A stretch of 64,000 bases of DNA from a phage. The position numbers and the translations under genes were made by a program. Location: the NCBI GenBank assembly GCA_019326865.1, contig GCA_019326865.1_4101.1, one strand, 5' to 3'. How positions within the stretch are numbered: position 1 is the stretch's first letter; every line of letters starts with the position of its first letter. The notes beneath the pieces are model-generated. The model was not told the DNA's origin. It was given only the letters and a program-made list of their open reading frames with translations, and searched no databases. This document shows positions 1 to 64,000 of the stretch, piece by piece.

Positions 1-461
1 TATCTATATGGTAAACTATTGACAAACTGAGTACCTTCACGTATACTTTCCCATAATGAGTAAAAATCTTTCATTAAGTTGGTGTTAAGTAAAGTGTTTT
101 TAGCACCTGGGTGTAATGGTTTAGGCCACGAACCAATTTTAACCCATGCGTAGCCAGAGCTTTCATGATTTAAAATTGGGATAAATTCATTTTCAACTAC
201 AATAACAAATGAATAATATTTGAATTTTCCATTTTTTGTACAAAATACATCAAATGGAATAATATCAATTATATCTGGTATTGAGTCACCCAACTCTTCT
301 TTAATTTCTCTCATCAAACCTTGCAATGGTGTTTCGTTATGTTCAAGCTTTCCACCAACAAATGCCCAGTTGTTAGAATAGGTACTTCTTTCAGAACGCA
401 AGTTTAACATCATATGTCCAGTACTTTTTGATAAAAAAATAGCACCAACCGCTTCATTCAT
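1..461 (-). CDS. Nudix (MutT-like) hydrolase, ~153 aa; stop codon at or just beyond window start
   Basis: Not in ORF track. Minus-strand translation from ATG (459-461) reads MNEAVGAIFLSKSTGHMMLNLRSERSTYSNNWAFVGGKLEHNETPLQGLMREIKEELGD...; canonical Nudix box GX5EX7REUXEEXGU (GGKLEHNETPLQGLMREIKEELG); AGGAGGTG RBS upstream. Confidence 0.75.
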   Translation of the reverse strand, partial: MNEAVGAIFLSKSTGHMMLNLRSERSTYSNNWAFVGGKLEHNETPLQGLMREIKEELGDSIPDIIDIIPFDVFCTKNGKFKYYSFVIVVENEFIPILNHESSGYAWVKIGSWPKPLHPGAKNTLLNTNLMKDFYSLWESIREGTQFVNSLPYR

Positions 462-473
462 AACAACACCTCC

Positions 474-1817
474 TTATTTGTCAGTGAAAGTTATTTTCCA
501 ATATCCTTGTCGATAAACAGACATAATACTTTTATGCCATTTAAATTTGTCATTATACCTATAATAACCATTATCTTCTTTATTATAAATGTAATTACGT
601 ACAGATGATGGGTCAATTAATTCAACACCATCGTTTGTAATTTTAAACATATAATTTGAAGGAATTTCGGTTTCTTTATAAATGATGTTATGTATACTAT
701 TATTTACATAATATTGTTCCGGTATGGCATCGAAAAGAACTGAACCTTTCTGTACAAAACCATGTATTGTATAATCAACAGTATAGTTACTATTATCAAG
801 CTGCACAATAATTTTGTTAGCATCTTCATTTTCACCATATGAAGATATATAACCTTTAAGTGGATTGTCTTCTTCGATTGACTGTTGGAATTTAATACCT
901 ACTTTTTTGTCATCAAAATTTGGTTCTAAATATTTAAGATACTTTTCCCATGAATATATACCACCATTAGGTGAAACATCAGATAATGACTGACTGACTA
1001 AAGTTAACTGATATGTATCTGGTAAATTATATAAAGAATTAGTAATTTCTTCAACTTTAATACATAAATTTTTGGGCGTAAAAACATCAGTAATAATATC
1101 AGAATAGTCACCCATTTCAATATCAAATTCGTCACGAGCACCTTTAATGTTAGTAGTAATTTGATGAATTAGTTTTGGCTTTTCAACAATAGCTGGTAAA
1201 GAAAACCAAATTGTTGTTTCAAATGTTAATACCATTATATCCAAATCTTGATCAGTGCCTTGTGGAAAACCACGCGTAGTGAACTGACAATCAACTAATT
1301 CAACATCACTAAGTGATGTCCAGTCTAATGGATTATCTGATAATTGAAGCTGTATGCTTGGTGCAAATAAAGTAGAAATTTGCTCGAATAATTCCATTTT
1401 TGTTTGAATTTGAGTTACCCAAATATTCAAATCAAATGTAAAAGTCCAAGGTACTGGGTTGTGTCTTACAATTTTATACTGTGTGTCAAGTTCCTTTTTA
1501 TATTCATTAATAGCAGGAGACTTGTTTGTCCCCATCACTAAAGTTTCATTTGCATTAGAACGTATACTCTTACGATCCAACTTGAGTTGGTTAACACTTA
1601 TTGTCATAATAGGTGCTGATGGCAAAACGTTTTCACTATTACCATTAATAATTGCTGCTGCCATTCTTGAAATATCAGCATAACGACATGGAACTTTTTT
1701 ATATTTTGGGTTTCCATCAGCATCAACACCATTTTGTACTTGAAATTCACCAAAAACTCTGATAAGATGTTTCAGTACTCTGCGAAATTGACCGTCATAA
1801 TAATAATCTATCTTCAT
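474..1817 (-). CDS. virion structural protein, probable baseplate/tail component (447 aa)
   Basis: Long ORF in AT-rich DNA; same strand and operon as gp6/gp7-like genes; ATGA start/stop overlap with upstream ORF (translational coupling); no diagnostic motif recognised. Confidence 0.45.
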   Translation of the reverse strand: MKIDYYYDGQFRRVLKHLIRVFGEFQVQNGVDADGNPKYKKVPCRYADISRMAAAIINGNSENVLPSAPIMTISVNQLKLDRKSIRSNANETLVMGTNKSPAINEYKKELDTQYKIVRHNPVPWTFTFDLNIWVTQIQTKMELFEQISTLFAPSIQLQLSDNPLDWTSLSDVELVDCQFTTRGFPQGTDQDLDIMVLTFETTIWFSLPAIVEKPKLIHQITTNIKGARDEFDIEMGDYSDIITDVFTPKNLCIKVEEITNSLYNLPDTYQLTLVSQSLSDVSPNGGIYSWEKYLKYLEPNFDDKKVGIKFQQSIEEDNPLKGYISSYGENEDANKIIVQLDNSNYTVDYTIHGFVQKGSVLFDAIPEQYYVNNSIHNIIYKETEIPSNYMFKITNDGVELIDPSSVRNYIYNKEDNGYYRYNDKFKWHKSIMSVYRQGYWKITFTDK

Positions 1818-3307
1818 TCTGTATCCTTATGTATACGATATGCAGTATTTGGTTTAACTGCGTCATGTAATGGGACTTTATTATCACTATTTACGAACTT
1901 AGTAAGTGCCAAGTCTGCACCTTCCCATGGTTTTCTACCACCATAATCAAAAATAACCCATGAATTCTTTGTTGCATTGAATTCCCATAACGTAACTGGT
2001 GTATAATCGGTGCGATAAAAATAATCCCCATCAACAGCATCAGTAGGGAACATATTTCCTTCTGGAACAGTTCCTCTAGCGGGTGGAATTTTCGGTCGAT
2101 AATCCTGTTGGGCATCAATATTTCCATATACACTATTTGATGAGAATGGTTCATTAACATAGGTTACTTTTGGCTCGCCCCATTTATCATCATTGTACTG
2201 AAAAATGTGTGGTTCTTTATAAAAAATACAAAAATCTTCAATATTTTGCGGTGGGATATCACTTGTAGTATATTCTACATCACAATTTAACCATTTTTTA
2301 GCACTTTTGTCGTACTGATACAACGTATACCCAGTCACATCTGCATCATTTTCTTTAAAGAAAAAATCCCCATCCATTGGTTTTTTTGGAAAAACTGTTC
2401 CACGCTTGACTTCCAGTGAAATCCATGTATCATTGTCATACTCTTTGAGAACTGGGTACGTTTTTTTCAAAAAATACATACCATTAGCAGGTTCTTCTGG
2501 AAAATCATAACCGTTGAGCATATATTTAGATAAATCCACAGTATCGCGGCGGTCATCATACAAATGCTCGTTTGTATAATGGATATAAGGTACTTCATCA
2601 TCAGCTTGCATAATAATACGGTTCATAATATCCATTTCATTACTATAATTACTGTTTTCGGACGTACCATCGGTTGTGTTTCCATTACCATTATTTGGAT
2701 CATTTGGGTTATCTGGGTAATTATTGTTCCCCAGTAAGTCAGAGTACTCAGGTGAGTCAGTTAGTGGTTTTACTCTAAGTTTGTAAATGTGGTGTTGCCA
2801 CGTTACAGAGTAACCTTCGGCTGTACGAAATGCATCTTGTACCACATAGAAGCGATTTAGACCAGAATCTTTACCAAGTACATCATAATCACGCAAATTT
2901 GGCAATTCTATTACATCACCAGGCATGATTTTCCTGCCTAATCGTTGCATCATGGTATTGTAATGAATTGTGATGTCCATTGTGTTAAAATTAAAGAACA
3001 ACCCTGGGATTTTCAAGTCAGGGGTTGCTTCTTGGACTTGATAAACACAACTAAGTGTGATTGCTTCAAGGTTATAGCTTCGATTTGGTGTGTCTCCAAA
3101 AATTAAATCACCAATACTTGACACAACCGTACCGGAAGATGTATAATCACCGCCATATGATAAGTCATTGCTATCCGCAACTTGTTTTGGACCAACATAA
3201 GCGTAAAGCCACATGTCCACTCCACCTATGTTGTATTGTTCAGCAATTGCAGAGTCAATGAACTTGTAATCATTTGTTCTACCTTTTTTCCACATTCTAT
3301 ATGTCAT
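1814..3307 (-). CDS. virion structural protein, probable baseplate/tail component (~497 aa)
   Basis: Track ORF begins at a TTG (3319); first ATG at 3305-3307 has GGAG RBS 6 nt upstream; repeated DGDFFFK/DGDYFYR motifs; function by synteny only. Confidence 0.45.
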   Translation of the reverse strand: MTYRMWKKGRTNDYKFIDSAIAEQYNIGGVDMWLYAYVGPKQVADSNDLSYGGDYTSSGTVVSSIGDLIFGDTPNRSYNLEAITLSCVYQVQEATPDLKIPGLFFNFNTMDITIHYNTMMQRLGRKIMPGDVIELPNLRDYDVLGKDSGLNRFYVVQDAFRTAEGYSVTWQHHIYKLRVKPLTDSPEYSDLLGNNNYPDNPNDPNNGNGNTTDGTSENSNYSNEMDIMNRIIMQADDEVPYIHYTNEHLYDDRRDTVDLSKYMLNGYDFPEEPANGMYFLKKTYPVLKEYDNDTWISLEVKRGTVFPKKPMDGDFFFKENDADVTGYTLYQYDKSAKKWLNCDVEYTTSDIPPQNIEDFCIFYKEPHIFQYNDDKWGEPKVTYVNEPFSSNSVYGNIDAQQDYRPKIPPARGTVPEGNMFPTDAVDGDYFYRTDYTPVTLWEFNATKNSWVIFDYGGRKPWEGADLALTKFVNSDNKVPLHDAVKPNTAYRIHKDTE

Positions 3308-3349
3308 ATTTGTCTCCAAAATAATTCGGGTATATCTTTATTTACCATG

Positions 3350-3377
3350 TAGACAAACCATAAGAATGTGATATAAT
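3350..3377 (+). promoter_or_regulatory. sigma70-type early promoter for ClpA-like gene
   Basis: TAGACA-N16-TATAAT with TGa extended -10. Confidence 0.5.
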
Positions 3378-3417
3378 GGTTATTAATTAGAGTGACGTGA
3401 ATCACATAGGAGAATAC

Positions 3418-5706
3418 ATGAATCTTACTCAATTGTTCAAAAAAAGCGACGAACTGGCAACATCTCTCGGTCATACATTCTTGACTATTGACCATGTAAG
3501 TGCTACAGTACTAACCATTGATAGCATCAAGAATGTGTTTGAAGATATGAATATTGATGCAGACAAATTACATAATCGCTTAATGGACTATCTTAAAAAT
3601 ACATCGATTCCACATGCTCCAAAAAGTACCCAAGATGAAGATGCCAATCGTACTTCACTACTAGTGAATCGTGTCGTACATGAGCTTTCAAAAAAATCTG
3701 TCATTGAACAACTAAAAACGGATGATTTTTCAATTGATGCATATTTTGTGTTATTTGAATGCTTGTCTTTCCCAAACACTGCACTCGAAGCTGCGTTGAA
3801 AGAAGAAGGTGTTAGTTGTACTGAGGCTGCTCGTGCACTACAGAAACATGTTGAGACACTTAATAAGGGTATCAACCTACAAAGCATTAATGATGAACCT
3901 ACTGGAGATAAAAAAGTGGCTCAACCACAACAATCATCTAAACAAAAAGGTTTGGAAGACTACACAACAAATCTAACCGCTCTTGCAAAAGAAGGAAAAT
4001 TAGATCCGATGATTGGTCGCCAAAAAGAACTGTGTGCACTGATTGAGACACTAGCTCGTAAAACTAAAAAGAATGCAATTCTTACTGGTGAAGCTGGTGT
4101 AGGTAAAACACAAATCATTGACGGACTAGCACAAGCCATCGCTGATGGTAATGTACCTGAACATCTGAAAAATGTTGAAATTCTTTCACTAAATGTTGGT
4201 GCATTGACTGCTGGTACAAAGTACCGTGGTGAGTTTGAAGAACGCATCGATAATTTACTAAAAGAACTAAAGAAACGTGAAAATACTATTGTTTTCATTG
4301 ATGAAATTCATATTATGGTTGGTGCAGGTTCTGCAAGTAATGGCTCGATGGATATGAGCAATATGTTAAAACCAGCACTGTCACGTGGTGAGATTCGTGT
4401 GATTGGTGCAACAACATACGAAGAATATCGCAAAAATATCGAGAAAGATAGTGCACTAACACGTCGTTTTATGAAAATTGACGTAGTTGAGCCGACAATT
4501 GATGAAACTCGTACAATTGTTAATGGGTTAAAGTCAACTTATGAAAAATTCCATAATGTTGAGTTTACCGCCGATGCCATGGATGCTGTAATTTCTCTCA
4601 GCGATAAGTTCCTGAAGAATAAACACTTCCCTGATAAAGCAATTGACCTAATGGATGCTGCTGCGGCTAAAGTTCGTTCACGTGACAATAATAGTAAGCT
4701 TATTACTGCAAGTTTGGTTCAAGAAGTGGTTGCTGGTATTGCAAACTTAGATATCAATGTGGTTGCATGTACCGAAAGTGAACGTATGCGTAATCTTCCA
4801 GATGCACTTCGTTCACGTGTATATGGTCAAGATGAGGCTATTCAAAAATTAGTTGATAACGTAATGGTTGCTCGTGCGGGTTTGCGTGATAAATCAAGTG
4901 TTCAGGGTGCATTTATGTTTGTTGGTCCATCTGGAACTGGTAAAACTGAAATCACCAAAGCATTAGCTGACGCAACTGGTTCTGAACTTATTCGTTTTGA
5001 TATGTCAGAGTTTTCACAAGAACATACAGTATCTAAACTTATCGGTTCACCTCCAGGGTATGTTGGTCATGATTCTGGTAACGGATTACTGCTAGATAAG
5101 ATTGAACAGTTCCCTAATGCAGTTCTGTTACTTGATGAAATCGAAAAAGCAGATCGCAAAGTACTACTAACCTTTCTACAGGTTCTGGATGAAGGTCGTT
5201 TGACTGGTTCACAAGGAAAAACTGTATATTTTAATAACGTAACTGTTATTATGACTACAAACCTTGGTGCAGCAGATTCAACTAAACGTAGTATTGGTAT
5301 GAGTGGCAGTGAAACTGCACAAGATAAAGCAATCAAAGCATTTTTACCACCTGAATTCATTAACCGTATTGATAGTATCGTTACGTTTAATGAACTAAGC
5401 CGTGAAGCAATTGATAGTATCATTGACAAATTTATTGGAAGCTTAAATGACCAAGTAAAAAGCCGTAATGTAAAAGTTACTCTCACAAAAGCAGCACGTG
5501 AATGGTTGGCACAAAATGGTGTTCAAGCTGGCATGGGGGCACGACCTATGAAGCGTACAATTGAACAAAACATTCGTGTTCCACTAGCGAAAGAAATGTT
5601 GTGTGGAACGCTAGTGAATGGTGGTAACATCACATTTGATGTTATTAATGGTAAAATTGGCATCAAGCCAAAACGCACCAGAACAGTTGAAAAATCACTA
5701 GCCTAA
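3418..5706 (+). CDS. ClpA-type AAA+ unfoldase (two nucleotide-binding domains, Clp N-domain, IGM ClpP-docking loop)
   Basis: Walker A GEAGVGKT and Walker B IVFIDEIH (NBD1); Walker A GPSGTGKT and Walker [10 protein letters not shown] (NBD2); no long ClpB-type middle domain; SIGM tripeptide loop at nt 5293-5301 in the position of the ClpA IGL loop; track start 3397 is GTG, ATG 3418 has GGAG RBS. Confidence 0.85.
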
Positions 5707-5715
5707 AAAGAAAAA

Positions 5716-5740
5716 GGAGAGCACAATGCTCTCCTTTTTT
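5716..5740. terminator. bidirectional rho-independent terminator
   Basis: GGAGAGC-acaat-GCTCTCC then T6; A-run on other side. Confidence 0.75.
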
Positions 5741-5741
5741 A

Positions 5742-8700
5742 TTATTTAACTAACAATATATTCTTAATATCACTCCCACTTATTCGTAGGCTATTGGTAT
5801 ACATTGAAAGGTCTATTGTGTAACCATTATGAGTATAATGTTTAAATTTATCATAACTACCCAAATTAATACCATTAAAAGAATATGTAGTATTAAGTTT
5901 AAAGTCATGCTCAGCACTATACATTACTCCACGGAGCAAATTATTTGCATTTCTGACTTCAACTTTTTCATACCCAATCGATATAATGTCATTCCTGTTA
6001 GCAGAAGAACCTAATAACACATTATTTCTAATATTATAAGGACTTACTGATATAGGTTGAGCAACATACGTTGTATTTTCTTCACTGATAGTTGTTATGT
6101 TAGTGATAGTACCACCGACAACACCAATATATATATTGTCAACCATTGGATATTCATAACCCCATATACCTTCATTATTTTTGAATGGTTTGATATCATT
6201 CGCATCATATTCAATTACGTTAATTTCTAAACAATCAGGCATTTTAGTTCTTACCAATTCACTAAGAACACCATCCCCAGTAATTGGTAGGTTATACCCG
6301 TTATCTATAGTAATTCCATCGTCATTAAATATTTCGTTCGATACAATCCAAACATCAATATCATCAGGTGTTACACCGTCATTATACTTACCACCATTTA
6401 AAGTAGTATCATAAAAAACGTCATAATTAATCACATCAATAGTGTAATTTCGGTTTTGTTCATATAATTTAATACCATCTTTGACAAATTCTGAGTCAGT
6501 AAATGTTCTAACACGAACAATGTTCAAGGCAAGAGGCTGTACTGGCTCATTTTGTTGTGCAAGTGTGATATTATCATAACGAAGAACAGCACCAGAAGTA
6601 TCAACTAATTCAATCGTTTCCTTACCAGTAGTTCTTACTGTGAAAAGGATAGGAGTTGTATTATGTTTGATATTAGATACACGCAATATGGTTTCCCATT
6701 TATGGTTTTGATATCTTATAAAGTCTTCACCATCAGGAGTGAAAATCATCACCTTATCACCATCAGATAAGTCATTGTCAACAATTTCCGCTTCAGTCAA
6801 GCTATTAATAGATCTCACACGATAAAAATATTTTTCATCAAACGGTGCTGATTTTTTATTAATATCATTTTCAACCTTAGCATATGAAGGAATACTAACA
6901 ATTGCTTCTGTGTGTTTATATGGATTTATAATTGCCATACCTTCAGTTTGATATCTACTATTATTACGTAATTGCACTAGTGACACGTTGTCAAACCCAT
7001 ACCCATCAACAGTAAATCTAATATGCCCAACATCACGACCAGATGGATTTATATCAGATATGTCAATAATATAAGGATCAACTTCGTCGTCTTTAACTTC
7101 CCATTTTATGGTAGAAGTTTGTGATTCTAATGCAAGGTTATCAAATGCATTCATATCATTAAAGTACTTAGCTTCAGAAATACTATCAAGTATAAATTGA
7201 TAGTCTGAATACATTGGGTTATTTGTATCTTGTGGTAAATCGTCAAGATTTATTTCCGCAAGTTCAACCATTTCACCATTTGTAATAAAATAATCTTCCA
7301 TGAAATCATCAATACTTCTGTTATCTGGTATACTTTGGTTTACACCGTTAACATTTAAATATACATATTTCCTTGGCATCATAGTAATAGCATAGATATC
7401 AATTGGTGTTTTTGAAAGAATTTCTTCCGCTTTTTCGTACTTGTCGGTAGCATCTTTGTCAAACAACCCTCTCATACCTGCTAATACATGAACTGCATCT
7501 GAATAGAAACGAGTATCTCCACCAACCTCATCATAACGATAAACGTATACACCATATTCAACTTCTAGTTTTACTTTAATATCATAGTCTGATGCATCAG
7601 GATGTTTATCTTTAATTAAAGAAATATATTTTTCATATAATTCTTTACTTATTTCAAAATACCCATAGTTATAATCATTACTAGAAGAAAAGCCTAATGG
7701 AAGTCTTGTGCTCGGATTATCATTATAAGTCAATCCACTGAACCCACAACCAACTTCATCATGAATTTTATCATCACTGATATCTTTATAAAGTTTCAAG
7801 CGGTTGGCTAATGTGTTATACTGTACATATTGTCTAAGGTCAGTAAACATTTCATTATGCGTTGATTCTTTATAAACTCGTTCCAAAGTAGCAGTAAATT
7901 TATCAGTGGCTTCTAAATCATCTGCATGATCTTTATACCATTGGTTCACACCATGTGCAGTTCCAAGTGTTACATCCAATTCTGGATAATAGATTTGCAT
8001 TAGATACGCATTAACAAGGTCAAACGATTTTTCATTATATTCTGGGAAAGAATATATATAACGTTGTAATTCATAGTTATTAACAGAATCTTTTTCATTT
8101 GTTTGATATTTTTTATTAACACTAACTAAATCATTAATGTTTGCCAAATCTTCGTTTGGTTTACATTGAATGTTATCATAATGCATAATAATATCAATTT
8201 CTTGGAATCTTCTATTTGGGGTAATAAAATCACTAGGTAATGCACCAACTTGTTCCCATTTTTTAGTAACTTCATTATATTGTGCGTACTCGTAATCCCA
8301 AATATCTTTTTCAGTTTTAATCCAAGAACCATCAACGAAAATATACCCATTAGGATCTAAATCGTTACAAAGACCTTTTATTAAATCATCATCAGATGTT
8401 TTTTGTTCTATTTGTGAACGAATTTTAGTTCTATAAGGTTTAACCTCTTCAAAGTACTCAACAATTTGATTAATCAAATTATCATTTGAGTAATTTTGAA
8501 CTAAAGATTGTTCCAACCCAACAATATAGATATAGGAAGTTTTAAATACCCAATCTACAACACTTTGTTCGACGTGAACATATTTTACCATATCAAACAC
8601 AATTTCGCTTTGATGTAAATCGAAAGAATGTTTAAGTAATGCTAGTGCTTTACGAACATTTATTTCACGATTACTAAGGGAACCATCATCATTGTAAACA

Positions 8701-11700
8701 CTATAGTCTGTATAAAGTATATCATTAAGTTCAATAGTACTATTTTGACGACCAATAGCTTTCCAATAAATTGAATCACGTGATTGAGATTTGATATACA
8801 ACGTCCAAATATTTTCACTATCTGTAACTCTGATGATATCACCGACTTGATAGTTTTTAGTATTTGCTTCTTCTAAACTTGTCTCTTGAATATAAGCTGT
8901 TTTACTATCATACCCAACGTCATACCAATCAGCATATGACCAGTAATGAGTCATATCTAATGATGTTCCAAGTGATTCAACATAATCACTTTGCTTAATC
9001 ATTTTATGTTGTCCCTCACCTTTATTTTCTAAAGTTATAGTAACAATATTTCCTGTATTGGCCGGGCTGTTCATTAACTGAATATATCCATTTTCATCAA
9101 AGTGAATGAAATAAACTGCACTGGTGGATAAAGGATTTGGTAGATAACCGCTGGAACTTAAAATAACAGCGTCATTTTCTTTAAATTTATCCTTTTCGAC
9201 TGCAATCACCAATTCATTATTATAAGACAATACACGGAAAGAAACCTCATTTGGGTTAACTTCTGTTGTTTTGACATTAAACACATCTTCCATAACAACA
9301 CTATTAGTGGTTATGTTTTGTGATCTATAATAATTATTAGCACTTTCTACAAAGTTTCTACGTGCTTCAATTACATTCTGGAACCAGGTTTTATTGGAGC
9401 CGATTCCATTATCAACATCTGGATATAATAAATTTATCACTGAACCTGACTTGGTAGTTTCTTGTCCTATTAGTGAGTTCCACATTGAATCCCAAATTAA
9501 TGGATTGAAGTTATAACTTTCTCCCTCTTTACACAGTTGGTACTGATCATGTTTAACAACTTCAGTGCTGTCCATATAGTAAGAAATAGTCAAAATACTG
9601 GTGTCATCATTGACTTTAAACTGCATATTACTAAGGATAAAAGAGTTTTCATTAATTGGTGCAAACCAAGGAATGTTTAACTGTGATGGATCTTTAATAA
9701 TACGTGCAATATCAGTACATGATTTAGTTCTGGTATGTAGTGGTGGTACATAAATTGTATCACGTACCCAGAAATAGTATTTTGTCACATAACTGTCAGT
9801 TGAGCTATCATATTCCAAAAATGTACTATAATTATCTTCAAGTGCAGTTCCGCTTGGAAGATACATATTATTATTTTTGTTTTTCTTAGCAACATCTTTA
9901 CAGTACTTATCCCAGTTATATGGTTCTACTGGTGAACATACCCACTCTAATACATCAATTGTGCTATGTGGCAACAAACGCCCCCAGTTGTATCGTTTGT
10001 ATTCATTAGTTGCGTCAATATCAACATTACCATCTGCGTCATAAATGGCACGAGTATAATCCAAATAAAATGCAGTGCTTGTGTTCCACCATACTTGACC
10101 TACTTTATCTGCACCCCAAGCTTGAACTAATTCGCCATTACTATTATATTGTGCAGGGTCAATTGGTGAAGTATATGTCACGTTTTGCATAGCTGCACCT
10201 GGAATAACACCATTAATTGGGTCAAAAACGTTTAGATATAATGCAGTAATATTTGTGCGTTCATCATACGTTGTTGGTCGTTCAAATAAAGTGCTCTGTG
10301 GTGCTTTAAAGCTATATTTTTTGTCAATATATTCTTGACGTTTATCAGCACTAGAAAAACGTGAAACATAACGATACAAACGTGGACGAGTAGCCGGATC
10401 AGTAAATTCAATATTAATTGAAGTATCAAATGGAACTACCATAACTTTAGAATCTTCACCAGCAGTATAATATTGACTTTCTACTGTTAATGTATCTGGC
10501 ATAAAGTTTGTTTCATCAACAAAATAATAATAATCACCATCTTCAAGTGGGATTTTATCAGTCAATGTTACTTTACAGAATTGTTCAGCGTAAATATCGG
10601 TATTTTCTATTGGTGTTATAGAAACCATTTGTACATTAGTGTCAACTAATTCAAAAATGTTCCACAAACCATTACCATCTTTAAACATCCAAACTGATTC
10701 TGGATTTTCACCTTTACCGTTAACATAAGAAATTCTGTCGTTATATGCAGTACTGAAATCTTTAGTAGTGTAAGATACTTCATCTAATGTCACTGGACCA
10801 ATGTCAGGAAGTTGGATATGTTCACTTCTCCCACTACGCATTGGAAATGAAAATTTTCCATTCGGGCGTGTAATCCAACGTGGGTCTTTACCTTGATCAC
10901 CAAAATATACAACATTATTACCATTGCCATTTGAAGTTGCGTTTTCATCAAATGACACCATTTGTGGTTGTTGTTTAAATTGGTCATTAATTAATTTAAA
11001 TTGGAGATTTTTCTTACCATCAATATTACCATATGTACCAATTTTAAATGCCCATTCTTGTAATGCTTTATACTCATCTGTGTCATATGATTTAGAAACA
11101 CGTAAAACACGTTCTAAAACTTGGTTAGTGCCTTTGTCATGAATAAATCCTTTATAAAAATCAACACGACTAACATCGCTACTAATCATACGTTGTAGAT
11201 AATCACGTGATTGGTAACCAATTAAATGACTAGATAATTCTTGTAATTGTACATCGCTTACAGGGTTTTCATTATCATAGTAATGTTGAAAATCAGTTAC
11301 TAATGTTTCAAATGAAGGAATTGTACCAGATTCTAATATAATAAAACCAGGTGCTTGTAATCTACCCGTCCATGAACCAGTAATATAACCGTACATTTTG
11401 ATTAGTTCCTGAATAGAACCATATGTTGGTTGATAGATGTAATCACCAAAAATAGTTTTATCATCAAATATAACCGCATGTTCATATGAACACAAACTTA
11501 AACGAAGTAATGCAATACGTTTATTAGAATCTAATGTTCTAACAGTGAAAATATTACCAATACGAGAAGTTTCGATTTCATATTGACGAATTCCTTGGTT
11601 ATTATCATCAAGTAATGACCATACTCCACCATTATTTTGTGCAATAGACTGAACTGAGCCAAAATCTGAACCAAATTTTGCATTTGTTGCACTTGGTGTA

Positions 11701-14700
11701 CAAGATATAAATTCCCCAGTTACAAGAGAATTCTGGCTCCACATCACAAAATCTTTAGCAATAGTGTTCCAATCTTGCTGAACGCCGCCATCATTTACAT
11801 CTTCGAAGATCCAGCCATGTTCTTTAAGATACTCACCATAACCACAAATAAAAGTATAGACTTCTTGGTAACTGTTAAAAACCGTTCCATATTCAATAGA
11901 AGCCTCAGACTTCCATTCATTGTAATGGACAACATTACGGTTTTCTAATTTAATAGTTACTTTTCGACCATTTTTCACTGGGAGTTTATATTTAAATTTA
12001 GCACCAACCAAATCATATCCATCGATTTGATATGCACTGCCATTCCATGTAATTTTGATTGCACTCATCTGTTCATCACGAATATTATTCGAACGTACAA
12101 GTCCAATTGTTTGGTTTTCTTGAGAAATCAACCCAAATGATTTAGCATTGAATGTTAGTTGGTCTGCTTTAGTAAAGCCTCCAATTTTATGTCCTACATT
12201 TACATAAGAAGAACGAACAATATCACCATATTTTGTAGTAATGTTTTTATTTTGATACATCAAATAATCACTAACGAACATTTGATACCCAATTGTTCTT
12301 GTGTTATTTTCACCATGAACAGTGGTTTTTTTATCAAAATTAACACGATTACGGGTATCCCCATAAAGAAATTGTTCACCACCAGTGAATATTTCTTTTA
12401 AATTATCATTTCGGGTGTCCCAAAAATAGTTTGCGAATTGTGCTGGTTTAGCTTTATACAATAGCATCATTTGGTCATATGCAAATAATGTGGTATTCAT
12501 GTAAGTGAATTCCATGTCACCCATATCACCATATGCCCAAGGTTCTGCTCTGTGATTTAAAGAACCAGATACTAAACCTAAAATCTCAGGGGCAATATAC
12601 TCAACAACACAAATATCCACACCAGATGATGTTTTATTTCCAGTTTTTGTAATTTTAAATGGTTGTACACCAAATCTTCTATATTTGTTATACTGACCAC
12701 GACGTTCACCAGATAAAATTGTACCAGTGCTACTATCCCCAATAGTATCATTAATATTCCAAAGACCGCTAGGAACTAAATCACCTTGTTCATCTGTGAC
12801 AAGTGCTTCATATACATATACAACATCACTATCACGTTCACCAACTTGAACAGCAGTTGGTTCATATTCTTGGTTCCACCAAGTAGGACGTTGTGTAAAT
12901 CCAAACATTTCCCATGGATGTGTTGCTGGACGATATGTACCATATTGGTCAGTATAGATTGCACGCCACGAACCACGAGCAGGAATTTCAGTACTTTTAC
13001 CATCAACCATATAATAGGTTCCAGTGTAGTTCCATGTTCTCCAGTTACTTGGGTCATAATCATGTGTACTATTACTAATACCATTGGATGCTGTAAAATT
13101 AATATAACCACGTAATAAAAGTGTTTGTTTTTCTTCTGCACTATATTCAGTTTTTGTAAAATATGGAGTAGGGAAAAGGTCATCACTATTCAATACTGGA
13201 ACATAATCAACATCTTTGAATTTATTATCAATACTATTAAAAATTCTATTTTCCAACTCATAAACAACATCATCCATTTTATCAACACCATTAATTACGC
13301 GATATGCTTTTGAAATGATACCAGTATGGCTAATGTTATAAAAGCTTGGTTTACTACCAGCAGTTAGAAATGTAGCTTTCTCAGGAACATATGCTTGTAG
13401 AATACCCAAAAACTGTGGTGTTGGTGGTATAAATGCACGAATAAGTCCAGATGTGCTTCCTACATTATCATAATAGAACGGGAATGAGCTATCACGTCCC
13501 ATATTGATAGTAGTTAAAATAGAATCAACAATACTTGCTGCACTATTTTGTAAAAAGTTTGATGGATTTTCATTATACATACGAAGCATTTGAGTATTAA
13601 ATTTATTAATGAATCTGAAATATTCAGATTGCATAAACATAGTTGCTTCAAATAAATCAATATCTTCATTTGCAGTATGAGCCATCAATGGGAGCATAGA
13701 AGCTTCATTTTGAATAATTTTAGTTCCTACTCCATTATTCACTAATCCCTTAGCTAAACGTTCTTCATAATCGTTGAAGTCATCAGCATAACCACTAGTG
13801 ATATTCTGTTGAATAATATCCTGAAAATGAAGAGTATAGTCTCCTTGATTAATATATATAATATTGGAGTTATATGGGTTATTTTGTAAGTTAATTGGAA
13901 CTTCATATGCACCTAATTCTTTATCAGGTGTTACAGTTCTACTATAAGTTCTAATTTGGATAACAGAATCATCATCTAAATCTATCGAACTATCAAGTGT
14001 GATGCTTTGTACTTGACCTTTTGATACATTCTTTGTATATTTTGATACATTAACACCATCGACATTAACTTCAATAATATCAGAATCATTATCTAAAACT
14101 TTTTGAGCTAATTCAAACGTATGATTATATTTTAAAATCTGAATACCATCACCACTAATCTGATGCCAGTCCAAATAAGTTTCACGTTCTGCTTTATAGT
14201 ACTGATATGTTCTATCAACTTCAATAACATATGCATACATACCATCAACAGGTTCTTTGAACACTTCCATGTCATAAACAGTACTGAACACTCGATACAT
14301 GTCAGTACGTTGGACCTGTGGAGTTTGTTTTACATATTGTTTAGAGTATTCTTTTGAACGAACCCAATCAGTTTTTAGATTCATTTTATTAGTTTCATCA
14401 ATAATGTTATAATAATACAATCCACCAATTTCAACTTCAACACCAAGATGGTCATATGTATAACGTTGTGATTGCAAAAAGTTTTCATATGTGTAATAGT
14501 TGTAATCACCAAGTTCAATGTTATACCCATATACGCTATCAGTAGCGTAATTGTAATTTATTTTAAAACCAAATAATTGTGAACCTTTAAAGTTACTGGA
14601 TGGGTATGTTGTACTATTATCTAGTTTAATCCCATTGCGATCATAAAGTTGGAACTGTGGGAAGACGTTAACACTAGGTTTAGACTGTGCACGAACCCAC

Positions 14701-15710
14701 AAAGTACCATTCCAAAACATAGAACTATTACCATATTCATTACCTTTGGTAATTAAAACAACATCTCCATCCTGTGGTTCACCACTTGGACGAGATTCTG
14801 ATTCTTCATCGGGGTCTAGTGCTAAGCCATAAACACGTGTACCATCTTGCATTTTTTTAACATATATTTTATAAATTCTATTGTTTTCGCCATCGTTACC
14901 AATACTAGTGAATAGAATACGCATACCATCTTGTGGAATAATACCATCAATGCGAATACCACTATTGACATCTTTTTGGATAATATCTTCAGGTTTAATA
15001 TTATCAGAAAAAAGTTCAACTGTGCCACGGAATTTTGTACCATAGTTAATTAGCTCAATATTTTTATTATATTCAATAATTGGTGCACGAGCACGAATAA
15101 AACGAGCATCTTGCATTAATTCTTCGGTCAAGATAGAACCATCTTCCAGTGTTTCACCTAAAGTATACCAAAAGTTTTGTAATGACCAAGTATTACCATT
15201 ACGTGCACCACGTTCCATGACAATGTAGTCAGGGGTAGTAATATTATAAGAGTTTTTTGTATCCCAAAGATATGAGCTAAAATTATTCATTTTATTTGGG
15301 TTGATAGCAGGTGTCCATGCATAAAACTTACCGTTAAATAAGCGGCTTTCATTATCGGTTAGTGCTCCGTAATGACTCATGTACCCAACCAGATCATCAT
15401 AAAATTGAATTGAACGAATAGTCGAATCATCATTTTTAGAGACGTAAGCAGTGGACAACTGATAAAGTTGTCGAGCAACAGTACTTTCGTGTAAAAAGAT
15501 ATTACCAGCAGCGGCTGGAGAACCCATATCACCAATATAACCGTCAACTAATTCGTTTTCAGCCGGATTAAACCATTGTTGAATAACATCATCACTGACT
15601 TTCTGAATATCTTCTAAGCCTTGCATCCACTCAGGCAATCTTTTAATAAAAAGCTTTTTCTGTACTGCTTCAGCCATCTGTGTAGGTTGAAACTTAAAAT
15701 TATTAGTCAT
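5742..15710 (-). CDS. giant baseplate-associated structural protein in gp7 position (~3,320 aa)
   Basis: Single uninterrupted ORF of ~10 kb immediately downstream of the gp6-like gene on the same strand; N/Y/G/T/S/D-rich beta-type composition; ATG at 15708-15710 has GGAG RBS (track start 15737 lacks one). Confidence 0.6.
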   Translation of the reverse strand: MTNNFKFQPTQMAEAVQKKLFIKRLPEWMQGLEDIQKVSDDVIQQWFNPAENELVDGYIGDMGSPAAAGNIFLHESTVARQLYQLSTAYVSKNDDSTIRSIQFYDDLVGYMSHYGALTDNESRLFNGKFYAWTPAINPNKMNNFSSYLWDTKNSYNITTPDYIVMERGARNGNTWSLQNFWYTLGETLEDGSILTEELMQDARFIRARAPIIEYNKNIELINYGTKFRGTVELFSDNIKPEDIIQKDVNSGIRIDGIIPQDGMRILFTSIGNDGENNRIYKIYVKKMQDGTRVYGLALDPDEESESRPSGEPQDGDVVLITKGNEYGNSSMFWNGTLWVRAQSKPSVNVFPQFQLYDRNGIKLDNSTTYPSSNFKGSQLFGFKINYNYATDSVYGYNIELGDYNYYTYENFLQSQRYTYDHLGVEVEIGGLYYYNIIDETNKMNLKTDWVRSKEYSKQYVKQTPQVQRTDMYRVFSTVYDMEVFKEPVDGMYAYVIEVDRTYQYYKAERETYLDWHQISGDGIQILKYNHTFELAQKVLDNDSDIIEVNVDGVNVSKYTKNVSKGQVQSITLDSSIDLDDDSVIQIRTYSRTVTPDKELGAYEVPINLQNNPYNSNIIYINQGDYTLHFQDIIQQNITSGYADDFNDYEERLAKGLVNNGVGTKIIQNEASMLPLMAHTANEDIDLFEATMFMQSEYFRFINKFNTQMLRMYNENPSNFLQNSAASIVDSILTTINMGRDSSFPFYYDNVGSTSGLIRAFIPPTPQFLGILQAYVPEKATFLTAGSKPSFYNISHTGIISKAYRVINGVDKMDDVVYELENRIFNSIDNKFKDVDYVPVLNSDDLFPTPYFTKTEYSAEEKQTLLLRGYINFTASNGISNSTHDYDPSNWRTWNYTGTYYMVDGKSTEIPARGSWRAIYTDQYGTYRPATHPWEMFGFTQRPTWWNQEYEPTAVQVGERDSDVVYVYEALVTDEQGDLVPSGLWNINDTIGDSSTGTILSGERRGQYNKYRRFGVQPFKITKTGNKTSSGVDICVVEYIAPEILGLVSGSLNHRAEPWAYGDMGDMEFTYMNTTLFAYDQMMLLYKAKPAQFANYFWDTRNDNLKEIFTGGEQFLYGDTRNRVNFDKKTTVHGENNTRTIGYQMFVSDYLMYQNKNITTKYGDIVRSSYVNVGHKIGGFTKADQLTFNAKSFGLISQENQTIGLVRSNNIRDEQMSAIKITWNGSAYQIDGYDLVGAKFKYKLPVKNGRKVTIKLENRNVVHYNEWKSEASIEYGTVFNSYQEVYTFICGYGEYLKEHGWIFEDVNDGGVQQDWNTIAKDFVMWSQNSLVTGEFISCTPSATNAKFGSDFGSVQSIAQNNGGVWSLLDDNNQGIRQYEIETSRIGNIFTVRTLDSNKRIALLRLSLCSYEHAVIFDDKTIFGDYIYQPTYGSIQELIKMYGYITGSWTGRLQAPGFIILESGTIPSFETLVTDFQHYYDNENPVSDVQLQELSSHLIGYQSRDYLQRMISSDVSRVDFYKGFIHDKGTNQVLERVLRVSKSYDTDEYKALQEWAFKIGTYGNIDGKKNLQFKLINDQFKQQPQMVSFDENATSNGNGNNVVYFGDQGKDPRWITRPNGKFSFPMRSGRSEHIQLPDIGPVTLDEVSYTTKDFSTAYNDRISYVNGKGENPESVWMFKDGNGLWNIFELVDTNVQMVSITPIENTDIYAEQFCKVTLTDKIPLEDGDYYYFVDETNFMPDTLTVESQYYTAGEDSKVMVVPFDTSINIEFTDPATRPRLYRYVSRFSSADKRQEYIDKKYSFKAPQSTLFERPTTYDERTNITALYLNVFDPINGVIPGAAMQNVTYTSPIDPAQYNSNGELVQAWGADKVGQVWWNTSTAFYLDYTRAIYDADGNVDIDATNEYKRYNWGRLLPHSTIDVLEWVCSPVEPYNWDKYCKDVAKKNKNNNMYLPSGTALEDNYSTFLEYDSSTDSYVTKYYFWVRDTIYVPPLHTRTKSCTDIARIIKDPSQLNIPWFAPINENSFILSNMQFKVNDDTSILTISYYMDSTEVVKHDQYQLCKEGESYNFNPLIWDSMWNSLIGQETTKSGSVINLLYPDVDNGIGSNKTWFQNVIEARRNFVESANNYYRSQNITTNSVVMEDVFNVKTTEVNPNEVSFRVLSYNNELVIAVEKDKFKENDAVILSSSGYLPNPLSTSAVYFIHFDENGYIQLMNSPANTGNIVTITLENKGEGQHKMIKQSDYVESLGTSLDMTHYWSYADWYDVGYDSKTAYIQETSLEEANTKNYQVGDIIRVTDSENIWTLYIKSQSRDSIYWKAIGRQNSTIELNDILYTDYSVYNDDGSLSNREINVRKALALLKHSFDLHQSEIVFDMVKYVHVEQSVVDWVFKTSYIYIVGLEQSLVQNYSNDNLINQIVEYFEEVKPYRTKIRSQIEQKTSDDDLIKGLCNDLDPNGYIFVDGSWIKTEKDIWDYEYAQYNEVTKKWEQVGALPSDFITPNRRFQEIDIIMHYDNIQCKPNEDLANINDLVSVNKKYQTNEKDSVNNYELQRYIYSFPEYNEKSFDLVNAYLMQIYYPELDVTLGTAHGVNQWYKDHADDLEATDKFTATLERVYKESTHNEMFTDLRQYVQYNTLANRLKLYKDISDDKIHDEVGCGFSGLTYNDNPSTRLPLGFSSSNDYNYGYFEISKELYEKYISLIKDKHPDASDYDIKVKLEVEYGVYVYRYDEVGGDTRFYSDAVHVLAGMRGLFDKDATDKYEKAEEILSKTPIDIYAITMMPRKYVYLNVNGVNQSIPDNRSIDDFMEDYFITNGEMVELAEINLDDLPQDTNNPMYSDYQFILDSISEAKYFNDMNAFDNLALESQTSTIKWEVKDDEVDPYIIDISDINPSGRDVGHIRFTVDGYGFDNVSLVQLRNNSRYQTEGMAIINPYKHTEAIVSIPSYAKVENDINKKSAPFDEKYFYRVRSINSLTEAEIVDNDLSDGDKVMIFTPDGEDFIRYQNHKWETILRVSNIKHNTTPILFTVRTTGKETIELVDTSGAVLRYDNITLAQQNEPVQPLALNIVRVRTFTDSEFVKDGIKLYEQNRNYTIDVINYDVFYDTTLNGGKYNDGVTPDDIDVWIVSNEIFNDDGITIDNGYNLPITGDGVLSELVRTKMPDCLEINVIEYDANDIKPFKNNEGIWGYEYPMVDNIYIGVVGGTITNITTISEENTTYVAQPISVSPYNIRNNVLLGSSANRNDIISIGYEKVEVRNANNLLRGVMYSAEHDFKLNTTYSFNGINLGSYDKFKHYTHNGYTIDLSMYTNSLRISGSDIKNILLVK

Positions 15711-15792
15711 TTTCTGGACTCCATATAATTCGTTCATTCATTTATTTTATTTATTAGATAAAAAAGGCGTTCCGAAGAACGCCAGTGTAACA

Positions 15793-18700
15793 TTAAGAAC
15801 CAATATTTATATTGCTTTTAGCTAATGAGTTAACTATTTGAACATTTTCTACAGATGCAGTACTCAAAAATATTTGGTCAGAACGTGATGGAATTTCAAA
15901 TAGAGAACCAAATTTTGAATTTGGATTTTGTGCAACTATCACAATTGTACTAATATGTCTACCCAATTGGGAATGTATATAAGTACACAAATCAGTGTAA
16001 TAGAAACTTTCACCAAAATCCCAGTTATCGACATTAAAATATTCATTTGTTAATGCAATAACATTTTGACGAATTTCATCATCACTCATAGTGCTATTTG
16101 GTAATTTAACAACTTTAAAATCAGCTTTATAGTCTTCAGCAGCACTATTACCAAACAATGGTAGATACTCTGCACTATGCCAAATAATACTGTCACTGAT
16201 GACAGTTTTTTGTTCAACATCTTTGAACATATTTTTCAATTCAACTGATGTAGGTGGTTTTGGGATACTTCCAACTGCATTATTTTTCAACCACACATCA
16301 ACTTCGGTTTTATATGAGTTAGTTAGAACATACATATCAATTAAGTTTGTTCTACTTGGATCAATGCGATTATCATCAGGTGCATAATGCTTCCAATGGA
16401 AATCAATACTTGTACGAGCATTTGTTTTAACTGTGTATTGTGCAGTGACATCTTTATAACCATAGTAATCCAATTTCTGATTCTCATCTGAAATAGTACC
16501 CATATTGTTAATTGTACGATAAAATGCGAGTTCTGGAGTAACAGTGATGGTGTCATCTGAATATGTCAAATTACTAATTAATTGGCCCAAACGATCATTG
16601 TTGTTACCAACGGTCTGTTCGATGAAATAATATTTACCATCATATTTAAAACACACCAAGAATCCAGAACCTTTACTGTACAATCCACTCAATGAGTTAG
16701 AACGAATTGCATTATTTCGTACAAATTCAGTTCTTTTATATGTATTAGGTTCAGCTAATGCTTGTTCCATAGTATAAGACCAAGATGAATCTAGAAGCGT
16801 GAATGTATCATTTGGTAAAGATAGAACTGAAATAGTAAAATCATTATTTTCTTTGAATATCAAAATACCACCATATTTTAATGCATCAGAACCTGACCAT
16901 TCTGGGACAATTTCTTTAAATTGATTTGGCTCTAATGGTATACCATTACTATCTACTTTTCTAGATGTGACTATAATACGAGAGCCATCAAGATATCCAT
17001 TTTCTTGCTGTATTGTATCATAAATTTGAAAATCAATATTACTCGTTAGTCCAGAATTGTTAGTACTTGTGGTGTTCGAAGATAAAATTTCAATCTTATC
17101 ACTTTGAACCGTACCAGTACTAATATCAGTTATTTTTTTGGATGAAACAAAGTAAAATTTCACTTTATCTCCACCGACGAATATATATTCAATACCATTA
17201 GCGTCAAATTCCCAGGTTTCTGCTGTATATCTGACATTTATAACAACCAAAACTTCATGACCATTATACACAATAGTATCATCATTCGTACTTACTTCTA
17301 CAGGAACCCATGCAGTTGTTTCTTTGTCATGAACGATGACAAAATCAGTTTTCTTATCCAACATTGCAGAAATAGATTGAACTTCAACGGAATCAAATCT
17401 AGTTCTATATGGTAATATATAATCAATTGCTTGCATTCTACTTGGCACAGATGTACTTAATACATAAAACCCATTATCTAAGACACTAACAACGCTTGCC
17501 CATACTGTAGATGTAGAGTTAGAAAATTTAATCAAAGTACCTACCTGATACGAGCCATATACGGTTCCAGATGAACCCAAAATTCTACCATATGTATTTG
17601 TAGTATAATTTGAATTATATACAGGCGTCCATGATTGTTGGATTTCAATGCCAATCGTATTGGAAGGGTAAGCTTGATAGCGTTGTATTACTGCATTTTC
17701 ACCAATCAATGGTTGAATATTATCAATAACAATACTGGCATTAGTTTTTGTTGTTGGTAGTAGTAATGATTTATTAAATTTAGTATTTTCTTGATATAAT
17801 GCTCCGTCATCACTAAAAACATCAGTGTTTTGGTATTTCCCAGTAGGATCATTGATGTCAATAAATCGAGACTGACCACTATAAATTCTATTAATAGCTT
17901 TCGACTTAAGTACTGTATTTCCTAAGCTAAGAGGTGCTATATTATAATCTTCGCCATTAACAAAACGGTTTTGTGTATAGTACATTTGTGGTGCACGTGC
18001 TTTAATCTGCTCAATCGTCTCAGCACTTTGTGCACGGTCGGATTCATATTGTAATGAAAAACGCACATCCAACGTACTAGATTCATAGCTTGATTGGGTT
18101 TTAGTTCGATATGTATACTTTACACTTTTATTTTGAATTTCTGATGTTTTAATGTTATACGTTTTACCATTGCTGACGCGATACCACACGCGAAATGTTC
18201 CACGCGGAACAACACCACTTCTAGAATCTGGATATTTAATTGTTATTTGGTCTTTGTCACGAGTTGAAACAGCAAAAATTGTTTTTAATTGACGGTTAAC
18301 CGTATTATATGCAATACTTTCCATAGATGGAACTTTTGTCCATTTCGCACGCACAATGCCGTCTTCATTAATTTCTTGAACCCAAACATCAGTTTCGTTT
18401 ATATTATCAACGTTTACATCTTGTATTCTATTTTCTTCACGAATGTTATATTGATAATCTTGATATGTCAACGTCCCTTGTATAAAATATACAAAAAAAC
18501 CAGTATTTGGTGAACTGAATCCATTACCATCATTTTGATATACAATATATTTTTGTTCTTGTGGTTCTGGGTGACGTTCCTCAACACCAACGGATGTAAT
18601 GTCAGGGTTTACCACTTCAAATGTCATAGATTCACCATTTACTGTTGCAACAAATGGTATACTTGGTGCAGTCATTGGAATCGTATTCATTCTATACAAT

Positions 18701-19254
18701 TGTCGTGATACACCATTAACATCAATACGTTTAACTGGGTTCCCAAATTGATTAGTACTAACAAATGAACTATTCATAACAAGAATGAAGTTTTCATACC
18801 AATTTGCATCCATCGGGTCATTCCAACGAATAATTTTATCTTTGAGTGATTCATTGAAACTATTACGAACATCTTGGTTAGTTTTAATTTCAGTTAATTT
18901 TGCAACTGCACGTCCAGGATAAGAGCGACGTGGTGTATAAGAAATCATTTTAGCTAGTTTTAGAACTGATGCACGACGTGTTGCAGTATCTAAAAAGTTT
19001 TCACGCGTGTTCAAATCCATACGAAATGCCAAGTTCTGCCCTAGCATAGAAATTGTATCCAGAATAAAAATGAATTGGTCATTTTCAATCCAGTCATTGA
19101 ATGAATCAGGATATGTTTGACGCAAATAATCAATCATACTCTGGCGAATAGTATCAAAATCATATGCAGTAAGGTTGATTTTATAAAAACTTTCATAAAC
19201 TTGAGTCCAATCTTCACCACTATATAAATTCGATTGCCTTTTTTGTTGTGACAT
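15793..19254 (-). CDS. baseplate wedge protein, gp6/gpJ-like (1153 aa)
   Basis: N-terminal region (DFDTIRQSMIDYLRQTYPDSFNDWIENDQFIFILDTISMLGQNLAF) resembles the baseplate-J/gp6 N-terminal domain as recalled from memory; position between gp25-like and gp7-position genes; AAGGA RBS. Confidence 0.6.
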   Translation of the reverse strand: MSQQKRQSNLYSGEDWTQVYESFYKINLTAYDFDTIRQSMIDYLRQTYPDSFNDWIENDQFIFILDTISMLGQNLAFRMDLNTRENFLDTATRRASVLKLAKMISYTPRRSYPGRAVAKLTEIKTNQDVRNSFNESLKDKIIRWNDPMDANWYENFILVMNSSFVSTNQFGNPVKRIDVNGVSRQLYRMNTIPMTAPSIPFVATVNGESMTFEVVNPDITSVGVEERHPEPQEQKYIVYQNDGNGFSSPNTGFFVYFIQGTLTYQDYQYNIREENRIQDVNVDNINETDVWVQEINEDGIVRAKWTKVPSMESIAYNTVNRQLKTIFAVSTRDKDQITIKYPDSRSGVVPRGTFRVWYRVSNGKTYNIKTSEIQNKSVKYTYRTKTQSSYESSTLDVRFSLQYESDRAQSAETIEQIKARAPQMYYTQNRFVNGEDYNIAPLSLGNTVLKSKAINRIYSGQSRFIDINDPTGKYQNTDVFSDDGALYQENTKFNKSLLLPTTKTNASIVIDNIQPLIGENAVIQRYQAYPSNTIGIEIQQSWTPVYNSNYTTNTYGRILGSSGTVYGSYQVGTLIKFSNSTSTVWASVVSVLDNGFYVLSTSVPSRMQAIDYILPYRTRFDSVEVQSISAMLDKKTDFVIVHDKETTAWVPVEVSTNDDTIVYNGHEVLVVINVRYTAETWEFDANGIEYIFVGGDKVKFYFVSSKKITDISTGTVQSDKIEILSSNTTSTNNSGLTSNIDFQIYDTIQQENGYLDGSRIIVTSRKVDSNGIPLEPNQFKEIVPEWSGSDALKYGGILIFKENNDFTISVLSLPNDTFTLLDSSWSYTMEQALAEPNTYKRTEFVRNNAIRSNSLSGLYSKGSGFLVCFKYDGKYYFIEQTVGNNNDRLGQLISNLTYSDDTITVTPELAFYRTINNMGTISDENQKLDYYGYKDVTAQYTVKTNARTSIDFHWKHYAPDDNRIDPSRTNLIDMYVLTNSYKTEVDVWLKNNAVGSIPKPPTSVELKNMFKDVEQKTVISDSIIWHSAEYLPLFGNSAAEDYKADFKVVKLPNSTMSDDEIRQNVIALTNEYFNVDNWDFGESFYYTDLCTYIHSQLGRHISTIVIVAQNPNSKFGSLFEIPSRSDQIFLSTASVENVQIVNSLAKSNINIGS

Positions 19255-19325
19255 AATTTATTCCTTTAAATCAGTAAAGTACTAGTTCAGTACTGGGAAT
19301 TATATAGAAATATTTATTCAAAAAG

Positions 19326-19349
19326 AAAAGCACTCAGAAGAGTGCTTTT
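19326..19349 (-). terminator. rho-independent terminator after gp25-like gene
   Basis: 10-bp perfect stem AAAAGCACTC/GAGTGCTTTT, 4-nt loop, T-run on minus strand. Confidence 0.65.
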
Positions 19350-19355
19350 TCTTAA

Positions 19356-19751
19356 TTATAAAGACGATACTGAATAAGTTGCCATTCTATTATTACTTCT
19401 TGCATCAAAGACTATAGAAAGTTCTTCTACTGTATTCAATACAACGTATTGTAATACGATATTCATTTGGTATCCATATTCAATTCTTGAAATTTGTATG
19501 TTTTTAAGATTTAATCGTGGATCTAAGCTAATAATCCTACGTGCATCGGCTTCTAAAAGGTTAATAGTATTATATCCTTCCAATTCAAACAACAAATCCC
19601 ATGCAATAAACCCATAGTCTGCATCAAATGCTCTTTCGCCTTTTTTTGTATTAAAATGATTCATCAAATCCTGTCGAACCAATTCATTATCATACAATGT
19701 TTCAGTTCTACCCACAACTGGTGTAGAGAAACCTTTGAAAACAACTGCCAT
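19356..19751 (-). CDS. baseplate wedge protein gp25-like (GPW/gp25 family, 131 aa)
   Basis: Motif GERAFDADYGFIAWDLLFE matches the gp25 signature (G.RPFDPEFGC.L...LFE) as recalled; size and synteny fit. Confidence 0.65.
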   Translation of the reverse strand: MAVVFKGFSTPVVGRTETLYDNELVRQDLMNHFNTKKGERAFDADYGFIAWDLLFELEGYNTINLLEADARRIISLDPRLNLKNIQISRIEYGYQMNIVLQYVVLNTVEELSIVFDARSNNRMATYSVSSL

Positions 19752-19764
19752 TGTCTATTTCCTT

Positions 19765-20253
19765 TTATACGGATTCGACGATACGTGCCATCTTTTCCGC
19801 TCTAGAAGTGGTTTGTTTATACCATGCACTATCACGCAATTCTTTACCAGCAGTTTTATAATCAGCTTTGCCTAATGCGGTCATTGCTTTTTTGAATTTC
19901 AAAACTTTGGTTTTACCCATTTGGAATACCATCATCCACAATACACGCTGTACCTGTACTGGTGCGGTCATACCAAATTGTTCATAAATGGATTTTGCGT
20001 CATTGTACGCGGTTTGAGCATCTTTAATAAGAAGTTGGTCTGCTTGTTCTTCAGTTAAACCATTTTTGAAGTTCTCATTGGGTAGAACTAAATGACCATA
20101 ACCAATAGTATCAAGACCAAGGCTATCTTTATATACCCAAAACTTATCATTTTTAAAATATCCAAGTTTTTTTTGATAAGAAATTGTACCTTCAAACTCT
20201 TTAATTTCTTTAAAAAACTGCTCATCTGTATTTTTAATTTCCCATTTACTCAT
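19765..20253 (-). CDS. lysozyme / endolysin (T4 e-like muramidase fold, 162 aa)
   Basis: EFEG...YKDSLGLDTIGYGHL catalytic-region motif; paralogous to the C-terminal domain of the adjacent spike protein; TATAAATA late promoter and GAGGA RBS upstream. Confidence 0.7.
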   Translation of the reverse strand: MSKWEIKNTDEQFFKEIKEFEGTISYQKKLGYFKNDKFWVYKDSLGLDTIGYGHLVLPNENFKNGLTEEQADQLLIKDAQTAYNDAKSIYEQFGMTAPVQVQRVLWMMVFQMGKTKVLKFKKAMTALGKADYKTAGKELRDSAWYKQTTSRAEKMARIVESV

Positions 20254-20269
20254 AAAGACATCCTCATTT

Positions 20270-20277
20270 TATTTATA
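20270..20277 (-). promoter_or_regulatory. T4-type late promoter (TATAAATA) for lysozyme gene
   Basis: Exact TATAAATA on minus strand 17 nt upstream of ATG, followed by GAGGA RBS. Confidence 0.5.
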
Positions 20278-20289
20278 GTACTGAAATAT

Positions 20290-22953
20290 TTATTGACATG
20301 CCTCCAAACGTCGAGCCATTAACTCAGCACGGCGGGTCGTTTGACGATACCAAGCCGAATTACGGATTTGTGCTGCTGCTTGTTTATAATTTCCTTTCGC
20401 TAATTCAGATAACATTGTTTTAAATTTAAGAACTCCACCTTTGCCCATTTGAAATACCATTTGACATAGAACTTGTTGTGCCATATAAGGAGTTTTCATG
20501 TTATATGATGCATAAATTGATTTAGCATCATAAATTGCTTTACTACTATCACGAACAAGCATATCATTTGCTTGTTGTTCAGTTATCCCAGAAGAAAAGT
20601 TTTCACCATTCACAATTAAGTGACCGTAACCAATAGTTGGGAAGCCACGACTATCTAAATAACGCCAGAATTTACCATTTCGATAATACCCTTTTGCTTG
20701 CTGATATTGCATAGTACCCTCATATTCCTTTAATTCGGAAATAAATTGAGAATCGCCAGGTACAATTTTCCAATCTATTGCAGTTTTATCTACATTACCG
20801 ACATTATATGTTGGTTGCACAACTGGAGTAGATGATACACCACTTCTCTGTGTTCTTTTTTTACGAGGAACATGTCGGGAGCCACGTTGTGAATAACCAG
20901 TCCCAATTGTTTTAATTTTGGTAGTAACAACCAATTCATCACTATCAACGGATGGTTGCACTACTGCTTGTGGTGAAGATTGATTTGTTGCTTGACCTGC
21001 AATCAATGTTTTATTAGCTGCGTCTGCACCAATACCAGTTTGTGATGCATAAAACAATCCTGGGTCAACTGAACCACTAAAGCCGAGTACGTTAGCTGAC
21101 GTTACACGTATTTCAAATTGCATAACACCATTTGCTTTACCAATGACCTGTCCCTTTTGAACAACATCCTTGTTTAGTAAATTAGTTTGAATATTATAAA
21201 ATATAGATTTATAACCCGATTTATGTTGTATCAAAATTCCACCATTAGTAATTACAACAACACCCCCATCTGGTGCAACAACATCTCCTTTACATTGTAT
21301 TTCCCATCCAGAACGGTCAGTCTTTCCTCCATTTTGTGTTGGTACACCTTTTCCCCAATAACCATATTGACGAATGGTCCCACTACACGGCATATACATA
21401 TGCAAACCCTCATATGTAATGCTATACCCAGTCATTCCAGTATCAGATACCATTAAATCTTGTGTTTGTACTTGTTCAGTTTCGGATGTATAATTCACAA
21501 ATTGAATAGCTTCAGTTTCTTGAGCTTCAGGTATTTCAGGCGTAACATCATTTGCAGGCTGTGGTTGAACAGGTGATTCACTTGAAATCTTCCCCCCACC
21601 TTGTCTCGGTGGTTCAACATAACTACCATGGTTTTTCGCATCAACCCATGCAACAATATCATGAATGTGTTCATTAAGGCCAGTAGATGGTGTTTTAAAG
21701 TTCGGAGCAGTAAATTCCGCTGTTCCGCTGTTTCCTCCACTATTAACTGTCAATGTTTCTCCCCCACCACTAATGATTGCAGATGATGAACCAATTAAAT
21801 TTGCGGAAGTAGAAGCAGATATAGATGCATTCGAACCTGCTGTAATATCAGTACTGCTACCACTTTGCATACGCAAGGACGCAGCAGTGACTAATCGAAG
21901 ATCAGCACCTGAATTGACCACAACTTGTCCACCAACTTTTGCATCAAGAGTTCCAATTAAATCTAATTTAGTATTGGCTCCTACGCGTGCATTAAAATCT
22001 TGACCAGTTTCAATATTATATGAACGTCCAGCAGTGATATTAATATCTTGTCCTGCACGAATATTGATATTCTTATCACAGTGCATATCAATATCCCCTT
22101 CACCAGTAAATTTTATACGGGCGGTTCCATCACGATTAATCAAAAGTACATCCCCTGTTGCTTCTGATAATAATAGTTGTGCACCACTACGTGTTTTTAT
22201 TACAACTCCTTCATTTTTTCGAGAACCAACACGTGTGTCGTTTACTGGGTTATTGAATTGTGTATCTTGATATCCATCTGGGTCTTGATCCCATGTAGGT
22301 GCAGTTAATTCCTCTTCTGTATAACCATCATCAATAATGAAACTATTTCCACGTGGGGATGACATCCCATATACAGTACTCGTTGTTTGACGAGTACTAC
22401 TTCGGTTAGCAAGACCAGCTTCTTCATCATACAAAAGGTTTTGCTTTTTAAGACCAGCAATAATTGGAACGTTTGCATATTTGTCTTGCATATCAGTAGT
22501 GATTGTGTTACGATCATAGTCAGTAACAGGAAGAGGCATATCTGTGCCGCTATAACTACTAATCTCGGTTGCCATACCAGGGACCATAGTATTCATGCGG
22601 TGGTCATATACACAACCAATCCAATACGCTTGAAATGTACGTGCCTGTGCGAAAATCACAACAACAGTGCACCCAACATCAGGCGGCACAGCCCAGAATC
22701 CATATCCTTTAGGATATTGCCCATAAGCATCTGCACTTGGAATACCTGGAGTTTTACCAGCAAAAGGAGACATATAAGATGCCTCAATCCATGATTCTTT
22801 TGAATTTTTATCGCTTTGTGAACCTTGTATCCAAACTTTTAACTTTCCAGATTTAGTTGGATCTCTATTATCCATAACTGTTGCTAATTGTGGATAAGCT
22901 GGGTCAAAACGACCCAACTGTTGTTGTGCATACTTTTTACTTGTATCTGCCAT
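20290..22953 (-). CDS. baseplate central spike protein gp5-like with C-terminal lysozyme domain (887 aa)
   Basis: N-terminal OB-fold-like region (GKLKVWIQG...GFWAVPPDVGCTVVVIF), Gly/Ser/Thr-rich beta-helix-type repeats, M23-peptidase-like segment lacking HxH (VMQFEIR), C-terminal lysozyme motif GFPTIGYGHL. Confidence 0.7.
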   Translation of the reverse strand: MADTSKKYAQQQLGRFDPAYPQLATVMDNRDPTKSGKLKVWIQGSQSDKNSKESWIEASYMSPFAGKTPGIPSADAYGQYPKGYGFWAVPPDVGCTVVVIFAQARTFQAYWIGCVYDHRMNTMVPGMATEISSYSGTDMPLPVTDYDRNTITTDMQDKYANVPIIAGLKKQNLLYDEEAGLANRSSTRQTTSTVYGMSSPRGNSFIIDDGYTEEELTAPTWDQDPDGYQDTQFNNPVNDTRVGSRKNEGVVIKTRSGAQLLLSEATGDVLLINRDGTARIKFTGEGDIDMHCDKNINIRAGQDINITAGRSYNIETGQDFNARVGANTKLDLIGTLDAKVGGQVVVNSGADLRLVTAASLRMQSGSSTDITAGSNASISASTSANLIGSSSAIISGGGETLTVNSGGNSGTAEFTAPNFKTPSTGLNEHIHDIVAWVDAKNHGSYVEPPRQGGGKISSESPVQPQPANDVTPEIPEAQETEAIQFVNYTSETEQVQTQDLMVSDTGMTGYSITYEGLHMYMPCSGTIRQYGYWGKGVPTQNGGKTDRSGWEIQCKGDVVAPDGGVVVITNGGILIQHKSGYKSIFYNIQTNLLNKDVVQKGQVIGKANGVMQFEIRVTSANVLGFSGSVDPGLFYASQTGIGADAANKTLIAGQATNQSSPQAVVQPSVDSDELVVTTKIKTIGTGYSQRGSRHVPRKKRTQRSGVSSTPVVQPTYNVGNVDKTAIDWKIVPGDSQFISELKEYEGTMQYQQAKGYYRNGKFWRYLDSRGFPTIGYGHLIVNGENFSSGITEQQANDMLVRDSSKAIYDAKSIYASYNMKTPYMAQQVLCQMVFQMGKGGVLKFKTMLSELAKGNYKQAAAQIRNSAWYRQTTRRAELMARRLEACQ

Positions 22954-22964
22954 ATTTTTATTCC

Positions 22965-25214
22965 TTAGTCAACTATACTATCGTGACGTTTAAGTGCACG
23001 GATTACTATTGCAGCTTGAATTTGTTGTGTAAAAGAACCACCTGCACCAAAATCATGAACGATTTTATTAACACGATAAATTGTTTGATTAAACGTAGTT
23101 GGTGTATTGATATCCAATACTCCAGTGTTATCATTAATTGATACTACTGGTTGTAATTTTAATAATAGATATGCTTCAGATGTTATGTAGTTTGCTACAT
23201 GATAATCATCTGGATTAATTTCCATATCTTCACCATTAATTACTTGCTCTAGATATTGTAAGTACGAGTAATCACTCCATCCTAACCAATATGGATCACC
23301 AACTACACGCATATCAAGTTTACACAAAAAAGGTCTATTGTAATAGTTGTCACGTATTTTACGTCTGTCCATTTCATATGTACTGCTGTTATCGTTTAAC
23401 GAAGCTGATAACGTCGTTTCATTATTAGTTGCTTCAGTAGGCATAGTAAATACTTCACCATAACGATGACCTACGCCATCTGTTCCTTCATCGTTTTCTT
23501 CATATGTAGTGACATAATCTTCAATATATTGTGGTAACACATTTACTTGATAATTATTATAACGGTCTTGTTCTTCGGCGTTACCGACCTGCATTTGGTT
23601 TTTAGCCAACGTATCAATTTCCGTCAATAAATCTTGTTGATCTTTTGTTAACATCCCACCCATATCACGTGTTACACGCAAATCACTTGTTTTTGCCCAT
23701 GCATCTGGTATACTATTATATTGCACACCTTGTATATTCAATTCTTGGGAGTTATGTGTACCAGAATGGTTTGCCACGTCTTGAATTGGTCCTGGATTAC
23801 GGGTTGTTGCTACGAAAAATTGTTGGTCAAATTTCAAATCCAAATCAATTATCTCACTATTAAGACCACTAAACTGATAATTGTAAGTTTTTATATTTAA
23901 TTTTGGTTTTTGATCGATAGGATCTACATATTTTTCCGCATTCTCAAAGAAATACTCAAATGTGAAATTTTCTGGTTGCAAATCAGATTCATGTACAATA
24001 TCACCTATCTTAAATTTAACTATATAAAAAATAACTTTATAAACTGAAGTGTTACGATAATTATCAAAACCTATATATTGTTTTATTGGTATAATATTAA
24101 CAAATTGTCGTACACTGGTGCTCTCATCTGCTTGTACTGTGCAAGTATCAATAACATCATCAATAATTCTGGATATAGGAGTACTGGGGTTCCATGAAAA
24201 GTTTTTAGAACCTTGAGTTCCACTTTTAGTAGTTCCGGCTTCTGCCATTTGTTTAGAATCATAATTTATAAACAAATCTTGTAAATCAGGAGCAACTTTA
24301 AATTCAAAAAATTTACCATCAGATAATTCGCCAAATTTATATCTAAGATATCCATATTGTTGGTCAGCCATCTGATTTAATTTATCTTCCAAATCAAAAC
24401 AGAAATCACCAAAGTTTTCAGCCGTACAATTAAATGGTTCTTTTAGTGTCCATTCAATATTATCAACCAATGCTGCTCTATTATGAACTAAACTCATAGA
24501 ATACATCATAGTGCTTCCACTTTGAGATGCACTTGCCGTTATACTATTAATTTTAACTGACCATCTTCGTGTTGTTTCTGGGATAATTTCAGGGATTCCA
24601 TTCTTATTAAAACCAATGAATTTTAATTCCAATATTAACGGTAAGTCCATGAATTTGTGAAATCTAAGTTTATTACTTAACGATATTAGTTCATCATATA
24701 GACTCATACTATTATTTTCAGACATATTAAGAACTGCCGTATTGAAACAATAGTTAGTTGTCATTCCAGGTGTGGATGGCCCAGCTTGCGTCATTTGTAC
24801 ACTTGTGATATTATATTTTCCACTAACACCACTTTCAGATATAACATGACGCTGTACGTCGGCATCTGGATAAAGCCAAAAATTTTTAAAATCATCCTTA
24901 TCTAACGCAAACAAACAAAAATGCCAAGTTGGATTATCATATTTTAATAGTTTGTTGTTGTATGGTATTACAAATTGACTTAAATCTAAATCTTCATAAA
25001 CTTGTTCCACACCAGCACTCTGTGATGGCAATGACTCAACATTACTAACATTTGCTTTATAGTTATTTTTTGTAATAGCTTTCACATCATTTTGTAATGT
25101 ATTAGCGGTAGCTTTCAAACTATCCAGTGAATTAGATGCAGTTGCTTTTGTCTTCTTATTAATACTTGAAATATCATTTTGAAAATTATCAACTGTACTT
25201 CGTAAATCTGCCAT
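22965..25214 (-). CDS. baseplate/tail structural protein, possible hub component (749 aa)
   Basis: Long ORF directly upstream of spike gene in same operon; GGAG RBS; no diagnostic motif. Confidence 0.4.
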   Translation of the reverse strand: MADLRSTVDNFQNDISSINKKTKATASNSLDSLKATANTLQNDVKAITKNNYKANVSNVESLPSQSAGVEQVYEDLDLSQFVIPYNNKLLKYDNPTWHFCLFALDKDDFKNFWLYPDADVQRHVISESGVSGKYNITSVQMTQAGPSTPGMTTNYCFNTAVLNMSENNSMSLYDELISLSNKLRFHKFMDLPLILELKFIGFNKNGIPEIIPETTRRWSVKINSITASASQSGSTMMYSMSLVHNRAALVDNIEWTLKEPFNCTAENFGDFCFDLEDKLNQMADQQYGYLRYKFGELSDGKFFEFKVAPDLQDLFINYDSKQMAEAGTTKSGTQGSKNFSWNPSTPISRIIDDVIDTCTVQADESTSVRQFVNIIPIKQYIGFDNYRNTSVYKVIFYIVKFKIGDIVHESDLQPENFTFEYFFENAEKYVDPIDQKPKLNIKTYNYQFSGLNSEIIDLDLKFDQQFFVATTRNPGPIQDVANHSGTHNSQELNIQGVQYNSIPDAWAKTSDLRVTRDMGGMLTKDQQDLLTEIDTLAKNQMQVGNAEEQDRYNNYQVNVLPQYIEDYVTTYEENDEGTDGVGHRYGEVFTMPTEATNNETTLSASLNDNSSTYEMDRRKIRDNYYNRPFLCKLDMRVVGDPYWLGWSDYSYLQYLEQVINGEDMEINPDDYHVANYITSEAYLLLKLQPVVSINDNTGVLDINTPTTFNQTIYRVNKIVHDFGAGGSFTQQIQAAIVIRALKRHDSIVD

Positions 25215-25225
25215 GTGTTACTCCA

Positions 25226-25540
25226 TTAGCCTATGTTTCGAGTACCATTAAGATAGTTTTGTACTCTTTGATTTGCTGGTATTCTAATTGTTACTCCACT
25301 TTTAAAATTATATATAGGATCTTCTCCTAATATATCTGGATTTAACAATGCAAAAATATAATATAAACGTTCATTGCCATACATCTCGTATGCTAAACGC
25401 CAAGGTTGATATTCATACTTCAATGGGATCTCATAAAAATCATCAGTATCAGCAGGAACTATATCTCGTGGTAAATTATAACCAAGATACCAAGATTGCT
25501 TCACCTTAGCATAAGGCGAATATTGACTATAGTTGGACAT
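25226..25540 (-). CDS. small baseplate protein with LysM-like motif (tail protein X / gp53-like, 104 aa)
   Basis: C-terminal pattern RLAYEMYGNERLYYIFALLNPDILGEDPIYNFKSGVTIRIP resembles the LysM consensus; synteny. Confidence 0.4.
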   Translation of the reverse strand: MSNYSQYSPYAKVKQSWYLGYNLPRDIVPADTDDFYEIPLKYEYQPWRLAYEMYGNERLYYIFALLNPDILGEDPIYNFKSGVTIRIPANQRVQNYLNGTRNIG

Positions 25541-26271
25541 TAAATAAATCCTCCTTTGCGTAATAGTTCACCTCGTTTAAATGCATTGAGGTTGAACGTT
25601 TTAGTCATATAATCAGATGTCGGTTGTTCTTCAAGTTGTAACATAACTAATATTTTTTGAGGAACCCAAACTTCATCTTGTGGATTCATATATCCAGTAC
25701 TTCTAAGTTGTTCGAAGAATTTTCTACTATCCATGTCTGATAAATTAAAAGTACTGTCACTACTATCCAAAGGAACTTGAATATAAGAAACATCATTAGG
25801 ATATGTAAAATTATAAGATTTTAAAATTACAGGAATATCATTATATGTGTAACGACCATATCCACTCAAAAGTAAAATTGGTGGTGGTGCACCAGCAATT
25901 GCCAATTCGGGGTTATTAGCAGATGCTGCTTGTCTACCAAAATCCATCAATGAAACCGAACGTATAAAATGAACACATGCCAACGCATACATGGCTTCTG
26001 CTGCTGTATTGGCATAAAACTCACCCTGAATAGTGAAAACAGTATTGGTGGTGTTTTTGTAGTTGTTATAGTTACTGTTGGTATGTATAGGTGACTGTGT
26101 TTCATACTGAACTGACCTTTGTTCAGTAATTGTTGGTGTTACAGTCCAAACCAACCCATTAGTTGGACGCAGAAACGAAAGTAGAGTTGGTTCGGAGCTA
26201 TCCCCGAAATCACCATATACATAGTTAGCACCTGCGGCTTTAGGTCGTAATCGAATTCTACGATCAATCAT
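25540..26271 (-). CDS. baseplate/tail structural protein (~243 aa)
   Basis: Track ORF starts at GTG 26328 which lies upstream of the late promoter box; in-frame ATG at 26269-26271 preceded by GGAG; first gene of the minus-strand late operon. Confidence 0.4.
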   Translation of the reverse strand: MIDRRIRLRPKAAGANYVYGDFGDSSEPTLLSFLRPTNGLVWTVTPTITEQRSVQYETQSPIHTNSNYNNYKNTTNTVFTIQGEFYANTAAEAMYALACVHFIRSVSLMDFGRQAASANNPELAIAGAPPPILLLSGYGRYTYNDIPVILKSYNFTYPNDVSYIQVPLDSSDSTFNLSDMDSRKFFEQLRSTGYMNPQDEVWVPQKILVMLQLEEQPTSDYMTKTFNLNAFKRGELLRKGGFI

Positions 26272-26305
26272 CTTTTGATTCTCCATCATAAGGGAACATT
26301 TGATG

Positions 26306-26313
26306 TATTTATA
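26306..26313 (-). promoter_or_regulatory. T4-type late promoter (TATAAATA) for minus-strand baseplate operon
   Basis: Exact TATAAATA on minus strand, divergent from and overlapping the gp55 early promoter. Confidence 0.5.
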
Positions 26314-26316
26314 CGT

Positions 26317-26344
26317 GGGACAAATCACTTTTTAGTGCTATAAT
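26317..26344 (+). promoter_or_regulatory. sigma70-type early promoter for gp55-like gene
   Basis: GGGACA-N16-TATAAT preceded by GTGC. Confidence 0.55.
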
Positions 26345-26401
26345 AACATTGATGGTACAAGGATTGTATCTATTGGATTTAAACATGGAGAGTTGAATAT
26401 A

Positions 26402-27241
26402 ATGACAAATAGACCAAAGCGTAAAAAGTATCTCAATAATGCTGATTTACTTCGTGAAATACAAAAAAGTAAGATTTCATATTGCTGGTTATTAGACAAA
26501 TCATATAGTATGTATGATTATATCGTTTTTCATGAGTCAGAAATTACTGCTGAGTTACTTGAAAAAGCAAAAGCAGCACGAATTAAACGACTTAATAATG
26601 AAATGCTTGATAGTATTCGTGCAAAGGAAAATATGAGTGCTAAAAAAGCGAAAGAATATGCAGAAGAAAATAATCTCGTTATTACTGATGTTCCAATTGA
26701 TGAAGTAGTTATTCGTGTTATAACAGATGAACACATCCCACCAGATACTAGAGTTAATTTTGAACCTTTCAAACATTACATTGTAGATAGTGAAGGTATT
26801 CTTTATGAAGTATGTCGTTCTCATTGGAAAGGTGATCTTGAATCTGGGGAATTTAGTGCTGTTCATGGTAAAATTACAAATGAACTAGGGAAAATGTTCA
26901 TTAAACTTGCAGAGGAAATCTCACATAAATCTAATTATCGAAACTATACATACTTAGATGAAATGATGGGTGATGCAAGAATACAATTAGTTAAAAATGC
27001 ACTTCTCTTTAAAGAGAGCATTCTTTATAAAAAAGACAAACCCGCTGTACAACTAAATCCTTTCTCTTACTATACATCATTCGTAAACAATAGTTTTCGT
27101 TCAATTTTGAATAGTGAGAAAAATGTTCGAAATATACGTGATGATTTACTTGAAATGCATGGTTTTACTCCATCACATACACGTCAAATTGAAATTGAAT
27201 TGAACATGATTGAAAGGAAAAATGAAGATGGCACTGTTTGA
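26402..27241 (+). CDS. late-transcription sigma factor gp55-like (~280 aa)
   Basis: Position immediately upstream of gp47/gp46 as in T4; N-terminal KKYLNNADLLREIQK and C-terminal segments resemble gp55 as recalled; track start 26393 is TTG, ATG at 26402. Confidence 0.6.
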   Translation: MTNRPKRKKYLNNADLLREIQKSKISYCWLLDKSYSMYDYIVFHESEITAELLEKAKAARIKRLNNEMLDSIRAKENMSAKKAKEYAEENNLVITDVPIDEVVIRVITDEHIPPDTRVNFEPFKHYIVDSEGILYEVCRSHWKGDLESGEFSAVHGKITNELGKMFIKLAEEISHKSNYRNYTYLDEMMGDARIQLVKNALLFKESILYKKDKPAVQLNPFSYYTSFVNNSFRSILNSEKNVRNIRDDLLEMHGFTPSHTRQIEIELNMIERKNEDGTV

Positions 27242-28259
27242 TAAAGCAATTACATTCACTGATATTCATTTAGGATTAAAGAATAACAGCAAGCAGCATA
27301 ATGAAGATTGTTTAAACTTCATTAAATTTATGATTGATGTAGCTAAAAAAAATAATATTAAAGTTTGTGTTTTTATGGGTGATTATTTTCACAATAGAAG
27401 TAATATAAATATCCAAACACTAAACTATGGTTTACAAATACTCCAATTACTAAATGATAATTTTGAAAAAGTTTATTTTCTCGTCGGGAACCATGATATG
27501 TATCACAAAAACAAACGTGATATAACAAGTATCAATATGGCCCAAGTTTATGAAAATATAGAATTCATTAACGAAATTACAACAATTGATGATTGTACTT
27601 TTATTCCTTTTATGATTGAAGATGAATATAAGTTATTACCACAACTAAAAAGTAAGTATGTTTTTGGACACCTAGAATTACCAGGTTACTTACTTAACAA
27701 AATGGTCGAAATGCCCGACCATGGTAAAGAAACAGAAGGTTCTTTTGGTGGTTGTGAGTATGTTTTTAGTGGGCATTTTCATAAGAGACAATCAAAAACA
27801 ACATCAAAGGGAACTCGTGTAGTTTATACTGGTAATTGTTTCCCACATAATTTTTCCGATACATGGGATGATGCAAGAGGTGTGATGATTTTAGAACATG
27901 GAAAAGAACCAATTTTCAATTCTTGGACAGAAGCACCAAAATATAGAACATTTACACTTTCAGAACTTTTGACTGACCCAAGTTATTATCTTCAAGAGAA
28001 TACAATTTCAAAGGTTCAAGTTGATATTGCGATAACTACAGATGAAATTAGTTTTATTCGTGATACTTTTACTAAACTTTATAACATACGTGAATTTAAC
28101 GTAGTTACTAGTAAACAAAGTATATCAGAATTGATTGAAGATGGTAAAAGCTTTGAAAGTACTGAGTCAGTTGATGAGATTGTTTTACAACAAATTATGG
28201 AAATTGATTCACCAATGTTCGATAAAAATCTTCTAATCCAAATTTACAGATCGCTATAA
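27210..28259 (+). CDS. recombination nuclease subunit gp47 (Mre11-like calcineurin-type phosphoesterase)
   Basis: Phosphoesterase motifs DIHLG, GDYFHN, GNHDMY, GHLE, GHFH; followed by Rad50-like gene; true start may be 27222 or 27228. Confidence 0.85.
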   Translation: MKGKMKMALFDKAITFTDIHLGLKNNSKQHNEDCLNFIKFMIDVAKKNNIKVCVFMGDYFHNRSNINIQTLNYGLQILQLLNDNFEKVYFLVGNHDMYHKNKRDITSINMAQVYENIEFINEITTIDDCTFIPFMIEDEYKLLPQLKSKYVFGHLELPGYLLNKMVEMPDHGKETEGSFGGCEYVFSGHFHKRQSKTTSKGTRVVYTGNCFPHNFSDTWDDARGVMILEHGKEPIFNSWTEAPKYRTFTLSELLTDPSYYLQENTISKVQVDIAITTDEISFIRDTFTKLYNIREFNVVTSKQSISELIEDGKSFESTESVDEIVLQQIMEIDSPMFDKNLLIQIYRSL

Positions 28260-28267
28260 GGGAATAT

Positions 28268-30415
28268 ATGCTAAACATTACACGTATATCAATGAGGAAC
28301 TTCTTTTCATTTGGGAACGCACCACAATCAATAGAATTGAATAGTTCTGATATTTCATTAGTTCTTGGGCAAAATAATGATGCAGTTATTGAAGGTGGTG
28401 ATAGCACTGGACGACGAAATGGAGTAGGGAAAAGTGCTATTATTCAAGGATTAGTTTTTGGCTTATTTGGGAAAAGTATTGGTAATGATATTAAAATTCC
28501 CAACCTAGTCAACAAAACTAATGGCAAAAATTGTGAAGTAGTTATAGAGTTTGAAAAAGATGGTGTGCAATATATAGTTGAGCGTGGGAGAAGTCCTACG
28601 TATTTCAATTTTATAACATTAGGAAAAGATAATAAGATTGAAGATGAATCGAGAGGTGAAAAAAAAGACACACAAGAAGATTTGAATGAAATTCTTGGAA
28701 TATCTCAATTATTATTTGAACATATTGTAGTTCTTAATGCGAACGTAGAACCGTTTTTGGCTTTATCATCTCAAAAACAACGTGATATGATAGAAGAACT
28801 TCTTGGAATAACACAGTTGACTGAAAAAGCTGAAATTCTAAAGGAGATGTACAAGGATACTAAACGTTTAGCCGAACAAGAAAAGTTCAAAAATGAAACT
28901 GTGGCTGCAAGCAATGAACGCATTCAAAAAAGTATTGAAGTACTTCAAGAACAGGCTAACCAATTTGAGATTGATAAAAGTAATAGAGTATCTAAGCTAA
29001 ATGAAGAGTTGAATATATATAAAACTTTAGATTTCAATGATCTCTACCAAGCTGCTGAAGAGAAAGAGAAAGCTCTTATTCATAACGCAAAGCGTGGTGA
29101 AATTGAACGCCGTGTACAAGAGTTGGCTTTAAAATATGATGCTTATGAACGTGAACTTGAAACGTCCAAACGAGTGTTAAATCTAAGCATTGATAATTTA
29201 AAAACGATTGATATTAGTTCGGAATTGGAAAATCACAAGGAGTTGGAAATATGGAAACAGTTAGAGGCTATTCTTAAAGAGAATAATAATCAAAAACGTT
29301 TCAAAGAACAAAAGCTCAACTCACTAAAAGTTGCGTTGAATGGATATAAATGTTCAATTAATACTGAAATCGATAAATTATCAACAGTTGAAAGCAGTAA
29401 ATGTCCACTTTGTATGTCTGATTTGGAACATAACGAACATACATCTTCAATTAAAGACAAAATTCAAAGTTCTATTAGTGATCTTCAAACCAAAATTGAT
29501 AGTTCTTCTTCAGAAATTGAAACATTACTTAAAGAAATTGAGAGTATTGAGATTTTTGATATGCCACCTAAACCAGTGACATACTATAATACACTTTCAG
29601 AAGCACAAATGCATGAACATAAGCTTCAAGAACTGATTAAAAAGAGCGAAGAAGAACCAATAAACATCTATGCTAACGAACTTATGTCATCATATGATGA
29701 ACTTAACTCATATGAACTAATGGAAGTACCAGATACATTAAACAAGTACGAAGTTAAAGAGATAGAAATGACCGTAAGCTCGTTATCACAGCAATTAGAA
29801 CGTGAATTGAAGACTACTAACACTTTTATTAGCCAAATTAACACCCTTAAGACAGATTCTTTAGTTACAATAGACTATAGTGACTATAATAATCTTGATA
29901 AAATGTCAAATCACCAAGATTTTTTGGTTAAATTACTATTGAACAAGGATTCTTATGTCCGTAAGCGTATTATTGAGCAAAATATCTCATATTTGAATAC
30001 ACGACTTCAGTATTATATCGATATGTGCGGTTCTGAGCACAATGTTGTGTTTTTGAATGATTTGAGTGTTGAAATTGAGAAAAGTGGGCAGTACTTTGAC
30101 TATAAACAGCTTAGTAGGGGTGAGCGTACAAGGGTAAACATCGCATTATCTTGTGCTTTCCGTGATACATATGAGTCATTATACCAAAGTATTAATATTC
30201 TTATCATTGATGAGATGATTGACCAAGGTCTTGACTCAAGTGGTGTTCTACGTGTGTGGTCTATCTTCCAAGATATGGCTGCTGTACGTGGTAAGAATGT
30301 TTATGCTATTTCCCACAGAGAAGAGTTACTTTCTAAGACTGAAAAAATCCTCAAAGTTGTTAAAGAGGACGGATTCAGTACTGTTGAATATGCAACTCTT
30401 GATGATGTTTTCTAA
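28268..30415 (+). CDS. recombination ATPase subunit gp46 (Rad50/SbcC-like)
   Basis: N-terminal Walker A GRRNGVGKS, long coiled-coil with CPLC zinc hook, C-terminal LIIDEMIDQGLD Walker B/D-loop. Confidence 0.9.
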   Translation: MLNITRISMRNFFSFGNAPQSIELNSSDISLVLGQNNDAVIEGGDSTGRRNGVGKSAIIQGLVFGLFGKSIGNDIKIPNLVNKTNGKNCEVVIEFEKDGVQYIVERGRSPTYFNFITLGKDNKIEDESRGEKKDTQEDLNEILGISQLLFEHIVVLNANVEPFLALSSQKQRDMIEELLGITQLTEKAEILKEMYKDTKRLAEQEKFKNETVAASNERIQKSIEVLQEQANQFEIDKSNRVSKLNEELNIYKTLDFNDLYQAAEEKEKALIHNAKRGEIERRVQELALKYDAYERELETSKRVLNLSIDNLKTIDISSELENHKELEIWKQLEAILKENNNQKRFKEQKLNSLKVALNGYKCSINTEIDKLSTVESSKCPLCMSDLEHNEHTSSIKDKIQSSISDLQTKIDSSSSEIETLLKEIESIEIFDMPPKPVTYYNTLSEAQMHEHKLQELIKKSEEEPINIYANELMSSYDELNSYELMEVPDTLNKYEVKEIEMTVSSLSQQLERELKTTNTFISQINTLKTDSLVTIDYSDYNNLDKMSNHQDFLVKLLLNKDSYVRKRIIEQNISYLNTRLQYYIDMCGSEHNVVFLNDLSVEIEKSGQYFDYKQLSRGERTRVNIALSCAFRDTYESLYQSINILIIDEMIDQGLDSSGVLRVWSIFQDMAAVRGKNVYAISHREELLSKTEKILKVVKEDGFSTVEYATLDDVF

Positions 30416-30424
30416 TTAAAAGAT

Positions 30425-30450
30425 AAAGGGAGCCTTAGCTCCCTTTTTTT
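30425..30450. terminator. bidirectional terminator between gp46 and endo VII-like genes
   Basis: AAAGGGAGC-ctta-GCTCCCTTT then T7. Confidence 0.75.
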
Positions 30451-30926
30451 ACATCAACCATATTTAATTTACCGTCCTTAATCAGCTTTCTAGCTTGTTT
30501 TGCACGAGTAGAAGTGTTACTGCCAGGGACAACTCCGAACCCTTCCAGAATCTCGTTTTGCTGCGTTGCTGGGAGCCTTTTAAATTTATTAGTATCCACT
30601 GTTAGTGCCGTGTGATGTATAACTTGCTCTTCTGGTGGAATATTATTGTTCTTTTCAAGGTAGTCAGCAAGGTTGCGTAGTACTTCATGTAATGGCTTAT
30701 CTGTTAAATGACTAAGACAGCGTTTAAATGAATTTGCAACCCTTCCTTCCCATCCATTCACCTCATTTTGAAGAACCTGTCTACAATGTTGATTTCCACC
30801 ATGATAGTGATCCAGTACTGGTTTAGTTATTTTTATGCCTATGATGGGGTCAATGCCATTTTGTTTCTTTAGCAATTCATTTCGATAGTTTGCAGCATCC
30901 TTACTATCTTTTAATCTTTTTTTCAT
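30435..30926 (-). CDS. endonuclease VII-like Holliday-junction resolvase (163 aa)
   Basis: LDHYHGGNQHCRQVL...NGWEG resembles the T4 endo VII LDHDH...CN.CN..EG region as recalled; stop codon sits in the loop of a bidirectional terminator. Confidence 0.55.
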   Translation of the reverse strand: MKKRLKDSKDAANYRNELLKKQNGIDPIIGIKITKPVLDHYHGGNQHCRQVLQNEVNGWEGRVANSFKRCLSHLTDKPLHEVLRNLADYLEKNNNIPPEEQVIHHTALTVDTNKFKRLPATQQNEILEGFGVVPGSNTSTRAKQARKLIKDGKLNMVDVKKGS

Positions 30927-31018
30927 AATTCCTCACCAAACTATTTGTCATCACAATATTTATAGATTAGTTATTTGCAATATTTTAAGTACTTAATTAA
31001 TATTTTATAAAAAAATGT

Positions 31019-31046
31019 GAGACAACTTTAAAGTTTGTGCTATAAT
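31019..31046 (+). promoter_or_regulatory. sigma70-type early promoter driving non-coding island
   Basis: GAGACA-N16-TATAAT preceded by GTGC. Confidence 0.5.
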
Positions 31047-31526
31047 ATTTGTTGTAGTAATGACAATCCTGTTGAATGCAGAAATGCATATAAATTAGAA
31101 CCTGATCCTATCGAAAATGTAGATGGCAGATGAGCAGTTCAACAGTGCGATGAGCAAAAGAAACCCGTTAGATGTGGGCATAGTTTGAACCCCTCACGGC
31201 AATGCGGCTCAATAAAGAACTCCGATAAGCATACAGAGAGTTCCTAGATAGACATATAAGGATCGCACCTTACCAGATTTGCTAAGGGAGTTTATTAAGT
31301 GATTTTTAATAAACAGCCTGAAGTTTGATTGTATAGACTTTCAGGTGAGTGTCAGGATGATTAAGACTGACGACCGTTGCATATGACCGTGATAGGGAGA
31401 AACCGAGCAACCCGCTTCCGTTTGCGATTGATCTTTTTACAATATAGATCCGTCCAAAATTCACGATACAATAAATGCTGAAACCATCAGCGTCAAGAAA
31501 TAGAGACTTCATTGTCTCTTTTTTAT
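31047..31526 (+). ncRNA. candidate non-coding RNA locus
   Basis: Early-type promoter at 31019-31046, hairpin plus T-run at 31503-31526, no ORF with RBS in between, locally higher GC with complementary segments; structure not computed. Confidence 0.25.
31503..31526 (+). terminator. rho-independent terminator ending non-coding island
   Basis: AGAGAC-ttcatt-GTCTCT then T5. Confidence 0.55.
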
Positions 31527-31732
31527 TGTCTTCATTCCCCTGCGGGGGGATGAAAATGTCCTCAACAAATCCCGTCAAGTATTAAATCTTTTAAAGTTCT
31601 TTATAATTAATTTAATGAAATGAATATGAGTTACGTAGTAACGAATATTCTTCAGCTAACGAATGAAATGAGTTAGATGAATCCAATAATATTAAAATTA
31701 ATTCTTCCATAATTCAAATAATTCTGTAATTT

Positions 31733-31763
31733 AATGAAAAAAAACCAGCAACAATGTGCTGGT
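31733..31763 (-). terminator. rho-independent terminator after 69-aa ORF
   Basis: ACCAGCA-acaatg-TGCTGGT with 8-9 nt T-run on minus strand. Confidence 0.6.
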
Positions 31764-31772
31764 TATATGGGA

Positions 31773-31982
31773 TTAGTGCTTCTCGTTTTGTTTTTTAATT
31801 TTTTTATTAAAAGACTTAACTAACAAGTCTCTATCTATTAATGGCATATTAAGAAGTGTTCCGTAATCAATATTATCCATATATACAGAACACTCCATCA
31901 GTGCATTTTTGATTTCGGACTTATTCAGTTCTATCTCCTTTAAAACTTCTTGTATTTCTTCAGGAGATGACTGGAGAAGCAT
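31773..31982 (-). CDS. hypothetical protein (69 aa)
   Basis: ORF with TAATG stop/start overlap with upstream gene; followed by hairpin plus T-run terminator. Confidence 0.4.
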   Translation of the reverse strand: MLLQSSPEEIQEVLKEIELNKSEIKNALMECSVYMDNIDYGTLLNMPLIDRDLLVKSFNKKIKKQNEKH

Positions 31983-32818
31983 TACTCGAAAAAATGACTA
32001 GGATCATATTTTAGTCCATCAATTTCCCATTGATGATTACATCCATCACATTCAACTTCCATACTATGTGAAACTCCAATTTCAAGTACTTCATCCATTT
32101 TTTCACGAATTAGTTTAAGAACTCCTTTTGATTGTTGACCAAGCCATTCATTAATGAATTCTTTTTCAACTACTTCATCGCCATCTGGAGTGATGATTTT
32201 TGCAATAACTCCACCAATCATATCAAAGTTTAGTTGTGCCATATTTTCAAACACTTCAGAAAATATTTTTACTTTTTCCTCTTGTTCAATCTCAGCAGTT
32301 TCTAGAAACTTAGTTTTCTGCTGCTCACTGAACATACGCTCAGCAAACGATGAATATTCTTTCCATGTTAGTGGTCTAAACTCTAAACGTAGTCCATTAT
32401 CTAAATCAATAGATGGGATTTCTTCGAATGCTTGTGCAGTTTCAAGAAGATATGATAGATTACGTTCAAAACGACCTTCTTTTTCACATTCAGGACATAC
32501 AGCGTTAATATCATATGTTTCTTCTTTAGATGCAACTTTAATAGCAATAAGAAGCATTTCAACGTCATTTACATATAACTCATCAGCATCAATAACATTA
32601 GGAACACAGTTTTCAATGACACGTGATACTGCATCGCCGTTTAGTAACATATCTGGTGTATTGAGTGTCATTTCATCACGTGCACTACGTGCACAAACGC
32701 CACATTTGACACCTTTTGGACCTAAAACTCCGTCTTTATAAGGAATAATTCCGTTACTAACTAATTTTGTACTGATCTCTTCAATTTTAGTGTACTTAGC
32801 AAGTGGATTCATAGCCAT
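31982..32818 (-). CDS. acidic zinc-ribbon protein, late gene of unknown function (278 aa)
   Basis: Three CxxC pairs (CGVC, CPEC, CDGC); GGAG RBS; late-promoter-like boxes upstream. Confidence 0.5.
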   Translation of the reverse strand: MAMNPLAKYTKIEEISTKLVSNGIIPYKDGVLGPKGVKCGVCARSARDEMTLNTPDMLLNGDAVSRVIENCVPNVIDADELYVNDVEMLLIAIKVASKEETYDINAVCPECEKEGRFERNLSYLLETAQAFEEIPSIDLDNGLRLEFRPLTWKEYSSFAERMFSEQQKTKFLETAEIEQEEKVKIFSEVFENMAQLNFDMIGGVIAKIITPDGDEVVEKEFINEWLGQQSKGVLKLIREKMDEVLEIGVSHSMEVECDGCNHQWEIDGLKYDPSHFFE

Positions 32819-32909
32819 TTTTGTTAAATCTCCATGTAATAAATGTGTTTATAGTATTTATGAACTCAATAAAGATCAAATAAACCATTTTTTATAATCA
32901 CAATAGTTT

Positions 32910-32917
32910 TATAAATA
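32910..32917 (+). promoter_or_regulatory. T4-type late promoter (TATAAATA)
   Basis: Exact box ~33 nt upstream of ATG 32950. Confidence 0.5.
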
Positions 32918-32949
32918 TTTCTATAATACATTTATTAAAAGGGAATGTT

Positions 32950-35154
32950 ATGGCTGGAAATACAAGTGATTACCTACTCCAGCAGTTGGTTAATCAAACT
33001 AAAGATAACAACGATAGTTTGAGTGCTATACGTGAGTTATTGGCTGAAAATATAAAAAATGACAGAAAGAAGTCTGGTTCTAAAAGTGGAAAACGCAATA
33101 GTAGCAATTCATCAAGTACTGGAAATCGTGGTTCACGAACTAGTAACAAGAGTGCTGATGATAAAGAATTTGGTAAAATATTCAAATCATTATCATCGGA
33201 AGTATCAAATGTTGGTAAAACTATGATGAGCACTTCTGCAAATGTTAGTAATGTTGTCAATTCAATGGGAATGAGTGCATCTTCATTTGCTGGAACATTG
33301 TCAATGATTCCTGGTCCTGTTGGTGCAGCAGCAACTGCTTTTAAATTGGTCGCTGACGTTGGTATGGCAGTATATAATGTATTAAACGCACAACTTGAAG
33401 TTTATAATAGAATAAACAGTGCTGGTGTTGCCCTATCTGAAGGTTATGGTTCCATATTAAAAGGTGCAGGTGCATCAATGATGAGTGTTGATGCATTTGG
33501 TGAAGCATTACAAACACATAGTTCTGTTGTTGCACAATTGGATGGAGCATATGGTGATGGTGTTTCCACCTTTGGTAAATTATTGGGTACTGTACAACAG
33601 GCACAAAATCAATTAGGCTTATATGGGGTATCACAAAAAACACTAACTGATTTAACTGCACGTAATATTAAATTCCAAAAGCAATTTGGTGGAAGAGAAA
33701 TGTTACGTAGTATGGATCAAGCAAAAAGTACTGAACAGTTTGTCATGAGCATGACTAAGTTCAGTAAAAGTATGGGTGAGTCAGTTGATGCACTATTAAA
33801 TAAAACACAAAACTTAGATAAATCATTAGATACACGTTCAATGCAAATAGCATTACAGAACTATTCTGGGTTATCAGGTAAAGCAGCAGTCGAAACGTCA
33901 AAAGCATTTAACGAAGCTGCTGCGAGTATGGGTGATGTAGGTGCAGATTTCCTACGTTTAATTTCACATCGTTTAACCATAGGTGGTGTACCAGATGATT
34001 TATTGACTCCAGTACTTAATCAATTTGCTGACTTAGGTGAGAACTTGGTACGTAGTGGTGTTACTGATTCGCAAGAAATTCGTCGCCAGCAGATAGAATT
34101 TGTTAAAAAGAACAAAGAATTAATAAAGCAAGATTTATTACATCAGATTAATTTAGGAAACACTACTGCTGCAATCTTCAACCAACAACTGCTTGATATG
34201 GAAGCTGCGATAAACGATCCTAAGAGTCAACCAGCAGATAAACTAACACAATTCACTGATAGATTCAATAGATGGATTAGTAAAGAATTTTCTGCACCAT
34301 TTAATAAAATGTACGCAGATACTCAAAATTCTATTGCCGATTACCTTACTGATATTGCTGATCGAACCGATGGTGCATGGGAGTTTATTGGTCAGTTAGC
34401 ACTTGATGGGTTTGGTTTAGTTCCAATTGCGAAAGATGCAGTTGCGTATTTGGATAGGATTGGCGGTGAGTTTGAGCAGTGGTTAGACGGTTTAGGTACT
34501 GAAATTTTTGGTAGTGGATACAATAAAGTTTCAGAATCATTTAATAATTTCATGAATAACTTAATGGATTTACCTGGTAAATTATGGGATTCAGTCAAAG
34601 GTTGGTTTGGTGGTTCAAGTGATAAAGTAAAAGTTGATAATAACCCTGTTACTGATGGTGCTGAAAAAGTTAACAGCTACTTCGAAGAAAAAATGAATTC
34701 ATTTGGTGATTATATTTCTAATTCATTTGATCATTTTTTAAAATGGAATTCAAGCAGGAACTTCAAACAGCCCAAACCATTAGATGAATCTGTAGCAGAA
34801 AAACTTATTAGTAGTGGTCTTGAAAATAAACCAAGTGCAACTGCTAGAATAGAAAAATCTGAACATGTTGCACCTTATGTTACTATTACTCCTAAAACAT
34901 TCGATAAATCAGCATGGGGTCCGAATGAACCACCGATTCAAGCACAACCTGACGATTATGAGTCAATGAAAGCGATGATAAATAATGGTAGTAGTATGGC
35001 AAATGCTAATAATAATGCCACAATTTCAGAAGACATGAAAGAATTACTTAAAAAACTTGCTGATGTTAACGAGCAATCCCTATCTGCTGTACAACAGACA
35101 AATAACTATCTAAGAACTATCTCTGAAAACACTCAAGGTGAGAGAAACAGTTAA
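32950..35154 (+). CDS. virion protein, possibly tail tape-measure-like (734 aa)
   Basis: TATAAATA late promoter at 32910-32917; Ser/Lys-rich low-complexity N-terminus then Ala/Gly/Ser-rich region; function is a guess from composition and position. Confidence 0.35.
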   Translation: MAGNTSDYLLQQLVNQTKDNNDSLSAIRELLAENIKNDRKKSGSKSGKRNSSNSSSTGNRGSRTSNKSADDKEFGKIFKSLSSEVSNVGKTMMSTSANVSNVVNSMGMSASSFAGTLSMIPGPVGAAATAFKLVADVGMAVYNVLNAQLEVYNRINSAGVALSEGYGSILKGAGASMMSVDAFGEALQTHSSVVAQLDGAYGDGVSTFGKLLGTVQQAQNQLGLYGVSQKTLTDLTARNIKFQKQFGGREMLRSMDQAKSTEQFVMSMTKFSKSMGESVDALLNKTQNLDKSLDTRSMQIALQNYSGLSGKAAVETSKAFNEAAASMGDVGADFLRLISHRLTIGGVPDDLLTPVLNQFADLGENLVRSGVTDSQEIRRQQIEFVKKNKELIKQDLLHQINLGNTTAAIFNQQLLDMEAAINDPKSQPADKLTQFTDRFNRWISKEFSAPFNKMYADTQNSIADYLTDIADRTDGAWEFIGQLALDGFGLVPIAKDAVAYLDRIGGEFEQWLDGLGTEIFGSGYNKVSESFNNFMNNLMDLPGKLWDSVKGWFGGSSDKVKVDNNPVTDGAEKVNSYFEEKMNSFGDYISNSFDHFLKWNSSRNFKQPKPLDESVAEKLISSGLENKPSATARIEKSEHVAPYVTITPKTFDKSAWGPNEPPIQAQPDDYESMKAMINNGSSMANANNNATISEDMKELLKKLADVNEQSLSAVQQTNNYLRTISENTQGERNS

Positions 35155-35165
35155 GGACGAAAATA

Positions 35166-36905
35166 ATGAGTTGGAAACGACATATGACAGTGGGAAGGTC
35201 AAAGCTATCGACTATCCCAAATCAGTCCAATAATAGCAATAAATCAACAGGAACAAAAACCAATTTTGCTTCCTATCTTCCAGTTGTATATAATGGATTG
35301 GCAAACCGTACTGAACGTTATAGTCAGTATGAGCAAATGGACCAAGACCCTGAAATTAGAACTGCATTGAATATCATTGCTGACTTTTGTACTCAAAGTA
35401 CTGAAGATTATGGTTTACCATATAAAATAAAATACAAAGATGATATTGGAGATACTGAAGTAACAACGATTGAAGATCGTTTAGATGCATGGACTGAACA
35501 AAATGATTTTAAAACACGAATGTATGAGATTGTACGTGGTCTTTTGAAATATGGGGACCAGTTTTTTATCCGAGATCCAGAAACATTTGATTGGTATTGG
35601 GTGAGTCCAAAAAACGTCGAACAAGTATTTGTTAATGAAGCAACTGGGAAAACACCAGTAATTTATTACATACGTGATGTATCATTAAACTTAAAAGATA
35701 AAGTTTATAGTAATCTACAAGTTGGATTCGATAAAACCGCTTATCCTGGTGCTATTCCTACAACAATGGGTGGTGGTGGTTCTGTCGCTGCTGGCGGTGC
35801 ATCTGGATTCACTAGTCAAGGTAATACTGCTGACCCTTTCAGCACTAATGGTCAATTAGATGTTATTCCTGTTGGTGCAGAACACGTAATCCATTTGACG
35901 CTAAATACTGGACAAGATGGAGTATGGCCTTTTGGTACTAGTATACTTGAGGATGTATTCAAAGTTTATAAACAAAAAGAACTTCTAGAAGATAGTATCA
36001 TAATTTATCGTGTACAACGTGCTCCAGAACGTCGTGTTTTTAAAATCGATGTTGGTGATATGCAAGCACATCAGGCAATGGCTTATGTGGAAAGATTTAA
36101 AAACGAAATTCATCAGCGTAGAATACCTTCAAACAAAGGTGGAAGTACTTCTTTAATGGATGCAGCATATAATCCTTTAAGTATATTAGAAGATTACTTT
36201 TTCCCACAAACTTCTGAAGGTCGTGGTTCGGATGTTCAAACTTTACCAGGTGGTGATAACTTAGGGCAAATTGATGACTTACGCTACTTCAATAATAAAT
36301 TGATACGTGGTCTTCAAATACCAGCTTCCTATCTACCACAAGGTCCAGATGATGGTGGTGTTTCATTATTTGGTGATGGTGCAACACAAGCTATGGCAAG
36401 TGAATTACGATTCAATAATCAATGTATGCGTTATCAGCGTTTAGTTGCGAAACATTTTGATGCTGAATTCAAAAGATTTATGGTAAAAAATGGATATAAT
36501 ATTAGTACTTCATCATTTGAAGTCATTATGAATCCACCAATTAACTTAGCTTCTTATCGTAAAGCTGAATTGGATGCTAAATTAATTAATACATATCTAC
36601 CTCTTAATGATTTACCTTATATGGCTAAACAAACAATTCTTGAGAAAATGGGCTTTTCTAAAGCAGATATTGTTAAGAATGAACAAATGTGGTTACAAGA
36701 GAATCCACAAGATGGTTCTCAACCTTCTAGTGGTGAAGAAGATTCTGCTGGATTACAGTCTGTTGGTATTGATGCACCAAATGACCCAGGTATGGATCTT
36801 GGTATTGACGGTGATGGTAATTTAGAAAGTGCTGATTCCGAATATCAAGAACAACAAAGTGGAAGTGATGGTTTCAATCCTAATAATTTAGGCAATTCTT
36901 TTTAA
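35166..36905 (+). CDS. portal vertex protein gp20-like
   Basis: LEDSIIIYRVQRAPERRVFKIDVG and TLPGGDNLGQIDDLRYF match T4 gp20 segments ([41 protein letters not shown]) as recalled. Confidence 0.85.
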   Translation: MSWKRHMTVGRSKLSTIPNQSNNSNKSTGTKTNFASYLPVVYNGLANRTERYSQYEQMDQDPEIRTALNIIADFCTQSTEDYGLPYKIKYKDDIGDTEVTTIEDRLDAWTEQNDFKTRMYEIVRGLLKYGDQFFIRDPETFDWYWVSPKNVEQVFVNEATGKTPVIYYIRDVSLNLKDKVYSNLQVGFDKTAYPGAIPTTMGGGGSVAAGGASGFTSQGNTADPFSTNGQLDVIPVGAEHVIHLTLNTGQDGVWPFGTSILEDVFKVYKQKELLEDSIIIYRVQRAPERRVFKIDVGDMQAHQAMAYVERFKNEIHQRRIPSNKGGSTSLMDAAYNPLSILEDYFFPQTSEGRGSDVQTLPGGDNLGQIDDLRYFNNKLIRGLQIPASYLPQGPDDGGVSLFGDGATQAMASELRFNNQCMRYQRLVAKHFDAEFKRFMVKNGYNISTSSFEVIMNPPINLASYRKAELDAKLINTYLPLNDLPYMAKQTILEKMGFSKADIVKNEQMWLQENPQDGSQPSSGEEDSAGLQSVGIDAPNDPGMDLGIDGDGNLESADSEYQEQQSGSDGFNPNNLGNSF

Positions 36906-36926
36906 ACATAAATAACAGTGTATAAG

Positions 36927-36952
36927 AATGAGGGTTTATATTAGCCCTCATT
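36927..36952 (+). terminator. hairpin after portal gene (weak or partial terminator)
   Basis: AATGAGGG-N10-CCCTCATT; downstream U-tract poor. Confidence 0.35.
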
Positions 36953-36978
36953 TATAATGCATATTTCAAGGAGATTGA

Positions 36979-37206
36979 ATGTTAAAGGACATCTTTGAAT
37001 CTAGCAGTGATTCAATGTACGACCCTGAAGATGATCAGAACGTATATAAAATTACTGACTCCAGAAAACCAAAACTAACATTACAAGTATTAAATAACTT
37101 AAGAAAGTATCGTGAATTTAAAGCACATGAGGAACAACGCCGCAAAAATGTGGTTGCTGTTGTTTATGCATCTACCCCAACAGGTGATGATTCTGGATTA
37201 ATGTAA
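36979..37206 (+). CDS. small acidic prohead protein (gp67-position, 75 aa)
   Basis: Position between portal and prohead protease genes; acidic composition. Confidence 0.35.
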   Translation: MLKDIFESSSDSMYDPEDDQNVYKITDSRKPKLTLQVLNNLRKYREFKAHEEQRRKNVVAVVYASTPTGDDSGLM

Positions 37207-37258
37207 ATCAAAAATCGCACTTTTTTAAGCTTTTAAAAAAGGTGATTTTATTCAGTAC

Positions 37259-37307
37259 TAAATAATATCATACTTTATACGAATATAATATATCTATGGA
37301 GGATATA
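37259..37307 (+). promoter_or_regulatory. conserved leader cassette shared with capsid gene
   Basis: AAATAATATCATACT...ACGAATATAA...TCT..GGAGGATATAATG, near-identical to 40005-40058. Confidence 0.5.
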
Positions 37308-38138
37308 ATGGCGAATTTAAAACTACTACAAGAAGCAATTGCGGCGTTTGCAAATGGTGAACAAGATATTGCTGATAAAAAAATGCGTAAGTATTTTGTT
37401 GAGCAAGCACAAGAAATTAACAAGAAGCTAGAAGAAAGCATGGAAGATGAAGACGAGGAAGTTGAAGTCGAAGATGAAGAACAGCTTGACGAAGATTTTG
37501 ATGTGCAACCAGATGCTGGTCTAAATGCTGAAATCGAATACACACTTGGTGAAGAAGATGAAAGTGCAGAAGATGAAGTTGAGTTTTCTGCTGATGCTGA
37601 TGGTGACGGTGAAGATGATGTTGATGTGGAAGTGAAGGCAGATGCTGATGTTCCTTCTGAAGATCAATGGGAATCAATTCAGGATGCTTTCCGTGGTTTA
37701 CAACAAATGTTTGATGAAATTGGTGATGGCGAAGTTGACCTAGATTCCGATGAAGAAGTTGAAGATAGTGAAGAAGAAGTCGGTGTTGACGGGGAAGACG
37801 AATTTGCTGACGTTGAATTCGGTGATGAAAAAATTGGTGAATCCTTCAAACTAGAAAAAGTTGCACCTGTCGACAAGAAAGAAAAAGCTGGTACTCATAC
37901 TAAATCCCCAGTAGCACCTGAAGCAAAATCCCCAGTAGCAGGAGCAGAACCAGTTAAATTTGCAAAGAAAACTGATCAAGCACCACTAGTAGACCTAGAT
38001 GATAAATCTGTTCTACCAAAAGATAACCTTGATCTTGGTAAAAATGCTCGCGGTGAAATGAAAGATGTAAAAGCACCAAAAACTACTGCATCAAATTCTA
38101 AATCACCACTAAGTAAAGCACAACCTAAAGTAAAATAA
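37308..38138 (+). CDS. highly acidic prohead core/internal protein
   Basis: Long Asp/Glu runs (EDEDEEVEVEDEEQLDEDF), basic Pro/Lys-rich tail; ATG 37308 with GGAGG RBS; shares a conserved leader with the capsid gene. Confidence 0.5.
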   Translation: MANLKLLQEAIAAFANGEQDIADKKMRKYFVEQAQEINKKLEESMEDEDEEVEVEDEEQLDEDFDVQPDAGLNAEIEYTLGEEDESAEDEVEFSADADGDGEDDVDVEVKADADVPSEDQWESIQDAFRGLQQMFDEIGDGEVDLDSDEEVEDSEEEVGVDGEDEFADVEFGDEKIGESFKLEKVAPVDKKEKAGTHTKSPVAPEAKSPVAGAEPVKFAKKTDQAPLVDLDDKSVLPKDNLDLGKNARGEMKDVKAPKTTASNSKSPLSKAQPKVK

Positions 38139-38158
38139 ATAAATGAAAGGAGATCATT

Positions 38159-38782
38159 ATGAGTAGTATGATACGTGAATGGTCTTCATTCAATGATTCT
38201 AAAGTTGTTTTGGAACATCGTGATAATGGGTTTGGTGGGCGTGATTGTTACCTTCGTGGTATTGCAATTCAAGCAGACCAACGCAATTTGAACGAGAGAA
38301 TTTACCCTTTATCTGAAATTACAAGAGCAGTAAATAATATGAATCAGCGTTTAGCTAAAGGTGAAAGTATTCTTGTTGAATGTGACCATCCAGAAACACT
38401 GACTATTAATTTAGACCGAGTAGCAGCAATGATTACTAAGGTTTGGATGGAAGGTGCAAATGGTATGGCTGAAATCAAATTACTTGATACTGCACATGGT
38501 CAGAATATCCGTAAAATGCTAGAGGCTGGTGTAAAACTTGGTGTAAGTTCTCGCGGTTCCGGTAACGTAGATTATAATGGAATAGTTTCTGATTTTGAAA
38601 TTATCACTATTGATATTGTTGCTCAACCTAGTGCTCCAGAAGCATACCCAACAGCGGTATTTGAATCTCTGATGAGTAAGTACGGATCACCTTGTAATGG
38701 TTCTAAAAAAATCACTGAATCTAAAAAAGTAAATAATTTAGATTCTGAAATATACGATTTTTTCAAGAAATTAAAAGGTTAA
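38159..38782 (+). CDS. prohead core protease gp21-like
   Basis: NERIYPLSEI, VECDHPE, GVSSRGSG and IVAQPSAPEA motifs resemble T4 gp21 as recalled; sits before scaffold and capsid genes. Confidence 0.8.
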   Translation: MSSMIREWSSFNDSKVVLEHRDNGFGGRDCYLRGIAIQADQRNLNERIYPLSEITRAVNNMNQRLAKGESILVECDHPETLTINLDRVAAMITKVWMEGANGMAEIKLLDTAHGQNIRKMLEAGVKLGVSSRGSGNVDYNGIVSDFEIITIDIVAQPSAPEAYPTAVFESLMSKYGSPCNGSKKITESKKVNNLDSEIYDFFKKLKG

Positions 38783-38793
38783 CATTTTAAAAA

Positions 38794-38822
38794 TATAAAT
38801 ATCTGTATGTTGAAGTACAGAT
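38794..38822 (+). promoter_or_regulatory. T4-type late promoter plus leader hairpin for scaffold gene
   Basis: TATAAATA followed directly by ATCTGTA-N8-TACAGAT inverted repeat. Confidence 0.5.
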
Positions 38823-38848
38823 ATTTCAGTACTTAAAGGAGAGAACGA

Positions 38849-39964
38849 ATGTCTAAATTAGAAAAGCTTCTAAAAGAATCATCTCTTTCTGATGAGGCAA
38901 AACAGCTAATTCAGGAAGCATGGAATGAAGAAAAGAACACACTAGCCGCAGAGATGCGTGAAGAAATGAAAGGCCGTTATCAGCAAGATTTGGCTGAACT
39001 AACCGAAGGATTGAACACTATGGTTACTCAAGTCATTGCTGAAGAAATGGGTGCTGTATATGAAGAGAAAAAACGTCTTGTTGAAGATCGTGTAACTCTA
39101 CGTAAAACACTAAGTAATTTCTCTGCGTTTTCAAATTCTGTTTTGGCTGAAGAAGTTAAACAAATGCGTAAAGAGCGTAAGCATCTACATGAATGCATGG
39201 GTAAATTCGTTAATTTTTCTAACGGTATCCTAGCAGAAGAACTAAAAGAATTCCACACAGAAAAACGTCAACTGGTTGAAGCTCGTGTAAAATTACTTGC
39301 AGAAGGTTCACGTCAAATTGCTGAAGCTCGTAATAACTTCATCAAACGTACATCTGAAAGTGCTGCTAAATATATTGCAGAGACAACACAGAAGAATCTA
39401 TATGCGTTAAAACAAGATCTAGTGGAAGCGAAACAAAATATGTTTGGTCGTAAAATCTTTGAAGCATTTGCTCAAGAATTTAATGTCAAACAATTCAATG
39501 AAAATTCATTGCTACGTTCACTAACTGAAACAATTAAATCTAAAGAAGATGAAATTGATCAAGTTAAGCAAGAACTACATGAAACTGTTAATGCGGTCAA
39601 AGCTGCTAAAACTAAACTACGTATTATGGAAGATGCACAAGCCCGTAATGCGATTATGTCTGAACTAGTAAAACCACTAACTGCACAGCAAAAACAAATT
39701 ATGGAATCCCTTCTAGCAACTTCACCTACTGAAAAGCTTAAAGAAGATTTCAGTAAGTACCATAAGTCAGTACTTAACGGTACTAAAGTAAATGAATCTG
39801 CTACCACTCGTCAAGCAGTTCAGTCTTCCGCTAAGAAAACTCTTGCAGAAGGTAAAGTGATCACTGGCAACCGTCAGGCTATTGTTGAAAGCGAAGAAAT
39901 GACCGCTGACGATATGGCATTCCTAAAAGAACTCGATGTTCTTTCGGGTATCAATAAAAAATAA
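38849..39964 (+). CDS. prohead scaffold protein gp22-like (coiled-coil)
   Basis: Heptad-rich alpha-helical composition; position between protease and capsid genes; TATAAATA late promoter upstream. Confidence 0.6.
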   Translation: MSKLEKLLKESSLSDEAKQLIQEAWNEEKNTLAAEMREEMKGRYQQDLAELTEGLNTMVTQVIAEEMGAVYEEKKRLVEDRVTLRKTLSNFSAFSNSVLAEEVKQMRKERKHLHECMGKFVNFSNGILAEELKEFHTEKRQLVEARVKLLAEGSRQIAEARNNFIKRTSESAAKYIAETTQKNLYALKQDLVEAKQNMFGRKIFEAFAQEFNVKQFNENSLLRSLTETIKSKEDEIDQVKQELHETVNAVKAAKTKLRIMEDAQARNAIMSELVKPLTAQQKQIMESLLATSPTEKLKEDFSKYHKSVLNGTKVNESATTRQAVQSSAKKTLAEGKVITGNRQAIVESEEMTADDMAFLKELDVLSGINKK

Positions 39965-40002
39965 ACATTTTAAAGCATTTTAATAATCAATTTTTTCAGT
40001 TC

Positions 40003-40010
40003 TATAAATA
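40003..40010 (+). promoter_or_regulatory. T4-type late promoter (TATAAATA) for major capsid gene
   Basis: Exact box 46 nt upstream of ATG 40056. Confidence 0.6.
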
Positions 40011-40055
40011 ATATCATACTGAAAAACGAATATAACATCTTTAAGGAGATATATA

Positions 40056-41231
40056 ATGTCACAACTACTAAATGAATCCAAATGGGTAGCAGTAAAAGAG
40101 AAACTAGTTGAAGGTCTACAGGGTACTCGTAAGTCTGTAATGGAAACTGTTCTTGATAACCATCGTAAAGTTATGCTAACTGAATCCGCAACTTCTGGTG
40201 CAACTACCGCTGGTAATATCGCTACACTAAACAAAGTGATTCTACCAATTATGCGTCGTGTAATGCCAACTGTTATTGCTAACGAAATTATCGGTGTTCA
40301 GCCTATGACTGGTCCAGTCGGTCAAATTCACACCCTACGTGTACAATATGCTGATAATGCACCTGGTGTTATCGCTGGTGAAGAAATGCTTTCTCCATAC
40401 AAAATCGCTAAATCCTACTCTGGTGAACTAAATTCTGATAACAGCAATCCTCAAGCTGCTCCTACTAGCCAACTAGAAGGTACTATGGGTCGTCGCGTTA
40501 ACATCCGTATTCTACGTGAAACTGTTGAAGCGAAATCTCGTCGTCTATCTGCACGTTGGACTGTTGAATCTGCACAAGATGCTCAATCCCAACATGGTGT
40601 TGACGTTGAAGCAGAACTAATGGCTGCAATCGCTCAAGAAGTTACCGTAGAAATCGACCAAGAGCTACTAAGCCGTCTACGTGCACTACCAGGTGCTGCT
40701 GCTGTAACTTATGACCAATCTAAAGTTACTGGTGTTGCAACCTTCGTTGGTGATGAGCACGCTGCTCTAGCAACTCTAATTAACCGTCAAGCAAACGAAG
40801 TTGCTCGTCGTACTAAGCGTGGTGCTGCAAACTGGGCTGTTGTTTCCCCAACTGCACTAACCATTCTACAATCTGCTACTACTTCTAGCTTTGCACGTAC
40901 CACTGAAGGTACTTTCGAAGCACCAACTAACGTTAAGTTTGTAGGTACTCTAAACAGCACTATGCGTATTTTTGTTGATACTTATGCAAGTGATTCAGAA
41001 GATATTCTAATTGGTTATAAAGGTAATGCAGAAACTGATGCTGGTGTGTTTTATTGCCCATACATCCCACTAATGGCGTCCGGTACTGTAATGGACCCTA
41101 ACACTGGAGAACTCGTAACCACTTTCTTAACCAGATACGGGTACGTTCAGTTGACCGATAGCACCAGTTCACTAGGTAACGCTGCTGACTACTACAGCAA
41201 AATCGCTATCAAAAACGTTACTTTCATGTAA
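40056..41231 (+). CDS. major capsid protein gp23-like (391 aa)
   Basis: IANEIIGVQPMTGPVGQIHTLRVQYA, VEAKSRRLSARWTVESAQD and FVDTYASDSEDILIGYKGNAETDAGVFYCPYIP match T4 gp23 segments as recalled; TATAAATA late promoter, GGAG RBS, strong terminator downstream. Confidence 0.9.
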   Translation: MSQLLNESKWVAVKEKLVEGLQGTRKSVMETVLDNHRKVMLTESATSGATTAGNIATLNKVILPIMRRVMPTVIANEIIGVQPMTGPVGQIHTLRVQYADNAPGVIAGEEMLSPYKIAKSYSGELNSDNSNPQAAPTSQLEGTMGRRVNIRILRETVEAKSRRLSARWTVESAQDAQSQHGVDVEAELMAAIAQEVTVEIDQELLSRLRALPGAAAVTYDQSKVTGVATFVGDEHAALATLINRQANEVARRTKRGAANWAVVSPTALTILQSATTSSFARTTEGTFEAPTNVKFVGTLNSTMRIFVDTYASDSEDILIGYKGNAETDAGVFYCPYIPLMASGTVMDPNTGELVTTFLTRYGYVQLTDSTSSLGNAADYYSKIAIKNVTFM

Positions 41232-41275
41232 TATTGATTTTTGTAGAATTTATAGAATAAAAAACTTTTATACTA

Positions 41276-41301
41276 GGGACTCTTCGGAGTCCCTTTTTTT
41301 T
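41276..41301 (+). terminator. rho-independent terminator after major capsid gene
   Basis: GGGACTC-TTCG-GAGTCCC then T8. Confidence 0.85.
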
Positions 41302-41324
41302 GGTTTTTATATAACTAAAAGATC

Positions 41325-41353
41325 TTGACAGCACTTAACAATTGTAGTATCAT
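41325..41353 (+). promoter_or_regulatory. sigma70-like promoter for homing-endonuclease-like gene A
   Basis: TTGACA-N17-TATCAT just downstream of capsid terminator. Confidence 0.4.
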
Positions 41354-41387
41354 ACGTGTAAATAAAGAAAAGAACTCGGAGAAAATC

Positions 41388-42983
41388 GTGTTAGAAGAAA
41401 TCAAGAAGTTTTTATCAGAGAAAAATGTTCGTGGTGTTAAATCTGCTCTGCAAGCAAAATCTGTATACATTGAATTCCTGCGAGAGATGTTTGGTGATAT
41501 CGATCTTAATGAAATGATTTATATGGTATTGAATGATATTACTTCAGTGCCGAATGCTGAATGTGGTGACAAAGCTAAGTTTATAAGTATTACCGAAGGA
41601 TATTCTTACAAGTGCAATAAACCATTTCAAGGAAAAGGAAAATGCCTTATCTGTTGCTCCGCAGTTGCTAGGAAACGTAAAGAAACTTACAAAGAAAAAA
41701 CTGGTTATGATAACCCGGCACAGAATCCAGAAATTCAAAAGAAAATAGGGTATACCAATGAACAACGTTATGGCACTCGTATTGCTCAACAATCTGAACA
41801 AGTAAAGCAGAAATCAATAGAAACTAATATCAAAAAGTATGGCGTTGTTCATCCATCACAGTTGGAAAGTAATAAACAGCAACGTTTACAAACTGTACAA
41901 GAAAAGTATGGTATCAATAATGTATGGCAACTTAATAAAGGTCTTAGTGCACGTTATGAACAGTTTAAAACACGATTTGAACAGGATGGTAAATTTACTC
42001 TTTTAAGTGATGAATCCCATTATGATAATAGCAATGACGCAACTCATGCAATCATGCACTGGAAATGTAATGAATGTGGTAATGAGTTTGATAAAGTTGC
42101 TCTTTGCTTACGCTGCCCTAAGTGTGAACCATATTCATCCAGTACTGAAGAAGTTAATCTTTATAATTACATTACCTCTATCTATAGTGGTGTTGTTATT
42201 CAAAACAGCCGCAACATAATCAAAGGTAATGAAATTGATATTTTCATCCCAGAACTGAAACTTGGTATTGAGTTCAATGGTGAGTACTGGCATCGTGATG
42301 AAGTTCGTGGTAAAGACTATCATCAATCCAAATACTTCAAAATGAAGGAAGCAGGATACAAACTTATCACTATCTATAGTAATGAATGGTCAAATAAAAC
42401 TGAAATTGTTAAGAATCGTTTGAAAAGTTTGATTAGTGTGGATAGTAAAATCTATGCTCGTAAGTGTGAAGTTAGATTGGTTGTACATGAAGAATGTGAT
42501 AAATTTTTGTATGAACATCATATTCAAGGACCATGCCAATCATCAATCAAACTTGGACTTTACTATAATGATGATTTGGTTGCTTTGATGACATTTGGTG
42601 CACCACGATTTAACAAGCAGTATGAATATGAATTACTGCGTTATTGTTCTAAAGGAACAGTTGTTGGGGGTGCATCGAAACTGTTAAAACATTTTGAACG
42701 TATGTATCTTCCTAAATCTCTTCTTTCATACGCCGATATGAACTGGAGTACTGGTAATTTGTATGAAAAAATTGGTTTTACTTTAGAAGAAGTAACTCAA
42801 CCTGGTTATTTTTACTATGATAGAAAAAACGAAGTTGTTTATTCTCGCCATCAATGCCAAAAACAAAAACTTATTAAAAAATATAATTTTGATAGTTCTA
42901 TGACAGAGAAGGAAATGACAAAAGAATTAGGATACTTTAGAATCTATGATTGTGGTAACTTAGTTTATAAAAAGATTTACTAA
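41388..42983 (+). CDS. homing-endonuclease-like protein A: Cys-rich zinc-ribbon regions, tandem repeats, Vsr-like PD-(D/E)xK nuclease core
   Basis: IDIFIPELKLGIEFNGEYWH resembles the Vsr/DUF559 active-site region; repeats of form G..(N/H)P.Q......K........YG; own sigma70-like promoter; track start 41325 is TTG, GTG at 41388 has GGAG RBS; paralog at 62327. Confidence 0.55.
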   Translation: MLEEIKKFLSEKNVRGVKSALQAKSVYIEFLREMFGDIDLNEMIYMVLNDITSVPNAECGDKAKFISITEGYSYKCNKPFQGKGKCLICCSAVARKRKETYKEKTGYDNPAQNPEIQKKIGYTNEQRYGTRIAQQSEQVKQKSIETNIKKYGVVHPSQLESNKQQRLQTVQEKYGINNVWQLNKGLSARYEQFKTRFEQDGKFTLLSDESHYDNSNDATHAIMHWKCNECGNEFDKVALCLRCPKCEPYSSSTEEVNLYNYITSIYSGVVIQNSRNIIKGNEIDIFIPELKLGIEFNGEYWHRDEVRGKDYHQSKYFKMKEAGYKLITIYSNEWSNKTEIVKNRLKSLISVDSKIYARKCEVRLVVHEECDKFLYEHHIQGPCQSSIKLGLYYNDDLVALMTFGAPRFNKQYEYELLRYCSKGTVVGGASKLLKHFERMYLPKSLLSYADMNWSTGNLYEKIGFTLEEVTQPGYFYYDRKNEVVYSRHQCQKQKLIKKYNFDSSMTEKEMTKELGYFRIYDCGNLVYKKIY

Positions 42984-43000
42984 AATACGGGAGAATACGG

Positions 43001-43351
43001 ATGTTAACTGTATACAAATTTAACAAAGAAGAGTACTTAAAGAGTCAGTACTCAAATATAGAAATAAATGTTCCTTATGGTACGTTAGTTGGATATGATG
43101 AAGCCACTGAAACATTGTATTATAATGATGATAGATTGGATTATAGTTTAGATTCTTTCATAGAAGATATACTTAATACACAAACTGAAGATATGTTGTA
43201 TGAAGAATACATCGATCATTATAGAGAACGTATGTCGGTGCTGCATTCTGATGCTCCTGTACTAAACATAGCACAAGAACCATCGGAATTTCAGCCACAT
43301 AATCCTTTTCAACGTTTAATTGATATTGGTTTAAAATTCACTATTAGTTGA
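43001..43351 (+). CDS. hypothetical protein (116 aa)
   Basis: ORF with GGAG RBS. Confidence 0.5.
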   Translation: MLTVYKFNKEEYLKSQYSNIEINVPYGTLVGYDEATETLYYNDDRLDYSLDSFIEDILNTQTEDMLYEEYIDHYRERMSVLHSDAPVLNIAQEPSEFQPHNPFQRLIDIGLKFTIS

Positions 43352-43390
43352 TAGATAAATATCTCCATATTAATGATGGAGATTGAATCT

Positions 43391-43699
43391 ATGTCACAGA
43401 TATGTTATGTTATAATAAACTCTGCATGGCCTGACTATGTTAAGATTGGTTTCACTTCTAAATCTGAAATGACAGAGCGTTTGAGAACGTATCAGACAGC
43501 TACCCCGTTTCGTGATTTTGAAGTTTATCATGAAGTTCACTTTGAAGACGCACGTTTAGCTGAAAAAGAGATACATAAAAGGCTTAAACAAATGAATGCA
43601 ACTAGACAACCAAACACGGAGTGGTTTAAAATGTCTAAAAAAATAGCAGCAAACATCATTGATTCTGTGTGGGATGATATGGATAACGACTTGCTATAG
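43391..43699 (+). CDS. T5orf172 / GIY-YIG-like domain protein
   Basis: CYVIINSAWPDYVKIGFTSKSEMTERLRTYQT...EWF matches the T5orf172 pattern as recalled; 8-bp inverted repeat ATCTCCAT/ATGGAGAT overlaps the RBS. Confidence 0.55.
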   Translation: MSQICYVIINSAWPDYVKIGFTSKSEMTERLRTYQTATPFRDFEVYHEVHFEDARLAEKEIHKRLKQMNATRQPNTEWFKMSKKIAANIIDSVWDDMDNDLL

Positions 43700-43739
43700 G
43701 AATAAATATAGTATATATTAATCATAAAGGGATTTATAC

Positions 43740-45335
43740 ATGAGCATAAGTTTTAATAACCCATTGGATACAATGACCAGTACTGGTGCTAATGGTTCTT
43801 TAGAATTAATAGTGCTTGGTGGTTCACCAACTAATCCAAGACCTATTCGTTTTAATTCGTCATCAGTCATTATACCAGTAAAAACATTACCTACTGGTGA
43901 GCAAGGTGCAATGGTTTTTGATAGAAATGAATTAGTTTTGAAGTATCATAACGGTACAAGTTGGGTTGCAGTATATGATACTGATACTATTTTGGAACCA
44001 ATTAGAATTTCATTGGATGAAGTAAATCGAAAATTAAATTTAAAAGTAGAAACCGTATCATATAGTAGCAGTGCTGTTCCAAGTGCAAGTATAAGTGGGA
44101 CTAATTTAAATATTGTATTCCCTACTGTAGCTACTGGCGGTTCAGGACCAACTGGACTTTACACTTCACTAAAACCTGGTGCTATTACACAATACGCATT
44201 GACATCTGGACAAAACGTTGCTAGTATACGTGAACAAATGTCGGGTCAAACCAATGGACAAAATGGTCGCAATGGCTCACAAGGTTCTCCGTGGAAAACA
44301 TCTGATGGTTGGTGTTTTGCTGATGGGATGTGGTGGCAATGGGAAGGCGAAAATGGTACAATTACTAAACAAGTACCAAACCTTAACAGAAACGCGTATT
44401 TAAAAGGAATATCCACATCAGGTGTAACTCAAATTGATGGTGTTATTAGTAGTAGTGGAAACATTAGCGGAACTGTTTTAAGTGTAGCACAGTTGCCATC
44501 TCACTCATTCAGTTTTAGTGGGACTACTAGTGCTGCTGGTCGTCATGGTCATAGTCAAGCACTAAAAGGTAATGACCGTAGTGGTCTAAATGCAATAACG
44601 TCGAGTAGAGATAATGGTATTCCAACTGTAATCAGTAATATTAATGAAGCACCTGACCACGTACACTCATTTAGTGGAAACACAAACACACTTGGTGGAA
44701 ATCAGCCACATTACCATAGCATTAGTAACGTTGATGTGGAACACTTTAACGTTGCATACCTATATAATATTGCTGAATCTAACGTTGCATTGAGCGAAAA
44801 AGTTGCAAATAAACGTTATGTACTGAAAACTGGTGATACAATGACTGGCTCATTGACTATTGCAAATAGTGCATCCATACAGTCAAATGATACATCATTA
44901 GTTCTTTATTTCCGTAATGCAAGTGGGGGCGAACGTGCAGCGGTATATCATAACTCATCAAACAACACCTTGAGATTACGTTCTGGTGGTGCAGAAGTAG
45001 CTGTAAACTCTTCGGGTAACTTGTCTGCTCCATCTTTAACTGTTTCTAATAACTCAGCTACTGTTGGTGGCAAAAATATTGTTCGTTCGATTAACGGAAA
45101 TGCAGCAGATGGTAATGGTAATGTGAATATTAAAATTGAAACTGGTGCAATTACTGCTATGAAATTTGGTGGTAAACAACAACTTAGTGTTTCTGATAAC
45201 ATATATCGTTCAGGATGGGTAATCACTGGTTGGGCAAATGGTGATAAAAAAGAACTACGTGGTGCTGGTTATTGGTCTGCTCCATTGTATTATTTGATTG
45301 GTAGTTCTTGGTACATCATCCCAACCGATAATTAA
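43740..45335 (+). CDS. tail fiber protein with HxH receptor-binding-type C-terminal region
   Basis: Gly/Ser/Thr/Asn-rich composition; PSHSFSFSGTT, GRHGHS, PDHVHSFSG, QPHYH motifs resembling tail-collar/short-fiber tip domains. Confidence 0.6.
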   Translation: MSISFNNPLDTMTSTGANGSLELIVLGGSPTNPRPIRFNSSSVIIPVKTLPTGEQGAMVFDRNELVLKYHNGTSWVAVYDTDTILEPIRISLDEVNRKLNLKVETVSYSSSAVPSASISGTNLNIVFPTVATGGSGPTGLYTSLKPGAITQYALTSGQNVASIREQMSGQTNGQNGRNGSQGSPWKTSDGWCFADGMWWQWEGENGTITKQVPNLNRNAYLKGISTSGVTQIDGVISSSGNISGTVLSVAQLPSHSFSFSGTTSAAGRHGHSQALKGNDRSGLNAITSSRDNGIPTVISNINEAPDHVHSFSGNTNTLGGNQPHYHSISNVDVEHFNVAYLYNIAESNVALSEKVANKRYVLKTGDTMTGSLTIANSASIQSNDTSLVLYFRNASGGERAAVYHNSSNNTLRLRSGGAEVAVNSSGNLSAPSLTVSNNSATVGGKNIVRSINGNAADGNGNVNIKIETGAITAMKFGGKQQLSVSDNIYRSGWVITGWANGDKKELRGAGYWSAPLYYLIGSSWYIIPTDN

Positions 45336-45347
45336 TAGGAAAATAAT

Positions 45348-45890
45348 ATGCAAATTTATAAAGGATGGAAAGCTTATAAACCTAATCGTACTGAGGAAAA
45401 TGCAAATGGGATAGATGCAGGTGCTCTTTTCATTCAAGATGAAAATGGCAATGATTGGTATGATTTTATGAAATCACATGCTGATCGTAAAGACTTTTAT
45501 GTATTAGTTGATGAAGTAACTTCAGTTGTGATTGGATATGGTTATTCAGTTGTGGAAACATTTCCAATTGAAATGACATTGTGTATAGTAGAAGATATTA
45601 ATGAACTACCCGACGGTTTTTTAGAAAATCCAAAATACTTTGAACTCAAGAACGATAAGATAGTTTCTAGCAATGTTCTTAAGAAAGTAGAACTTGGATA
45701 TGCACTTGAATATGAGTTGGATTGGGTAAATTCAGAAATTAGTGTTCTAGCTGATGCTGAATTGTTTGAAGATCCTGAAGATCTTCCACCAATTCAAGAA
45801 CGTCTATTAAAACTTCGTCGTTATCGTTATGAACTCTCAAAAGTTGATCCTGAAGTAACTCCTGATTATGTTATACCAGCACGTCCTTAA
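45348..45890 (+). CDS. putative tail fiber assembly/chaperone protein
   Basis: Immediately downstream of the fiber gene; size typical; no diagnostic motif. Confidence 0.3.
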   Translation: MQIYKGWKAYKPNRTEENANGIDAGALFIQDENGNDWYDFMKSHADRKDFYVLVDEVTSVVIGYGYSVVETFPIEMTLCIVEDINELPDGFLENPKYFELKNDKIVSSNVLKKVELGYALEYELDWVNSEISVLADAELFEDPEDLPPIQERLLKLRRYRYELSKVDPEVTPDYVIPARP

Positions 45891-45900
45891 GGATTGAATG

Positions 45901-45934
45901 AAAACTGCTGCAAATTGTTTGTGGCAGTTTTTTA
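45901..45934 (+). terminator. rho-independent terminator after fiber/chaperone genes
   Basis: AAAACTGC...GCAGTTTT imperfect stem then T-rich run. Confidence 0.5.
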
Positions 45935-46047
45935 TTTTAATAGTTTATAGTTAAAAGAGTGTCTTGTAGAACAACTATCTTGTTTAACTTCATGCTAACC
46001 TATACAATGTTGCACCTGCCGTGTCAGAAAATTCATAGGATTTTTTT

Positions 46048-46075
46048 GGGACACTTTAAGAAGAACTGATATAAT
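46048..46075 (+). promoter_or_regulatory. sigma70-type early promoter
   Basis: GGGACA-N16-TATAAT (TGa). Confidence 0.5.
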
Positions 46076-46077
46076 AT

Positions 46078-46109
46078 AGTCATTCCACAATGTTCCTTAT
46101 GGAATGACT
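46078..46109 (+). promoter_or_regulatory. perfect 10-bp inverted repeat at transcript start (operator or 5' hairpin)
   Basis: AGTCATTCCA-N12-TGGAATGACT beginning 3 nt after the -10 hexamer. Confidence 0.4.
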
Positions 46110-46149
46110 ATATTTGATTATATAATTTATCACATGGAGATATACAAAA

Positions 46150-46452
46150 ATGGCTAAATCTAAAAAAGAAGTTAAAGTAGAAATTCGTGATCTAAACGAT
46201 GAACAACGTAAACGCCTCGGAGATGCACTTAATAACATTGTTGTACAACTTACTTTCATTGATGATACCAAAGCATCCTTGTCAGATTTTGTTTCTAGTA
46301 TTTCAGATGAACTAGGTATCAATGCATCTGATATCAAGCAAGCTGCACAGCGTATGTATAAAGGTGATTACTTTGATAAACAAAGCAAACTAGATAACAT
46401 CGAAACTATCCTAAGTGTTACTAATAATCTACCACAAGCAGATGATTACTAA
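46150..46452 (+). CDS. hypothetical early protein (100 aa)
   Basis: ORF downstream of GGGACA-N16-TATAAT promoter and a 10-bp inverted repeat; terminator downstream. Confidence 0.5.
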   Translation: MAKSKKEVKVEIRDLNDEQRKRLGDALNNIVVQLTFIDDTKASLSDFVSSISDELGINASDIKQAAQRMYKGDYFDKQSKLDNIETILSVTNNLPQADDY

Positions 46453-46475
46453 TTTCTAATAAAATATATTAAATG

Positions 46476-46502
46476 GCCTCCAGTGACGGAGGCTTTCTTT
46501 TT
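46476..46502 (+). terminator. rho-independent terminator upstream of polymerase gene
   Basis: GCCTCC-agtgac-GGAGGC then TTTCTTTTT. Confidence 0.7.
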
Positions 46503-46531
46503 AACTTAATAAACGTAAGGGAATATAAACG

Positions 46532-49500
46532 ATGTATATCGATGCTTATATGGAACGTAAACGTACTGGTGATATTCTTCATGTTGTGGAACGTAAAAAT
46601 GGTAAACGCATTCTACGTGAATTGGACCCAGTATATGAATATTATGTTGAATCACCACAAGGAACACATAAAACTGTTTATGGTACAATGGCTAAACATT
46701 TTGAGTTTCAAACCCAAGCTCAAATGAATAAAAGTGTAGAGAAACACAAAAATGAAGGTCTACGTATTTTTGAAAGTGATTGTAATATCATATTCAAAAC
46801 CTTAGCTAAAGAATATATGGGGAAAGGTTCACCAGATTTGAATATCGTATTCTTCGATATTGAAACTGACTTCCATAAGAAATTTGGTTATGCTCCACCA
46901 TCGGACCCATTTAACCGCGTAACTGCCATTTCTTTATATCAATCATGGACTGGCAAAGATTATGTACTTACTTTACCACCAGTTGATATGGAAATTTATG
47001 AAGCACAAGATATTGTTCGTAAGCTAAATGAAGAAACAAATGATCCTAACAGTACTGTGATTCTATATACAGACGAAAAGGAAATGTTTATGGAATTCTT
47101 TAGTTTAATTGATGACTCTGATGTTATTTCAGGATGGAATAGTGAATTTTTTGATATTCCATATATGATCAATCGAACTAAAAAAATCTTCAATGAAGCA
47201 ACGACTGCTCGTTGGTGTTTATGGAATAAAAAACCAAATTCACGTGAAGCCGATAACTTTGGAAAAACTGTACAAACTTATGATCTGGTAGGACGTGTTC
47301 ATCTAGATTACTTGGCTTTGTATAAAAAACATGCTGGGCAAGTTGAACAATCTTATAAACTAGATTATATTGCTGAAAAAGTAACAAAAGAAAATAAAGT
47401 ATCTTATGAAGGTTCATTGGATAAACTTTATAGAGAAGATTACATTACTTTCTTGCGTTATTCTAAACAGGATAGTATTCTTCTTAAAAAGATTGATGCT
47501 AAATGTGACTACATCAACCTACATAATCGTCTTGCACATAAAGAGTGTGTACTTATTAGTACAACAATGGGTTCAGTAGCACTAATCGACACTGCTATTA
47601 TTAACTTAGCACATAGCCGTGGTGAAGTTGTTTTTAACAAAGCACCTAAAGACGATGTTGAGTTTGATCCAGAAATGGAATATTATAGTGAAGATGGTGA
47701 AGATGAAGAAGAGAAAATCAGTGCAAAAGCCGCAGGTGCATGGGTACAAGATCCAGTTTTGGGACTTGTAAGTGACCTTGGATGTACTGACTTTAACTCT
47801 CTTTATCCTACAGTTCTACGTACATTGGGAATGAGCACAGAATGTATTCTTGGTCAATTACGTCAAGATTATACGGATGCGTATCTTGCAGCTAAAATTC
47901 AGGAACAGAAAAATAAATCCAAATCTAGATCATTTGAACCAGACTGGACTGCCGCATGGCATGGTTTGTTTGCTGCTGTTGAGTTCACTATGGTTCATGA
48001 AAAGTCAGAAGAAACATTGATTGTAGATTTAGAAGATGGGAGTTCTTTTAAAGCAACTGGAAAAGAACTATATGATATTATTTTTGCAGAAGATAGTACT
48101 ATTGTTCTAAGTGCAAATGGAACCTTGTTTGATAAATCAAAATCTGGTGTAATTCCAGATATTCTTACACAATGGTATTCTGAACGTAAAGCTCAACAAA
48201 AAATGGTTATTGATTACAAACATATGTGTACTGATGGTTGGGAGTTTAATGGTCATGAAAAAGTTGAACCACTATTGACAAACTATACCCCAGGAACTAT
48301 GTTTAGAACTAATATCCATGATAACGATCCTGTATACTTACTTCGCAAAGAAATTGGCAAAGGACAATGGGATGAAGTTGCTAAGTTGATTGTAGAAAAT
48401 GGATTAGTACTTAAAGATGGTCGCATTTACTGTCCTAAAGAAGAAAAAGATTACTTCAAGCAACGTAGTGCTTTCTGGAAACAGAACCAACAGATTCGTA
48501 AAATTCTTCTAAACAGTCTATATGGTGCACTACTGAACAAAGGTTCTCGTTTCTTTGATAAGCGTTTGGGTCAATCTGTCACATTAACTGGTCGTTCGAT
48601 GACTAAGCATATGGCAAGTCGTATCAATGAAATTACAACTGGTGTATATATTCATCACGGCGGTTCTGTGATCTATGGGGACACTGACTCTGTGTACTTT
48701 AGTGTAACGCATTATCTAAAAGAACAAGGCATTCCATATAATTTATCTAAAGAAGAAATTGTTGATATGTATATTAAAATTGGTGAAGAAGTTGGTGAAT
48801 CTTTTCCATCATTTATGCATCAAATGTTCAACACTGGTATTGAAAAAGGTAAGATTGTTGGGGCAGACCTTGAGATGGTTGGTTCCCGTGGATTATTCTT
48901 GAAGAAAAAACGTTATGCAATTTTGAAGTACTGGGAAGATGGATTTCGCAAAGATATTGATGGTAAACCTGGTGAAATCAAAGCTATGGGTCTTGAAATT
49001 AAACGTTCAGATACACCAAAATACATCCAGAACTTCCTAGAAGAGACTCTAATTGCACTACTGGTAGGTGAGAATGAACAACAGTTAAAACAGCGTGTAC
49101 GTGCTTTTAAGGACGTATTTAAAGATATGCCTGTGCATGAAAAAGGCTCACCAAAAACTGTAAAAAACTACACAAATTTAGAGGCCGAATATCAACTAAC
49201 AGGTAAGTGTAAGGTTGGGCACGTTCTTGCTGGTATTCAATGGAACCGCTTACGTGAAGTTTATGATGATAAAACTGTCCCAGAAGTAACTGATGGAACA
49301 AAAGTAATTGTTTGTAACTTAAAAGATAATCCAATGGGGATTAAAGCAGTTGGTTATCCAATTGACTGTGTTGAGTATCTACCTGAATGGTTCTTAGAAC
49401 TACCATTTGACACTGAAAAAATGGAAGAGATTGTTCTAACTAAAAAATTAGAGAATATTTTTGGTATTTTAGATATGGATATTGGTATTCATGAAAAAAG

Positions 49501-49537
49501 TACTGCATCAGTAAACAATGGATTCTTCACTTGGTAA
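46532..49537 (+). CDS. DNA polymerase, family B (gp43-like)
   Basis: Exo I FFDIETD, motif A DFNSLYPT, motif B KILLNSLYG, motif C YGDTDS. Confidence 0.9.
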   Translation: MYIDAYMERKRTGDILHVVERKNGKRILRELDPVYEYYVESPQGTHKTVYGTMAKHFEFQTQAQMNKSVEKHKNEGLRIFESDCNIIFKTLAKEYMGKGSPDLNIVFFDIETDFHKKFGYAPPSDPFNRVTAISLYQSWTGKDYVLTLPPVDMEIYEAQDIVRKLNEETNDPNSTVILYTDEKEMFMEFFSLIDDSDVISGWNSEFFDIPYMINRTKKIFNEATTARWCLWNKKPNSREADNFGKTVQTYDLVGRVHLDYLALYKKHAGQVEQSYKLDYIAEKVTKENKVSYEGSLDKLYREDYITFLRYSKQDSILLKKIDAKCDYINLHNRLAHKECVLISTTMGSVALIDTAIINLAHSRGEVVFNKAPKDDVEFDPEMEYYSEDGEDEEEKISAKAAGAWVQDPVLGLVSDLGCTDFNSLYPTVLRTLGMSTECILGQLRQDYTDAYLAAKIQEQKNKSKSRSFEPDWTAAWHGLFAAVEFTMVHEKSEETLIVDLEDGSSFKATGKELYDIIFAEDSTIVLSANGTLFDKSKSGVIPDILTQWYSERKAQQKMVIDYKHMCTDGWEFNGHEKVEPLLTNYTPGTMFRTNIHDNDPVYLLRKEIGKGQWDEVAKLIVENGLVLKDGRIYCPKEEKDYFKQRSAFWKQNQQIRKILLNSLYGALLNKGSRFFDKRLGQSVTLTGRSMTKHMASRINEITTGVYIHHGGSVIYGDTDSVYFSVTHYLKEQGIPYNLSKEEIVDMYIKIGEEVGESFPSFMHQMFNTGIEKGKIVGADLEMVGSRGLFLKKKRYAILKYWEDGFRKDIDGKPGEIKAMGLEIKRSDTPKYIQNFLEETLIALLVGENEQQLKQRVRAFKDVFKDMPVHEKGSPKTVKNYTNLEAEYQLTGKCKVGHVLAGIQWNRLREVYDDKTVPEVTDGTKVIVCNLKDNPMGIKAVGYPIDCVEYLPEWFLELPFDTEKMEEIVLTKKLENIFGILDMDIGIHEKSTASVNNGFFTW

Positions 49538-49550
49538 GGAGTTAGATAAT

Positions 49551-49700
49551 ATGGTTATTGTAAATGAAATCGAACTAAATTATGATGAAGTAAACGACAC
49601 TTTCACCAATGCAGTATTGAACATTACTGAAGAAAGTGTAAATGATGCATGGGAAAAATATGTAGAATGGGCTGCATTACAAGGTAAAAATAATGAGTAA
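49551..49700 (+). CDS. small hypothetical protein
   Basis: In-frame ATG with GGAG RBS inside track ORF 49518-49700; overlaps polymerase 3' end. Confidence 0.3.
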   Translation: MVIVNEIELNYDEVNDTFTNAVLNITEESVNDAWEKYVEWAALQGKNNE

Positions 49701-49989
49701 TATATATAAGCGTATTGGAGAAGTTCTGGAAGGTAATGGTATCATTAATTCAGTTCTAGCATACGATAATAATGAAGAGATGGTTCTAATTGGTGCTGGC
49801 TTTACCCGCACTGGCTCGGTGGAAGTTGATGGCGAAATTGCTGATATCTACACTATTGTGAAAAAGCGTAACGTTGTTTTTGTGGATGATGTATATACAT
49901 TAAAAGACTTGGCAAATTTACGCAATAAAATTGGCATGAGTTCCACTATTGATAAACCTTATCTTAAACGTTGGAACACAAAATTCTGA
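49693..49989 (+). CDS. hypothetical protein (98 aa)
   Basis: ATGAGTAA start/stop overlap with upstream ORF. Confidence 0.45.
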   Translation: MSNIYKRIGEVLEGNGIINSVLAYDNNEEMVLIGAGFTRTGSVEVDGEIADIYTIVKKRNVVFVDDVYTLKDLANLRNKIGMSSTIDKPYLKRWNTKF

Positions 49990-49997
49990 TAAAAAAT

Positions 49998-50025
49998 GAG
50001 ACAAGCATCATTTTTGAGATATAAT
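49998..50025 (+). promoter_or_regulatory. sigma70-type early promoter for clamp-like gene
   Basis: GAGACA-N16-TATAAT. Confidence 0.45.
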
Positions 50026-50088
50026 GGTGCTTGTAGTAATCTGACATAAACACATTTTTGATTAACAAATAGAACGGAGAATTATATA

Positions 50089-50820
50089 ATGGATCTACGC
50101 AACGTATTACGTGACCTTGTAAACACAACCAGTGGTATTGACTTCTCTTGTATTGCTGTAAGTAGTGAAGACCGTGGTGAAGGGCAACGTGTATATCTAG
50201 AAGCGTACACAGATGACCGAACTCTAGTGATGCGAGCATATACTAAAGAGGATGTTCCTGAAGTTCAGGGTCGCTTTGGGTTAGGAAATCTAGGTCTTCT
50301 TCAGGGTCTAATGTCTCTAAAAACATACAGTACTGAAGGAACAACAATCACGTCAAATGTCAAAGACGGATCTGTAAAAAGTCTAGCATTTAAATCTGAA
50401 GATGCAAGCACTACATTTATGGTACAAGCTGAAAAACTTATTCCAGTACAACCACGTTTTCATGAACAACCATATGACGTACAGGTTATTCCTAGTGCAG
50501 CAAAAGTTCAAGAACTAAAGAGTTTTTCTGGTGTATTTAAATCATTCAGTTCTCTCGTAACTCCGTATACTGATGGTGACACACTATACTTTCACGTTGG
50601 TGAGAAAAACAAAAGCAACCACGTTGGTTCACTAGCTTTTTCTAAAACTGATGGAGAATTGGGACTTGGATTTGGATATAATATTGATCGAGTACTTCAA
50701 GCACTATCTCGTGTCTCTAATGCTGAATCTGTATCACTTGGTATCACAAAAACTGGTATGTTAAATGTCACACTAGATACTGGAATTGCTGTATACAAAT
50801 TTTATGTAACTGGTTGCTAA
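50089..50820 (+). CDS. putative sliding clamp gp45-like
   Basis: Size (243 aa) and weak pattern similarity to T4 gp45 as recalled; downstream of polymerase under early-type promoter. Confidence 0.45.
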   Translation: MDLRNVLRDLVNTTSGIDFSCIAVSSEDRGEGQRVYLEAYTDDRTLVMRAYTKEDVPEVQGRFGLGNLGLLQGLMSLKTYSTEGTTITSNVKDGSVKSLAFKSEDASTTFMVQAEKLIPVQPRFHEQPYDVQVIPSAAKVQELKSFSGVFKSFSSLVTPYTDGDTLYFHVGEKNKSNHVGSLAFSKTDGELGLGFGYNIDRVLQALSRVSNAESVSLGITKTGMLNVTLDTGIAVYKFYVTGC

Positions 50821-50849
50821 TATAAATAACGGGGAACAAGTTGTTCCCC
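50821..50849 (+). promoter_or_regulatory. T4-type late promoter box plus hairpin
   Basis: TATAAATA immediately after clamp-like stop, followed by GGGGAAC-aagtt-GTTCCCC hairpin. Confidence 0.4.
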
Positions 50850-50885
50850 GAATTAGTTTGATTTAAAAGTAAAGGAATACAAAAA

Positions 50886-51092
50886 ATGCCATTATATACA
50901 TATCGTTGTGAAAAAGAAGAATGTAAACATAGTATGGAAAAAATTGTTAAAATTGCAAATCGTGATGAACCCCATGACTGCCCTAAATGTAATGGTAAAA
51001 AGACTATGAAGTTAGAAGTATTCACACCAGGTGATAAAGGTGCTAATCTTTATTTCCGTGGAAAATGGTTTGCAAATACTGGAGGTTACTGA
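50886..51092 (+). CDS. small zinc-ribbon protein (CxxC...CxxC)
   Basis: YRCEKEEC...HDCPKCNGK four-Cys ribbon. Confidence 0.5.
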   Translation: MPLYTYRCEKEECKHSMEKIVKIANRDEPHDCPKCNGKKTMKLEVFTPGDKGANLYFRGKWFANTGGY

Positions 51093-51093
51093 T

Positions 51094-51393
51094 ATGAAAA
51101 TTAAAATGATTAATGATTACGTTCTTGTTCGTCAAATTGAAGCACAGAATAAAAGTTCTGGTGGTATTATTCTAGGGAATGTTGAGCCACCATGCATTGG
51201 TATGGTAATTTCCGTTGGTCCAGGTAAAGTTCTACCGAACGGACAACTAGCAGAGCATGATATTAAAGAAGGTGATATGGTTGTATTTGGACGTTCATCT
51301 TTGAACACCCCCCTAACTGAAGATCTTGGGGGTGGAGAAGACACATACTATGTAATGAAAATCGAAGAGATTTTTGGTAAGAAAAATGGCTAA
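51094..51393 (+). CDS. GroES-like co-chaperonin (T4 gp31 analog)
   Basis: DYVLVRQIEAQNKSSGGIILG...VISVGPGKVLPNGQ...IKEGDMVVF matches the GroES pattern; ATG 51094 with GGAGG RBS (track ORF starts earlier). Confidence 0.75.
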   Translation: MKIKMINDYVLVRQIEAQNKSSGGIILGNVEPPCIGMVISVGPGKVLPNGQLAEHDIKEGDMVVFGRSSLNTPLTEDLGGGEDTYYVMKIEEIFGKKNG

Positions 51394-52111
51394 AAATAAA
51401 TTTATACCATTTTGGATGATCCCTGCTCACTGGGGACTTTCTGGTAAGGCAAAAGAAATAGCCAAAGCATATTACTACAATGATGATTATGAAGCTGATA
51501 TGAAGATTGCAGAATTGACATATCTAACTCCATATGAAGTTGAAGTAGCACAATTGGATATCAAAAAGAAATATGGTGTAATAGAAGAGTTAGAATATCT
51601 AATTGCTATGCTAGATGTAGAATTGAAATATTCCAAAATCACTCGTGAACAGTATGATGTTAAAGTTCTTGATGCAAAATTGAGTACTGGTGCAATCACT
51701 GAAAAAGAATATGATATGGAAATCATCGAGCTAATGCCAGATGGTGATGAAAAAAGACTAAAGGCTATTGAATTTGCATATCGTTATGATGAAATCACAC
51801 AAAGTGAATATTCTAAGGAAATATACACACTTAGAAAAGAGCCTTGGATTGATTTGAATGTGGTTCTTGACCCTGAAACAAATGAAGTTGAGTTTGTGTT
51901 TGATTATAATGAATATTTCTGGAAAAAACTGAAAGCGGAAGGTCATCCAGGTAATGACGAAGAAGAAATTATCGATAATTTTGTTAGAGACTTAGGTCGC
52001 AAACTTGCTACAGATGATTTCAGTGATGATTATGACGCAAAGTTGGTGAGTGTGAACGAAGGATTAGACAAGCTACCTGGTTTACCTGAAGGGTTTCGTT
52101 CATATAGATAA
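51374..52111 (+). CDS. acidic protein with internal ~17-aa repeats
   Basis: Repeats ITREQYDVKVLDAKL / ITEKEYDMEIIELM / ITQSEYSKEIYTLR; start may be 51386. Confidence 0.5.
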   Translation: MVRKMAKNKFIPFWMIPAHWGLSGKAKEIAKAYYYNDDYEADMKIAELTYLTPYEVEVAQLDIKKKYGVIEELEYLIAMLDVELKYSKITREQYDVKVLDAKLSTGAITEKEYDMEIIELMPDGDEKRLKAIEFAYRYDEITQSEYSKEIYTLRKEPWIDLNVVLDPETNEVEFVFDYNEYFWKKLKAEGHPGNDEEEIIDNFVRDLGRKLATDDFSDDYDAKLVSVNEGLDKLPGLPEGFRSYR

Positions 52112-52120
52112 AATATAAAA

Positions 52121-52148
52121 AGGAGAGCGTGTGCTCTCCTTTTCTTTT
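52121..52148. terminator. bidirectional terminator between convergent genes
   Basis: AGGAGAGC-gtgt-GCTCTCCT then T-run; same stem as 5716. Confidence 0.75.
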
Positions 52149-52156
52149 GTAATATG

Positions 52157-52846
52157 TTAAACCAATGCTGGAAGGTATTGGAATAGTTTAATACCGAAAT
52201 CCCCTGCTGCATCAGCGGCCTGTGAACGTAGATAAACTTCAGTGACCCCATCTTTAGCAAGTAGTGGAACACCAGTTAGATCATCAATTAGTAGGCGACC
52301 TTCTTCATATTCAGTACTTGGAACGCCTTGTGGTGATTTTAGATCTTTGTTAAAAACACTAGCACGTTCAACTAGGAATGTGATAACAGACGCATCATCA
52401 ATACTAACTTTACCAGCACTAATAACACCATCTGGTGCGTTGGTGAAACCAGTAACTGGAAACACTTCACTACCATTTCCTGCAATGTTGGATGTTGCAA
52501 TAACAACTGCACGTTGTTGTACAACATCTACGATGCGTTTTACGTTAGTTTGTGCCGCATAGGATGCATTGTAATCTGATTCTAGTGATTCTAGAACGAA
52601 AGCAGAACCATCAACACGCTTGATACCTTTATCATTTAGGTATGCTAGAATTTCTTCTGGGATATCAGTGTTTAGAAAACGTTGTAAACCTACATAAGAG
52701 GAAACTGCTCCTGTTACAAGAACGTTCACGTCACCAAGTTTACTAATAGCAATAGATGCTAGGGCGTTAGTACCACAAAAGTAACCTAGAATACGCTCAA
52801 ATGAATACCCATTGATACGTTCAAAAGAAGTATTAGTATTTGACAT
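52157..52846 (-). CDS. structural-type protein, paralog 1 of tandem pair
   Basis: Ala/Val/Gly/Thr-rich; shares QQRAV(V/L)(I/V).TS and C-terminal motifs with adjacent ORF. Confidence 0.45.
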   Translation of the reverse strand: MSNTNTSFERINGYSFERILGYFCGTNALASIAISKLGDVNVLVTGAVSSYVGLQRFLNTDIPEEILAYLNDKGIKRVDGSAFVLESLESDYNASYAAQTNVKRIVDVVQQRAVVIATSNIAGNGSEVFPVTGFTNAPDGVISAGKVSIDDASVITFLVERASVFNKDLKSPQGVPSTEYEEGRLLIDDLTGVPLLAKDGVTEVYLRSQAADAAGDFGIKLFQYLPALV

Positions 52847-52861
52847 AATATTACCTCTCTA

Positions 52862-53461
52862 TTATAGTTGAACTGGAAGAGCAGCACGTACTTTAATAGC
52901 TACAGCAGTAGATGCACCTGCATCACCAACACCATCAGTTCCTTGACTTACGAAAGTTTTAGTACGAAAAACTTTAGCTTGTGCAATAGATTTAGCTAGG
53001 TCAACAGTTGGATCAACTGGAGCAGGACATGCAGAACCTGGACGAACTTCTTGTTTATTAAATACGTCTTGACGTTCACAGATGAAAGTCAATGCAACAG
53101 AGTTAGCACCACCTTTAACATCAGTACCGCTAGTACCAAATGCAACTACGTTTGGGTTAGCATTTTTAAAATCTTCAGGAATAACAACTTCTGCATCAAG
53201 AGCAAGTAGTGAAGTCGTTACAAGAACAGCACGTTGCTGTAGTAGTTGAGTAACCATGAATAGGTTATATTGTGCATTGCTTAGTGCAGTTTGATATGCA
53301 TCAGCTTGAGCATCAGAACCATCGGACACAACTTTAGTAGTACCGATTTCAACATCAGTTGGTAGGTCGATTACGATGGTTACAAAACCGTTGTTGCCAC
53401 CCCACCATTCACGTGCAACACCAGACATACCATAGTTACGGTTAAAAGAATTAAGACTCAT
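52862..53461 (-). CDS. structural-type protein, paralog 2 of tandem pair
   Basis: As above; AAGGAG RBS. Confidence 0.45.
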   Translation of the reverse strand: MSLNSFNRNYGMSGVAREWWGGNNGFVTIVIDLPTDVEIGTTKVVSDGSDAQADAYQTALSNAQYNLFMVTQLLQQRAVLVTTSLLALDAEVVIPEDFKNANPNVVAFGTSGTDVKGGANSVALTFICERQDVFNKQEVRPGSACPAPVDPTVDLAKSIAQAKVFRTKTFVSQGTDGVGDAGASTAVAIKVRAALPVQL

Positions 53462-53585
53462 GAAAATCTCCTTGTCGAATTTTGTGCAGGTTCATCCTGC
53501 TTAAAGTTATTTATCAAAAAATATTCCTAGCATTTAAATTTACTGGAATAATTAATGAATTTCTATGATATTATTTATCAAAAAT

Positions 53586-59936
<6,351 letters not shown>

Positions 59937-60024
59937 GTAAACCGTCAAAGGAACAATGAAGTTTCTAAGACAATTGAAGCCAATTAACAAATAACAAAGA
60001 AACCCAAAATCAAGGAAGAAATAT

Positions 60025-61083
60025 ATGAAATCTCTAGCTGAAATTCGTGCACACCTAAAAGCAGAACAAGAAAAAGCAGAAGCACAAAAGAATGGTACAT
60101 TCACTGGTGAGCGTAAAGCTGATTCGTTTCTAGCTTTCTGGAACGTACCTTACAATGAACCACTAAATCTACGTTTTCTACCAGATGCTGATGAGTCCAA
60201 CCCATTCTTCTGGCGTGAACGTGACATGATCAACCTAACATTCAATGGTGTAGTCGGTATGCACACTGATAAAGTAACCGTACAAGTACCTTGTAATGAA
60301 ATGTGGGTTCCTAAATCTTGTCCGGTTCTGAAAGAAGTACGTCAATGGTTCCAAAGTGCGAATGAAACAGGGAATGAAGAACTAAAAGCAATGGCAGGTC
60401 GTTACTGGAAGAAAAAAACTTATCTAATGCAATGCTTTATTGCACCAGATAGTGTTGCAGTAAAAGACGACATTGCACCAGAAAATCCAATTCGCCGTAT
60501 TCTAGCTAACAAAGATATCTTTGATAAAGTTAAATCTATCCTACTAAACCCAGGTATCAAAGAATCCCCAACTCACTACGTTCAAGGTCGTGATTTTGGT
60601 ATTGTTAAAACTAAGAACGGTGGTGGATATAATAGCTACGACATGTCACAATTCTCCATGTCAGAGCGTCCACTAAACGAAGAAGAACTAGCAGCAATCG
60701 AAAAATATGGTCTATTCAATCTAAATGATTTTATGCCAAAACAACCAACTCCAGAAGAGTTGAAAGCAATCGAAGAAATGTTCGAAGCATCAGTAAATGG
60801 TGAAGCATATGATCCAGCACGTTGGGCATTTGCATATCGTCCAGCAGGTGTACCAAAGCCTAACACTGGAACTACCACTGTCACTGAATCAAAACCAACT
60901 CCTGCTCCAGTACAACAAGAGTCAACACCTGCACCAGTAGCACCTACTGTTCCAGTTACACCAGCACCACAAGCTGCTCCTGTAACCCCAGTCGCTACAC
61001 CAGCAGCATCTACGACTGAAGCACCAAAAGAACAACTATCTGCATCTGCACTAGTTGCTCGTTTGAAACAACAAGGTAAGTAA
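60025..61083 (+). CDS. single-stranded DNA-binding protein gp32-like
   Basis: LNLRFLPDADESNPFFW resembles the gp32 motif as recalled; H/C cluster MHTDKVTVQVPCNEMWVPKSCP (possible zinc site); Pro/Thr/Ala-rich tail. Confidence 0.65.
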   Translation: MKSLAEIRAHLKAEQEKAEAQKNGTFTGERKADSFLAFWNVPYNEPLNLRFLPDADESNPFFWRERDMINLTFNGVVGMHTDKVTVQVPCNEMWVPKSCPVLKEVRQWFQSANETGNEELKAMAGRYWKKKTYLMQCFIAPDSVAVKDDIAPENPIRRILANKDIFDKVKSILLNPGIKESPTHYVQGRDFGIVKTKNGGGYNSYDMSQFSMSERPLNEEELAAIEKYGLFNLNDFMPKQPTPEELKAIEEMFEASVNGEAYDPARWAFAYRPAGVPKPNTGTTTVTESKPTPAPVQQESTPAPVAPTVPVTPAPQAAPVTPVATPAASTTEAPKEQLSASALVARLKQQGK

Positions 61084-61102
61084 TAGTTTTTTGAAAAGTT
61101 AA

Positions 61103-61130
61103 GGGGCAACGGAGTTTGCCCCGTTTTATT
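61103..61130 (+). terminator. rho-independent terminator between gp32-like and uvsX
   Basis: GGGGCAA-cggagt-TTGCCCC then GTTTTATTT. Confidence 0.7.
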
Positions 61131-61153
61131 TCATAAAATTCAAGGAGAGAATT

Positions 61154-62275
61154 ATGAAAATGACAAGTGGTTTTGCGAACATTCTTAAAAACAGTACTGG
61201 TAGTGTAAAAAAGAATACTGGTGTTAGTGTTGGATTTCATGATCCAGATACATGGGTTAGTACTGGTAACTATGCACTAAATTACCGTATCAGTGGTTAT
61301 TTTGACCGTGGTATCCCACTAGGTAAAGTAACTATGTTTGCTGGTGAATCAGGTAGTGGTAAATCTTTTATTGTATCCGGTAACATCGCACGTGAAGCTC
61401 AACAACAAGGTATTTTTGTTGTAATGATTGACACAGAGAATGCTTTGGATTCAGATTGGCTACAAGCTCTTGGTGTTGACACTTCTGAAGAAAAACTTCT
61501 TAAAGTTAATATGGGTATGATTGGTGATGTAGCCAAATTCACTTATGAATTTATTGAAGGATATCGCAAAGAGTACGAAAATACACCTAAAGATGAACGC
61601 CAAAAAGTATTGTTCATTATCGATTCGATTGGTATGCTTAATACTGAAGTATCTAATGATCAAATGAAGGCTGGTAATCTTAAAGGTGATATGGGACATA
61701 AACCTAAGCAGCTAAAAGCATATATTACTAACTGTGTGAATTCTATTGGTTCACTAAATATTGGAATGGTTTGTGTGAACCATTCGTATGAATCACAGGA
61801 TATGTTTAATCCAGATCCTAAAGTGTCTGGTGGTAGTGGTTTGATTTATGCATCATCAATGGTGATTGCAATGGGTAAACTAAAACTAAAAGAAGATGAG
61901 GATGGTAATAAAACTTCCGATGTGAGTGGTATTCGCTCCAAATGTAAAGTTATGAAAACTCGTTATAATAAACCATTCGAGGAAGTCGAGATTAAGATTC
62001 CTTGGGATAAAGGTATGGACCCGCGTAGTGGTTTGTTGGATATGTTTGAAAAATATGGACTTATTGTTAAATCAGGTAACCGATTGATGTATGTTGATAT
62101 CGACACTGGTGAGCAAATCTTGAAATACCGCAAAGAATGGATGCGTAACGATGATTTATGTTTGGATTTGGTAATGCATCAATTTAAACGTCACCCACTG
62201 ATTGAAGAAGTCAAAGAGGAAGAAAAAGGTGATGAATCTTTTGGTGTAGATAGTTCAACTGATAGTACTGAATAA
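61154..62275 (+). CDS. uvsX: RecA-like recombinase UvsX
   Basis: Walker A GESGSGKS, VNHSYESQDMF and KGMDPRSGLLDMF match T4 UvsX segments as recalled. Confidence 0.9.
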   Translation: MKMTSGFANILKNSTGSVKKNTGVSVGFHDPDTWVSTGNYALNYRISGYFDRGIPLGKVTMFAGESGSGKSFIVSGNIAREAQQQGIFVVMIDTENALDSDWLQALGVDTSEEKLLKVNMGMIGDVAKFTYEFIEGYRKEYENTPKDERQKVLFIIDSIGMLNTEVSNDQMKAGNLKGDMGHKPKQLKAYITNCVNSIGSLNIGMVCVNHSYESQDMFNPDPKVSGGSGLIYASSMVIAMGKLKLKEDEDGNKTSDVSGIRSKCKVMKTRYNKPFEEVEIKIPWDKGMDPRSGLLDMFEKYGLIVKSGNRLMYVDIDTGEQILKYRKEWMRNDDLCLDLVMHQFKRHPLIEEVKEEEKGDESFGVDSSTDSTE

Positions 62276-62288
62276 TGATATGTTATAT

Positions 62289-62317
62289 GAATGGCCCGTA
62301 TGGGTCATTCTTTTTTG
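62289..62317 (+). terminator. rho-independent terminator after uvsX
   Basis: GAATGGCCC-gtat-GGGTCATTC (one G-T wobble) then T6. Confidence 0.6.
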
Positions 62318-62326
62318 AGGATGTGT

Positions 62327-63931
62327 ATGATTGATATATCCAAATTATATAATATGATAAAAGACATTCCCCATCCTAATTCTCGTAAAAAAATACTAAT
62401 GGGGGAAATTTCCGAAGAAGATATGATGGAGTTCGGAACAACTGAATTAAAGCAGATTGATTATTGTATAATGAATAAATTAAAACATGTACCATTAGCA
62501 CCGTGCGGGGAAAATAAAAAATACCATAATGGAAAATATTTGAATGTATGTGAAAAATATAAACTTGGTGACAATCATTCATGTATAGTCTGTCATGAAA
62601 ATAAGACAAAAGAAACATTATCTAAAATGAAGAAAACTTCTTTATCTAAATATCAAACTGAATTTCCTAATCAGTCCATTGATGTAAAAAGAAAGATACG
62701 AGAAAATTCTAATTTTACTGAAGATGAAAAAAACGCAATTAATGAAAAGAAAAAAGAAACATCATTGAAACAATTCGGTACTGAACATCCAATGAAGAAT
62801 AGTACTGTTAAGTTGACACAAATTCAGTCCAGAAAAAAGACACAAGAGCAAACTAACAACAAAAGAATTAAAACTTTAATGCAGAAAAAAACATTAAATG
62901 TTTCTGAAAATTTGGATAAATCAAAATATGAAATTGTTGAATTGCGATTGGGGACTAATGTAAAAAGTACATTCAGGTGTTTACAGTGTGGACAACAATT
63001 TGATGCATTAAGTCATTGGGGATGTAAAGTTGTTTACTGTCCACAATGTGATGTTTCACCTATGCGTTCTAATATGGAAAATGATGTTGTATCTATCATA
63101 AAAGAAATAGAACCAACTATTGATATTGAACTTAATAATAGAAAAATCATAAAACCAAAAGAAATAGATATATATTTGCCTAAGTATAATTTGGGTATAG
63201 AAGTTAATGGAATGTACTGGCATTCTGATAAATTTAAGTCAGAAAACTATCATCAAGATAAAGTTAAAGCTGCTATGTCATCTGGAATGAAATTATTAAC
63301 AATTTATGATTATGATCTTTCAAAAAACAAAGATGTAATAGTTTCAATGATAAAAAATTCAATGAATAAATCTTCTTTTAATGTTTATGCAAGAAAATGT
63401 GAAATTAAAGAAGTACCTAAAGTTGAAGAACGTAATTTCCTAAACACCTATCATATTCAAGGATTTGTTGGTTCAAATATTTGTTATGGTTTGTATTATA
63501 ATTGCGAGTTAGTATCATTAATGTCTTTTGGTAAGCCAAGATTTAATAAAAATTTTGAATATGAAATTATACGATTTTGTTCAAAAGGTAATGTTGTTGG
63601 TGCAGCAGGGAAGTTATTAAAACATTTTGAGATAACTATCAAGCCTAAGTCATTGATTACATATGCTGATTTACGATATGGATATGGTAAAACTTATGAA
63701 AAAATAGGTTTTGAATACAAATATATTACTAAACCTGGATATTTTTATGTTAATGGAAAGGGTGATGTGGTTACTCGATATCAAGCACAAAAACATAAAC
63801 TTCTGAAGAAATACCCAGAATATCAAAATGAGACAAACATTACTGAATATGATATAATGGGGTCTGAAGGATATTTAAAGATATATGATTGTGGAAACGC
63901 TGTGTATGTGAAGGAATACAACAATGAATAA
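62327..63931 (+). CDS. homing-endonuclease-like protein B (paralog of 41388-42983)
   Basis: Same architecture: CxxC pairs, IDIYLPKYNLGIEVNGMYWH nuclease motif, conserved C-terminal domain; ATG 62327 with AGGA RBS just after the uvsX terminator. Confidence 0.55.
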   Translation: MIDISKLYNMIKDIPHPNSRKKILMGEISEEDMMEFGTTELKQIDYCIMNKLKHVPLAPCGENKKYHNGKYLNVCEKYKLGDNHSCIVCHENKTKETLSKMKKTSLSKYQTEFPNQSIDVKRKIRENSNFTEDEKNAINEKKKETSLKQFGTEHPMKNSTVKLTQIQSRKKTQEQTNNKRIKTLMQKKTLNVSENLDKSKYEIVELRLGTNVKSTFRCLQCGQQFDALSHWGCKVVYCPQCDVSPMRSNMENDVVSIIKEIEPTIDIELNNRKIIKPKEIDIYLPKYNLGIEVNGMYWHSDKFKSENYHQDKVKAAMSSGMKLLTIYDYDLSKNKDVIVSMIKNSMNKSSFNVYARKCEIKEVPKVEERNFLNTYHIQGFVGSNICYGLYYNCELVSLMSFGKPRFNKNFEYEIIRFCSKGNVVGAAGKLLKHFEITIKPKSLITYADLRYGYGKTYEKIGFEYKYITKPGYFYVNGKGDVVTRYQAQKHKLLKKYPEYQNETNITEYDIMGSEGYLKIYDCGNAVYVKEYNNE

Positions 63932-64000
63932 ACCTTGGCATTGGATTATCAAAGATGATAAATCTAAAATTATTGAAATGATTGAGTTCTTTAACAAAGA
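63924..64000 (+). CDS. hypothetical protein, 5' fragment (runs off window)
   Basis: ATG 63924 overlapping preceding stop, GAAGGAA RBS; reads MNKPWHWIIKDDKSKIIEMIEFFNK. Confidence 0.3.
   Translation, partial: MNKPWHWIIKDDKSKIIEMIEFFNK

Follow-up and report, generated by a model that had tools for sequence, protein, structure and literature searches.

T4-type gene blocks in a non-T4 order in a genome segment of an Asteriusvirus jumbo phage

We analysed a 64,000-nucleotide stretch of phage DNA (GenBank assembly GCA_019326865.1, contig GCA_019326865.1_4101.1), hereafter the window, whose head genes lie at positions 35166-41231. As shown in Table 1, this block runs from the portal through two small genes, the prohead protease and a scaffold-like gene to the major capsid gene, bearing out the T4-like order within the head module that the initial annotation had described. 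Homologues of gp20, gp21 and gp23, together with gp17 elsewhere in the window, were recovered by tblastn (E 1e-13 to 8e-33) and by PHROG families, which supports membership of the T4 superfamily. The 75-aa and 280-aa genes gave no sequence match in a tblastn search of the T4 genome, so their assignment to gp67 and gp68 is by position. The genes in these positions in Pseudomonas phage PA5oct bear virion mass-spectrometry notes, and tblastn confirmed only the 75-aa gene as homologous to its positional counterpart in that phage. Similarly, a search with the 371-aa gene gave no homology to T4 gp22. In composition its product is of a helical, charged type equal to gp22 (A+L+Q+E+K 50% vs 50%; G+P 3.5% vs 4.1%), and its PA5oct homologue, unlike its neighbours, has no virion mass-spectrometry note.

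To the left of the head block, the gp6-like wedge gene is followed immediately downstream by the gene for a giant 3331-aa virion protein, in agreement with the earlier reading of gp6 and then a gp7-position gene. The giant protein and T4 gp7 have no PHROG in common (phrog_10938 vs phrog_964), and 'gp7-position' is therefore the right wording. gp25 adjoins gp6 in the window, whereas T4 has 32 kb between them, and the gp15-like gene is more than 50 kb from the terminase gene, in contrast to T4, where it sits in a 13-14-15-16-17 array. The genes for gp55, gp47 and gp46 occupy 26393-30415 in T4 order and orientation, as first described, and a two-way terminator (30425-30446) closes this block.

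To the right, the polymerase gene lies between the tail fibre genes and the gene for a 243-aa clamp protein, gp32 is beside uvsX with 70 nt between them, and the large terminase gene (TerL) starts 18.9 kb past the end of the portal gene. These three placements had likewise been noted from the sequence, the last as about 20 kb. In T4, by contrast, gp17 ends 2.7 kb upstream of gp20, and gp32 and uvsX are 44 kb apart at their nearest. In relatives of the window uvsY follows gp32-uvsX, according to the annotation of PBECO4. The GroES-like protein corresponds to T4 gp31 in function but not in family (phrog_3188 vs phrog_931). Taking the window as a whole, T4-type replication and recombination genes are represented by gp43, gp45, gp32, gp46/47, uvsX and rnh.

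Table 1. Features of the window, with strand and basis of assignment
Feature	Position	Strand	Basis
gp15-like tail sheath stabilizer	474-1817	-	phrog_11196 and phrog_227; T4 gp15 in the same two families
Giant 3331-aa virion protein, gp7 position	5742-15737	-	phrog_10938 only; gene also carried by RaK2 and PA5oct
gp6-like baseplate wedge	15793-19254	-	phrog_10646 and phrog_219 (E 1e-19); T4 gp6 is phrog_219
gp25-like baseplate wedge	19356-19751	-	phrog_43; tblastn match to T4 gp25 at 115.4 kb
Stand-alone lysozyme	19765-20253		Paralogue of the C-terminus of the gp5-like protein
gp5-like hub with lysozyme domain	20290-22953	-	phrog_13211; tblastn to T4 gp5 lysozyme domain and T4 e
gp53-like wedge (weak assignment)	25226-25540	-	phrog_7145; phrog_232 (T4 gp53 family) only at E 9e-4
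gp55 late sigma factor	26393-27241	+	phrog_234 and phrog_12791, common to T4 gp55
gp47	27210-28259	+	T4 homologue
gp46	28268-30415	+	T4 homologue
Endonuclease VII (gp49)	30435-30926	-	phrog_423, also the T4 gp49 family
gp26-like baseplate hub	31982-32818	-	phrog_150 (E 2e-34); T4 gp26 in the same family
Portal (gp20)	35166-36905	+	phrog_213 (E 5e-122); T4 gp20 28% identity, E 3e-22 (tblastn)
75-aa prohead/internal protein, gp67/gp68 positions	36979-37206	+	phrog_13986; position
280-aa prohead/internal protein, gp67/gp68 positions	37296-38138	+	phrog_15696, virion structural protein
Prohead protease (gp21)	38159-38782	+	phrog_207; T4 gp21 29% identity
371-aa scaffold-like protein, gp22 position	38849-39964	+	Position and composition
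Major capsid protein (gp23)	40056-41231	+	phrog_138; T4 gp23 34% identity, E 8e-33 (tblastn)
Free-standing homing endonuclease gene 1, Hef-like/RB49ORF239c-like	41325-42983	+	phrog_3339 and phrog_559
Small GIY-YIG-like gene	43373-43699		
Tail fibre and tail fibre assembly (Tfa) genes	43740-45890	+	
Family B DNA polymerase (gp43)	46532-49537	+	phrog_262; Pfam DNA_pol_B and exonuclease domain; T4 gp43 26-28%
Two-domain sliding clamp, 243 aa	50089-50820	+	PCNA/gp45 fold
GroES-like co-chaperonin	51031-51393	+	phrog_3188
RNase H / 5'-3' exonuclease (rnh)	53619-54662	+	phrog_107; T4 rnh 27% identity
Large terminase TerL (gp17)	55855-58512	+	Residues 16-88 and 429-873 match adjoining parts of T4 gp17
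TerL intein, 340 aa	56119-57138 (residues 89-428)	+	Inside Walker A motif, GK/TT
gp32 single-strand DNA-binding protein	60025-61083	+	Pfam PF08804; phrog_1192, common to T4 gp32
UvsX recombinase	61154-62275	+	T4 homologue
Homing endonuclease gene 2, between uvsX and uvsY	62291-63931	+	phrog_3339

Terminator-like sites close two further blocks, directly 3' of the capsid gene (41275-41294) and past the tail fibre assembly gene (45900-45932), and 20 such sites were found in 26001-46000 against 8.4 expected. The window also has a T4-type late-promoter motif, TATAAATA. Its total count is not enriched (9 vs 11.4 expected) and only its placement is non-random: six of the nine matches are intergenic and at most 120 nt 5' of a same-strand structural gene, where 1.8% of positions qualify (P ~3e-9, a value to be read against a background inflated by AT-rich intergenic DNA). 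The motif occurs 47 nt 5' of the scaffold-like gene. In phage CBB, ATAAATA has been described as a late-promoter motif (PMC5259590).

The gene downstream of the polymerase is annotated as hypothetical in UE-S1, PBECO4 and RaK2, and gp45 was reported as undetectable in the genome papers of RaK2 (2013; PMC3622015) and CBB (2017; PMC5259590). Its 243-aa product, in the ~230-260-aa size range, has the sliding-clamp fold, with two tandem beta-alpha-beta clamp domains, and a single 98-aa gene separates it from gp43. We regard it as a putative trimeric ring with gp44/62-type loading and polymerase binding, for which the one line of support is the genomic linkage to gp43. This PCNA-fold protein may be the 'missing' gp45 of the Rak2-like phages, and clamp and gp55 homologue could together provide replication-coupled late transcription from TATAAATA ahead of each relocated structural block. 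The full proposal, in which the protein is gp45 and T4-style late transcription runs from these promoters, is a tentative one that we think somewhat doubtful.

Comparison with other phages identified the window as a segment of an E. coli jumbo phage of the genus Asteriusvirus, from the 121Q/PBECO4/UE-S1 group of the 'Rak2-like' clade. UE-S1 is 97.4-98.1% identical to the window over 10-45124 and 46131-62245 and 99.2% identical across the head block, where the portal proteins are 100% identical. PBECO4/121Q align at 89.9% over 25 kb and at 93-94% over a further 6-17 kb, and across the head block these and others reach 94%. Such long-stretch nucleotide identity (~90-94% to the type members PBECO4 and 121Q, 97-99% to UE-S1) is that of an Asteriusvirus, the genus given in the relatives' database records, which place them outside Straboviridae. 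All three phages are like the window in genes and gene order. UE-S1 differs at the tail-fibre tip and assembly gene, where 45125-46130 is replaced, and by the extra 1.68-kb endonuclease gene that the window has between uvsX and uvsY. Compared with PBECO4, two more insertions distinguish the window, the endonuclease gene 3' of the capsid gene and the intein in TerL.

The layout was checked in the gene tables of UE-S1, PBECO4 and RaK2, and dozens more genomes align collinearly. RaK2 belongs to a different genus (Alcyoneusvirus) and infects a different host (Klebsiella), with proteins 37-82% identical to those of the window (capsid, 81%). It nevertheless matches 38 of the 46 window proteins, and from the giant baseplate-associated gene through to uvsX no gene differs in order or orientation, so that the order of the blocks is identical. 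It also resembles the window in the endonuclease genes that follow the capsid gene and uvsX, and in its 889-aa TerL, which is intein-sized. CBB, GAP32, BF and K64-1 are named alongside RaK2 as 'Rak2-like' jumbo phages. Six homologues listed for CBB are ordered as in the window (gp25, gp53, gp55, endonuclease VII and onwards), the gene numbers continuing with portal 252, gp21 255, gp23 257 and gp43 263 (PMC5259590). PA5oct (Arenbergviridae) also has the left 45-kb block at 23-67% identity, comprising the giant protein, baseplate, 55-47-46, portal, capsid, Hef-like endonuclease and tail fibre genes. Rightward of the tail fibre, PA5oct has NUDIX and gp15-like genes in place of the polymerase-to-uvsX block of the window, and so at least one further rearrangement separates the two lineages.

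The distance from T4 is considerable. T4 homologues in the window comprise gp20, 21, 23, 17, 43, 46, 47, 55, 49, 25, 26, 6, 5, 15, 32, uvsX and rnh, with gp53 weakly matched and the clamp a counterpart of gp45 by fold. The phage genome is about twice that of T4, and the replication and head genes of the window lie on one strand, unlike in T4. The Straboviridae/Tevenvirinae array 13-14-15-16-17-18-19-20-67-68-21-22-23 is broken, with no sheath or tube genes adjoining the portal gene in the window. This is in contrast to T4, a KVP40-like phage and Ackermannviridae, in which the structural array is intact, the latter two keeping (14-15-16-)17-18-19-20-...-23. The markers do not cluster with Straboviridae/Tevenvirinae, the portal being 20% and the capsid 29% identical to T4. 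Sinorhizobium phage phiM12 (Emdodecavirus), also a divergent member of the superfamily, keeps 19-20-x-x-21-22-23 with no terminase within 7 kb upstream of its portal gene. With a genome of 195 kb it falls outside the jumbo phages, and its portal and capsid resemble those of T4 more (37% and 42%) than the window's do. The portal of the window is 19-22% identical to those of T4, KVP40-like, Ackermannviridae and phiM12 phages, which are 33-47% identical among themselves; for the capsid the values are 28-35% and 36-69%. Given that these four are closer to one another (33-69%) than to the window, the suggestion of a deep-branching T4-like lineage holds, and it is also the published description of the group. 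Consistent with this, portal and capsid trees (seven taxa, two proteins, neighbour-joining with a midpoint root, with long-branch effects possible) set the window, RaK2 and PA5oct outside the other four.

A mosaic likeness to T4 might also arise in an unrelated jumbo phage that gained T4-type genes piecemeal by horizontal transfer. The T4 homologues are indeed scattered among many genes without a T4 counterpart, and of the 38 T4 core genes the clade is reported to have no more than about 21-23 (PMC5259590, PMC3622015). However, the roughly 20 homologues in the window have uniformly low tblastn identities to T4 (21-34%), portal and capsid alike give the same separation from the other four genomes, and five multi-gene clusters match T4 in both gene order and relative orientation. 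Head, baseplate, packaging, replisome, recombination and late transcription are moreover all represented among the homologues. We consider piecemeal gain very improbable, and the authors of the CBB study likewise oppose horizontal acquisition (PMC5259590).

The initial annotation had also offered rearrangement associated with mobile genes, and recent scrambling of the blocks by homing endonucleases, an intein or other mobile genes has some appeal, given that two of the block borders carry endonuclease genes (one past the capsid gene, the other past uvsX), that TerL contains an intein and that a small GIY-YIG-like gene is present. Endonuclease genes 1 and 2 are paralogues with 35% amino-acid identity. 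When aligned with UE-S1 and PBECO4, gene 2 shows as a 1.68-kb insertion whose flank (63930-64000) is 100% identical. Gene 1 is present in UE-S1, RaK2 and PA5oct and absent from PBECO4, which has 118 bp instead. The TerL insert matches the Pfam families LAGLIDADG_3 (E 5e-11) and Hom_end (E 7e-6), and Intein_splicing weakly at 0.003, below the family cut-off. The 545-aa TerL of PBECO4 shows exact excision of the 340 residues, a precise empty site for this intein with a LAGLIDADG homing endonuclease. The junction reads K/ALANN...IPTHN/T, and its features (Ala in first position, a His-Asn end, Thr at +1) presumably fit a non-canonical (class-3-like) intein, for which splicing is predicted.

PBECO4, without both endonuclease genes and the intein, and UE-S1, without the second endonuclease gene, nevertheless have the identical gene order, so the mobile-gene reading fails. 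The insertions are clean (1.0-1.8 kb) with collinear flanks, and the far more divergent RaK2 and PA5oct keep the order. T4 itself has seg genes beside gp23, uvsX and gp32 with its order unchanged, and among the relatives compared none was seen with a differing block order and endonuclease breakpoints. Scrambling by mobile genes is thus very improbable. On comparison of the sequences, the endonuclease genes and intein are recent selfish insertions that lie beside highly conserved genes or interrupt them; they vary among relatives on a backbone that is old and fixed, and they are not the cause of the layout. Finally, a chimeric misassembly joining T4-like pieces in the wrong order, which had been set beforehand as the outcome that would overturn the original reading, is effectively excluded because independently sequenced genomes are collinear, the junctions recurring in UE-S1 (one 45-kb and one 16-kb alignment), in RaK2, in PBECO4 and 121Q, and in some 30 more Escherichia/Salmonella phages whose genomes were sequenced independently. 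GC content is even (29-38%) from end to end of the window and does not break where blocks meet.

Together these data make it highly likely that the window is an ordinary piece of an Asteriusvirus genome, in which the reshuffled T4-type blocks are an old, fixed clade trait of a distant T4 relative. This lineage and the T4-type phages would descend from a remote common ancestor that passed on head, baseplate, packaging, replication, recombination and late-transcription genes. The operon-like blocks that appear to have survived are 20-x-x-21-22'-23, 55-47-46, 53...5...25-6-7', 43...45 and 32-uvsX(-uvsY), their internal order having persisted presumably through co-expression of the genes and joint assembly of the products. 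The order between blocks is unlike that of T4 and, as far as the genomes compared indicate, fixed across the whole Rak2-like clade, so the difference would be an old lineage-level trait, neither recent nor an artefact, probably tied to genome expansion to about 350 kb. We infer that each block is an independent transcription unit under a gp55-type sigma factor, with the clamp probably a co-activator as in T4; such independence would explain how block order could change without loss of function. It is also a possibility that some features of the layout are ancestral and those of T4 derived, for example spike-gp25-gp6-gp7', an order which we take to agree with V-W-J-I of phage P2.

The T4 kinship and the scattered, incomplete core-gene set of the Rak2-like jumbo phages have been documented in print since 2013: the RaK2 paper gave 15 of the 38 core genes as missing (PMC3622015), 21 of 38 were counted in CBB (PMC5259590), the Rak2-like phages have been described as T4-like jumbo phages (PMC6102473), and genome expansion from T4-like predecessors has been proposed as the origin of group 2 jumbo phages (PMC7824862). 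As a discovery, the present result matters little. Its use is that the window is identified, the worry of misassembly removed, and the endonuclease genes and intein shown as variable passengers rather than drivers of gene order. Recognising, from its fold, a sliding clamp encoded next to the polymerase gene could lead to better annotation of the Rak2-like group, and a T4-like link of late transcription to replication thereby becomes testable in these phages.

The gene blocks described in the initial annotation hold across the window. Its 46 ORFs were all compared with the PHROGs and, by tblastn, with the complete T4 genome, and 10 of the 46 also with Pfam. Six genes of the flagged interval match T4 20-67-68-21-22-23 in order, three by homology (portal, protease and capsid, 28-34% identity by tblastn) and three by position. 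Among the latter, the 371-aa protein is helical and charged in composition, as is T4 gp22, and its homologue in phage PA5oct lacks the virion mass-spectrometry note carried by its neighbours, which is compatible with a scaffold role. The gp55-gp47-gp46 cluster (26393-30415) has the order and orientation of T4, and a gp6 homologue (phrog_219, common to T4 gp6) is followed in the gp7 position by a gene for a giant 3331-aa virion protein. By PHROGs, this protein has no family in common with T4 gp7, nor the GroES-like gene with T4 gp31. The T4 tblastn search returned no match for the gp6-, gp53-, gp55-, gp26-, gp49-, gp32- and gp15-like genes, whose assignments come from PHROG or Pfam families in common with T4. 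The reported placement of the blocks is equally accurate: the large terminase gene (TerL) begins 18.9 kb past the end of the portal gene, close to the 20 kb first estimated, gp32 lies 70 nt from uvsX, and the polymerase has the tail fibre genes on one side and a clamp-like 243-aa gene on the other.

Features of the T4-type gene blocks, mobile elements and late-promoter octamers (window coordinates)
Feature	Coordinates	Description	Remark
Portal	35166-36905		T4 homologue
75-aa gene		between portal and 280-aa gene	T4 match by position only
280-aa virion protein		between 75-aa gene and protease	T4 match by position only
Prohead protease	38159-38782		T4 homologue
371-aa gene		between protease and capsid gene	T4 match by position only
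Major capsid protein	40056-41231		T4 homologue
Homing endonuclease gene 1	41325-42983	552 aa, Hef-like/HNH, past capsid terminator	phrog_3339/559
Homing endonuclease gene 2	62291-63931	paralogue of gene 1, 35% amino-acid identity	between uvsX and uvsY
TerL intein	56119-57138, within TerL 55855-58512	340 aa, LAGLIDADG	splits Walker A motif
TATAAATA	15804	just upstream of giant gene	range 16-66 nt if giant gene is counted
TATAAATA	20270	upstream of stand-alone lysozyme 19765-20253	head of gp25/gp6 run
TATAAATA	26306	upstream of 262-aa structural gene 25540-26289	head of baseplate run
TATAAATA	30957	upstream of endonuclease VII	
TATAAATA	32910	upstream of 734-aa gene preceding portal	
TATAAATA	38794	upstream of scaffold-like gene	
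TATAAATA	40003	upstream of capsid gene	
TATAAATA	50821	just upstream of small ORF following clamp gene	

In the minus-strand baseplate run (19356-22953, 5742-19254), a gp5-like spike/lysozyme, gp25 and gp6 precede the large protein. This resembles the baseplate gene order of phage P2, V-W-J-I, so for the gp5/gp25/gp6 cluster the rearranged genome may be that of T4. Two local gene duplications are present: the adjoining gp5-like hub protein (20290-22953) has a C-terminal domain that the stand-alone lysozyme matches (both phrog_13211), and the tandem virion proteins at 52157-52846 and 52862-53461 belong to one family, phrog_9326. A 769-aa ClpA/ClpB-type double AAA+ ATPase (3397-5706, phrog_4871), of a type already known from Rak2-like phages (PMC6102473), is encoded on the strand opposite to the flanking leftward virion-protein genes.

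By blastn, the flagged 6 kb best matches Escherichia phage UE-S1 (99.2% identity), and matches about 25 further jumbo phages of E. coli and Salmonella, including PBECO4, 121Q, phAPEC6, slurp01 and SP27, over its full length at 92-95%. The same relatives give comparable matches to the remaining window, and their records carry the classification Caudoviricetes, genus Asteriusvirus. Direct alignment to UE-S1 yields two collinear pieces, 10-45124 (97.4%) and 46131-62245 (98.1%). This near-identity and collinearity identify the window as a segment of a phage type already known, about 350 kb in size, its source being a close relative of UE-S1 and not UE-S1 itself. The intervening 45125-46130 aligns to neither UE-S1 nor PBECO4, whereas its flanks are 92-98% identical; it covers the tail fibre's C-terminal tip, the gene for tail fibre assembly and downstream intergenic DNA, and on this alignment pattern resembles a host-range cassette that has been swapped. 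Some 850 bp (30927-31772) separate endonuclease VII from the gene annotated next and hold no convincing ORF, only one of 90 aa without a family. Searches there found no tandem repeats, no Rfam family, and other repeats that were short and at chance level; UE-S1 carries a 'repeat_region' annotation at the equivalent position. The window as a whole contains no tRNAs and no Rfam family at gathering score, which leaves it without a recognised group I intron or ncRNA.

Rearrangement associated with mobile genes had been offered as one source of this layout, and the window does contain three selfish elements: two free-standing homing endonuclease genes and a TerL intein. In T4, too, seg genes adjoin gp23, uvsX and gp32. 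Yet PBECO4 lacks all three elements and UE-S1 lacks the second homing endonuclease gene, a clean 1.68-kb insertion, and gene order is unchanged in both. The elements are therefore variable insertions rather than the cause of the layout, and we reject this explanation. TerL residues 16-88 and 429-873 match adjoining parts of T4 gp17 by tblastn, and Pfam detects the intein endonuclease domains. Alignment with the intein-free 545-aa PBECO4 protein sets the exact borders at ARQMGK/ALANN and IPTHN/TTVAAAF, where Ala at position 1 together with the THN/T terminus suggests an intein of non-canonical (class-3-like) type. A TerL intein has been mentioned for RaK2 and K64-1 (PMC5259590).

The order of the blocks is shared well beyond the genus. 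RaK2, of another genus and with a capsid protein 81% identical, has all genes from the giant protein through uvsX in the window's order and orientation, and the gene numbers quoted for CBB run in the same order (PMC5259590). PA5oct (capsid 67%, portal 42% identity) has the left 45 kb in common with the window and diverges past the tail fibre. Chimeric misassembly is ruled out by this order common to RaK2, CBB and, over the left 45 kb, PA5oct, which also makes the layout older than the Rak2-like radiation. In contrast, a KVP40-like Vibrio phage retains 17-18-19-20-...-23, an Ackermannviridae phage 14-15-16-17-18-19-20-...-23, and phiM12 19-20-...-23, with the terminase absent from the 7 kb upstream of its portal gene.

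The alternative proposal of a deep-branching T4-like lineage is correct. Against T4, the KVP40-like phage, phiM12 and the Ackermannviridae phage, the window's portal shows 19-22% and its capsid 28-35% identity, compared with 33-47% and 36-69% among those four. In neighbour-joining trees of both proteins, from a small sample of seven genomes and rooted at the midpoint, the window groups with RaK2 and PA5oct opposite all remaining genomes, T4 included. Published portal, capsid and terminase trees agree with this split (PMC6102473, PMC5259590). Both the block arrangement and the deep branching have already been published for the Rak2-like group.

The clamp-like label of the 243-aa gene is borne out by predicted fold, where sequence methods were negative. 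Pfam gave no match, the sole PHROG match was a family without known function, phmmer produced no PDB match up to E 10, and a 21-sequence profile aligned to T4 gp45 with hhalign reached a probability of 0.4%. An AlphaFold2 model from the 21-sequence alignment (pLDDT 91, pTM 0.88) matched PCNA along its full length in Foldseek (E 6e-11, TM ~0.7), backing the clamp assignment. On this model, the polymerase-clamp linkage counts as a further T4-like cluster. The RaK2 (PMC3622015) and CBB (PMC5259590) genome papers detected no gp45 homologue, and a 2021 survey describes a PCNA-superfamily clamp as typical of T4-related jumbo phages (PMC7824862). That survey may already include the gene. The predicted clamp is the sole item here that is modestly new.

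Strong terminator-like hairpins lie 3' of gp46, the capsid gene and the tail fibre assembly gene. Sigma-70-like promoters show no enrichment, with 75 matches where 86 would be expected; the strongest match in the scanned 26-46 kb region (11/12, 41325-41353) overlaps the listed start codon of homing endonuclease gene 1. Although TATAAATA, the T4 late-promoter octamer, is no more frequent overall than chance predicts (9 matches, with 11.4 expected), its placement, which alone is informative, is non-random. Six of the nine fall in intergenic DNA, 16-47 nt ahead of a gene on the same strand, which is structural in five cases and endonuclease VII in the sixth; as only 1.8% of positions qualify, P is ~3e-9. 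A similar late-promoter motif is reported for CBB and GAP32 (PMC5259590). We infer that every block would constitute a separate late transcription unit under a gp55-type sigma factor. Such independent units would let blocks relocate and still function, whereas co-expression and assembly would keep constraining the order inside each block.

Follow-up and report, generated by a model that had tools for sequence, protein, structure and literature searches.

The closest described systems are the late promoters of T4 and those predicted for the Rak2-like phages CBB and GAP32. The T4 late promoter box spans −13 to −6, and in Aeh1 the late promoters take the form CTAAATA (PMC1524935). A gp55-like sigma factor and late promoters of the type ATAAATA were predicted for the relatives CBB and GAP32; CTAAATA is also among the predicted CBB late promoters, a downstream element is merely hinted at as 'A and T downstream', and homologues of gp33 and gp45 were reported as undetected in CBB (PMC5259590). 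In the literature on promoters and transcription starts in Asteriusvirus or Rak2-like phages, only this in silico CBB/GAP32 prediction was found, with no mapping of transcript 5' ends, and the PA5oct RNA-seq paper reported sigma-70-like motifs alone. Two further systems invite comparison, i.e., the leader of T7 gene 10 and the PeSLs, which are composite terminator/promoter motifs mediating shuffling (PMC4122927, PMC2839356).

The window, i.e., the whole stretch of 64,000 nucleotides that was analysed, belongs to a Rak2-like jumbo coliphage of Asteriusvirus (121Q/PBECO4/UE-S1-like). Two regions were compared: A, upstream of the major capsid protein (MCP) gene (40056), and B, upstream of the gene for a 276-aa acidic virion protein (37308), here called gene B. 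As in T4, the gene order is gp20-(gp67/68 position)-gp21-gp22-gp23-like, with late boxes 5' of virion genes.

37308..38138, + strand: gene B, 276-aa acidic virion/prohead-core-like protein (PHROG 15696, 'virion structural protein')
38794..38848, + strand: late promoter and leader of the scaffold gene, i.e., TATAAATA, a 5' hairpin and then TTTCAGTACTTAAAGGAG
40056..41231, + strand: MCP gene, T4 gp23-like (annotation in the 99-95% identical records UE-S1, 121Q and G17)
41275..41302, + strand: strong intrinsic terminator closing the MCP transcription unit (annotated as a terminator in UE-S1 and G17)

The initial annotation named a major capsid gene and an acidic prohead protein gene, and both are late virion genes: one encodes the MCP, and the other has, besides its PHROG match, an ortholog (gp228) found in phAPEC6 virions (PMC7247149). 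The gene B protein is strongly acidic (pI 4.05, D+E = 30%). MCP and the tail sheath are the two most abundant virion proteins (PMC7247149). The start codons are ATG 37308-37310 in gene B and ATG 40056-40058 in the MCP gene; another in-frame ATG at 37296, inside the gene B ribosome-binding region, is probably not the start. Pfam gave no match for gene B, the 75-aa protein, the scaffold, the sigma factor or two virion proteins. The scaffold promoter is outside the A/B repeat, yet belongs to the same head-gene regulatory set, and its promoter and leader are 96-100% conserved within Asteriusvirus.

Repeated sequence upstream of the MCP gene and gene B

Near-identity between 40003-40058 and 37259-37310 had been noticed initially. 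Both strings are present, and the alignment is wider than was described: the full A and B intergenic regions (~95-100 nt) can be aligned with 74 of 97 columns identical (76%), and the CTAAATA box of gene B begins at 37258, one base ahead of the earlier limit. By repeat search, a 16-nt exact direct repeat, TAAATAATATCATACT, was found at 37259-37274 and 40005-40020, together with a 23-nt repeat of 83% identity at 37279-37301 and 40026-40048, each copy of which contains ACGAATATAA. The direct repeats are 2.75 kb apart.

The similarity is not limited to the ribosome-binding site and start codon; by alignment and shuffling it extends far past these and the 8-bp box, beyond what chance gives. The Smith-Waterman score of A with B, 73, was the top of 1128 upstream-region pairs in the window (runner-up 41; mean 16.9, sd 3.6), and the highest score among 5000 shuffles was 43. 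The 15-nt element was found at two sites only, both in the window and in the complete 121Q genome (348,532 bp), and the 16-nt exact repeat is also confined to the A and B sites of 121Q. In nearly all of the ~40 Asteriusvirus records, BLAST with region A matched two places per genome and no others. A chance likeness of two AT-rich, low-complexity intergenic regions might be considered, as intergenic DNA is 68% A+T and TAAATA alone does not exceed intergenic composition genome-wide (73 observed vs ~75 expected). However, this explanation is extremely improbable and was ruled out by the gap between the real score and both the shuffles and the next real pair, by the uniqueness of the 16-mer in 348 kb, and by the retention of the pair in about 40 genomes. 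A and B are probably sister copies of a single late-gene expression module, with extra likeness within the genus produced by homogenisation.

Late boxes, start-site element and upstream sequence

26402..27241, + strand: gene for a gp55-like late sigma factor, the putative trans-acting partner of the late boxes (PHROG 12791, PHROG 234)
37258..37264, + strand: late box variant CTAAATA of gene B, predicted −12 to −6
37265..37274, + strand: gene B spacer ATATC and initiator CATACT, predicted transcription start at the A at 37270 (exact repeat with region A)
40003..40010, + strand: T4-type consensus late box TATAAATA of the MCP gene, predicted −13 to −6 (geometry from PMC1524935, PMC2988020)
40011..40020, + strand: MCP spacer ATATC and initiator CATACT, predicted transcription start at the A at 40016 (exact repeat with region B)
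53560..53579, − strand: partial third copy of the extended promoter, GATAAATAATATCATAGA, 5' of the gene for a 199-aa abundant virion protein (52862-53461)

The two putative promoters resemble the late promoters of T4, e.g., that of gene 23, in the same 8-bp box (exact in A), the lack of a −35 element, AT-rich DNA between box and start, a phage-encoded sigma factor of the gp55 family, and avoidance of the box word elsewhere in the genome. They differ from T4 in a second positioned element, YATA(C), 3-4 nt past the box, and in the strongly conserved sequence that precedes −13 in the MCP promoter. To our knowledge, no YATA(C)-like second element has been described for T4. A further difference is the CTAAATA variant of B, as in Aeh1. 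The 8-nt gene B box, ACTAAATA at 37257-37264, matches the consensus at 6 of 8 positions and deviates at two, and gene B orthologues in other genera have TATAAATA at the box position.

The sigma gene, which encodes a 279-aa protein, gave matches to two PHROG families, 12791 ('sigma factor for late transcription', E=1.8e-153) and 234 ('late sigma transcription factor', E=1.4e-16). Its 121Q ortholog is gene 591, annotated as 'RNA polymerase sigma factor'. No PDB sequence matched this protein, and a consensus scan of the A and B upstream regions detected no sigma-70-type promoter on the + strand. The 121Q annotation includes a gp44-like clamp loader. Because the T4 partners gp33 and gp45 are not identified in this phage group (undetected in CBB; PMC5259590), the activation mechanism may differ from T4.

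The ~3.2 kb of intergenic DNA in the window has 21 TAAATA sites, each 16-110 nt 5' of a same-strand gene, and 18 of them read ATAAATA. Genome-wide, no hexamer is more depleted than TAAATA (231 observed vs 489 expected, z=−11.7). As the bare TAAATA hexamer shows no intergenic excess genome-wide, the case for the box is built on the ATAAATA enrichment in the structural region, the orientation, the depletion in coding DNA and the coupled YATA. The sequence TTCAGTAC upstream of the boxes was rejected as a specific promoter element, as (C)AGTAC(T) is massively over-represented genome-wide.

The 15-nt element, formerly assigned to the leader, is mostly promoter by T4 geometry (−10 to +5; PMC1524935). 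It contains the 3' part of the late box, an AT-rich melting spacer (4-5 nt) and the CATAC initiator at the predicted start. CATAC is kept 5' of the MCP gene in Asteriusvirus, 7t3, EJP2, Mimasvirus, Eneladusvirus and XaC1, and it is conserved across genera in the gene B upstream region. TAAATA-N3/4-YATA is a genome-wide late-promoter pattern of the source phage: YATA was found 3 or 4 nt past TAAATA at 15+15 of 73 intergenic sites (about 40%; ~1.5 expected per offset, with 8 of the 15 N3-YATA sites from one paralogous array), and at 3-4 of 119 TAAATA sites in coding DNA. The positioned YATA fits the T4 geometry of −13 to −6, from which the start sites are predicted. These results suggest that the Rak2-like late promoter is bipartite, i.e., a box and a YATA start-site element. 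The ATAAATA promoters predicted for CBB and GAP32 share the phage group, the motif, the position 5' of structural genes and the CTAAATA variants, and were described without a start-site element, without a subclass of MCP, B and sheath, and without paralogy of the MCP and B upstream regions (PMC5259590).

In 121Q intergenic DNA, ATAAATAA-N3-YATAC was found solely at the promoters of MCP, B and the tail sheath, all three conserved across genera; in the sheath promoter, YATAC reads TATAC. The box-N3-YATAC architecture appears to mark promoters of abundant virion proteins, the gene B protein being a putative member of this group. At the partial third copy, the 199-aa protein was tentatively equated with phAPEC6 virion protein gp210 (20.9 kDa, 69.8% MS coverage; PMC7247149) by size and gene order.

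Two further features are placed directly upstream of the boxes.

37211..37252, + strand: intrinsic-terminator-like hairpin and T-run, directly 5' of the B promoter (MFE −14.2 kcal/mol, z=−4.3)
39965..40002, + strand: strongly conserved AT-rich stretch 5' of the MCP late box

A stable hairpin of differing sequence (−8 to −25 kcal/mol) is present 5' of B in every genus examined, as judged by per-sequence folding; RNAalifold was uninformative on the MAFFT alignment, which is not structure-aware. The B terminator aligns, by its 3' arm and T-run, with the stretch 5' of the MCP box, which forms no hairpin (0 kcal/mol). These 38 nt are ~98% conserved within the genus, and we know of no need of T4-type late promoters for sequence upstream of −13.

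The composite of terminator and promoter upstream of B is like many 121Q late promoters, and the RCC1-like gene array of 121Q has about 9 near-identical terminator-promoter cassettes. The A/B repeats could therefore be viewed primarily as recombination substrates kept for module exchange, i.e., a late-promoter analogue of the T4-type PeSL cassettes, which are likewise short, repeated and intergenic, with copies kept alike within a genome (PMC2839356, PMC4122927). However, PeSLs are early sigma-70 promoters in many copies that flank variable genes in hyperplastic regions, whereas only two copies of late type are present here, with a stem-loop in B alone, flanking essential syntenic core head genes without rearrangement in any genus. 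The protease and scaffold genes would be lost by a crossover between the direct repeats, and no recombination breakpoint or indel was found at the repeats in roughly 15 genomes inspected. A primary role in recombination is very unlikely.

Leaders, homogenisation and possible RNA function

37270..37307, + strand: gene B leader, predicted 38 nt, with ACGAATATAA (37279-37288), a small hairpin presenting the Shine-Dalgarno (SD) sequence, and SD GGAGG (37298-37302)
40016..40055, + strand: MCP leader, predicted 40 nt, unstructured and AU-rich, with ACGAATATAA (40026-40035) and SD AAGGAG (40043-40048)

The SD of MCP is 7 nt ahead of the AUG. The MCP leader folds poorly (MFE −1.8 kcal/mol, z=+1.4; 190 of 200 shuffles reach the same or a lower energy), and the gene B hairpin (−4.4 kcal/mol) is no better than shuffles (z about 0). 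This SD-in-loop hairpin is invariant across genera. Neither leader has a conserved fold of significant stability, and an Rfam scan of 36850-41450 (E<=1) gave no relevant family, only two irrelevant sub-threshold matches elsewhere. The leader length, about 36-42 nt, is kept in the genera with enterobacterial hosts and in XaC1, with RaK2 B (31 nt) as the exception. Between the window and BF17/JNE01, 4-fold sites are 0.71-0.74 identical, the intergenic region between the scaffold gene and MCP is identical at 89/91 positions (0.98, binomial P=7e-10), and that between g75 and B is 0.90-0.91 identical.

The ribosome-binding region of MCP, CTTTAAGGAGATATA, resembles that of T7 gene 10, CTTTAAGAAGGAGATATA. 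The likeness covers CTTTAAG-GAGATATA-(N)-ATG of the MCP leader and CTTTAAGAAGGAGATATACATATG of T7, and in either coliphage the major capsid gene has an AU-rich leader that is unstructured and carries a strong SD. However, there is no homology and no common promoter type, and the resemblance is short and convergent at best; it is found in A and is absent from B.

The proposal of a shared leader function, such as a translational enhancer, stood in part. Because the MCP leader is highly conserved, unstructured and T7 gene 10-like, an enhancer-like role is plausible for it. The shared part was not supported as stated, since ACGAATATAA in B is present in Asteriusvirus alone and is polymorphic there, which argues for transfer or homogenisation rather than a conserved common function. 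It is the sole variable portion of the B leader within the genus (C/T, A/G), i.e., ACGAATGTAA in 121Q and ATGAATGTAA in BF17. The B regions of 7t3, EJP2, CBB, GAP32, Yen9, XbC2, XaC1 and RaK2 lack ACGAATATAA, and these eight have ATGAC, ATCAC or AGGAC where Asteriusvirus has ATATC. In A of 7t3 and EJP2, ACGAA/GCGAA is present. The A-B score is 69-77 in Asteriusvirus vs 25-38 in other genera, and A-B identity 3' of the box is higher within genomes (0.63) than between genomes (0.52), a difference reached by 27 of 5040 permutations; this sign of concerted evolution is modest in statistical terms, and the same result would follow from selection for one optimum.

Three features make up the extra identity in the genus: the identical ATATC spacer, ACGAATATAA in B and the collinear upstream similarity. 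It is best explained by transfer or gene conversion, the direction being presumably A to B (or sheath to B), and an older common origin of the A and B promoters would underlie it. On the other hand, ACGAATATA is present too at the 5' end of the tail-sheath leader, which could mean a functional RNA motif and not mere transfer.

The shared post-start sequence, i.e., the 5'-AUACU end and ACGAAUAUAA, could act as an enhancer, a stabilising 5' end of the mRNA or the site of a phage regulator, and such a factor would tie together the production of MCP, the acidic core protein and possibly the sheath. The MCP leader is conserved far beyond neutral expectation within the genus, keeps GAAAA[AG]C[GA]AA...ATCTTTTAAGGAGAT across genera, and is like the T7 gene 10 leader. 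The 697 kb of two-strand sequence hold just 13 copies of ACGAAT[AG]TA, of which three are in the predicted MCP, B and sheath leaders, and these three mRNAs would all begin with AUAC. However, A and B are paralogous and hence not independent observations of such an element. In B it is limited to Asteriusvirus, as the one variable part of the leader, whereas B leaders of other genera hold a different conserved sequence, AAATTTTTGTATATCT. The sheath motif forms one side of a small 5' hairpin (CGAAT..ATTCG) absent from A and B, and no conserved structure or Rfam match supports the element. A functional RNA element of this kind is unlikely, with a small but real chance of being right. It is a bolder and quite improbable idea that the box-N3-YATAC promoters of MCP, the acidic core protein and the sheath form a distinct 'super-late, high-output' class, whose mRNA 5' end, AUAC... 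with or without ACGAAUAUA, is read by a dedicated phage factor setting stoichiometry. Candidates would be a factor stabilising the mRNA by binding its 5' end, an activator of translation or a second specificity subunit. If true, late gene expression would include a layer of control after initiation that is not known from T4-like phages.

Proposed expression of the module and its meaning

Under the preferred reading of sister copies kept alike by homogenisation, host RNA polymerase with the gp55-like late sigma factor (26402-27241) would recognise the T4-type box, i.e., TATAAATA for MCP and CTAAATA for B. The polymerase would melt the AT-rich ATATC spacer and start at the A of CATAC (predicted +1 at 40016 and 37270). 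The transcripts would carry AU-rich leaders of 38-40 nt with little or no structure, and a strong SD (AAGGAG or GGAGG) 5-7 nt ahead of the AUG, in the context of ATATAAUG, may give very efficient translation. The strength of both promoters and this effect on translation are likewise predictions from the sequence.

The A/B module is real, but it is a fairly ordinary high-expression module and no new kind of system. It gives concrete coordinates for late promoters, predicted starts and leaders in Rak2-like jumbo phages. The compact and strongly conserved promoter and leader could serve as a late-expression cassette for phage engineering, and the pair offers a small, clean case of regulatory DNA evolving in concert within one phage genome.

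Head genes and their repeated upstream regions

The window comes from an Asteriusvirus, one of the Rak2-like jumbo coliphages. Its head-gene segment (36900-41300) showed 99.0% identity to Escherichia phage UE-S1 and approximately 95% to 121Q, PBECO4, and G17. The gene order was that of the annotated relatives and parallels T4 genes 20-67-68-21-22-23.

35166-36905, portal
36979-37206, 75-aa ORF
37308-38138, gene B, 276 aa
38159-38782, prohead protease
38849-39964, scaffold
40056-41231, major capsid protein (MCP; gene A)

The gene B product is strongly acidic (pI 4.05, 30% D+E) and is a member of a PHROG of virion structural proteins. Its orthologue, phAPEC6 gp228, was detected in virions, in which no proteins are more abundant than MCP and sheath (PMC7247149). 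The large terminase gene (55855-58512, +) encodes 885 aa, versus 545 aa in 121Q, with a homing-endonuclease domain (LAGLIDADG / Hom_end, residues ~283-363) N-terminal to the Terminase_6N domain. This extra domain, missing from 121Q, is probably an intein or in-frame endonuclease insertion. At the junction of the gp6-like baseplate wedge gene with the following baseplate gene, 121Q (314100-314864) has a 254-aa ORF ("protein associated with group I intron"); the window carries no more than a ~100-nt spacer there (19255-19355).

The initial annotation proposed a cassette common to the A and B upstream regions, and both strings it quoted were located. An exact 16-nt direct repeat, TAAATAATATCATACT, was found by repeat search at 37259-37274 and 40005-40020, and a second repeat (23 nt, 83% identity) starts with ACGAATATAA at 37279 and 40026. 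The likeness beyond the late promoter box (TAAATA core) was more extensive than first described; the complete intergenic regions were alignable over ~97 columns with 76% identity. In 1128 pairs of 100-nt upstream regions of the window (mean score 16.9, sd 3.6), the A/B pair was top with 73, followed by 41, and the maximum of 5000 shuffles was 43. The 15-nt element, previously read as a possible leader function, had no sites besides A and B in the window or the complete 121Q genome, and almost every one of the ~40 Asteriusvirus records gave two BLAST hit positions per genome. The second-best pair, 32819-32870 (-) and 46100-46152 (+), has TTAT[TC]ACATGGAGAT[TA]TA(A)CAAAAATG in common where the RBS and start codon lie, and position 26402 has a related context, ACATGGAGA.

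Predicted late promoters and start sites

TAAATA was found at 21 sites in ~3.2 kb of window intergenic DNA, 18 of them as ATAAATA, and every site precedes a gene on its own strand by 16-110 nt. No other hexamer of 121Q falls as far below its maximal-order Markov expectation as TAAATA/TATTTA (231 versus 489 expected, z=-11.7), as would be seen if spurious late promoters are selected against. For the relatives CBB and GAP32, a gp55-like sigma factor and a late promoter with the motif ATAAATA were predicted (PMC5259590). The window encodes a late sigma factor at 26402-27241 (PHROG 12791, E=1.8e-153; PHROG 234, E=1.4e-16). No sigma-70-type promoter was found in a + strand scan of the A and B sites.

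The T4 box is placed at -13 to -6, with AT-rich DNA directly 3' of it (PMC1524935, PMC2988020). By this geometry, +1 is predicted at A 40016 (gene A) and A 37270 (gene B), both being the A of CATAC. In 121Q, YATA was placed exactly 3 or 4 nt past TAAATA at 15 and 15 of 73 intergenic sites, against ~1.5 expected per offset and 3-4 of 119 coding sites, although 8 of the N3 cases lie in one paralogous RCC1-like array. This positioning independently supports the +1 assignment. With these start sites, the 15-nt element would span -10 to +5, i.e., the 3' part of the box, the melting spacer, and the initiator, and would be promoter, not leader sequence.

The strict form, ATAAATAA-N3-YATAC, was found in 121Q intergenic DNA at three places only, i.e., the MCP, B, and tail-sheath genes, and is kept there across genera. 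The mRNAs of all three would begin with AUAC. The tail-sheath late promoter and leader (121Q 262782-262853) keep the form ATCCT[TC]CAATAAATAA-N3-TATA(A)CGA... across genera. A partial third copy was found in the window.

53560-53579, minus strand, GATAAATAATATCATAGA, 5' of a 199-aa virion protein gene

This protein was equated with phAPEC6 gp210 (20.9 kDa, 69.8% MS coverage) by size and gene order, without alignment.

121Q (348.5 kb) contains 903 copies of the palindrome AGTACT, ~7.5x the composition expectation, with CAGTAC at ~9x and TTCAGTAC at ~17x. AGTACT copies are spread over all three codon frames (377/247/153), with a higher density in intergenic DNA and a peak at 125-150 kb. Examples of such sites in the window are as follows.

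37253-37258, AGTACT-type site
38826-38834, AGTACT-type site
20278-20286, minus strand, AGTACT-type site

AGTACT was enriched in head loci of RaK2, XaC1, GAP32, 7t3, CBB, and EJP2; no enrichment was seen in those of Vibrio 2.275.O and PA5oct. The excess is a signal at the DNA level, and TTCAGTAC beside several boxes is probably its by-product. A literature search on AGTACT in jumbo phages found no paper.

Leaders and proposed homogenisation of A and B

The leader predicted for A has 40 nt and that for B 38 nt, and ~36-42 nt is kept in enterobacterial-host genera and XaC1, except for RaK2 B (31 nt). The A leader, which has AAGGAG 7 nt 5' of AUG, showed essentially no structure (-1.8 kcal/mol; 190/200 shuffles fold equally well or better). 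Its 3' half, CTTTAAGGAGATATATAATG, is similar to CTTTAAGAAGGAGATATACATATG, the initiation region of T7 gene 10; this likeness would be convergent, and an enhancer role is putative. The B leader forms a weak hairpin (-4.4 kcal/mol) with GGAGG partly in the loop, which is invariant across genera, so that covariation is uninformative. No Rfam family match was found for the leaders.

A leader element common to A and B would fit the distribution of ACGAAT[AG]TA, which is rare in 121Q (13 occurrences, both strands) and is carried by the predicted MCP, B, and sheath leaders, all with the predicted AUAC start. However, the sheath copy forms one arm of a small hairpin at the 5' end (CGAAT..ATTCG), which is absent from A and B. 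The similarity past the box is real, and its proposed function holds for the promoter/initiator part and the MCP leader; the case for a single shared leader element is weakened by the young age and polymorphism of ACGAATATAA in B. Variants at the start of the sheath leader are TATACGAATAT (121Q, UE-S1, vB_Ec-M-J, GAP32), TATAACGAATAT (7t3), and TATACGAGAAT (RaK2), and the loop length of the 5'-proximal palindrome differs among phages.

B has a leader resembling AAAATAAATTTTTGTATATCT and a spacer of ATGAC, ATCAC or AGGAC in 7t3/Kae01, EJP2, CBB, GAP32, Yen9-03, XbC2, XaC1, and RaK2; the A lineage has GAAAA[AG]C[GA]AA. Only in Asteriusvirus does B carry A's ATATC spacer and ACGAATATAA, and the A-B alignment score is 69-77, versus 25-38 elsewhere. 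Within this genus, B leader variation is confined to the ACGAATATAA element (ACGAATGTAA in 121Q, ATGAATGTAA in BF17), and the A copy is invariant. Vibrio phage 2.275.O showed the same tendency with another sequence, A and B both having TATAAATAnAGTTATATAAA. Over 16 nt past the box, within-genome A-B identity (0.63) was higher than between-genome identity (0.52), and 27/5040 permutations reached 0.63. We read this extra likeness as concerted evolution, which may proceed by gene conversion of short tracts, the direct repeats being separated by 2.75 kb. A single optimum favoured by selection in both copies would give the same likeness and is inseparable from gene conversion. If conversion acted, the donor of the B element could be A or the sheath leader, since the vB_Ec-M-J sheath leader has the 14-mer TATACGAATATAAT in common with the window's B.

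Origin and conservation of the promoter modules

Directly 5' of the B promoter, every genus has a terminator-like hairpin, with differing sequences; that of the window has -14.2 kcal/mol (z=-4.3). No terminator hairpin was found upstream of A, yet in several genera the DNA there can be aligned to the B terminator, namely to its 3' arm and T-run. PA5oct has the B promoter (GATATAAATAATATACAAC) and no separate MCP promoter. An old duplication of a B-type promoter to the MCP gene would fit.

As a neutral reference, 4-fold degenerate sites of the five head genes were 0.71-0.74 identical when the window was compared with BF17 or JNE01.

Identity of intergenic regions, window versus BF17/JNE01
scaffold-MCP, 0.98 (89/91; binomial P=7e-10)
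protease-scaffold, 0.96-0.98
g75-B, 0.90-0.91
B-protease, 0.55-0.61

In other genera, the MCP upstream region was still 76-87% identical over 66-82 nt. T4-type promoters are not known to require anything upstream of the box, yet the 38 nt 5' of the MCP box are ~98% conserved within the genus.

Other signals were found beside these modules.

38794-38848, plus strand, promoter/leader of the scaffold gene: TATAAATA, then a hairpin, then TTTCAGTACTTAAAGGAG
41275-41353, plus strand, strong MCP-unit terminator (AGGGACTCTTCGGAGTCCCT plus T8) and, <=30 nt further on, a sigma-70 promoter

The scaffold hairpin, ATCTGTA-N8-TACAGAT, directly follows TATAAATA and is predicted at the extreme mRNA 5' end. 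Since 38794-38848 is 96-100% conserved within Asteriusvirus, this stem-loop may serve to stabilise the 5' end. The sigma-70 promoter, TTGACA-17-TATCAT, is near-consensus (11/12), and at 41275-41353 a late transcription unit gives way to one of early/middle type. Outside the window, the RCC1-like gene array of 121Q (117-131 kb) has ~9 near-identical intergenic cassettes, i.e., a GCCAGTAC..GTACTGGC hairpin, a T-run, and TATTAAATATAGTATAATGAATA, similar to PeSL as repeated terminator/promoter units.

T4-type late promoters had already been predicted in silico for Rak2-like phages. What the present computational analysis would add is a positioned YATA(C) start-site element, a promoter subclass of the MCP, B, and sheath genes, and a putative paralogous relation between the MCP and B modules together with their putative homogenisation.

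Follow-up and report, generated by a model that had tools for sequence, protein, structure and literature searches.

Annotations of large phages routinely include Hef-type homing endonucleases, a kind of enzyme known since 2005; the Hef of the T4-like phage U5 was reportedly described by Sandegren, Nord and Sjoberg in 2005. A review reports U5 Hef to cleave nrdB beside its own locus (PMC2988022). Taylor et al. place Hef-type enzymes in the Vsr-like EDxHD family (PMC3239194), whose prototype I-Bth0305I (structure 3r3p) is intron-encoded and carries NUMOD-type N-terminal motifs, with the nuclease at its end. Homing endonucleases combining T5orf172 with CapR/DUF4379 zinc fingers have been described for ICP1 and T5-like phages (PMC10448857). 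Phage Mu Mom (8BV8) is a stand-alone, Com-controlled tRNA-dependent DNA adenine aminoacyltransferase of the GNAT superfamily, the activity of which is abolished by the mutations R151A and S124A (PMC13219725).

The DNA analysed here (the window) is a 64,000-nt stretch of a 121Q/PBECO4-like, Asteriusvirus-like jumbo coliphage. The gene at 41388..42983 (+) is probably a free-standing Hef-type homing endonuclease, as argued by domain, fold and comparative evidence, from which we infer cleavage and homing. It was compared with a Hef-like set comprising U5 Hef and genes of RaK2, K64-1, PA5oct, Campylobacter CP220/CPX and LIMEstone (F-LimIII etc.). Like these, it stands free beside an essential gene and is one of several copies in a large phage genome. 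Unlike U5 Hef, associated with nrdA/nrdB, the window copies are known from sequence alone and lie at the junction of the capsid gene with the next gene and at uvsX/uvsY.

Gene, start codon and expression signals

The features of the locus are as follows.

40056..41231, + strand: major capsid protein gene (gp23 family; Pfam Gp23, 5.5e-90)
41232..41274, + strand: spacer from the capsid stop codon to the terminator, delimited by alignment
41275..41302, + strand: intrinsic terminator of the capsid gene (8-bp stem with 5 G-C pairs, T-run)
41325..41353, + strand: sigma-70-like promoter TTGACA-N17-TATCAT, part of the cassette (11/12 consensus positions)
41388..42983, + strand: predicted Hef-type homing endonuclease gene (GTG start, 531 aa)
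43001..43351, + strand: conserved 116-aa gene, whose ribosome-binding site and ATG form the right edge of the insertion (alignment)

The open reading frame 41325..42983 (+) is present, with TTG 41325 as its program-listed start. This start was rejected: the codon falls within the -35 box, and GTG 41388 is the position at which the ph0011 orthologue begins and at which an identical database protein (P0001, 531 aa) was called to begin. With a Shine-Dalgarno sequence (GGAG, 41378..41381) 6 nt ahead of it, GTG 41388 is most likely the true start.

An earlier note on this DNA, made from the letters alone, had placed the gene, with a promoter of its own, between the capsid terminator and the next gene, and both the placement and the promoter were recovered. 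The terminator, a stem-loop at 41275..41294 followed by a T-run, is conserved throughout the relatives, even where the site is empty. Taken by itself, the promoter pattern is statistically unremarkable (2 matches per 64 kb against 0.71 expected); its significance rests on its position, since a similar sequence is found at the corresponding place in the rival cassettes of 121Q, Turkey3 and E9.1, as it is in ph0011 (TTGACA -35 box). Such a promoter occurs there in three of the four aligned cassette types, none being evident at that place in the aligned SHEFM2K cassette, and is missing from the empty site. The version of the spacer at 41232..41274 is common only to the window, UE-S1 and the Logan contig L021, the latter two being the carriers of the same Hef allele, and the spacer probably belongs to the imported cassette. 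The cassette would comprise the spacer, an early-type promoter of its own and the gene, lodged in the gap that separates the capsid terminator from the beginning of the following gene.

Domain architecture and family membership

The 531-aa protein was modelled confidently throughout by AF2 (pLDDT 92.7) and consists of five parts.

41388..41660, + strand: N-terminal four-helix region with a conserved Cys cluster (C59, C76, C86)
41661..41981, + strand: 23-residue helical repeats, Pfam DUF7487 (four to five repeats)
42051..42128, + strand: CxxC...CxxC zinc ribbon (C227, C230, C243, C246)
42135..42437, + strand: Vsr-like (EDxHD family) nuclease domain (E255, D284, N297, H302, H312)
42447..42980, + strand: Mom-like GNAT-fold domain (Foldseek, hhalign, and Pfam Mom in homologues)

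Family membership is established by a full-length match to PHROG 3339 "homing endonuclease" (2e-132) and by homology to U5 hef (tblastn, residues 37-528, 93% coverage, 29.8% identity, E 1e-38) that takes in the zinc ribbon, the Vsr-like nuclease and the C-terminal GNAT domain. The identity to U5 Hef is only about 30%, and the window protein differs from it in having its own N-terminal set of DUF7487 repeats. Hundreds of genes annotated as 'Hef-like' homing endonucleases are also matched by tblastn, and more than 2,700 homologues are found at E<=1e-5; the gene thus adds a member to an already known phage family. The chance that it is a spurious open reading frame or an annotation artefact is practically nil: the program-listed TTG start was wrong and UE-S1 annotates the gene only as a 'hypothetical protein', but the number of homologues, the PHROG 3339 match, the confident multi-domain model and the conserved motifs exclude it.

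Residue and domain counts were taken over 56 homologues. The N-terminal four-helix region and Cys cluster presumably bind DNA, and the DUF7487 repeats are presumed to form an extended DNA-recognition module. The tandem repeats noticed earlier do exist, as four 23-residue units at about residues 92-184 that coincide with regularly spaced predicted helices, but their assignment as NUMOD3-like did not hold: no NUMOD model matched at E<=1, and they belong to DUF7487 (1.7e-12), which is found in 52 of the 56 homologues. A fold search of the PDB gave no confident analogue for them. Two homologues (P0075 and P0111) carry other N-terminal modules in their place; the DNA-binding module is swapped among homologues, while the nuclease and GNAT pair is kept. 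The CxxC zinc-ribbon pairs of the earlier note are also real, with C227-x2-C230 and C243-x2-C246 kept in 51-55 of the 56 homologues. HNH and GIY-YIG assignments were rejected, no such catalytic domain having been matched in Pfam or NCBIfam.

The proposed Vsr/DUF559-like motif, IDIFIPELKLGIEFNGEYWH (residues 283-302, nt 42234..42293), lies in the central domain, for which the HMM searches and the fold agree. The catalytic domain of I-Bth0305I is its best PDB match (profile E 1.9e-7) and the top Foldseek match for residues 1-350 (E 6.3e-4, TM 0.77, rmsd 3.0), and Pfam MTES_1575 is matched in 29/56 homologues. The two proteins share the catalytic fold at 22% identity. Of the EDxHD residues, E170, D196, N208 and H213 have their equivalents in E255, D284, N297 (at the x position) and H302, and E255, D284 and H302 are kept in 51-56 of the 56 homologues. 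Unlike I-Bth0305I, the window protein is free-standing, with a zinc ribbon before the nuclease and a 180-aa GNAT domain after it. Its fifth EDxHD position, aligned to D222, is His312 rather than Asp, so that the motif reads ED-x-H-H; this substitution, shared by 55/56 homologues, counts against the homing reading.

The Mom-like GNAT domain

The conserved C-terminal region, which had been thought nuclease-like, is instead a non-nuclease GNAT fold of 180 aa making up the last third of the protein. The earlier note would have taken a non-nuclease family here as evidence against homing; the homing claim nevertheless stands, because the motif on which it was based sits in the central domain. In a Foldseek search of the PDB, Mu Mom occupies ranks 1-2, ahead of dozens of GNATs (8BV8; E 1e-5 over about 192 columns, 13-14% identity). 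Agreement at the level of sequence is uneven. Comparison with a Mom family alignment by hhalign gave E 2e-5 and 77% probability, and with the single Mu Mom sequence only 3.8% probability; a single-sequence PDB search with the GNAT domain returned no match, and the family sequence profile did not recover 8BV8 from the PDB. Pfam Mom (PF25680) was unmatched at E<=1, below its gathering threshold, by the protein or its isolated C-terminal domain, and matched by 26/56 homologues at E<=0.01, with P0018, P0035 and P0075 passing the threshold.

The equivalents of Mom H58, R111 and Y159 (H378, R418, Y459) are invariant in all 56 homologues, which could mean that the GNAT domain is catalytic, and those of S124 and D149 are mostly kept. 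All five are retained in the window protein, including R418, S430 and D450 of the set essential in Mu Mom; unlike Mom, it has Ile for Y59 and lacks the R151 equivalent, the position being M451/N452 in an alignment of 77% hhalign probability. The complete essential set (R111, S124, D149, R151) is found in 17/56 family members against 30/30 true Mom proteins. The domain, here fused to a nuclease, most likely descends from a DNA-modifying enzyme and serves in nucleic-acid binding or target recognition, rather than acting as a momylase in this copy. Since three Mom-essential positions vary freely in the residue census while three others and several Arg/Lys are invariant, it can be predicted, testably, that most members use the domain to bind DNA, and perhaps to flip it, but not to modify it.

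The same architecture could be read as a single-chain modification-plus-restriction enzyme, in which the Mom-like domain aminoacylates adenines of the phage's own DNA, the nuclease attacks unmodified DNA of the host or of superinfecting phages, and the spread of the gene is a side effect. Iyer et al. (2021) predict such Mom-REase fusions in jumbo phages and count five in PA5oct (PMC7824862), the same phage in which tblastn finds five Hef-like copies. The fold match to Mom, the conserved residues and the presence of several copies per genome also speak for it. Against it stand the rarity of the full essential set, the missing R151 equivalent here and S124 equivalent in the second window copy, and the cutting by U5 Hef near its own locus, as given in the review cited above (PMC2988022). 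Together with the behaviour of the insertion site, considered below, this makes it quite unlikely. In the literature searched, no link between Hef-like enzymes and a GNAT or Mom reading was found; one protein family has two incompatible descriptions, in one strand of papers as the homing endonuclease Hef and in another as a fusion of Mom with a restriction enzyme.

The insertion site and its alleles

Comparison at the gp23 junction, as the earlier note had suggested, resolved empty, Hef-type and T5orf172-type alleles at one site, downstream of the conserved, essential capsid gene. Alignments of both sides give exact insertion edges. The site is empty in PBECO4, SD-6_S16, SD-2_S15 and fEgEco12, holds the same Hef family in UE-S1, ph0011 and L021, and is filled in 121Q, E9.1, SHEFM2K and others by genes of 305-365 aa encoding T5orf172 with CapR/DUF4379 zinc fingers. 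Apart from that of SHEFM2K, in which none is evident, the latter have their own promoters; their proteins are unrelated to the window Hef, have a different, GIY-YIG-like nuclease fold and compete with it for the site. Recent transfer is indicated by mosaic flanks around a Hef gene that is shared without change by a Logan contig and at 99.4% identity by UE-S1.

Together with the promoters at this place, the second copy and the capsid-gene patch described below, these alleles provide strong evidence for mobility. A general defence or anti-defence enzyme would not be expected to be present or absent so precisely between two genes, to give way to unrelated homing-type nucleases at the very same base pair, or to have locally converted flanks, and these features argue against the modification-plus-restriction enzyme. 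The free-standing homing endonuclease of the earlier note is supported by PHROG 3339, U5 Hef homology, fold and site polymorphism. Here nature clearly shows two or more unrelated nuclease families in competition for a single site, defined to the base pair, and for phage-therapy genomics such cassettes would explain local mosaicism in otherwise near-identical Asteriusvirus genomes.

Proposed homing and the candidate target

Under the homing reading, the Cys cluster, DUF7487 repeats and zinc ribbon would position the protein on a long DNA target, and the Vsr-like EDxHD domain would cut the gene-less allele of a co-infecting relative. The cut genome would then acquire the cassette, together with some flanking sequence, through recombinational repair; the phage encodes its own UvsX, UvsY and gp32.

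Ahead of the capsid stop codon, the window matches the empty PBECO4 without a difference over about 45 nt, and it does so again over the first 100 nt and more of the following gene. Self and empty alleles thus show no difference in the coding flanks adjoining the insertion, where a target would be the same in self and non-self DNA, which moved attention to the intergenic insertion point and to a patch in the capsid gene, the likeliest regions to hold the target.

41104..41188, + strand: hypervariable, purely synonymous patch of about 80 nt at the 3' end of the capsid gene

Among 16 phages, the highest-diversity 78-nt window of the capsid gene falls here (pi 0.186 vs 0.051). The window differs from UE-S1 at 28 of 79 positions in the patch against 8 of 1097 elsewhere (Fisher p 2e-28), and the capsid proteins are identical. 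This is the pattern expected of a nuclease target, and the patch is a candidate target or immunity region. The window carries the 121Q-type haplotype and not the one that accompanies this Hef gene in UE-S1 and L021, so that any of the competing nucleases might be the one that targets the patch, if one does. For experiments, the 80-nt synonymous "scar" could provide a target map that is already at hand.

A bolder, and in our judgement unlikely, extension is that, at least in the roughly one third of members with the full Mom set, an active Mom-like domain aminoacylates an adenine inside the enzyme's own recognition site, while copies like this one would owe their immunity to synonymous recoding of the capsid target. 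If so, the carrier genome would be chemically immune to its own nuclease, and the gene a one-polypeptide 'homing restriction-modification' element.

The second copy at uvsX/uvsY

A further copy of the same architecture, which the earlier note had placed after uvsX, was confirmed between uvsX and uvsY.

61154..62275, + strand: uvsX (RecA family; RecA/UvsX-family match)
62327..63931, + strand: second Hef-type gene (534 aa, 36% identical, same architecture)

This copy rebuilds translational coupling to uvsY through a ATGAATAA overlap. Coupling of this kind would suit a decayed or domesticated homing endonuclease gene, immobile and kept for a side benefit, whether a promoter and ribosome-binding site for downstream genes or the exclusion of competing phages. 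Past the capsid terminator, the only promoter-like site is likewise that of the capsid-side cassette, which also gives the 116-aa gene a new ribosome-binding site, and its protein departs from the reference enzymes at the fifth catalytic position and in parts of the GNAT site. Domestication is nonetheless very unlikely, given an intact reading frame with a confident model throughout, the retained core nuclease residues and the signs of recent transfer; moreover, relatives with an empty site express the downstream genes without the cassette.

The second copy is absent from this site in 51/51 relatives. Over its last ~300 nt, uvsX differs from the sequence of each relative, as would fit a co-conversion tract.

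Genomic setting and gene start

The window belongs to an Asteriusvirus-like member of the 121Q/PBECO4 jumbo coliphages, with positions 40000-44000 showing 98.4% identity to Escherichia phage UE-S1 and 85-97% to some 60 relatives. The features concerned are listed below.

Prohead protease gene (Pfam Peptidase_S77), 5' of the Hef-type gene
Scaffold gene (annotation taken from relatives), 5' of the Hef-type gene
40056..41231, major capsid gene, gp23 family (Gp23, 5.5e-90)
41275..41294, strong intrinsic terminator with a T-run behind, 3' of the capsid gene
41325..41353, promoter-like TTGACA-N17-TATCAT, between the terminator and the Hef-type ORF
41388..42983 (+), Hef-type gene, 531 aa
43001..43351 (+), conserved gene, 116 aa
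62327..63931 (+), second Hef-type gene of the same architecture (36% identity), directly 3' of a RecA/UvsX-family gene

The earlier note's reading of a free-standing homing endonuclease gene behind the capsid terminator, with its own promoter and a second copy after uvsX, is supported by the family fold, full-length homology and site polymorphism, with two corrections of detail, to the repeats and to the C-terminal region. TTG 41325, the start of the mechanical ORF, was rejected because it falls inside the -35 box; GTG 41388 is the likelier start: it lies six bases 3' of GGAG, the identical database protein P0001 is called from it, and the ph0011 orthologue begins at the same position.

Family and domain architecture

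The whole length of the protein matches PHROG 3339 ("homing endonuclease"; 2e-132). A tblastn search gave relatives in 424 phage records; "Hef-like homing endonuclease" is a frequent annotation among them, and one is hef of the T4-like phage U5 (93% coverage, 29.8% identity, 1e-38). A metagenomic protein collection contained more than 2,700 homologues. The AlphaFold2 model, built with 56 homologues, was confident throughout (pLDDT 92.7) and comprises five parts.

Part 1, N-terminal: four helices and a conserved Cys cluster
Part 2: five regularly spaced helices, Pfam DUF7487 (1.7e-12), in 52/56 homologues
Part 3: zinc ribbon
Part 4: nuclease domain, best PDB relative the I-Bth0305I catalytic domain
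Part 5, C-terminal 180 residues: GNAT fold, best PDB match phage Mu Mom (8BV8)

Two CxxC pairs (C227/C230 and C243/C246) and a Vsr-like nuclease motif, IDIFIPELKLGIEFNGEYWH at residues 283-302, had been noted from the sequence and are present. The tandem repeats proposed alongside them also exist, as four 23-residue units at residues ~92-184, but are not NUMOD3-like, since they correspond to DUF7487 and the Pfam search gave no NUMOD3 match at E<=1. The protein is not a NUMOD3 enzyme, nor is it an HNH or GIY-YIG one.

The nuclease domain is closest to that of I-Bth0305I (profile E 1.9e-7; Foldseek rank 1, TM 0.77, rmsd 3.0 A), the prototype of the Vsr-like "EDxHD" homing endonucleases, to which Hef-type enzymes have been assigned (Taylor et al., PMC3239194). 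E255, D284, N297 and H302 occupy the expected EDxHD positions, whereas the fifth is His312, a deviation from the reference at one catalytic position that is found as His in 55/56 family members. Its fold, its homology along the entire length and its behaviour in genomes place the gene in the Hef-type branch of EDxHD/Vsr-like homing endonucleases, with cleavage and homing as predicted activities. This branch is already known and the gene is a further member; the attraction of the locus lies in site competition, the candidate scar in the capsid gene and the role of the Mom-like domain.

The Mom-like C-terminal domain

In a fold search of the PDB, Mu Mom was the top match of the C-terminal domain (E 1e-5), with dozens of acetyltransferases ranking below it. 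It did not itself reach the Pfam Mom threshold; three close homologues passed the gathering score, and 26/56 homologues matched the model at E<=0.01. Aligning the family profile to a Mom profile of 30 members gave E 2e-5 and 77% probability. Because of the homologues' Pfam matches, the profile-profile result and the top fold rank, the domain is considered homologous to Mom: it appears Mom-like in fold and ancestry, probably descending from a Mom-like enzyme. The positions that matter in Mu Mom according to PMC13219725 were mapped through the profile-profile alignment.

Mu Mom residues, window equivalents and conservation among 56 homologues
H58: H378, 56/56
R111: R418, 56/56
Y159: Y459, 56/56
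S124: S430, 43 Ser and 13 Gly
D149: D450, 46/56
R151: M451/N452, Arg absent from the window protein

S124, D149 and R151 are invariant in true Mom proteins, whereas in the Hef-type protein one Mom-essential residue, the R151 equivalent, is missing, and only 17/56 family members keep the complete set. The second copy has Arg at the R151 position but Gly in place of S124. Iyer et al. took this fusion, as it occurs in jumbo phages, to be a momylation-plus-restriction pair and counted five such enzymes in PA5oct (PMC7824862), the phage in which tblastn found five Hef-like copies. In the Hef-type family, constraint on the domain falls mainly on basic and aromatic positions (R358, R407, R418, K431, R487, H378, Y459), a pattern that, on an alignment of moderate confidence, would suit nucleic-acid binding better than obligatory momylation. 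Of the papers listed by a literature search, none combined Hef-like enzymes with GNAT, and a search on Mom/acyltransferase with Hef gave nothing relevant.

Alleles at the capsid site

The evidence points to present or recent mobility of the gene. Comparison of relatives at the gp23 junction, as the earlier note had proposed, revealed several alternative contents in the interval from the capsid terminator to the ATG that opens the 116-aa gene. The site is empty in PBECO4, SD-6_S16, SD-2_S15 and fEgEco12 (73-118 bp between the capsid and 116-aa genes); its occupant is of the Hef type in the window and in UE-S1 (99.4% identity), a Logan contig (100%) and ph0011 (65.6%), and there are unrelated 305-365-aa occupants in 121Q, Turkey3, phAPEC6, WPEC3, UB, E9.1, slurp01, WPEC5 and SHEFM2K. 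TH47 probably also holds an unrelated occupant, judging by the length of its unannotated insert. A T5orf172 (GIY-YIG-like) domain is present in all three occupants scanned (121Q, E9.1, SHEFM2K), and those of 121Q and E9.1 also have DUF4379/CapR-type zinc fingers; homing genes of this type have been reported close to the capsid genes of other phages (PMC10448857).

Every insert begins immediately 3' of the terminator T-run and ends at the RBS/ATG of the 116-aa gene. The 121Q, Turkey3 and E9.1 cassettes have their own TTGACA/TTTACA-N17-TATAAT-like promoter, and that of ph0011 has TTGACA in the corresponding position; no promoter was evident in the SHEFM2K cassette, and the empty site lacks one.

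The 43-nt spacer from the capsid stop codon to the conserved terminator (41232..41274) is common only to the window, UE-S1 and the Logan contig, and unrelated to that of all other relatives; it therefore probably came in with the Hef cassette, although it lies 5' of the terminator. The capsid gene of Salmonella phage SD-2_S15 is annotated in two pieces (996 and 159 nt), probably a frameshift or sequencing error in the deposited genome.

A synonymous patch in the capsid gene

Among 16 phages, diversity within the capsid gene peaks in the 78 nt at 41104..41181 (pi 0.186, gene mean 0.051). All the phages compared encode the same peptide there, the changes including Ser, Leu and Arg codon-family switches.

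Differences between the window and relatives in the patch and the rest of the capsid gene
UE-S1: 28/79 and 8/1097 (Fisher p 2e-28)
121Q: 4/79 and 31/1097
UB: 4/79 and 22/1097

The window carries a 121Q/UB-type patch between UE-S1-like flanks, so a tract of at most ~115 bp was exchanged. Dense synonymous recoding limited to one small part of an essential gene, beside a homing-gene hot spot, is expected from target-site immunity and break-repair conversion, making the patch a probable nuclease target scar; sequence data do not single out, among the competing families, the nuclease that would act there. Between the window and the empty-site PBECO4, neither the capsid codons nearest the insertion nor the initial 100 nt of the 116-aa gene differ, so a target there could not separate self from non-self.

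The second copy and neighbouring variation

The second copy is absent from 51/51 relatives matching the uvsX/uvsY region, including UE-S1 and ph0011. In relatives without it, uvsX and uvsY overlap (TAATGA); in the window, its stop codon overlaps the uvsY start at 63923..63931 as ATGAATAA, which restores the overlap and with it the translational coupling. The last ~300 nt of uvsX (61950..62275), beside the insert, are 77-84% identical to every relative, and the DNA just 5' of this diverged end is 98-100% identical to ph0011.

The phage is mosaic over 57954..62275, its closest relative changing within a few kb: identity is ~100% to UE-S1 until ~59500 and ~100% to ph0011 from ~59400 to 61900.

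Two genes 3' of the Hef-type gene, 43373..43699 (+) encodes a 108-aa protein with only a T5orf172/MUG113 (GIY-YIG-like) domain (Pfam 3.7e-13) and no DNA-binding module. All relatives inspected have a ~102-aa gene at this position, labelled 'GIY-YIG nuclease family protein' or 'T5orf172 domain protein' in PBECO4, 121Q, ph0011, fEgEco12 and slurp01 and with T5orf172/MUG113 Pfam matches in the Logan contig; the protein may be a remnant or trans-acting partner of T5orf172 cassettes. The tail-fibre gene 43740..45335 (+) is 83-97% identical to all relatives until ~45100 but ~35-50% identical over its last ~250 nt, which suggests an exchanged receptor-binding tip.

Follow-up and report, generated by a model that had tools for sequence, protein, structure and literature searches.

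The gene that lies between uvsX and uvsY in this stretch of an Asteriusvirus-type jumbo coliphage (64,000 nucleotides in full, hereafter the window) is, with a probability that we put at about 0.8, a homing endonuclease gene, free-standing and from the Hef-like branch of the Vsr-like/EDxHD family; it lies on a 1652-bp cassette at the overlap of the uvsX stop and uvsY start codons. Elements of this kind are already known, and the window gene is a further member of the Hef-like family. The first-pass annotation of this DNA had proposed a mobile homing gene, and this reading is now supported by exact presence or absence of the gene, a diverged block linked to it, diverged homologues at the same site and matches to known families. 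The features of the junction, with coordinates in the window, are as follows.

62275..62334, plus strand: vestigial uvsY start codon (TAATG with the uvsX stop), read directly from the sequence.
62279..63930, plus strand: inserted cassette, 1652 bp, from the uvsX stop to uvsY codon 2 (boundaries +/-1 nt).
62289..62316, plus strand: terminator-like hairpin within the cassette, with a 9-bp stem, a 4-nt loop and then T6 (stem-loop 62289-62310 before TTTTTT).
62317..62321, plus strand: Shine-Dalgarno-like GAGGA, 5 nt 5' of ATG 62327, read from the sequence.
62327..63931, plus strand: predicted Hef-type homing endonuclease ORF (534 aa when read from the likely start; longest ORF from 62291).
63925..64000, plus strand: rebuilt uvsY 5' end, the gene continuing past the window end (MNKPWHW... 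versus MKPWHW... in relatives).

The longest ORF here, as given in the ORF listing of the window, runs from 62291 to 63931 on the plus strand (546 aa). It had been annotated at 62289-63931; the ORF stands, with its start moved by 2 nt. The true start is likely ATG 62327, giving 534 aa, and 62291 is less suited, since ATG 62291 falls within the hairpin and GAGGA precedes 62327. The P0001 gene call, 99% identical to the endonuclease gene, is likewise 534 aa long. The cassette thus comprises the terminator-like hairpin, the Shine-Dalgarno sequence, the ORF and a rebuilt uvsY start codon. In relatives the empty site reads GAGGAATAATGA joined directly to AACCTTGG; the occupied site in the window reads ...GAATAATGA, then the insert (TATGTT...GAATA), then AACCTTGG. 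The hairpin bears out an earlier remark that a terminator precedes the ORF, but it belongs to the inserted cassette and not to the ancestral uvsX 3' end, relatives having no terminator at the junction because uvsX and uvsY overlap there. Four such hairpin sites occur in the 3-kb region (1.0 +/- 0.9 in shuffles), and an analogous hairpin, T-run and GAGG lie upstream of the orthologue in L005, one of the other contigs in which the site is occupied. The vestigial uvsY start opens an ORF of 19 codons, which spans the hairpin and stops at a TGA 5 nt beyond the endonuclease ATG; a role for this short ORF in translational coupling is speculative. At the other end of the cassette, the uvsY ATG at 63925 overlaps the endonuclease stop TAA at 63929-63931 (ATGAATAA), as the first reading of the sequence had it, and the full-length uvsY product of a second carrier, L003, passes Pfam UvsY. 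A sigma-70-like promoter match at 63830-63858, within the 3' end of the gene, was considered as a candidate driver of uvsY and rejected, since L005 lacks it and promoter-like matches in the region are fewer than in shuffles. An Rfam scan at E<=1 detected no intron, including group I, and returned a single chance snoRNA match; the insertion is intergenic, from the uvsX stop to the uvsY start, and the endonuclease gene is free-standing.

Synteny comparison with related genomes found the gene present or absent at one exact junction among close relatives. The junction was inspected in eight sequenced relatives and in one metagenomic contig; the gene is missing from all of them, exactly to the nucleotide, and uvsX and uvsY overlap there as TAATG, with neither insert nor scar. 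All 24 of the 24 best-matching Asteriusvirus records show 58% coverage in two pieces with the same gap, by which the listed records beyond the 8 opened at the junction were judged. The gene is present at this site in the window and in the contigs L003, L004 and L005, and the gene-carrying state is rare among the sampled genomes. Homologues of 99%, 48% and 44% identity lie immediately upstream of uvsY, and diverged homologues, at 45-48% identity, take the same site in three other contigs; in L005 the same stop/start overlap is found, and the flanking UvsX and UvsY are 94% and 88% identical. IMG/VR contained no relatives of the endonuclease protein, and the uvsY 5'-end DNA pattern was found in 121Q alone in IMG/VR and in one gene-less contig in JGI metagenomes.

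A block of diverged sequence adjoins the cassette on its left side.

62023..62278, plus strand: diverged block at the uvsX 3' end (its last ~258 nt), linked to the endonuclease gene and ~21% diverged from ph0011.

L003, a carrier of the gene with 97.7% identity to the window, can be compared with the nearly identical, gene-less ph0011, from which it differs only in the cassette, the ~258-nt tract and, towards the 3' end of uvsY, a short patch. The two have 0 mismatches over 860 nt of uvsX and over kilobases of both flanks, and 57 mismatches, mostly synonymous, in the 265 nt adjoining the gene; the window has the same tract (~57-59/~265). The ph0011 version of the tract shows 0-2 mismatches to PBECO4, UE-S1, 121Q, E9.1 and SP27. 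On the right side of the cassette, no diverged tract immediately adjoins it when L003 or the window is compared with ph0011. The block would fit a co-conversion or recombination tract. Its left edge, between -282 and -255, is the point at which ph0011 goes from 11% to ~0% divergence from PBECO4. Given this coincidence, recombination in ph0011 that removed the gene fits no worse than its gain in the window lineage. A simple co-conversion on one side, upon gain of the gene, was set aside, since a three-way informative-site map shows ph0011 to have a mosaic boundary at the same edge, and with this shared boundary the event may have been either a gain or a loss.

The mosaic pattern, being compatible with loss in ph0011, and the presence of the gene at the same site in three diverged lineages could also be accommodated if the two copies in the window were an ordinary vertical paralogue pair, the gene being ancestral between uvsX and uvsY and repeatedly deleted without endonuclease-driven mobility. 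We find such a history hardly credible, given that all inspected gene-less relatives show the identical perfect TAATG overlap with no scar, that gene alleles are 45-48% identical against 88-94% for the flanking proteins, that sharp recombination boundaries adjoin the gene, and that the family is multi-copy and patchy across unrelated phages, with copies in 11-12 places per Campylobacter phage genome.

The protein consists of three domains, modelled by AF2 with confidence throughout (mean pLDDT 93.8).

62327..63061, plus strand: N-terminal region (aa 1-245), a helical bundle with zinc-ribbon-like sites in the AF2 model.
63062..63364, plus strand: Vsr-like PD-(D/E)xK nuclease of the EDxHD type (aa 246-346), with E251, D281, N294, H299 and D311.
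63365..63928, plus strand: Mom-like GNAT domain (aa 347-534), the C-terminal region flagged in the first-pass annotation.

The N-terminal region, which varies more within the family than any other part, has two Cys4 zinc-ribbon-like sites, at C60/C75/C86/C89 and at C218/C221/C238/C241, together with long helices bearing K-x-K-x-T-x4-(Y/F)-G repeats, and is presumably a DNA-binding and specificity module. Pfam DUF7487 matches the paralogue and many homologues. In the nuclease, the Vsr-like PD-(D/E)xK fold comes with the composite E, D, x, H, D motif, and E251, D281, N294, H299 and D311 align with E170, D196, N208, H213 and D222 of the solved EDxHD homing endonuclease I-Bth0305I, to which the protein has a match. 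The architecture of the I-Bth0305I family, an N-terminal NUMOD/HTH with a C-terminal nuclease, is not seen here, searches having returned no NUMOD or HTH matches. The protein matches 'homing endonuclease' families of PHROG (PHROG 3339, E=5e-107; PHROG 559, E=1.5e-89), and a search of NCBIfam gave no match. All of 121 Hef-like homologues keep D281 and H299, 106 have Glu at position 251, and every residue that is invariant in this set is present in the window protein. The last EDxHD position is Asp in 18 of them and Asn in 56, next to an invariant K312; this weak conservation in the Hef-like subfamily counts against the homing reading. Endonuclease activity and the target position are predictions.

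Whether the gene might be a remnant of a homing endonuclease gene, decaying or domesticated, which no longer cuts and is kept because its deletion would disturb uvsY expression, can be judged from the same data. Such a remnant would be in keeping with the rarity of carriers among the sampled genomes and with the physical coupling of uvsY translation to the endonuclease ORF, and the 5 synonymous and 6 non-synonymous codon differences between the window and L003 genes are too few to demonstrate purifying selection. The ORF is nevertheless intact and full length, its EDxHD positions are filled by the five residues named above, the invariant residues are all kept, the AF2 model is confident, and orthologues at 45-48% identity have the same architecture; we consider a non-cutting remnant highly unlikely.

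The C-terminal region had been described as the conserved part of an endonuclease-like ORF. It is indeed the most conserved part of the family, above the nuclease, but the nuclease lies in the middle of the protein and the C-terminal region is the Mom-like GNAT domain. In a profile alignment, H376, E413, R416, D448, R450 and Y457 correspond to Mom H58, E108, R111, D149, R151 and Y159; H376, E413, R416 and Y457 are invariant among the 121 homologues, D448 is present in 109 and R450 in 80. In Mom, R111 and R151 are essential, mutation of D149 greatly reduces activity and variants of H58 and Y159 have drastically lowered activity (PMC13219725); R111 is Mom-specific among GNATs (PMC7261163). The equivalent of Mom S124 maps ambiguously, to G421, to the invariant G425 or to residue 428 (Ser in 82/121, Gly here), and a Pfam scan of the window protein gave no Mom (PF25680) match. 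That the GNAT domain is more conserved than the nuclease is not predicted by a pure homing model and counts against it.

A restriction-modification-like conflict module was put forward by Iyer, Aravind and colleagues for the Mom-REase fusions that jumbo phages encode (PMC7824862); in it the Mom-like domain would hypermodify phage adenines and the REase-fold nuclease would attack unmodified host or competitor DNA. Conservation of the Mom activity residues in the 121 homologues, the rank of the GNAT domain as the most conserved part and a top BFVD match from PA5oct all speak for such a module, which is compatible with homing. As the explanation of this locus we think it improbable: general restriction leaves unexplained the single-site polymorphism, the linked flanking block and the recurrent 45%-identical alleles at the junction, and a diffusible modifying enzyme would shield both genomes in a mixed infection. 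Moreover, the essential S124 of Mom is without a clear equivalent, being Gly here if it corresponds to residue 428, and the window protein has no Pfam Mom match.

Under the homing reading, we infer that the GNAT domain most likely acts as a DNA-binding/base-flipping module or as an accessory catalytic module. A catalytically active GNAT domain, which we regard as rather doubtful, would make Hef-type homing endonucleases bifunctional, combining a site-specific nuclease with a DNA (amino)acyl-transferase. Such an enzyme could place marks on adenines at or close to its target, giving self-immunity or licensing cleavage, or an acyl-CoA or aminoacyl-tRNA cofactor could gate cutting, and either would be a mode of immunity or regulation that is undescribed for any characterised homing endonuclease family. 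We know of no modification activity for any member of the Mom-nuclease fusions.

A second copy of the gene, which the first-pass annotation had identified as a paralogue, lies elsewhere in the window.

41388..42983, plus strand: second Hef-type endonuclease gene, the paralogue, which follows the major capsid gene and its terminator (BLASTP, profile matches).

Pairwise alignment of the two ORFs by BLASTP (189/532 identities, 36%; 56% positives; E=1e-98) confirms paralogy at 36% over 532 aa, far above background, and a tblastn search of the window returns these two copies and no other. The motifs quoted as shared, YARKCE(I/V), GLYYN, FG(K/A)PRFNK, KLLKHFE and IYDCGN, were each found in the ORFs. 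Similarity had been described as lying in the C-terminal region, with a diverged N-terminus; the N-terminal third is indeed the more diverged, but the alignment is not restricted to the C-terminus and extends from residue ~48 to the end. The site of the paralogue varies among relatives, holding the same gene in UE-S1, a 65%-identical allele in ph0011 with raised divergence in both flanks, an unrelated nuclease in JP4 and nothing in PBECO4, so that the paralogue behaves like the copy between uvsX and uvsY. Similarity between the target sites of the two paralogues was also considered. The best local alignment of their empty sites scores 29, against 23.4 +/- 2.1 for shuffled sequences, and pairs the uvsX-uvsY junction with a position ~130-180 nt downstream of the other insertion point. 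As 4/200 shuffles reach 29, this likeness is marginal and too weak to use, and its weakness counts against the homing reading.

The homing cycle that we propose would operate in mixed infections. The variable zinc-ribbon/helical N-terminal region would bind in or next to the uvsX 3' end of gene-less genomes, and the Vsr-like domain would make a break through E251, D281, N294, H299 and D311. Repair by the phage recombination machinery from the gene-carrying genome would then copy the cassette together with adjacent uvsX sequence. The carrier would itself be protected by its ~21% diverged uvsX tract of ~258 nt, by the insertion splitting the junction, or by both. As the exchanged segment is delimited within tens of nucleotides, the cut is predicted at the uvsX 3' end or at the uvsX-uvsY junction.

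As a phage selfish gene the element is of a routine type, so its value for annotation is modest; the locus is of use in three respects. The window and L003 on the one hand and ph0011 on the other are almost isogenic except for the gene and offer an unusually clean natural comparison. Where the cassette is inserted, uvsX and uvsY lose their translational coupling and uvsY is coupled to the endonuclease instead; homing depends on these same recombination genes. At this locus two literatures meet, that on Hef-like/EDxHD homing endonucleases and that on Mom-REase modification-restriction fusions. Here a member of the family that keeps Mom-type active-site residues shows the behaviour of a mobile gene with a specific site, which sharpens the question of what the GNAT domain does.

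Among known systems, Hef and Hef-like genes (phage U5 Hef, the Campylobacter phage genes and RaK2 hef) resemble the window gene in being free-standing and lying beside essential DNA-metabolism or structural genes. Hef-like proteins fall in the same PHROG families and are homologous to the window protein over the full length or the C-terminal two-thirds; proteins named Hef-like match at E about 1e-70, with 44-46% identity over the nuclease and GNAT domains, the Campylobacter phage 'Hef-like homing endonuclease' likewise at E about 1e-70 and RaK2 'hef' at E=2e-68, and the best annotated phage homologue is 38% identical. The window gene differs from them in its insertion site between uvsX and uvsY, its host clade, Asteriusvirus, and its N-terminal region. 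U5 Hef was reported to cleave nrdB (PMC2988022), and its tie to the window gene rests on annotations and Taylor et al. (2011). I-Bth0305I (PDB 3r3p), the EDxHD prototype, is likewise associated with a phage recA-family gene. It is, however, encoded in a group I intron and has an N-terminal NUMOD/HTH, a C-terminal nuclease and no GNAT domain, whereas the window gene is free-standing and its product contains zinc ribbons and DUF7487-type repeats and continues beyond the nuclease into an additional Mom-like domain of 190 aa. The T4 genes SegF, SegG and MobE are also intergenic beside a conserved essential gene, with co-conversion of flanks and presumed distant cleavage in the neighbouring gene (PMC2988022), but their GIY-YIG and HNH folds are unrelated to the Vsr-like PD-(D/E)xK fold found here.

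Phage Mu Mom (PDB 8bv8) is a GNAT-fold, Gly-tRNA-dependent adenine-modifying enzyme whose H58, E108, R111, D149, R151 and Y159 have conserved equivalents in the window protein. Mom stands alone, whereas the window domain is part of a nuclease fusion; where Mom has an HTH-like DNA-binding insertion, the window GNAT has a post-core insertion with invariant R484 and K489, and its loop before helix 3, V-x-G-G/A-A-S/G-K-L-L, is nearer to the canonical acyl-CoA-binding GNAT motif than is PRNSES(124)R of Mom. The Mom-REase fusions of jumbo phages, in which Mom domains are joined to REase-fold nucleases and of which five are cited in PA5oct (Iyer et al., 2021; PMC7824862), belong to the same protein family as the window protein, whose best BFVD structural match is a 'putative homing endonuclease' of PA5oct (E=9e-41). 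Iyer et al. (2021) read these fusions as a modification-restriction pair; to this the window locus adds population-level evidence of a site-specific mobile gene.

The window is from an Asteriusvirus-type jumbo coliphage, kin of ph0011, UE-S1, PBECO4 and 121Q, in which the endonuclease gene lies between uvsX and uvsY. Megablast analysis of positions 60000-64000 showed that the ORF is missing from the 24 best records, each with two separate matching pieces that together cover 58% of the query. The synteny comparison proposed by the first-pass annotation gave the same picture: the gene is absent and the annotated uvsX stop/uvsY start overlap (TAATG) is intact in ph0011, PBECO4, UE-S1, 121Q, E9.1, SP27 and Turkey3, and the same empty site is present in one metagenomic contig. 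Alignments place the insertion point between GAGGAATAATGA and AACCTTGG. The features concerned are:

41388-42983: paralogous Hef-type copy, 3' of the major capsid gene and its terminator
60025-61083: SSB-like gene, upstream of uvsX
61154-62275: RecA/UvsX-type gene (uvsX; Pfam RecA), the 5' neighbour
62279-63930: inserted cassette, 1652 bp (+/-1 nt)
62289-62310: terminator-like hairpin, 9-bp stem followed by TTTTTT
62291-63931, + strand: endonuclease ORF in its longest form (546 aa, ORF listing)
62317-62321: GAGGA, 5 nt 5' of the ATG at 62327

As first described, the ORF follows uvsX and a terminator, and all three elements were found; however, the hairpin is not a pre-existing feature upstream of the insert, since both it and the ribosome-binding site are the cassette's own. 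The start codon is likewise better placed at 62327 than where the first-pass annotation had it, because the first ATG of the longest ORF falls within the hairpin, GAGGA is suitably spaced from ATG 62327, and the metagenomic gene call P0001 (99% identical) is 534 aa, the exact length counted from this ATG. The stop codon (TAA, 63929-63931) is indeed overlapped by the ATG (63925) of the next ORF, which reads MNKPWHWIIKDD... and is UvsY, being so annotated in relatives and passing Pfam UvsY as the full-length product of the metagenomic contig L003. The cassette 3' end supplies a new uvsY start codon (MNK... versus MK...). The old uvsY ATG, which overlaps uvsX in TAATG, is kept at 62275-62277 and now opens a 19-codon ORF (62275-62334) running through the hairpin to end 5 nt past the endonuclease ATG; a speculative role for it would be to tie translation of the endonuclease to that of uvsX. 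No intron was found around the gene using Rfam, and we therefore regard it as free-standing. Upstream of uvsX, the window and the otherwise near-identical L003 differ most in the C-terminal tail of the SSB-like protein (60750-61000), which is rich in Pro/Ala/Thr/Val, with 30 differences in 250 nt, indels included.

Three informative relatives were obtained from a large protein database: P0001 (99% identical to the window ORF, contig L003), P0002 (48%, L004) and P0003 (44%, L005), all encoded directly 5' of uvsY. In L005, UvsX and UvsY are 94% and 88% identical to those of the window lineage and the endonuclease only ~45%, yet the gene has the same stop/start overlap (YVKEYKNE* / MSRPWHW) and is preceded by an analogous hairpin, T-run and GAGG. 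The more distant phage contig L004 carries a second Hef-like gene in tandem upstream, the pair (2-1878) lying directly 5' of uvsY. The stop/start overlap between these tandem genes is GAATAATGAAA, the same string as the Asteriusvirus uvsX/uvsY empty site.

The cleanest comparison is between L003, which carries the gene and is 97.7% identical to the window, and ph0011, which does not. There are no mismatches across 860 nt of uvsX and kilobases either side, but 57 in the 265 nt adjoining the cassette, and the window has the same diverged tract from 62023. The changed codons are mostly synonymous, and the tract represents a diverged functional allele rather than a decayed one. Mapping of informative sites three ways, with PBECO4 included, delimits it.

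Informative sites in L003, ph0011 and PBECO4; positions are relative to the last nucleotide of ph0011 uvsX
-1101 to -282: 96 variable sites, L003 identical to ph0011
-255 to +2: 58 variable sites, L003 alone differs (ph0011 identical to PBECO4)
-18: one further site within the preceding stretch, L003 identical to ph0011
+75 to +290: 5 variable sites, L003 mostly identical to ph0011
+368 to +455: 14 variable sites, L003 alone differs at 12

The second short L003-specific patch lies near the uvsY 3' end and beyond the window, with ~380 nt identical to ph0011 between it and the cassette; it may reflect either discontinuous co-conversion or an exchange of its own. Such patchy exchange resembles the kind produced by double-strand-break repair with co-conversion, for which there are T4 precedents around homing elements (PMC2988022). 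The left tract boundary coincides with the point at which divergence of ph0011 from PBECO4 drops from 11% to ~0%. Gain and loss of the gene both fit, and a single recombination event removing it from ph0011 explains this coincidence more simply than two independent boundaries. In either case, the boundary suggests a recombination hot spot near window positions 61996-62023, which could plausibly be the cut site.

Tblastn analysis of the window revealed exactly two copies, the endonuclease ORF and its paralog, and BLASTP alignment with the 41388-42980 ORF gave 36% identity and 56% positives over 532 columns (E=1e-98), confirming the proposed paralogy; all motifs quoted for the pair are present. 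The N-terminal third is more diverged, as suggested, but remains alignable, and similarity is not restricted to the C-terminus, beginning at about residue 48. The capsid-side paralog behaves like the uvsX/uvsY copy. Its intergenic site (41232-43000, downstream of the major capsid gene) is variable among relatives: UE-S1 shares the window's gene (98.6% identical at the DNA level over 4.5 kb); the allele of ph0011 is 65% identical, with divergence raised over the final ~130 nt of the capsid gene and ~290 nt rightward; JP4 has an unrelated gene there that contains a zinc finger, is annotated as an endonuclease and comes with a strong promoter-like sequence of its own; and in PBECO4 the site is empty. 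Comparison of ~43075-43127 with the relatives' uvsX/uvsY junction gave marginal gapped similarity (score 29 versus 23.4 +/- 2.1 in shuffles, reached by 4 of 200) that falls within the gene following the first Hef-type copy.

Other elements occur nearby. Two genes 3' of the first Hef-type gene, a 108-aa ORF (43373-43699, + strand) encodes a T5orf172/MUG113 (GIY-YIG-related) domain and is a further candidate for an element derived from a nuclease. The 885-aa terminase large subunit (55855-58512, + strand) probably harbours an intein that encodes a homing endonuclease, as a LAGLIDADG_3/Hom_end domain lies at aa 283-363 (DNA ~56700-56945), ahead of Terminase_6N; the terminases of PBECO4 and ph0011 span ~545 and ~781 aa according to annotation coordinates. 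A second intein probably lies in the 859-aa UvsW-like helicase of L003 (8947-11526, outside the window, 3' of uvsY and an exonuclease gene), which has LAGLIDADG_3 at aa 370-419; its L004 and L005 orthologs are 494-506 aa.

An AlphaFold2 model built with 121 homologs (mean pLDDT 93.8) has three parts. The N-terminal region (aa 1-245) is helical, with two Cys4 sites (C60/C75/C86/C89 and C218/C221/C238/C241) and K-x-K-x-T-x4-(Y/F)-G repeats of the Pfam DUF7487 type, also found in the paralog and many homologs; no other part of the family varies as much, in keeping with a predicted specificity module. In the nuclease domain (aa 246-346), E251, D281, N294, H299 and D311 align with EDxHD residues E170, D196, N208, H213 and D222; D281, H299 and K312 are invariant in the 121 homologs and the last D is not conserved. 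Hef-type phage endonucleases were already placed in the EDxHD family (Taylor et al. 2011). The conserved C-terminal region noted at first is not this nuclease domain but a Mom-like GNAT domain (aa 347-534; profile-profile E=9e-6 against a Mom family alignment), and three homologs pass the Pfam Mom gathering score. H376, E413, R416, D448, R450 and Y457 pair with Mom H58, E108, R111, D149, R151 and Y159, which include residues essential or important for activity (PMC13219725), R111 being Mom-specific among GNATs (PMC7261163). Mom S124 is without clear counterpart; the loop reads V-x-G-G/A-A-S/G-K-L-L, nearer the canonical CoA-binding GNAT motif, and residue 428 is Gly here versus Ser in 82 of the 121 homologs.

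Jumbo-phage Mom domains fused to REase-fold nucleases, with PA5oct cited, have been read as modification-restriction pairs (Iyer et al. 2021), and the best BFVD structural match of the endonuclease is a PA5oct 'putative homing endonuclease', which places it in the same family. No paper in the literature searched combines 'Hef-like' with GNAT or Mom. A pure homing model leaves the strong conservation of the Mom-like active site unexplained, and a catalytically active GNAT domain is kept as a novel, though less probable, reading. The single exact site, the linked flanking block and the diverged alleles at the same site are predicted by homing and not by general restriction, and support the original reading as a mobile homing gene.

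The locus combines a three-part protein with intact nuclease residues, insertion at the uvsX/uvsY overlap, a linked diverged tract, a hairpin and ribosome-binding site of the cassette's own, and uvsY coupled to the endonuclease stop. In the proposed homing cycle, the enzyme would cut genomes lacking the gene in or near the uvsX 3' end during mixed infection, and the break would be repaired from the carrier by UvsX/UvsY-dependent recombination, importing the cassette with adjacent uvsX sequence. Immunity of the carrier would come from the ~21% diverged tract, from the split junction or from both, and the hairpin would limit read-through from uvsX and keep endonuclease expression low. As by-products, the analysis yields a natural comparison with tight limits, useful for mapping the cut site, and a sharper question on the function of the Mom-like domain. 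The element is of an already known kind; the copy itself is new, its best annotated phage homolog being 38% identical.
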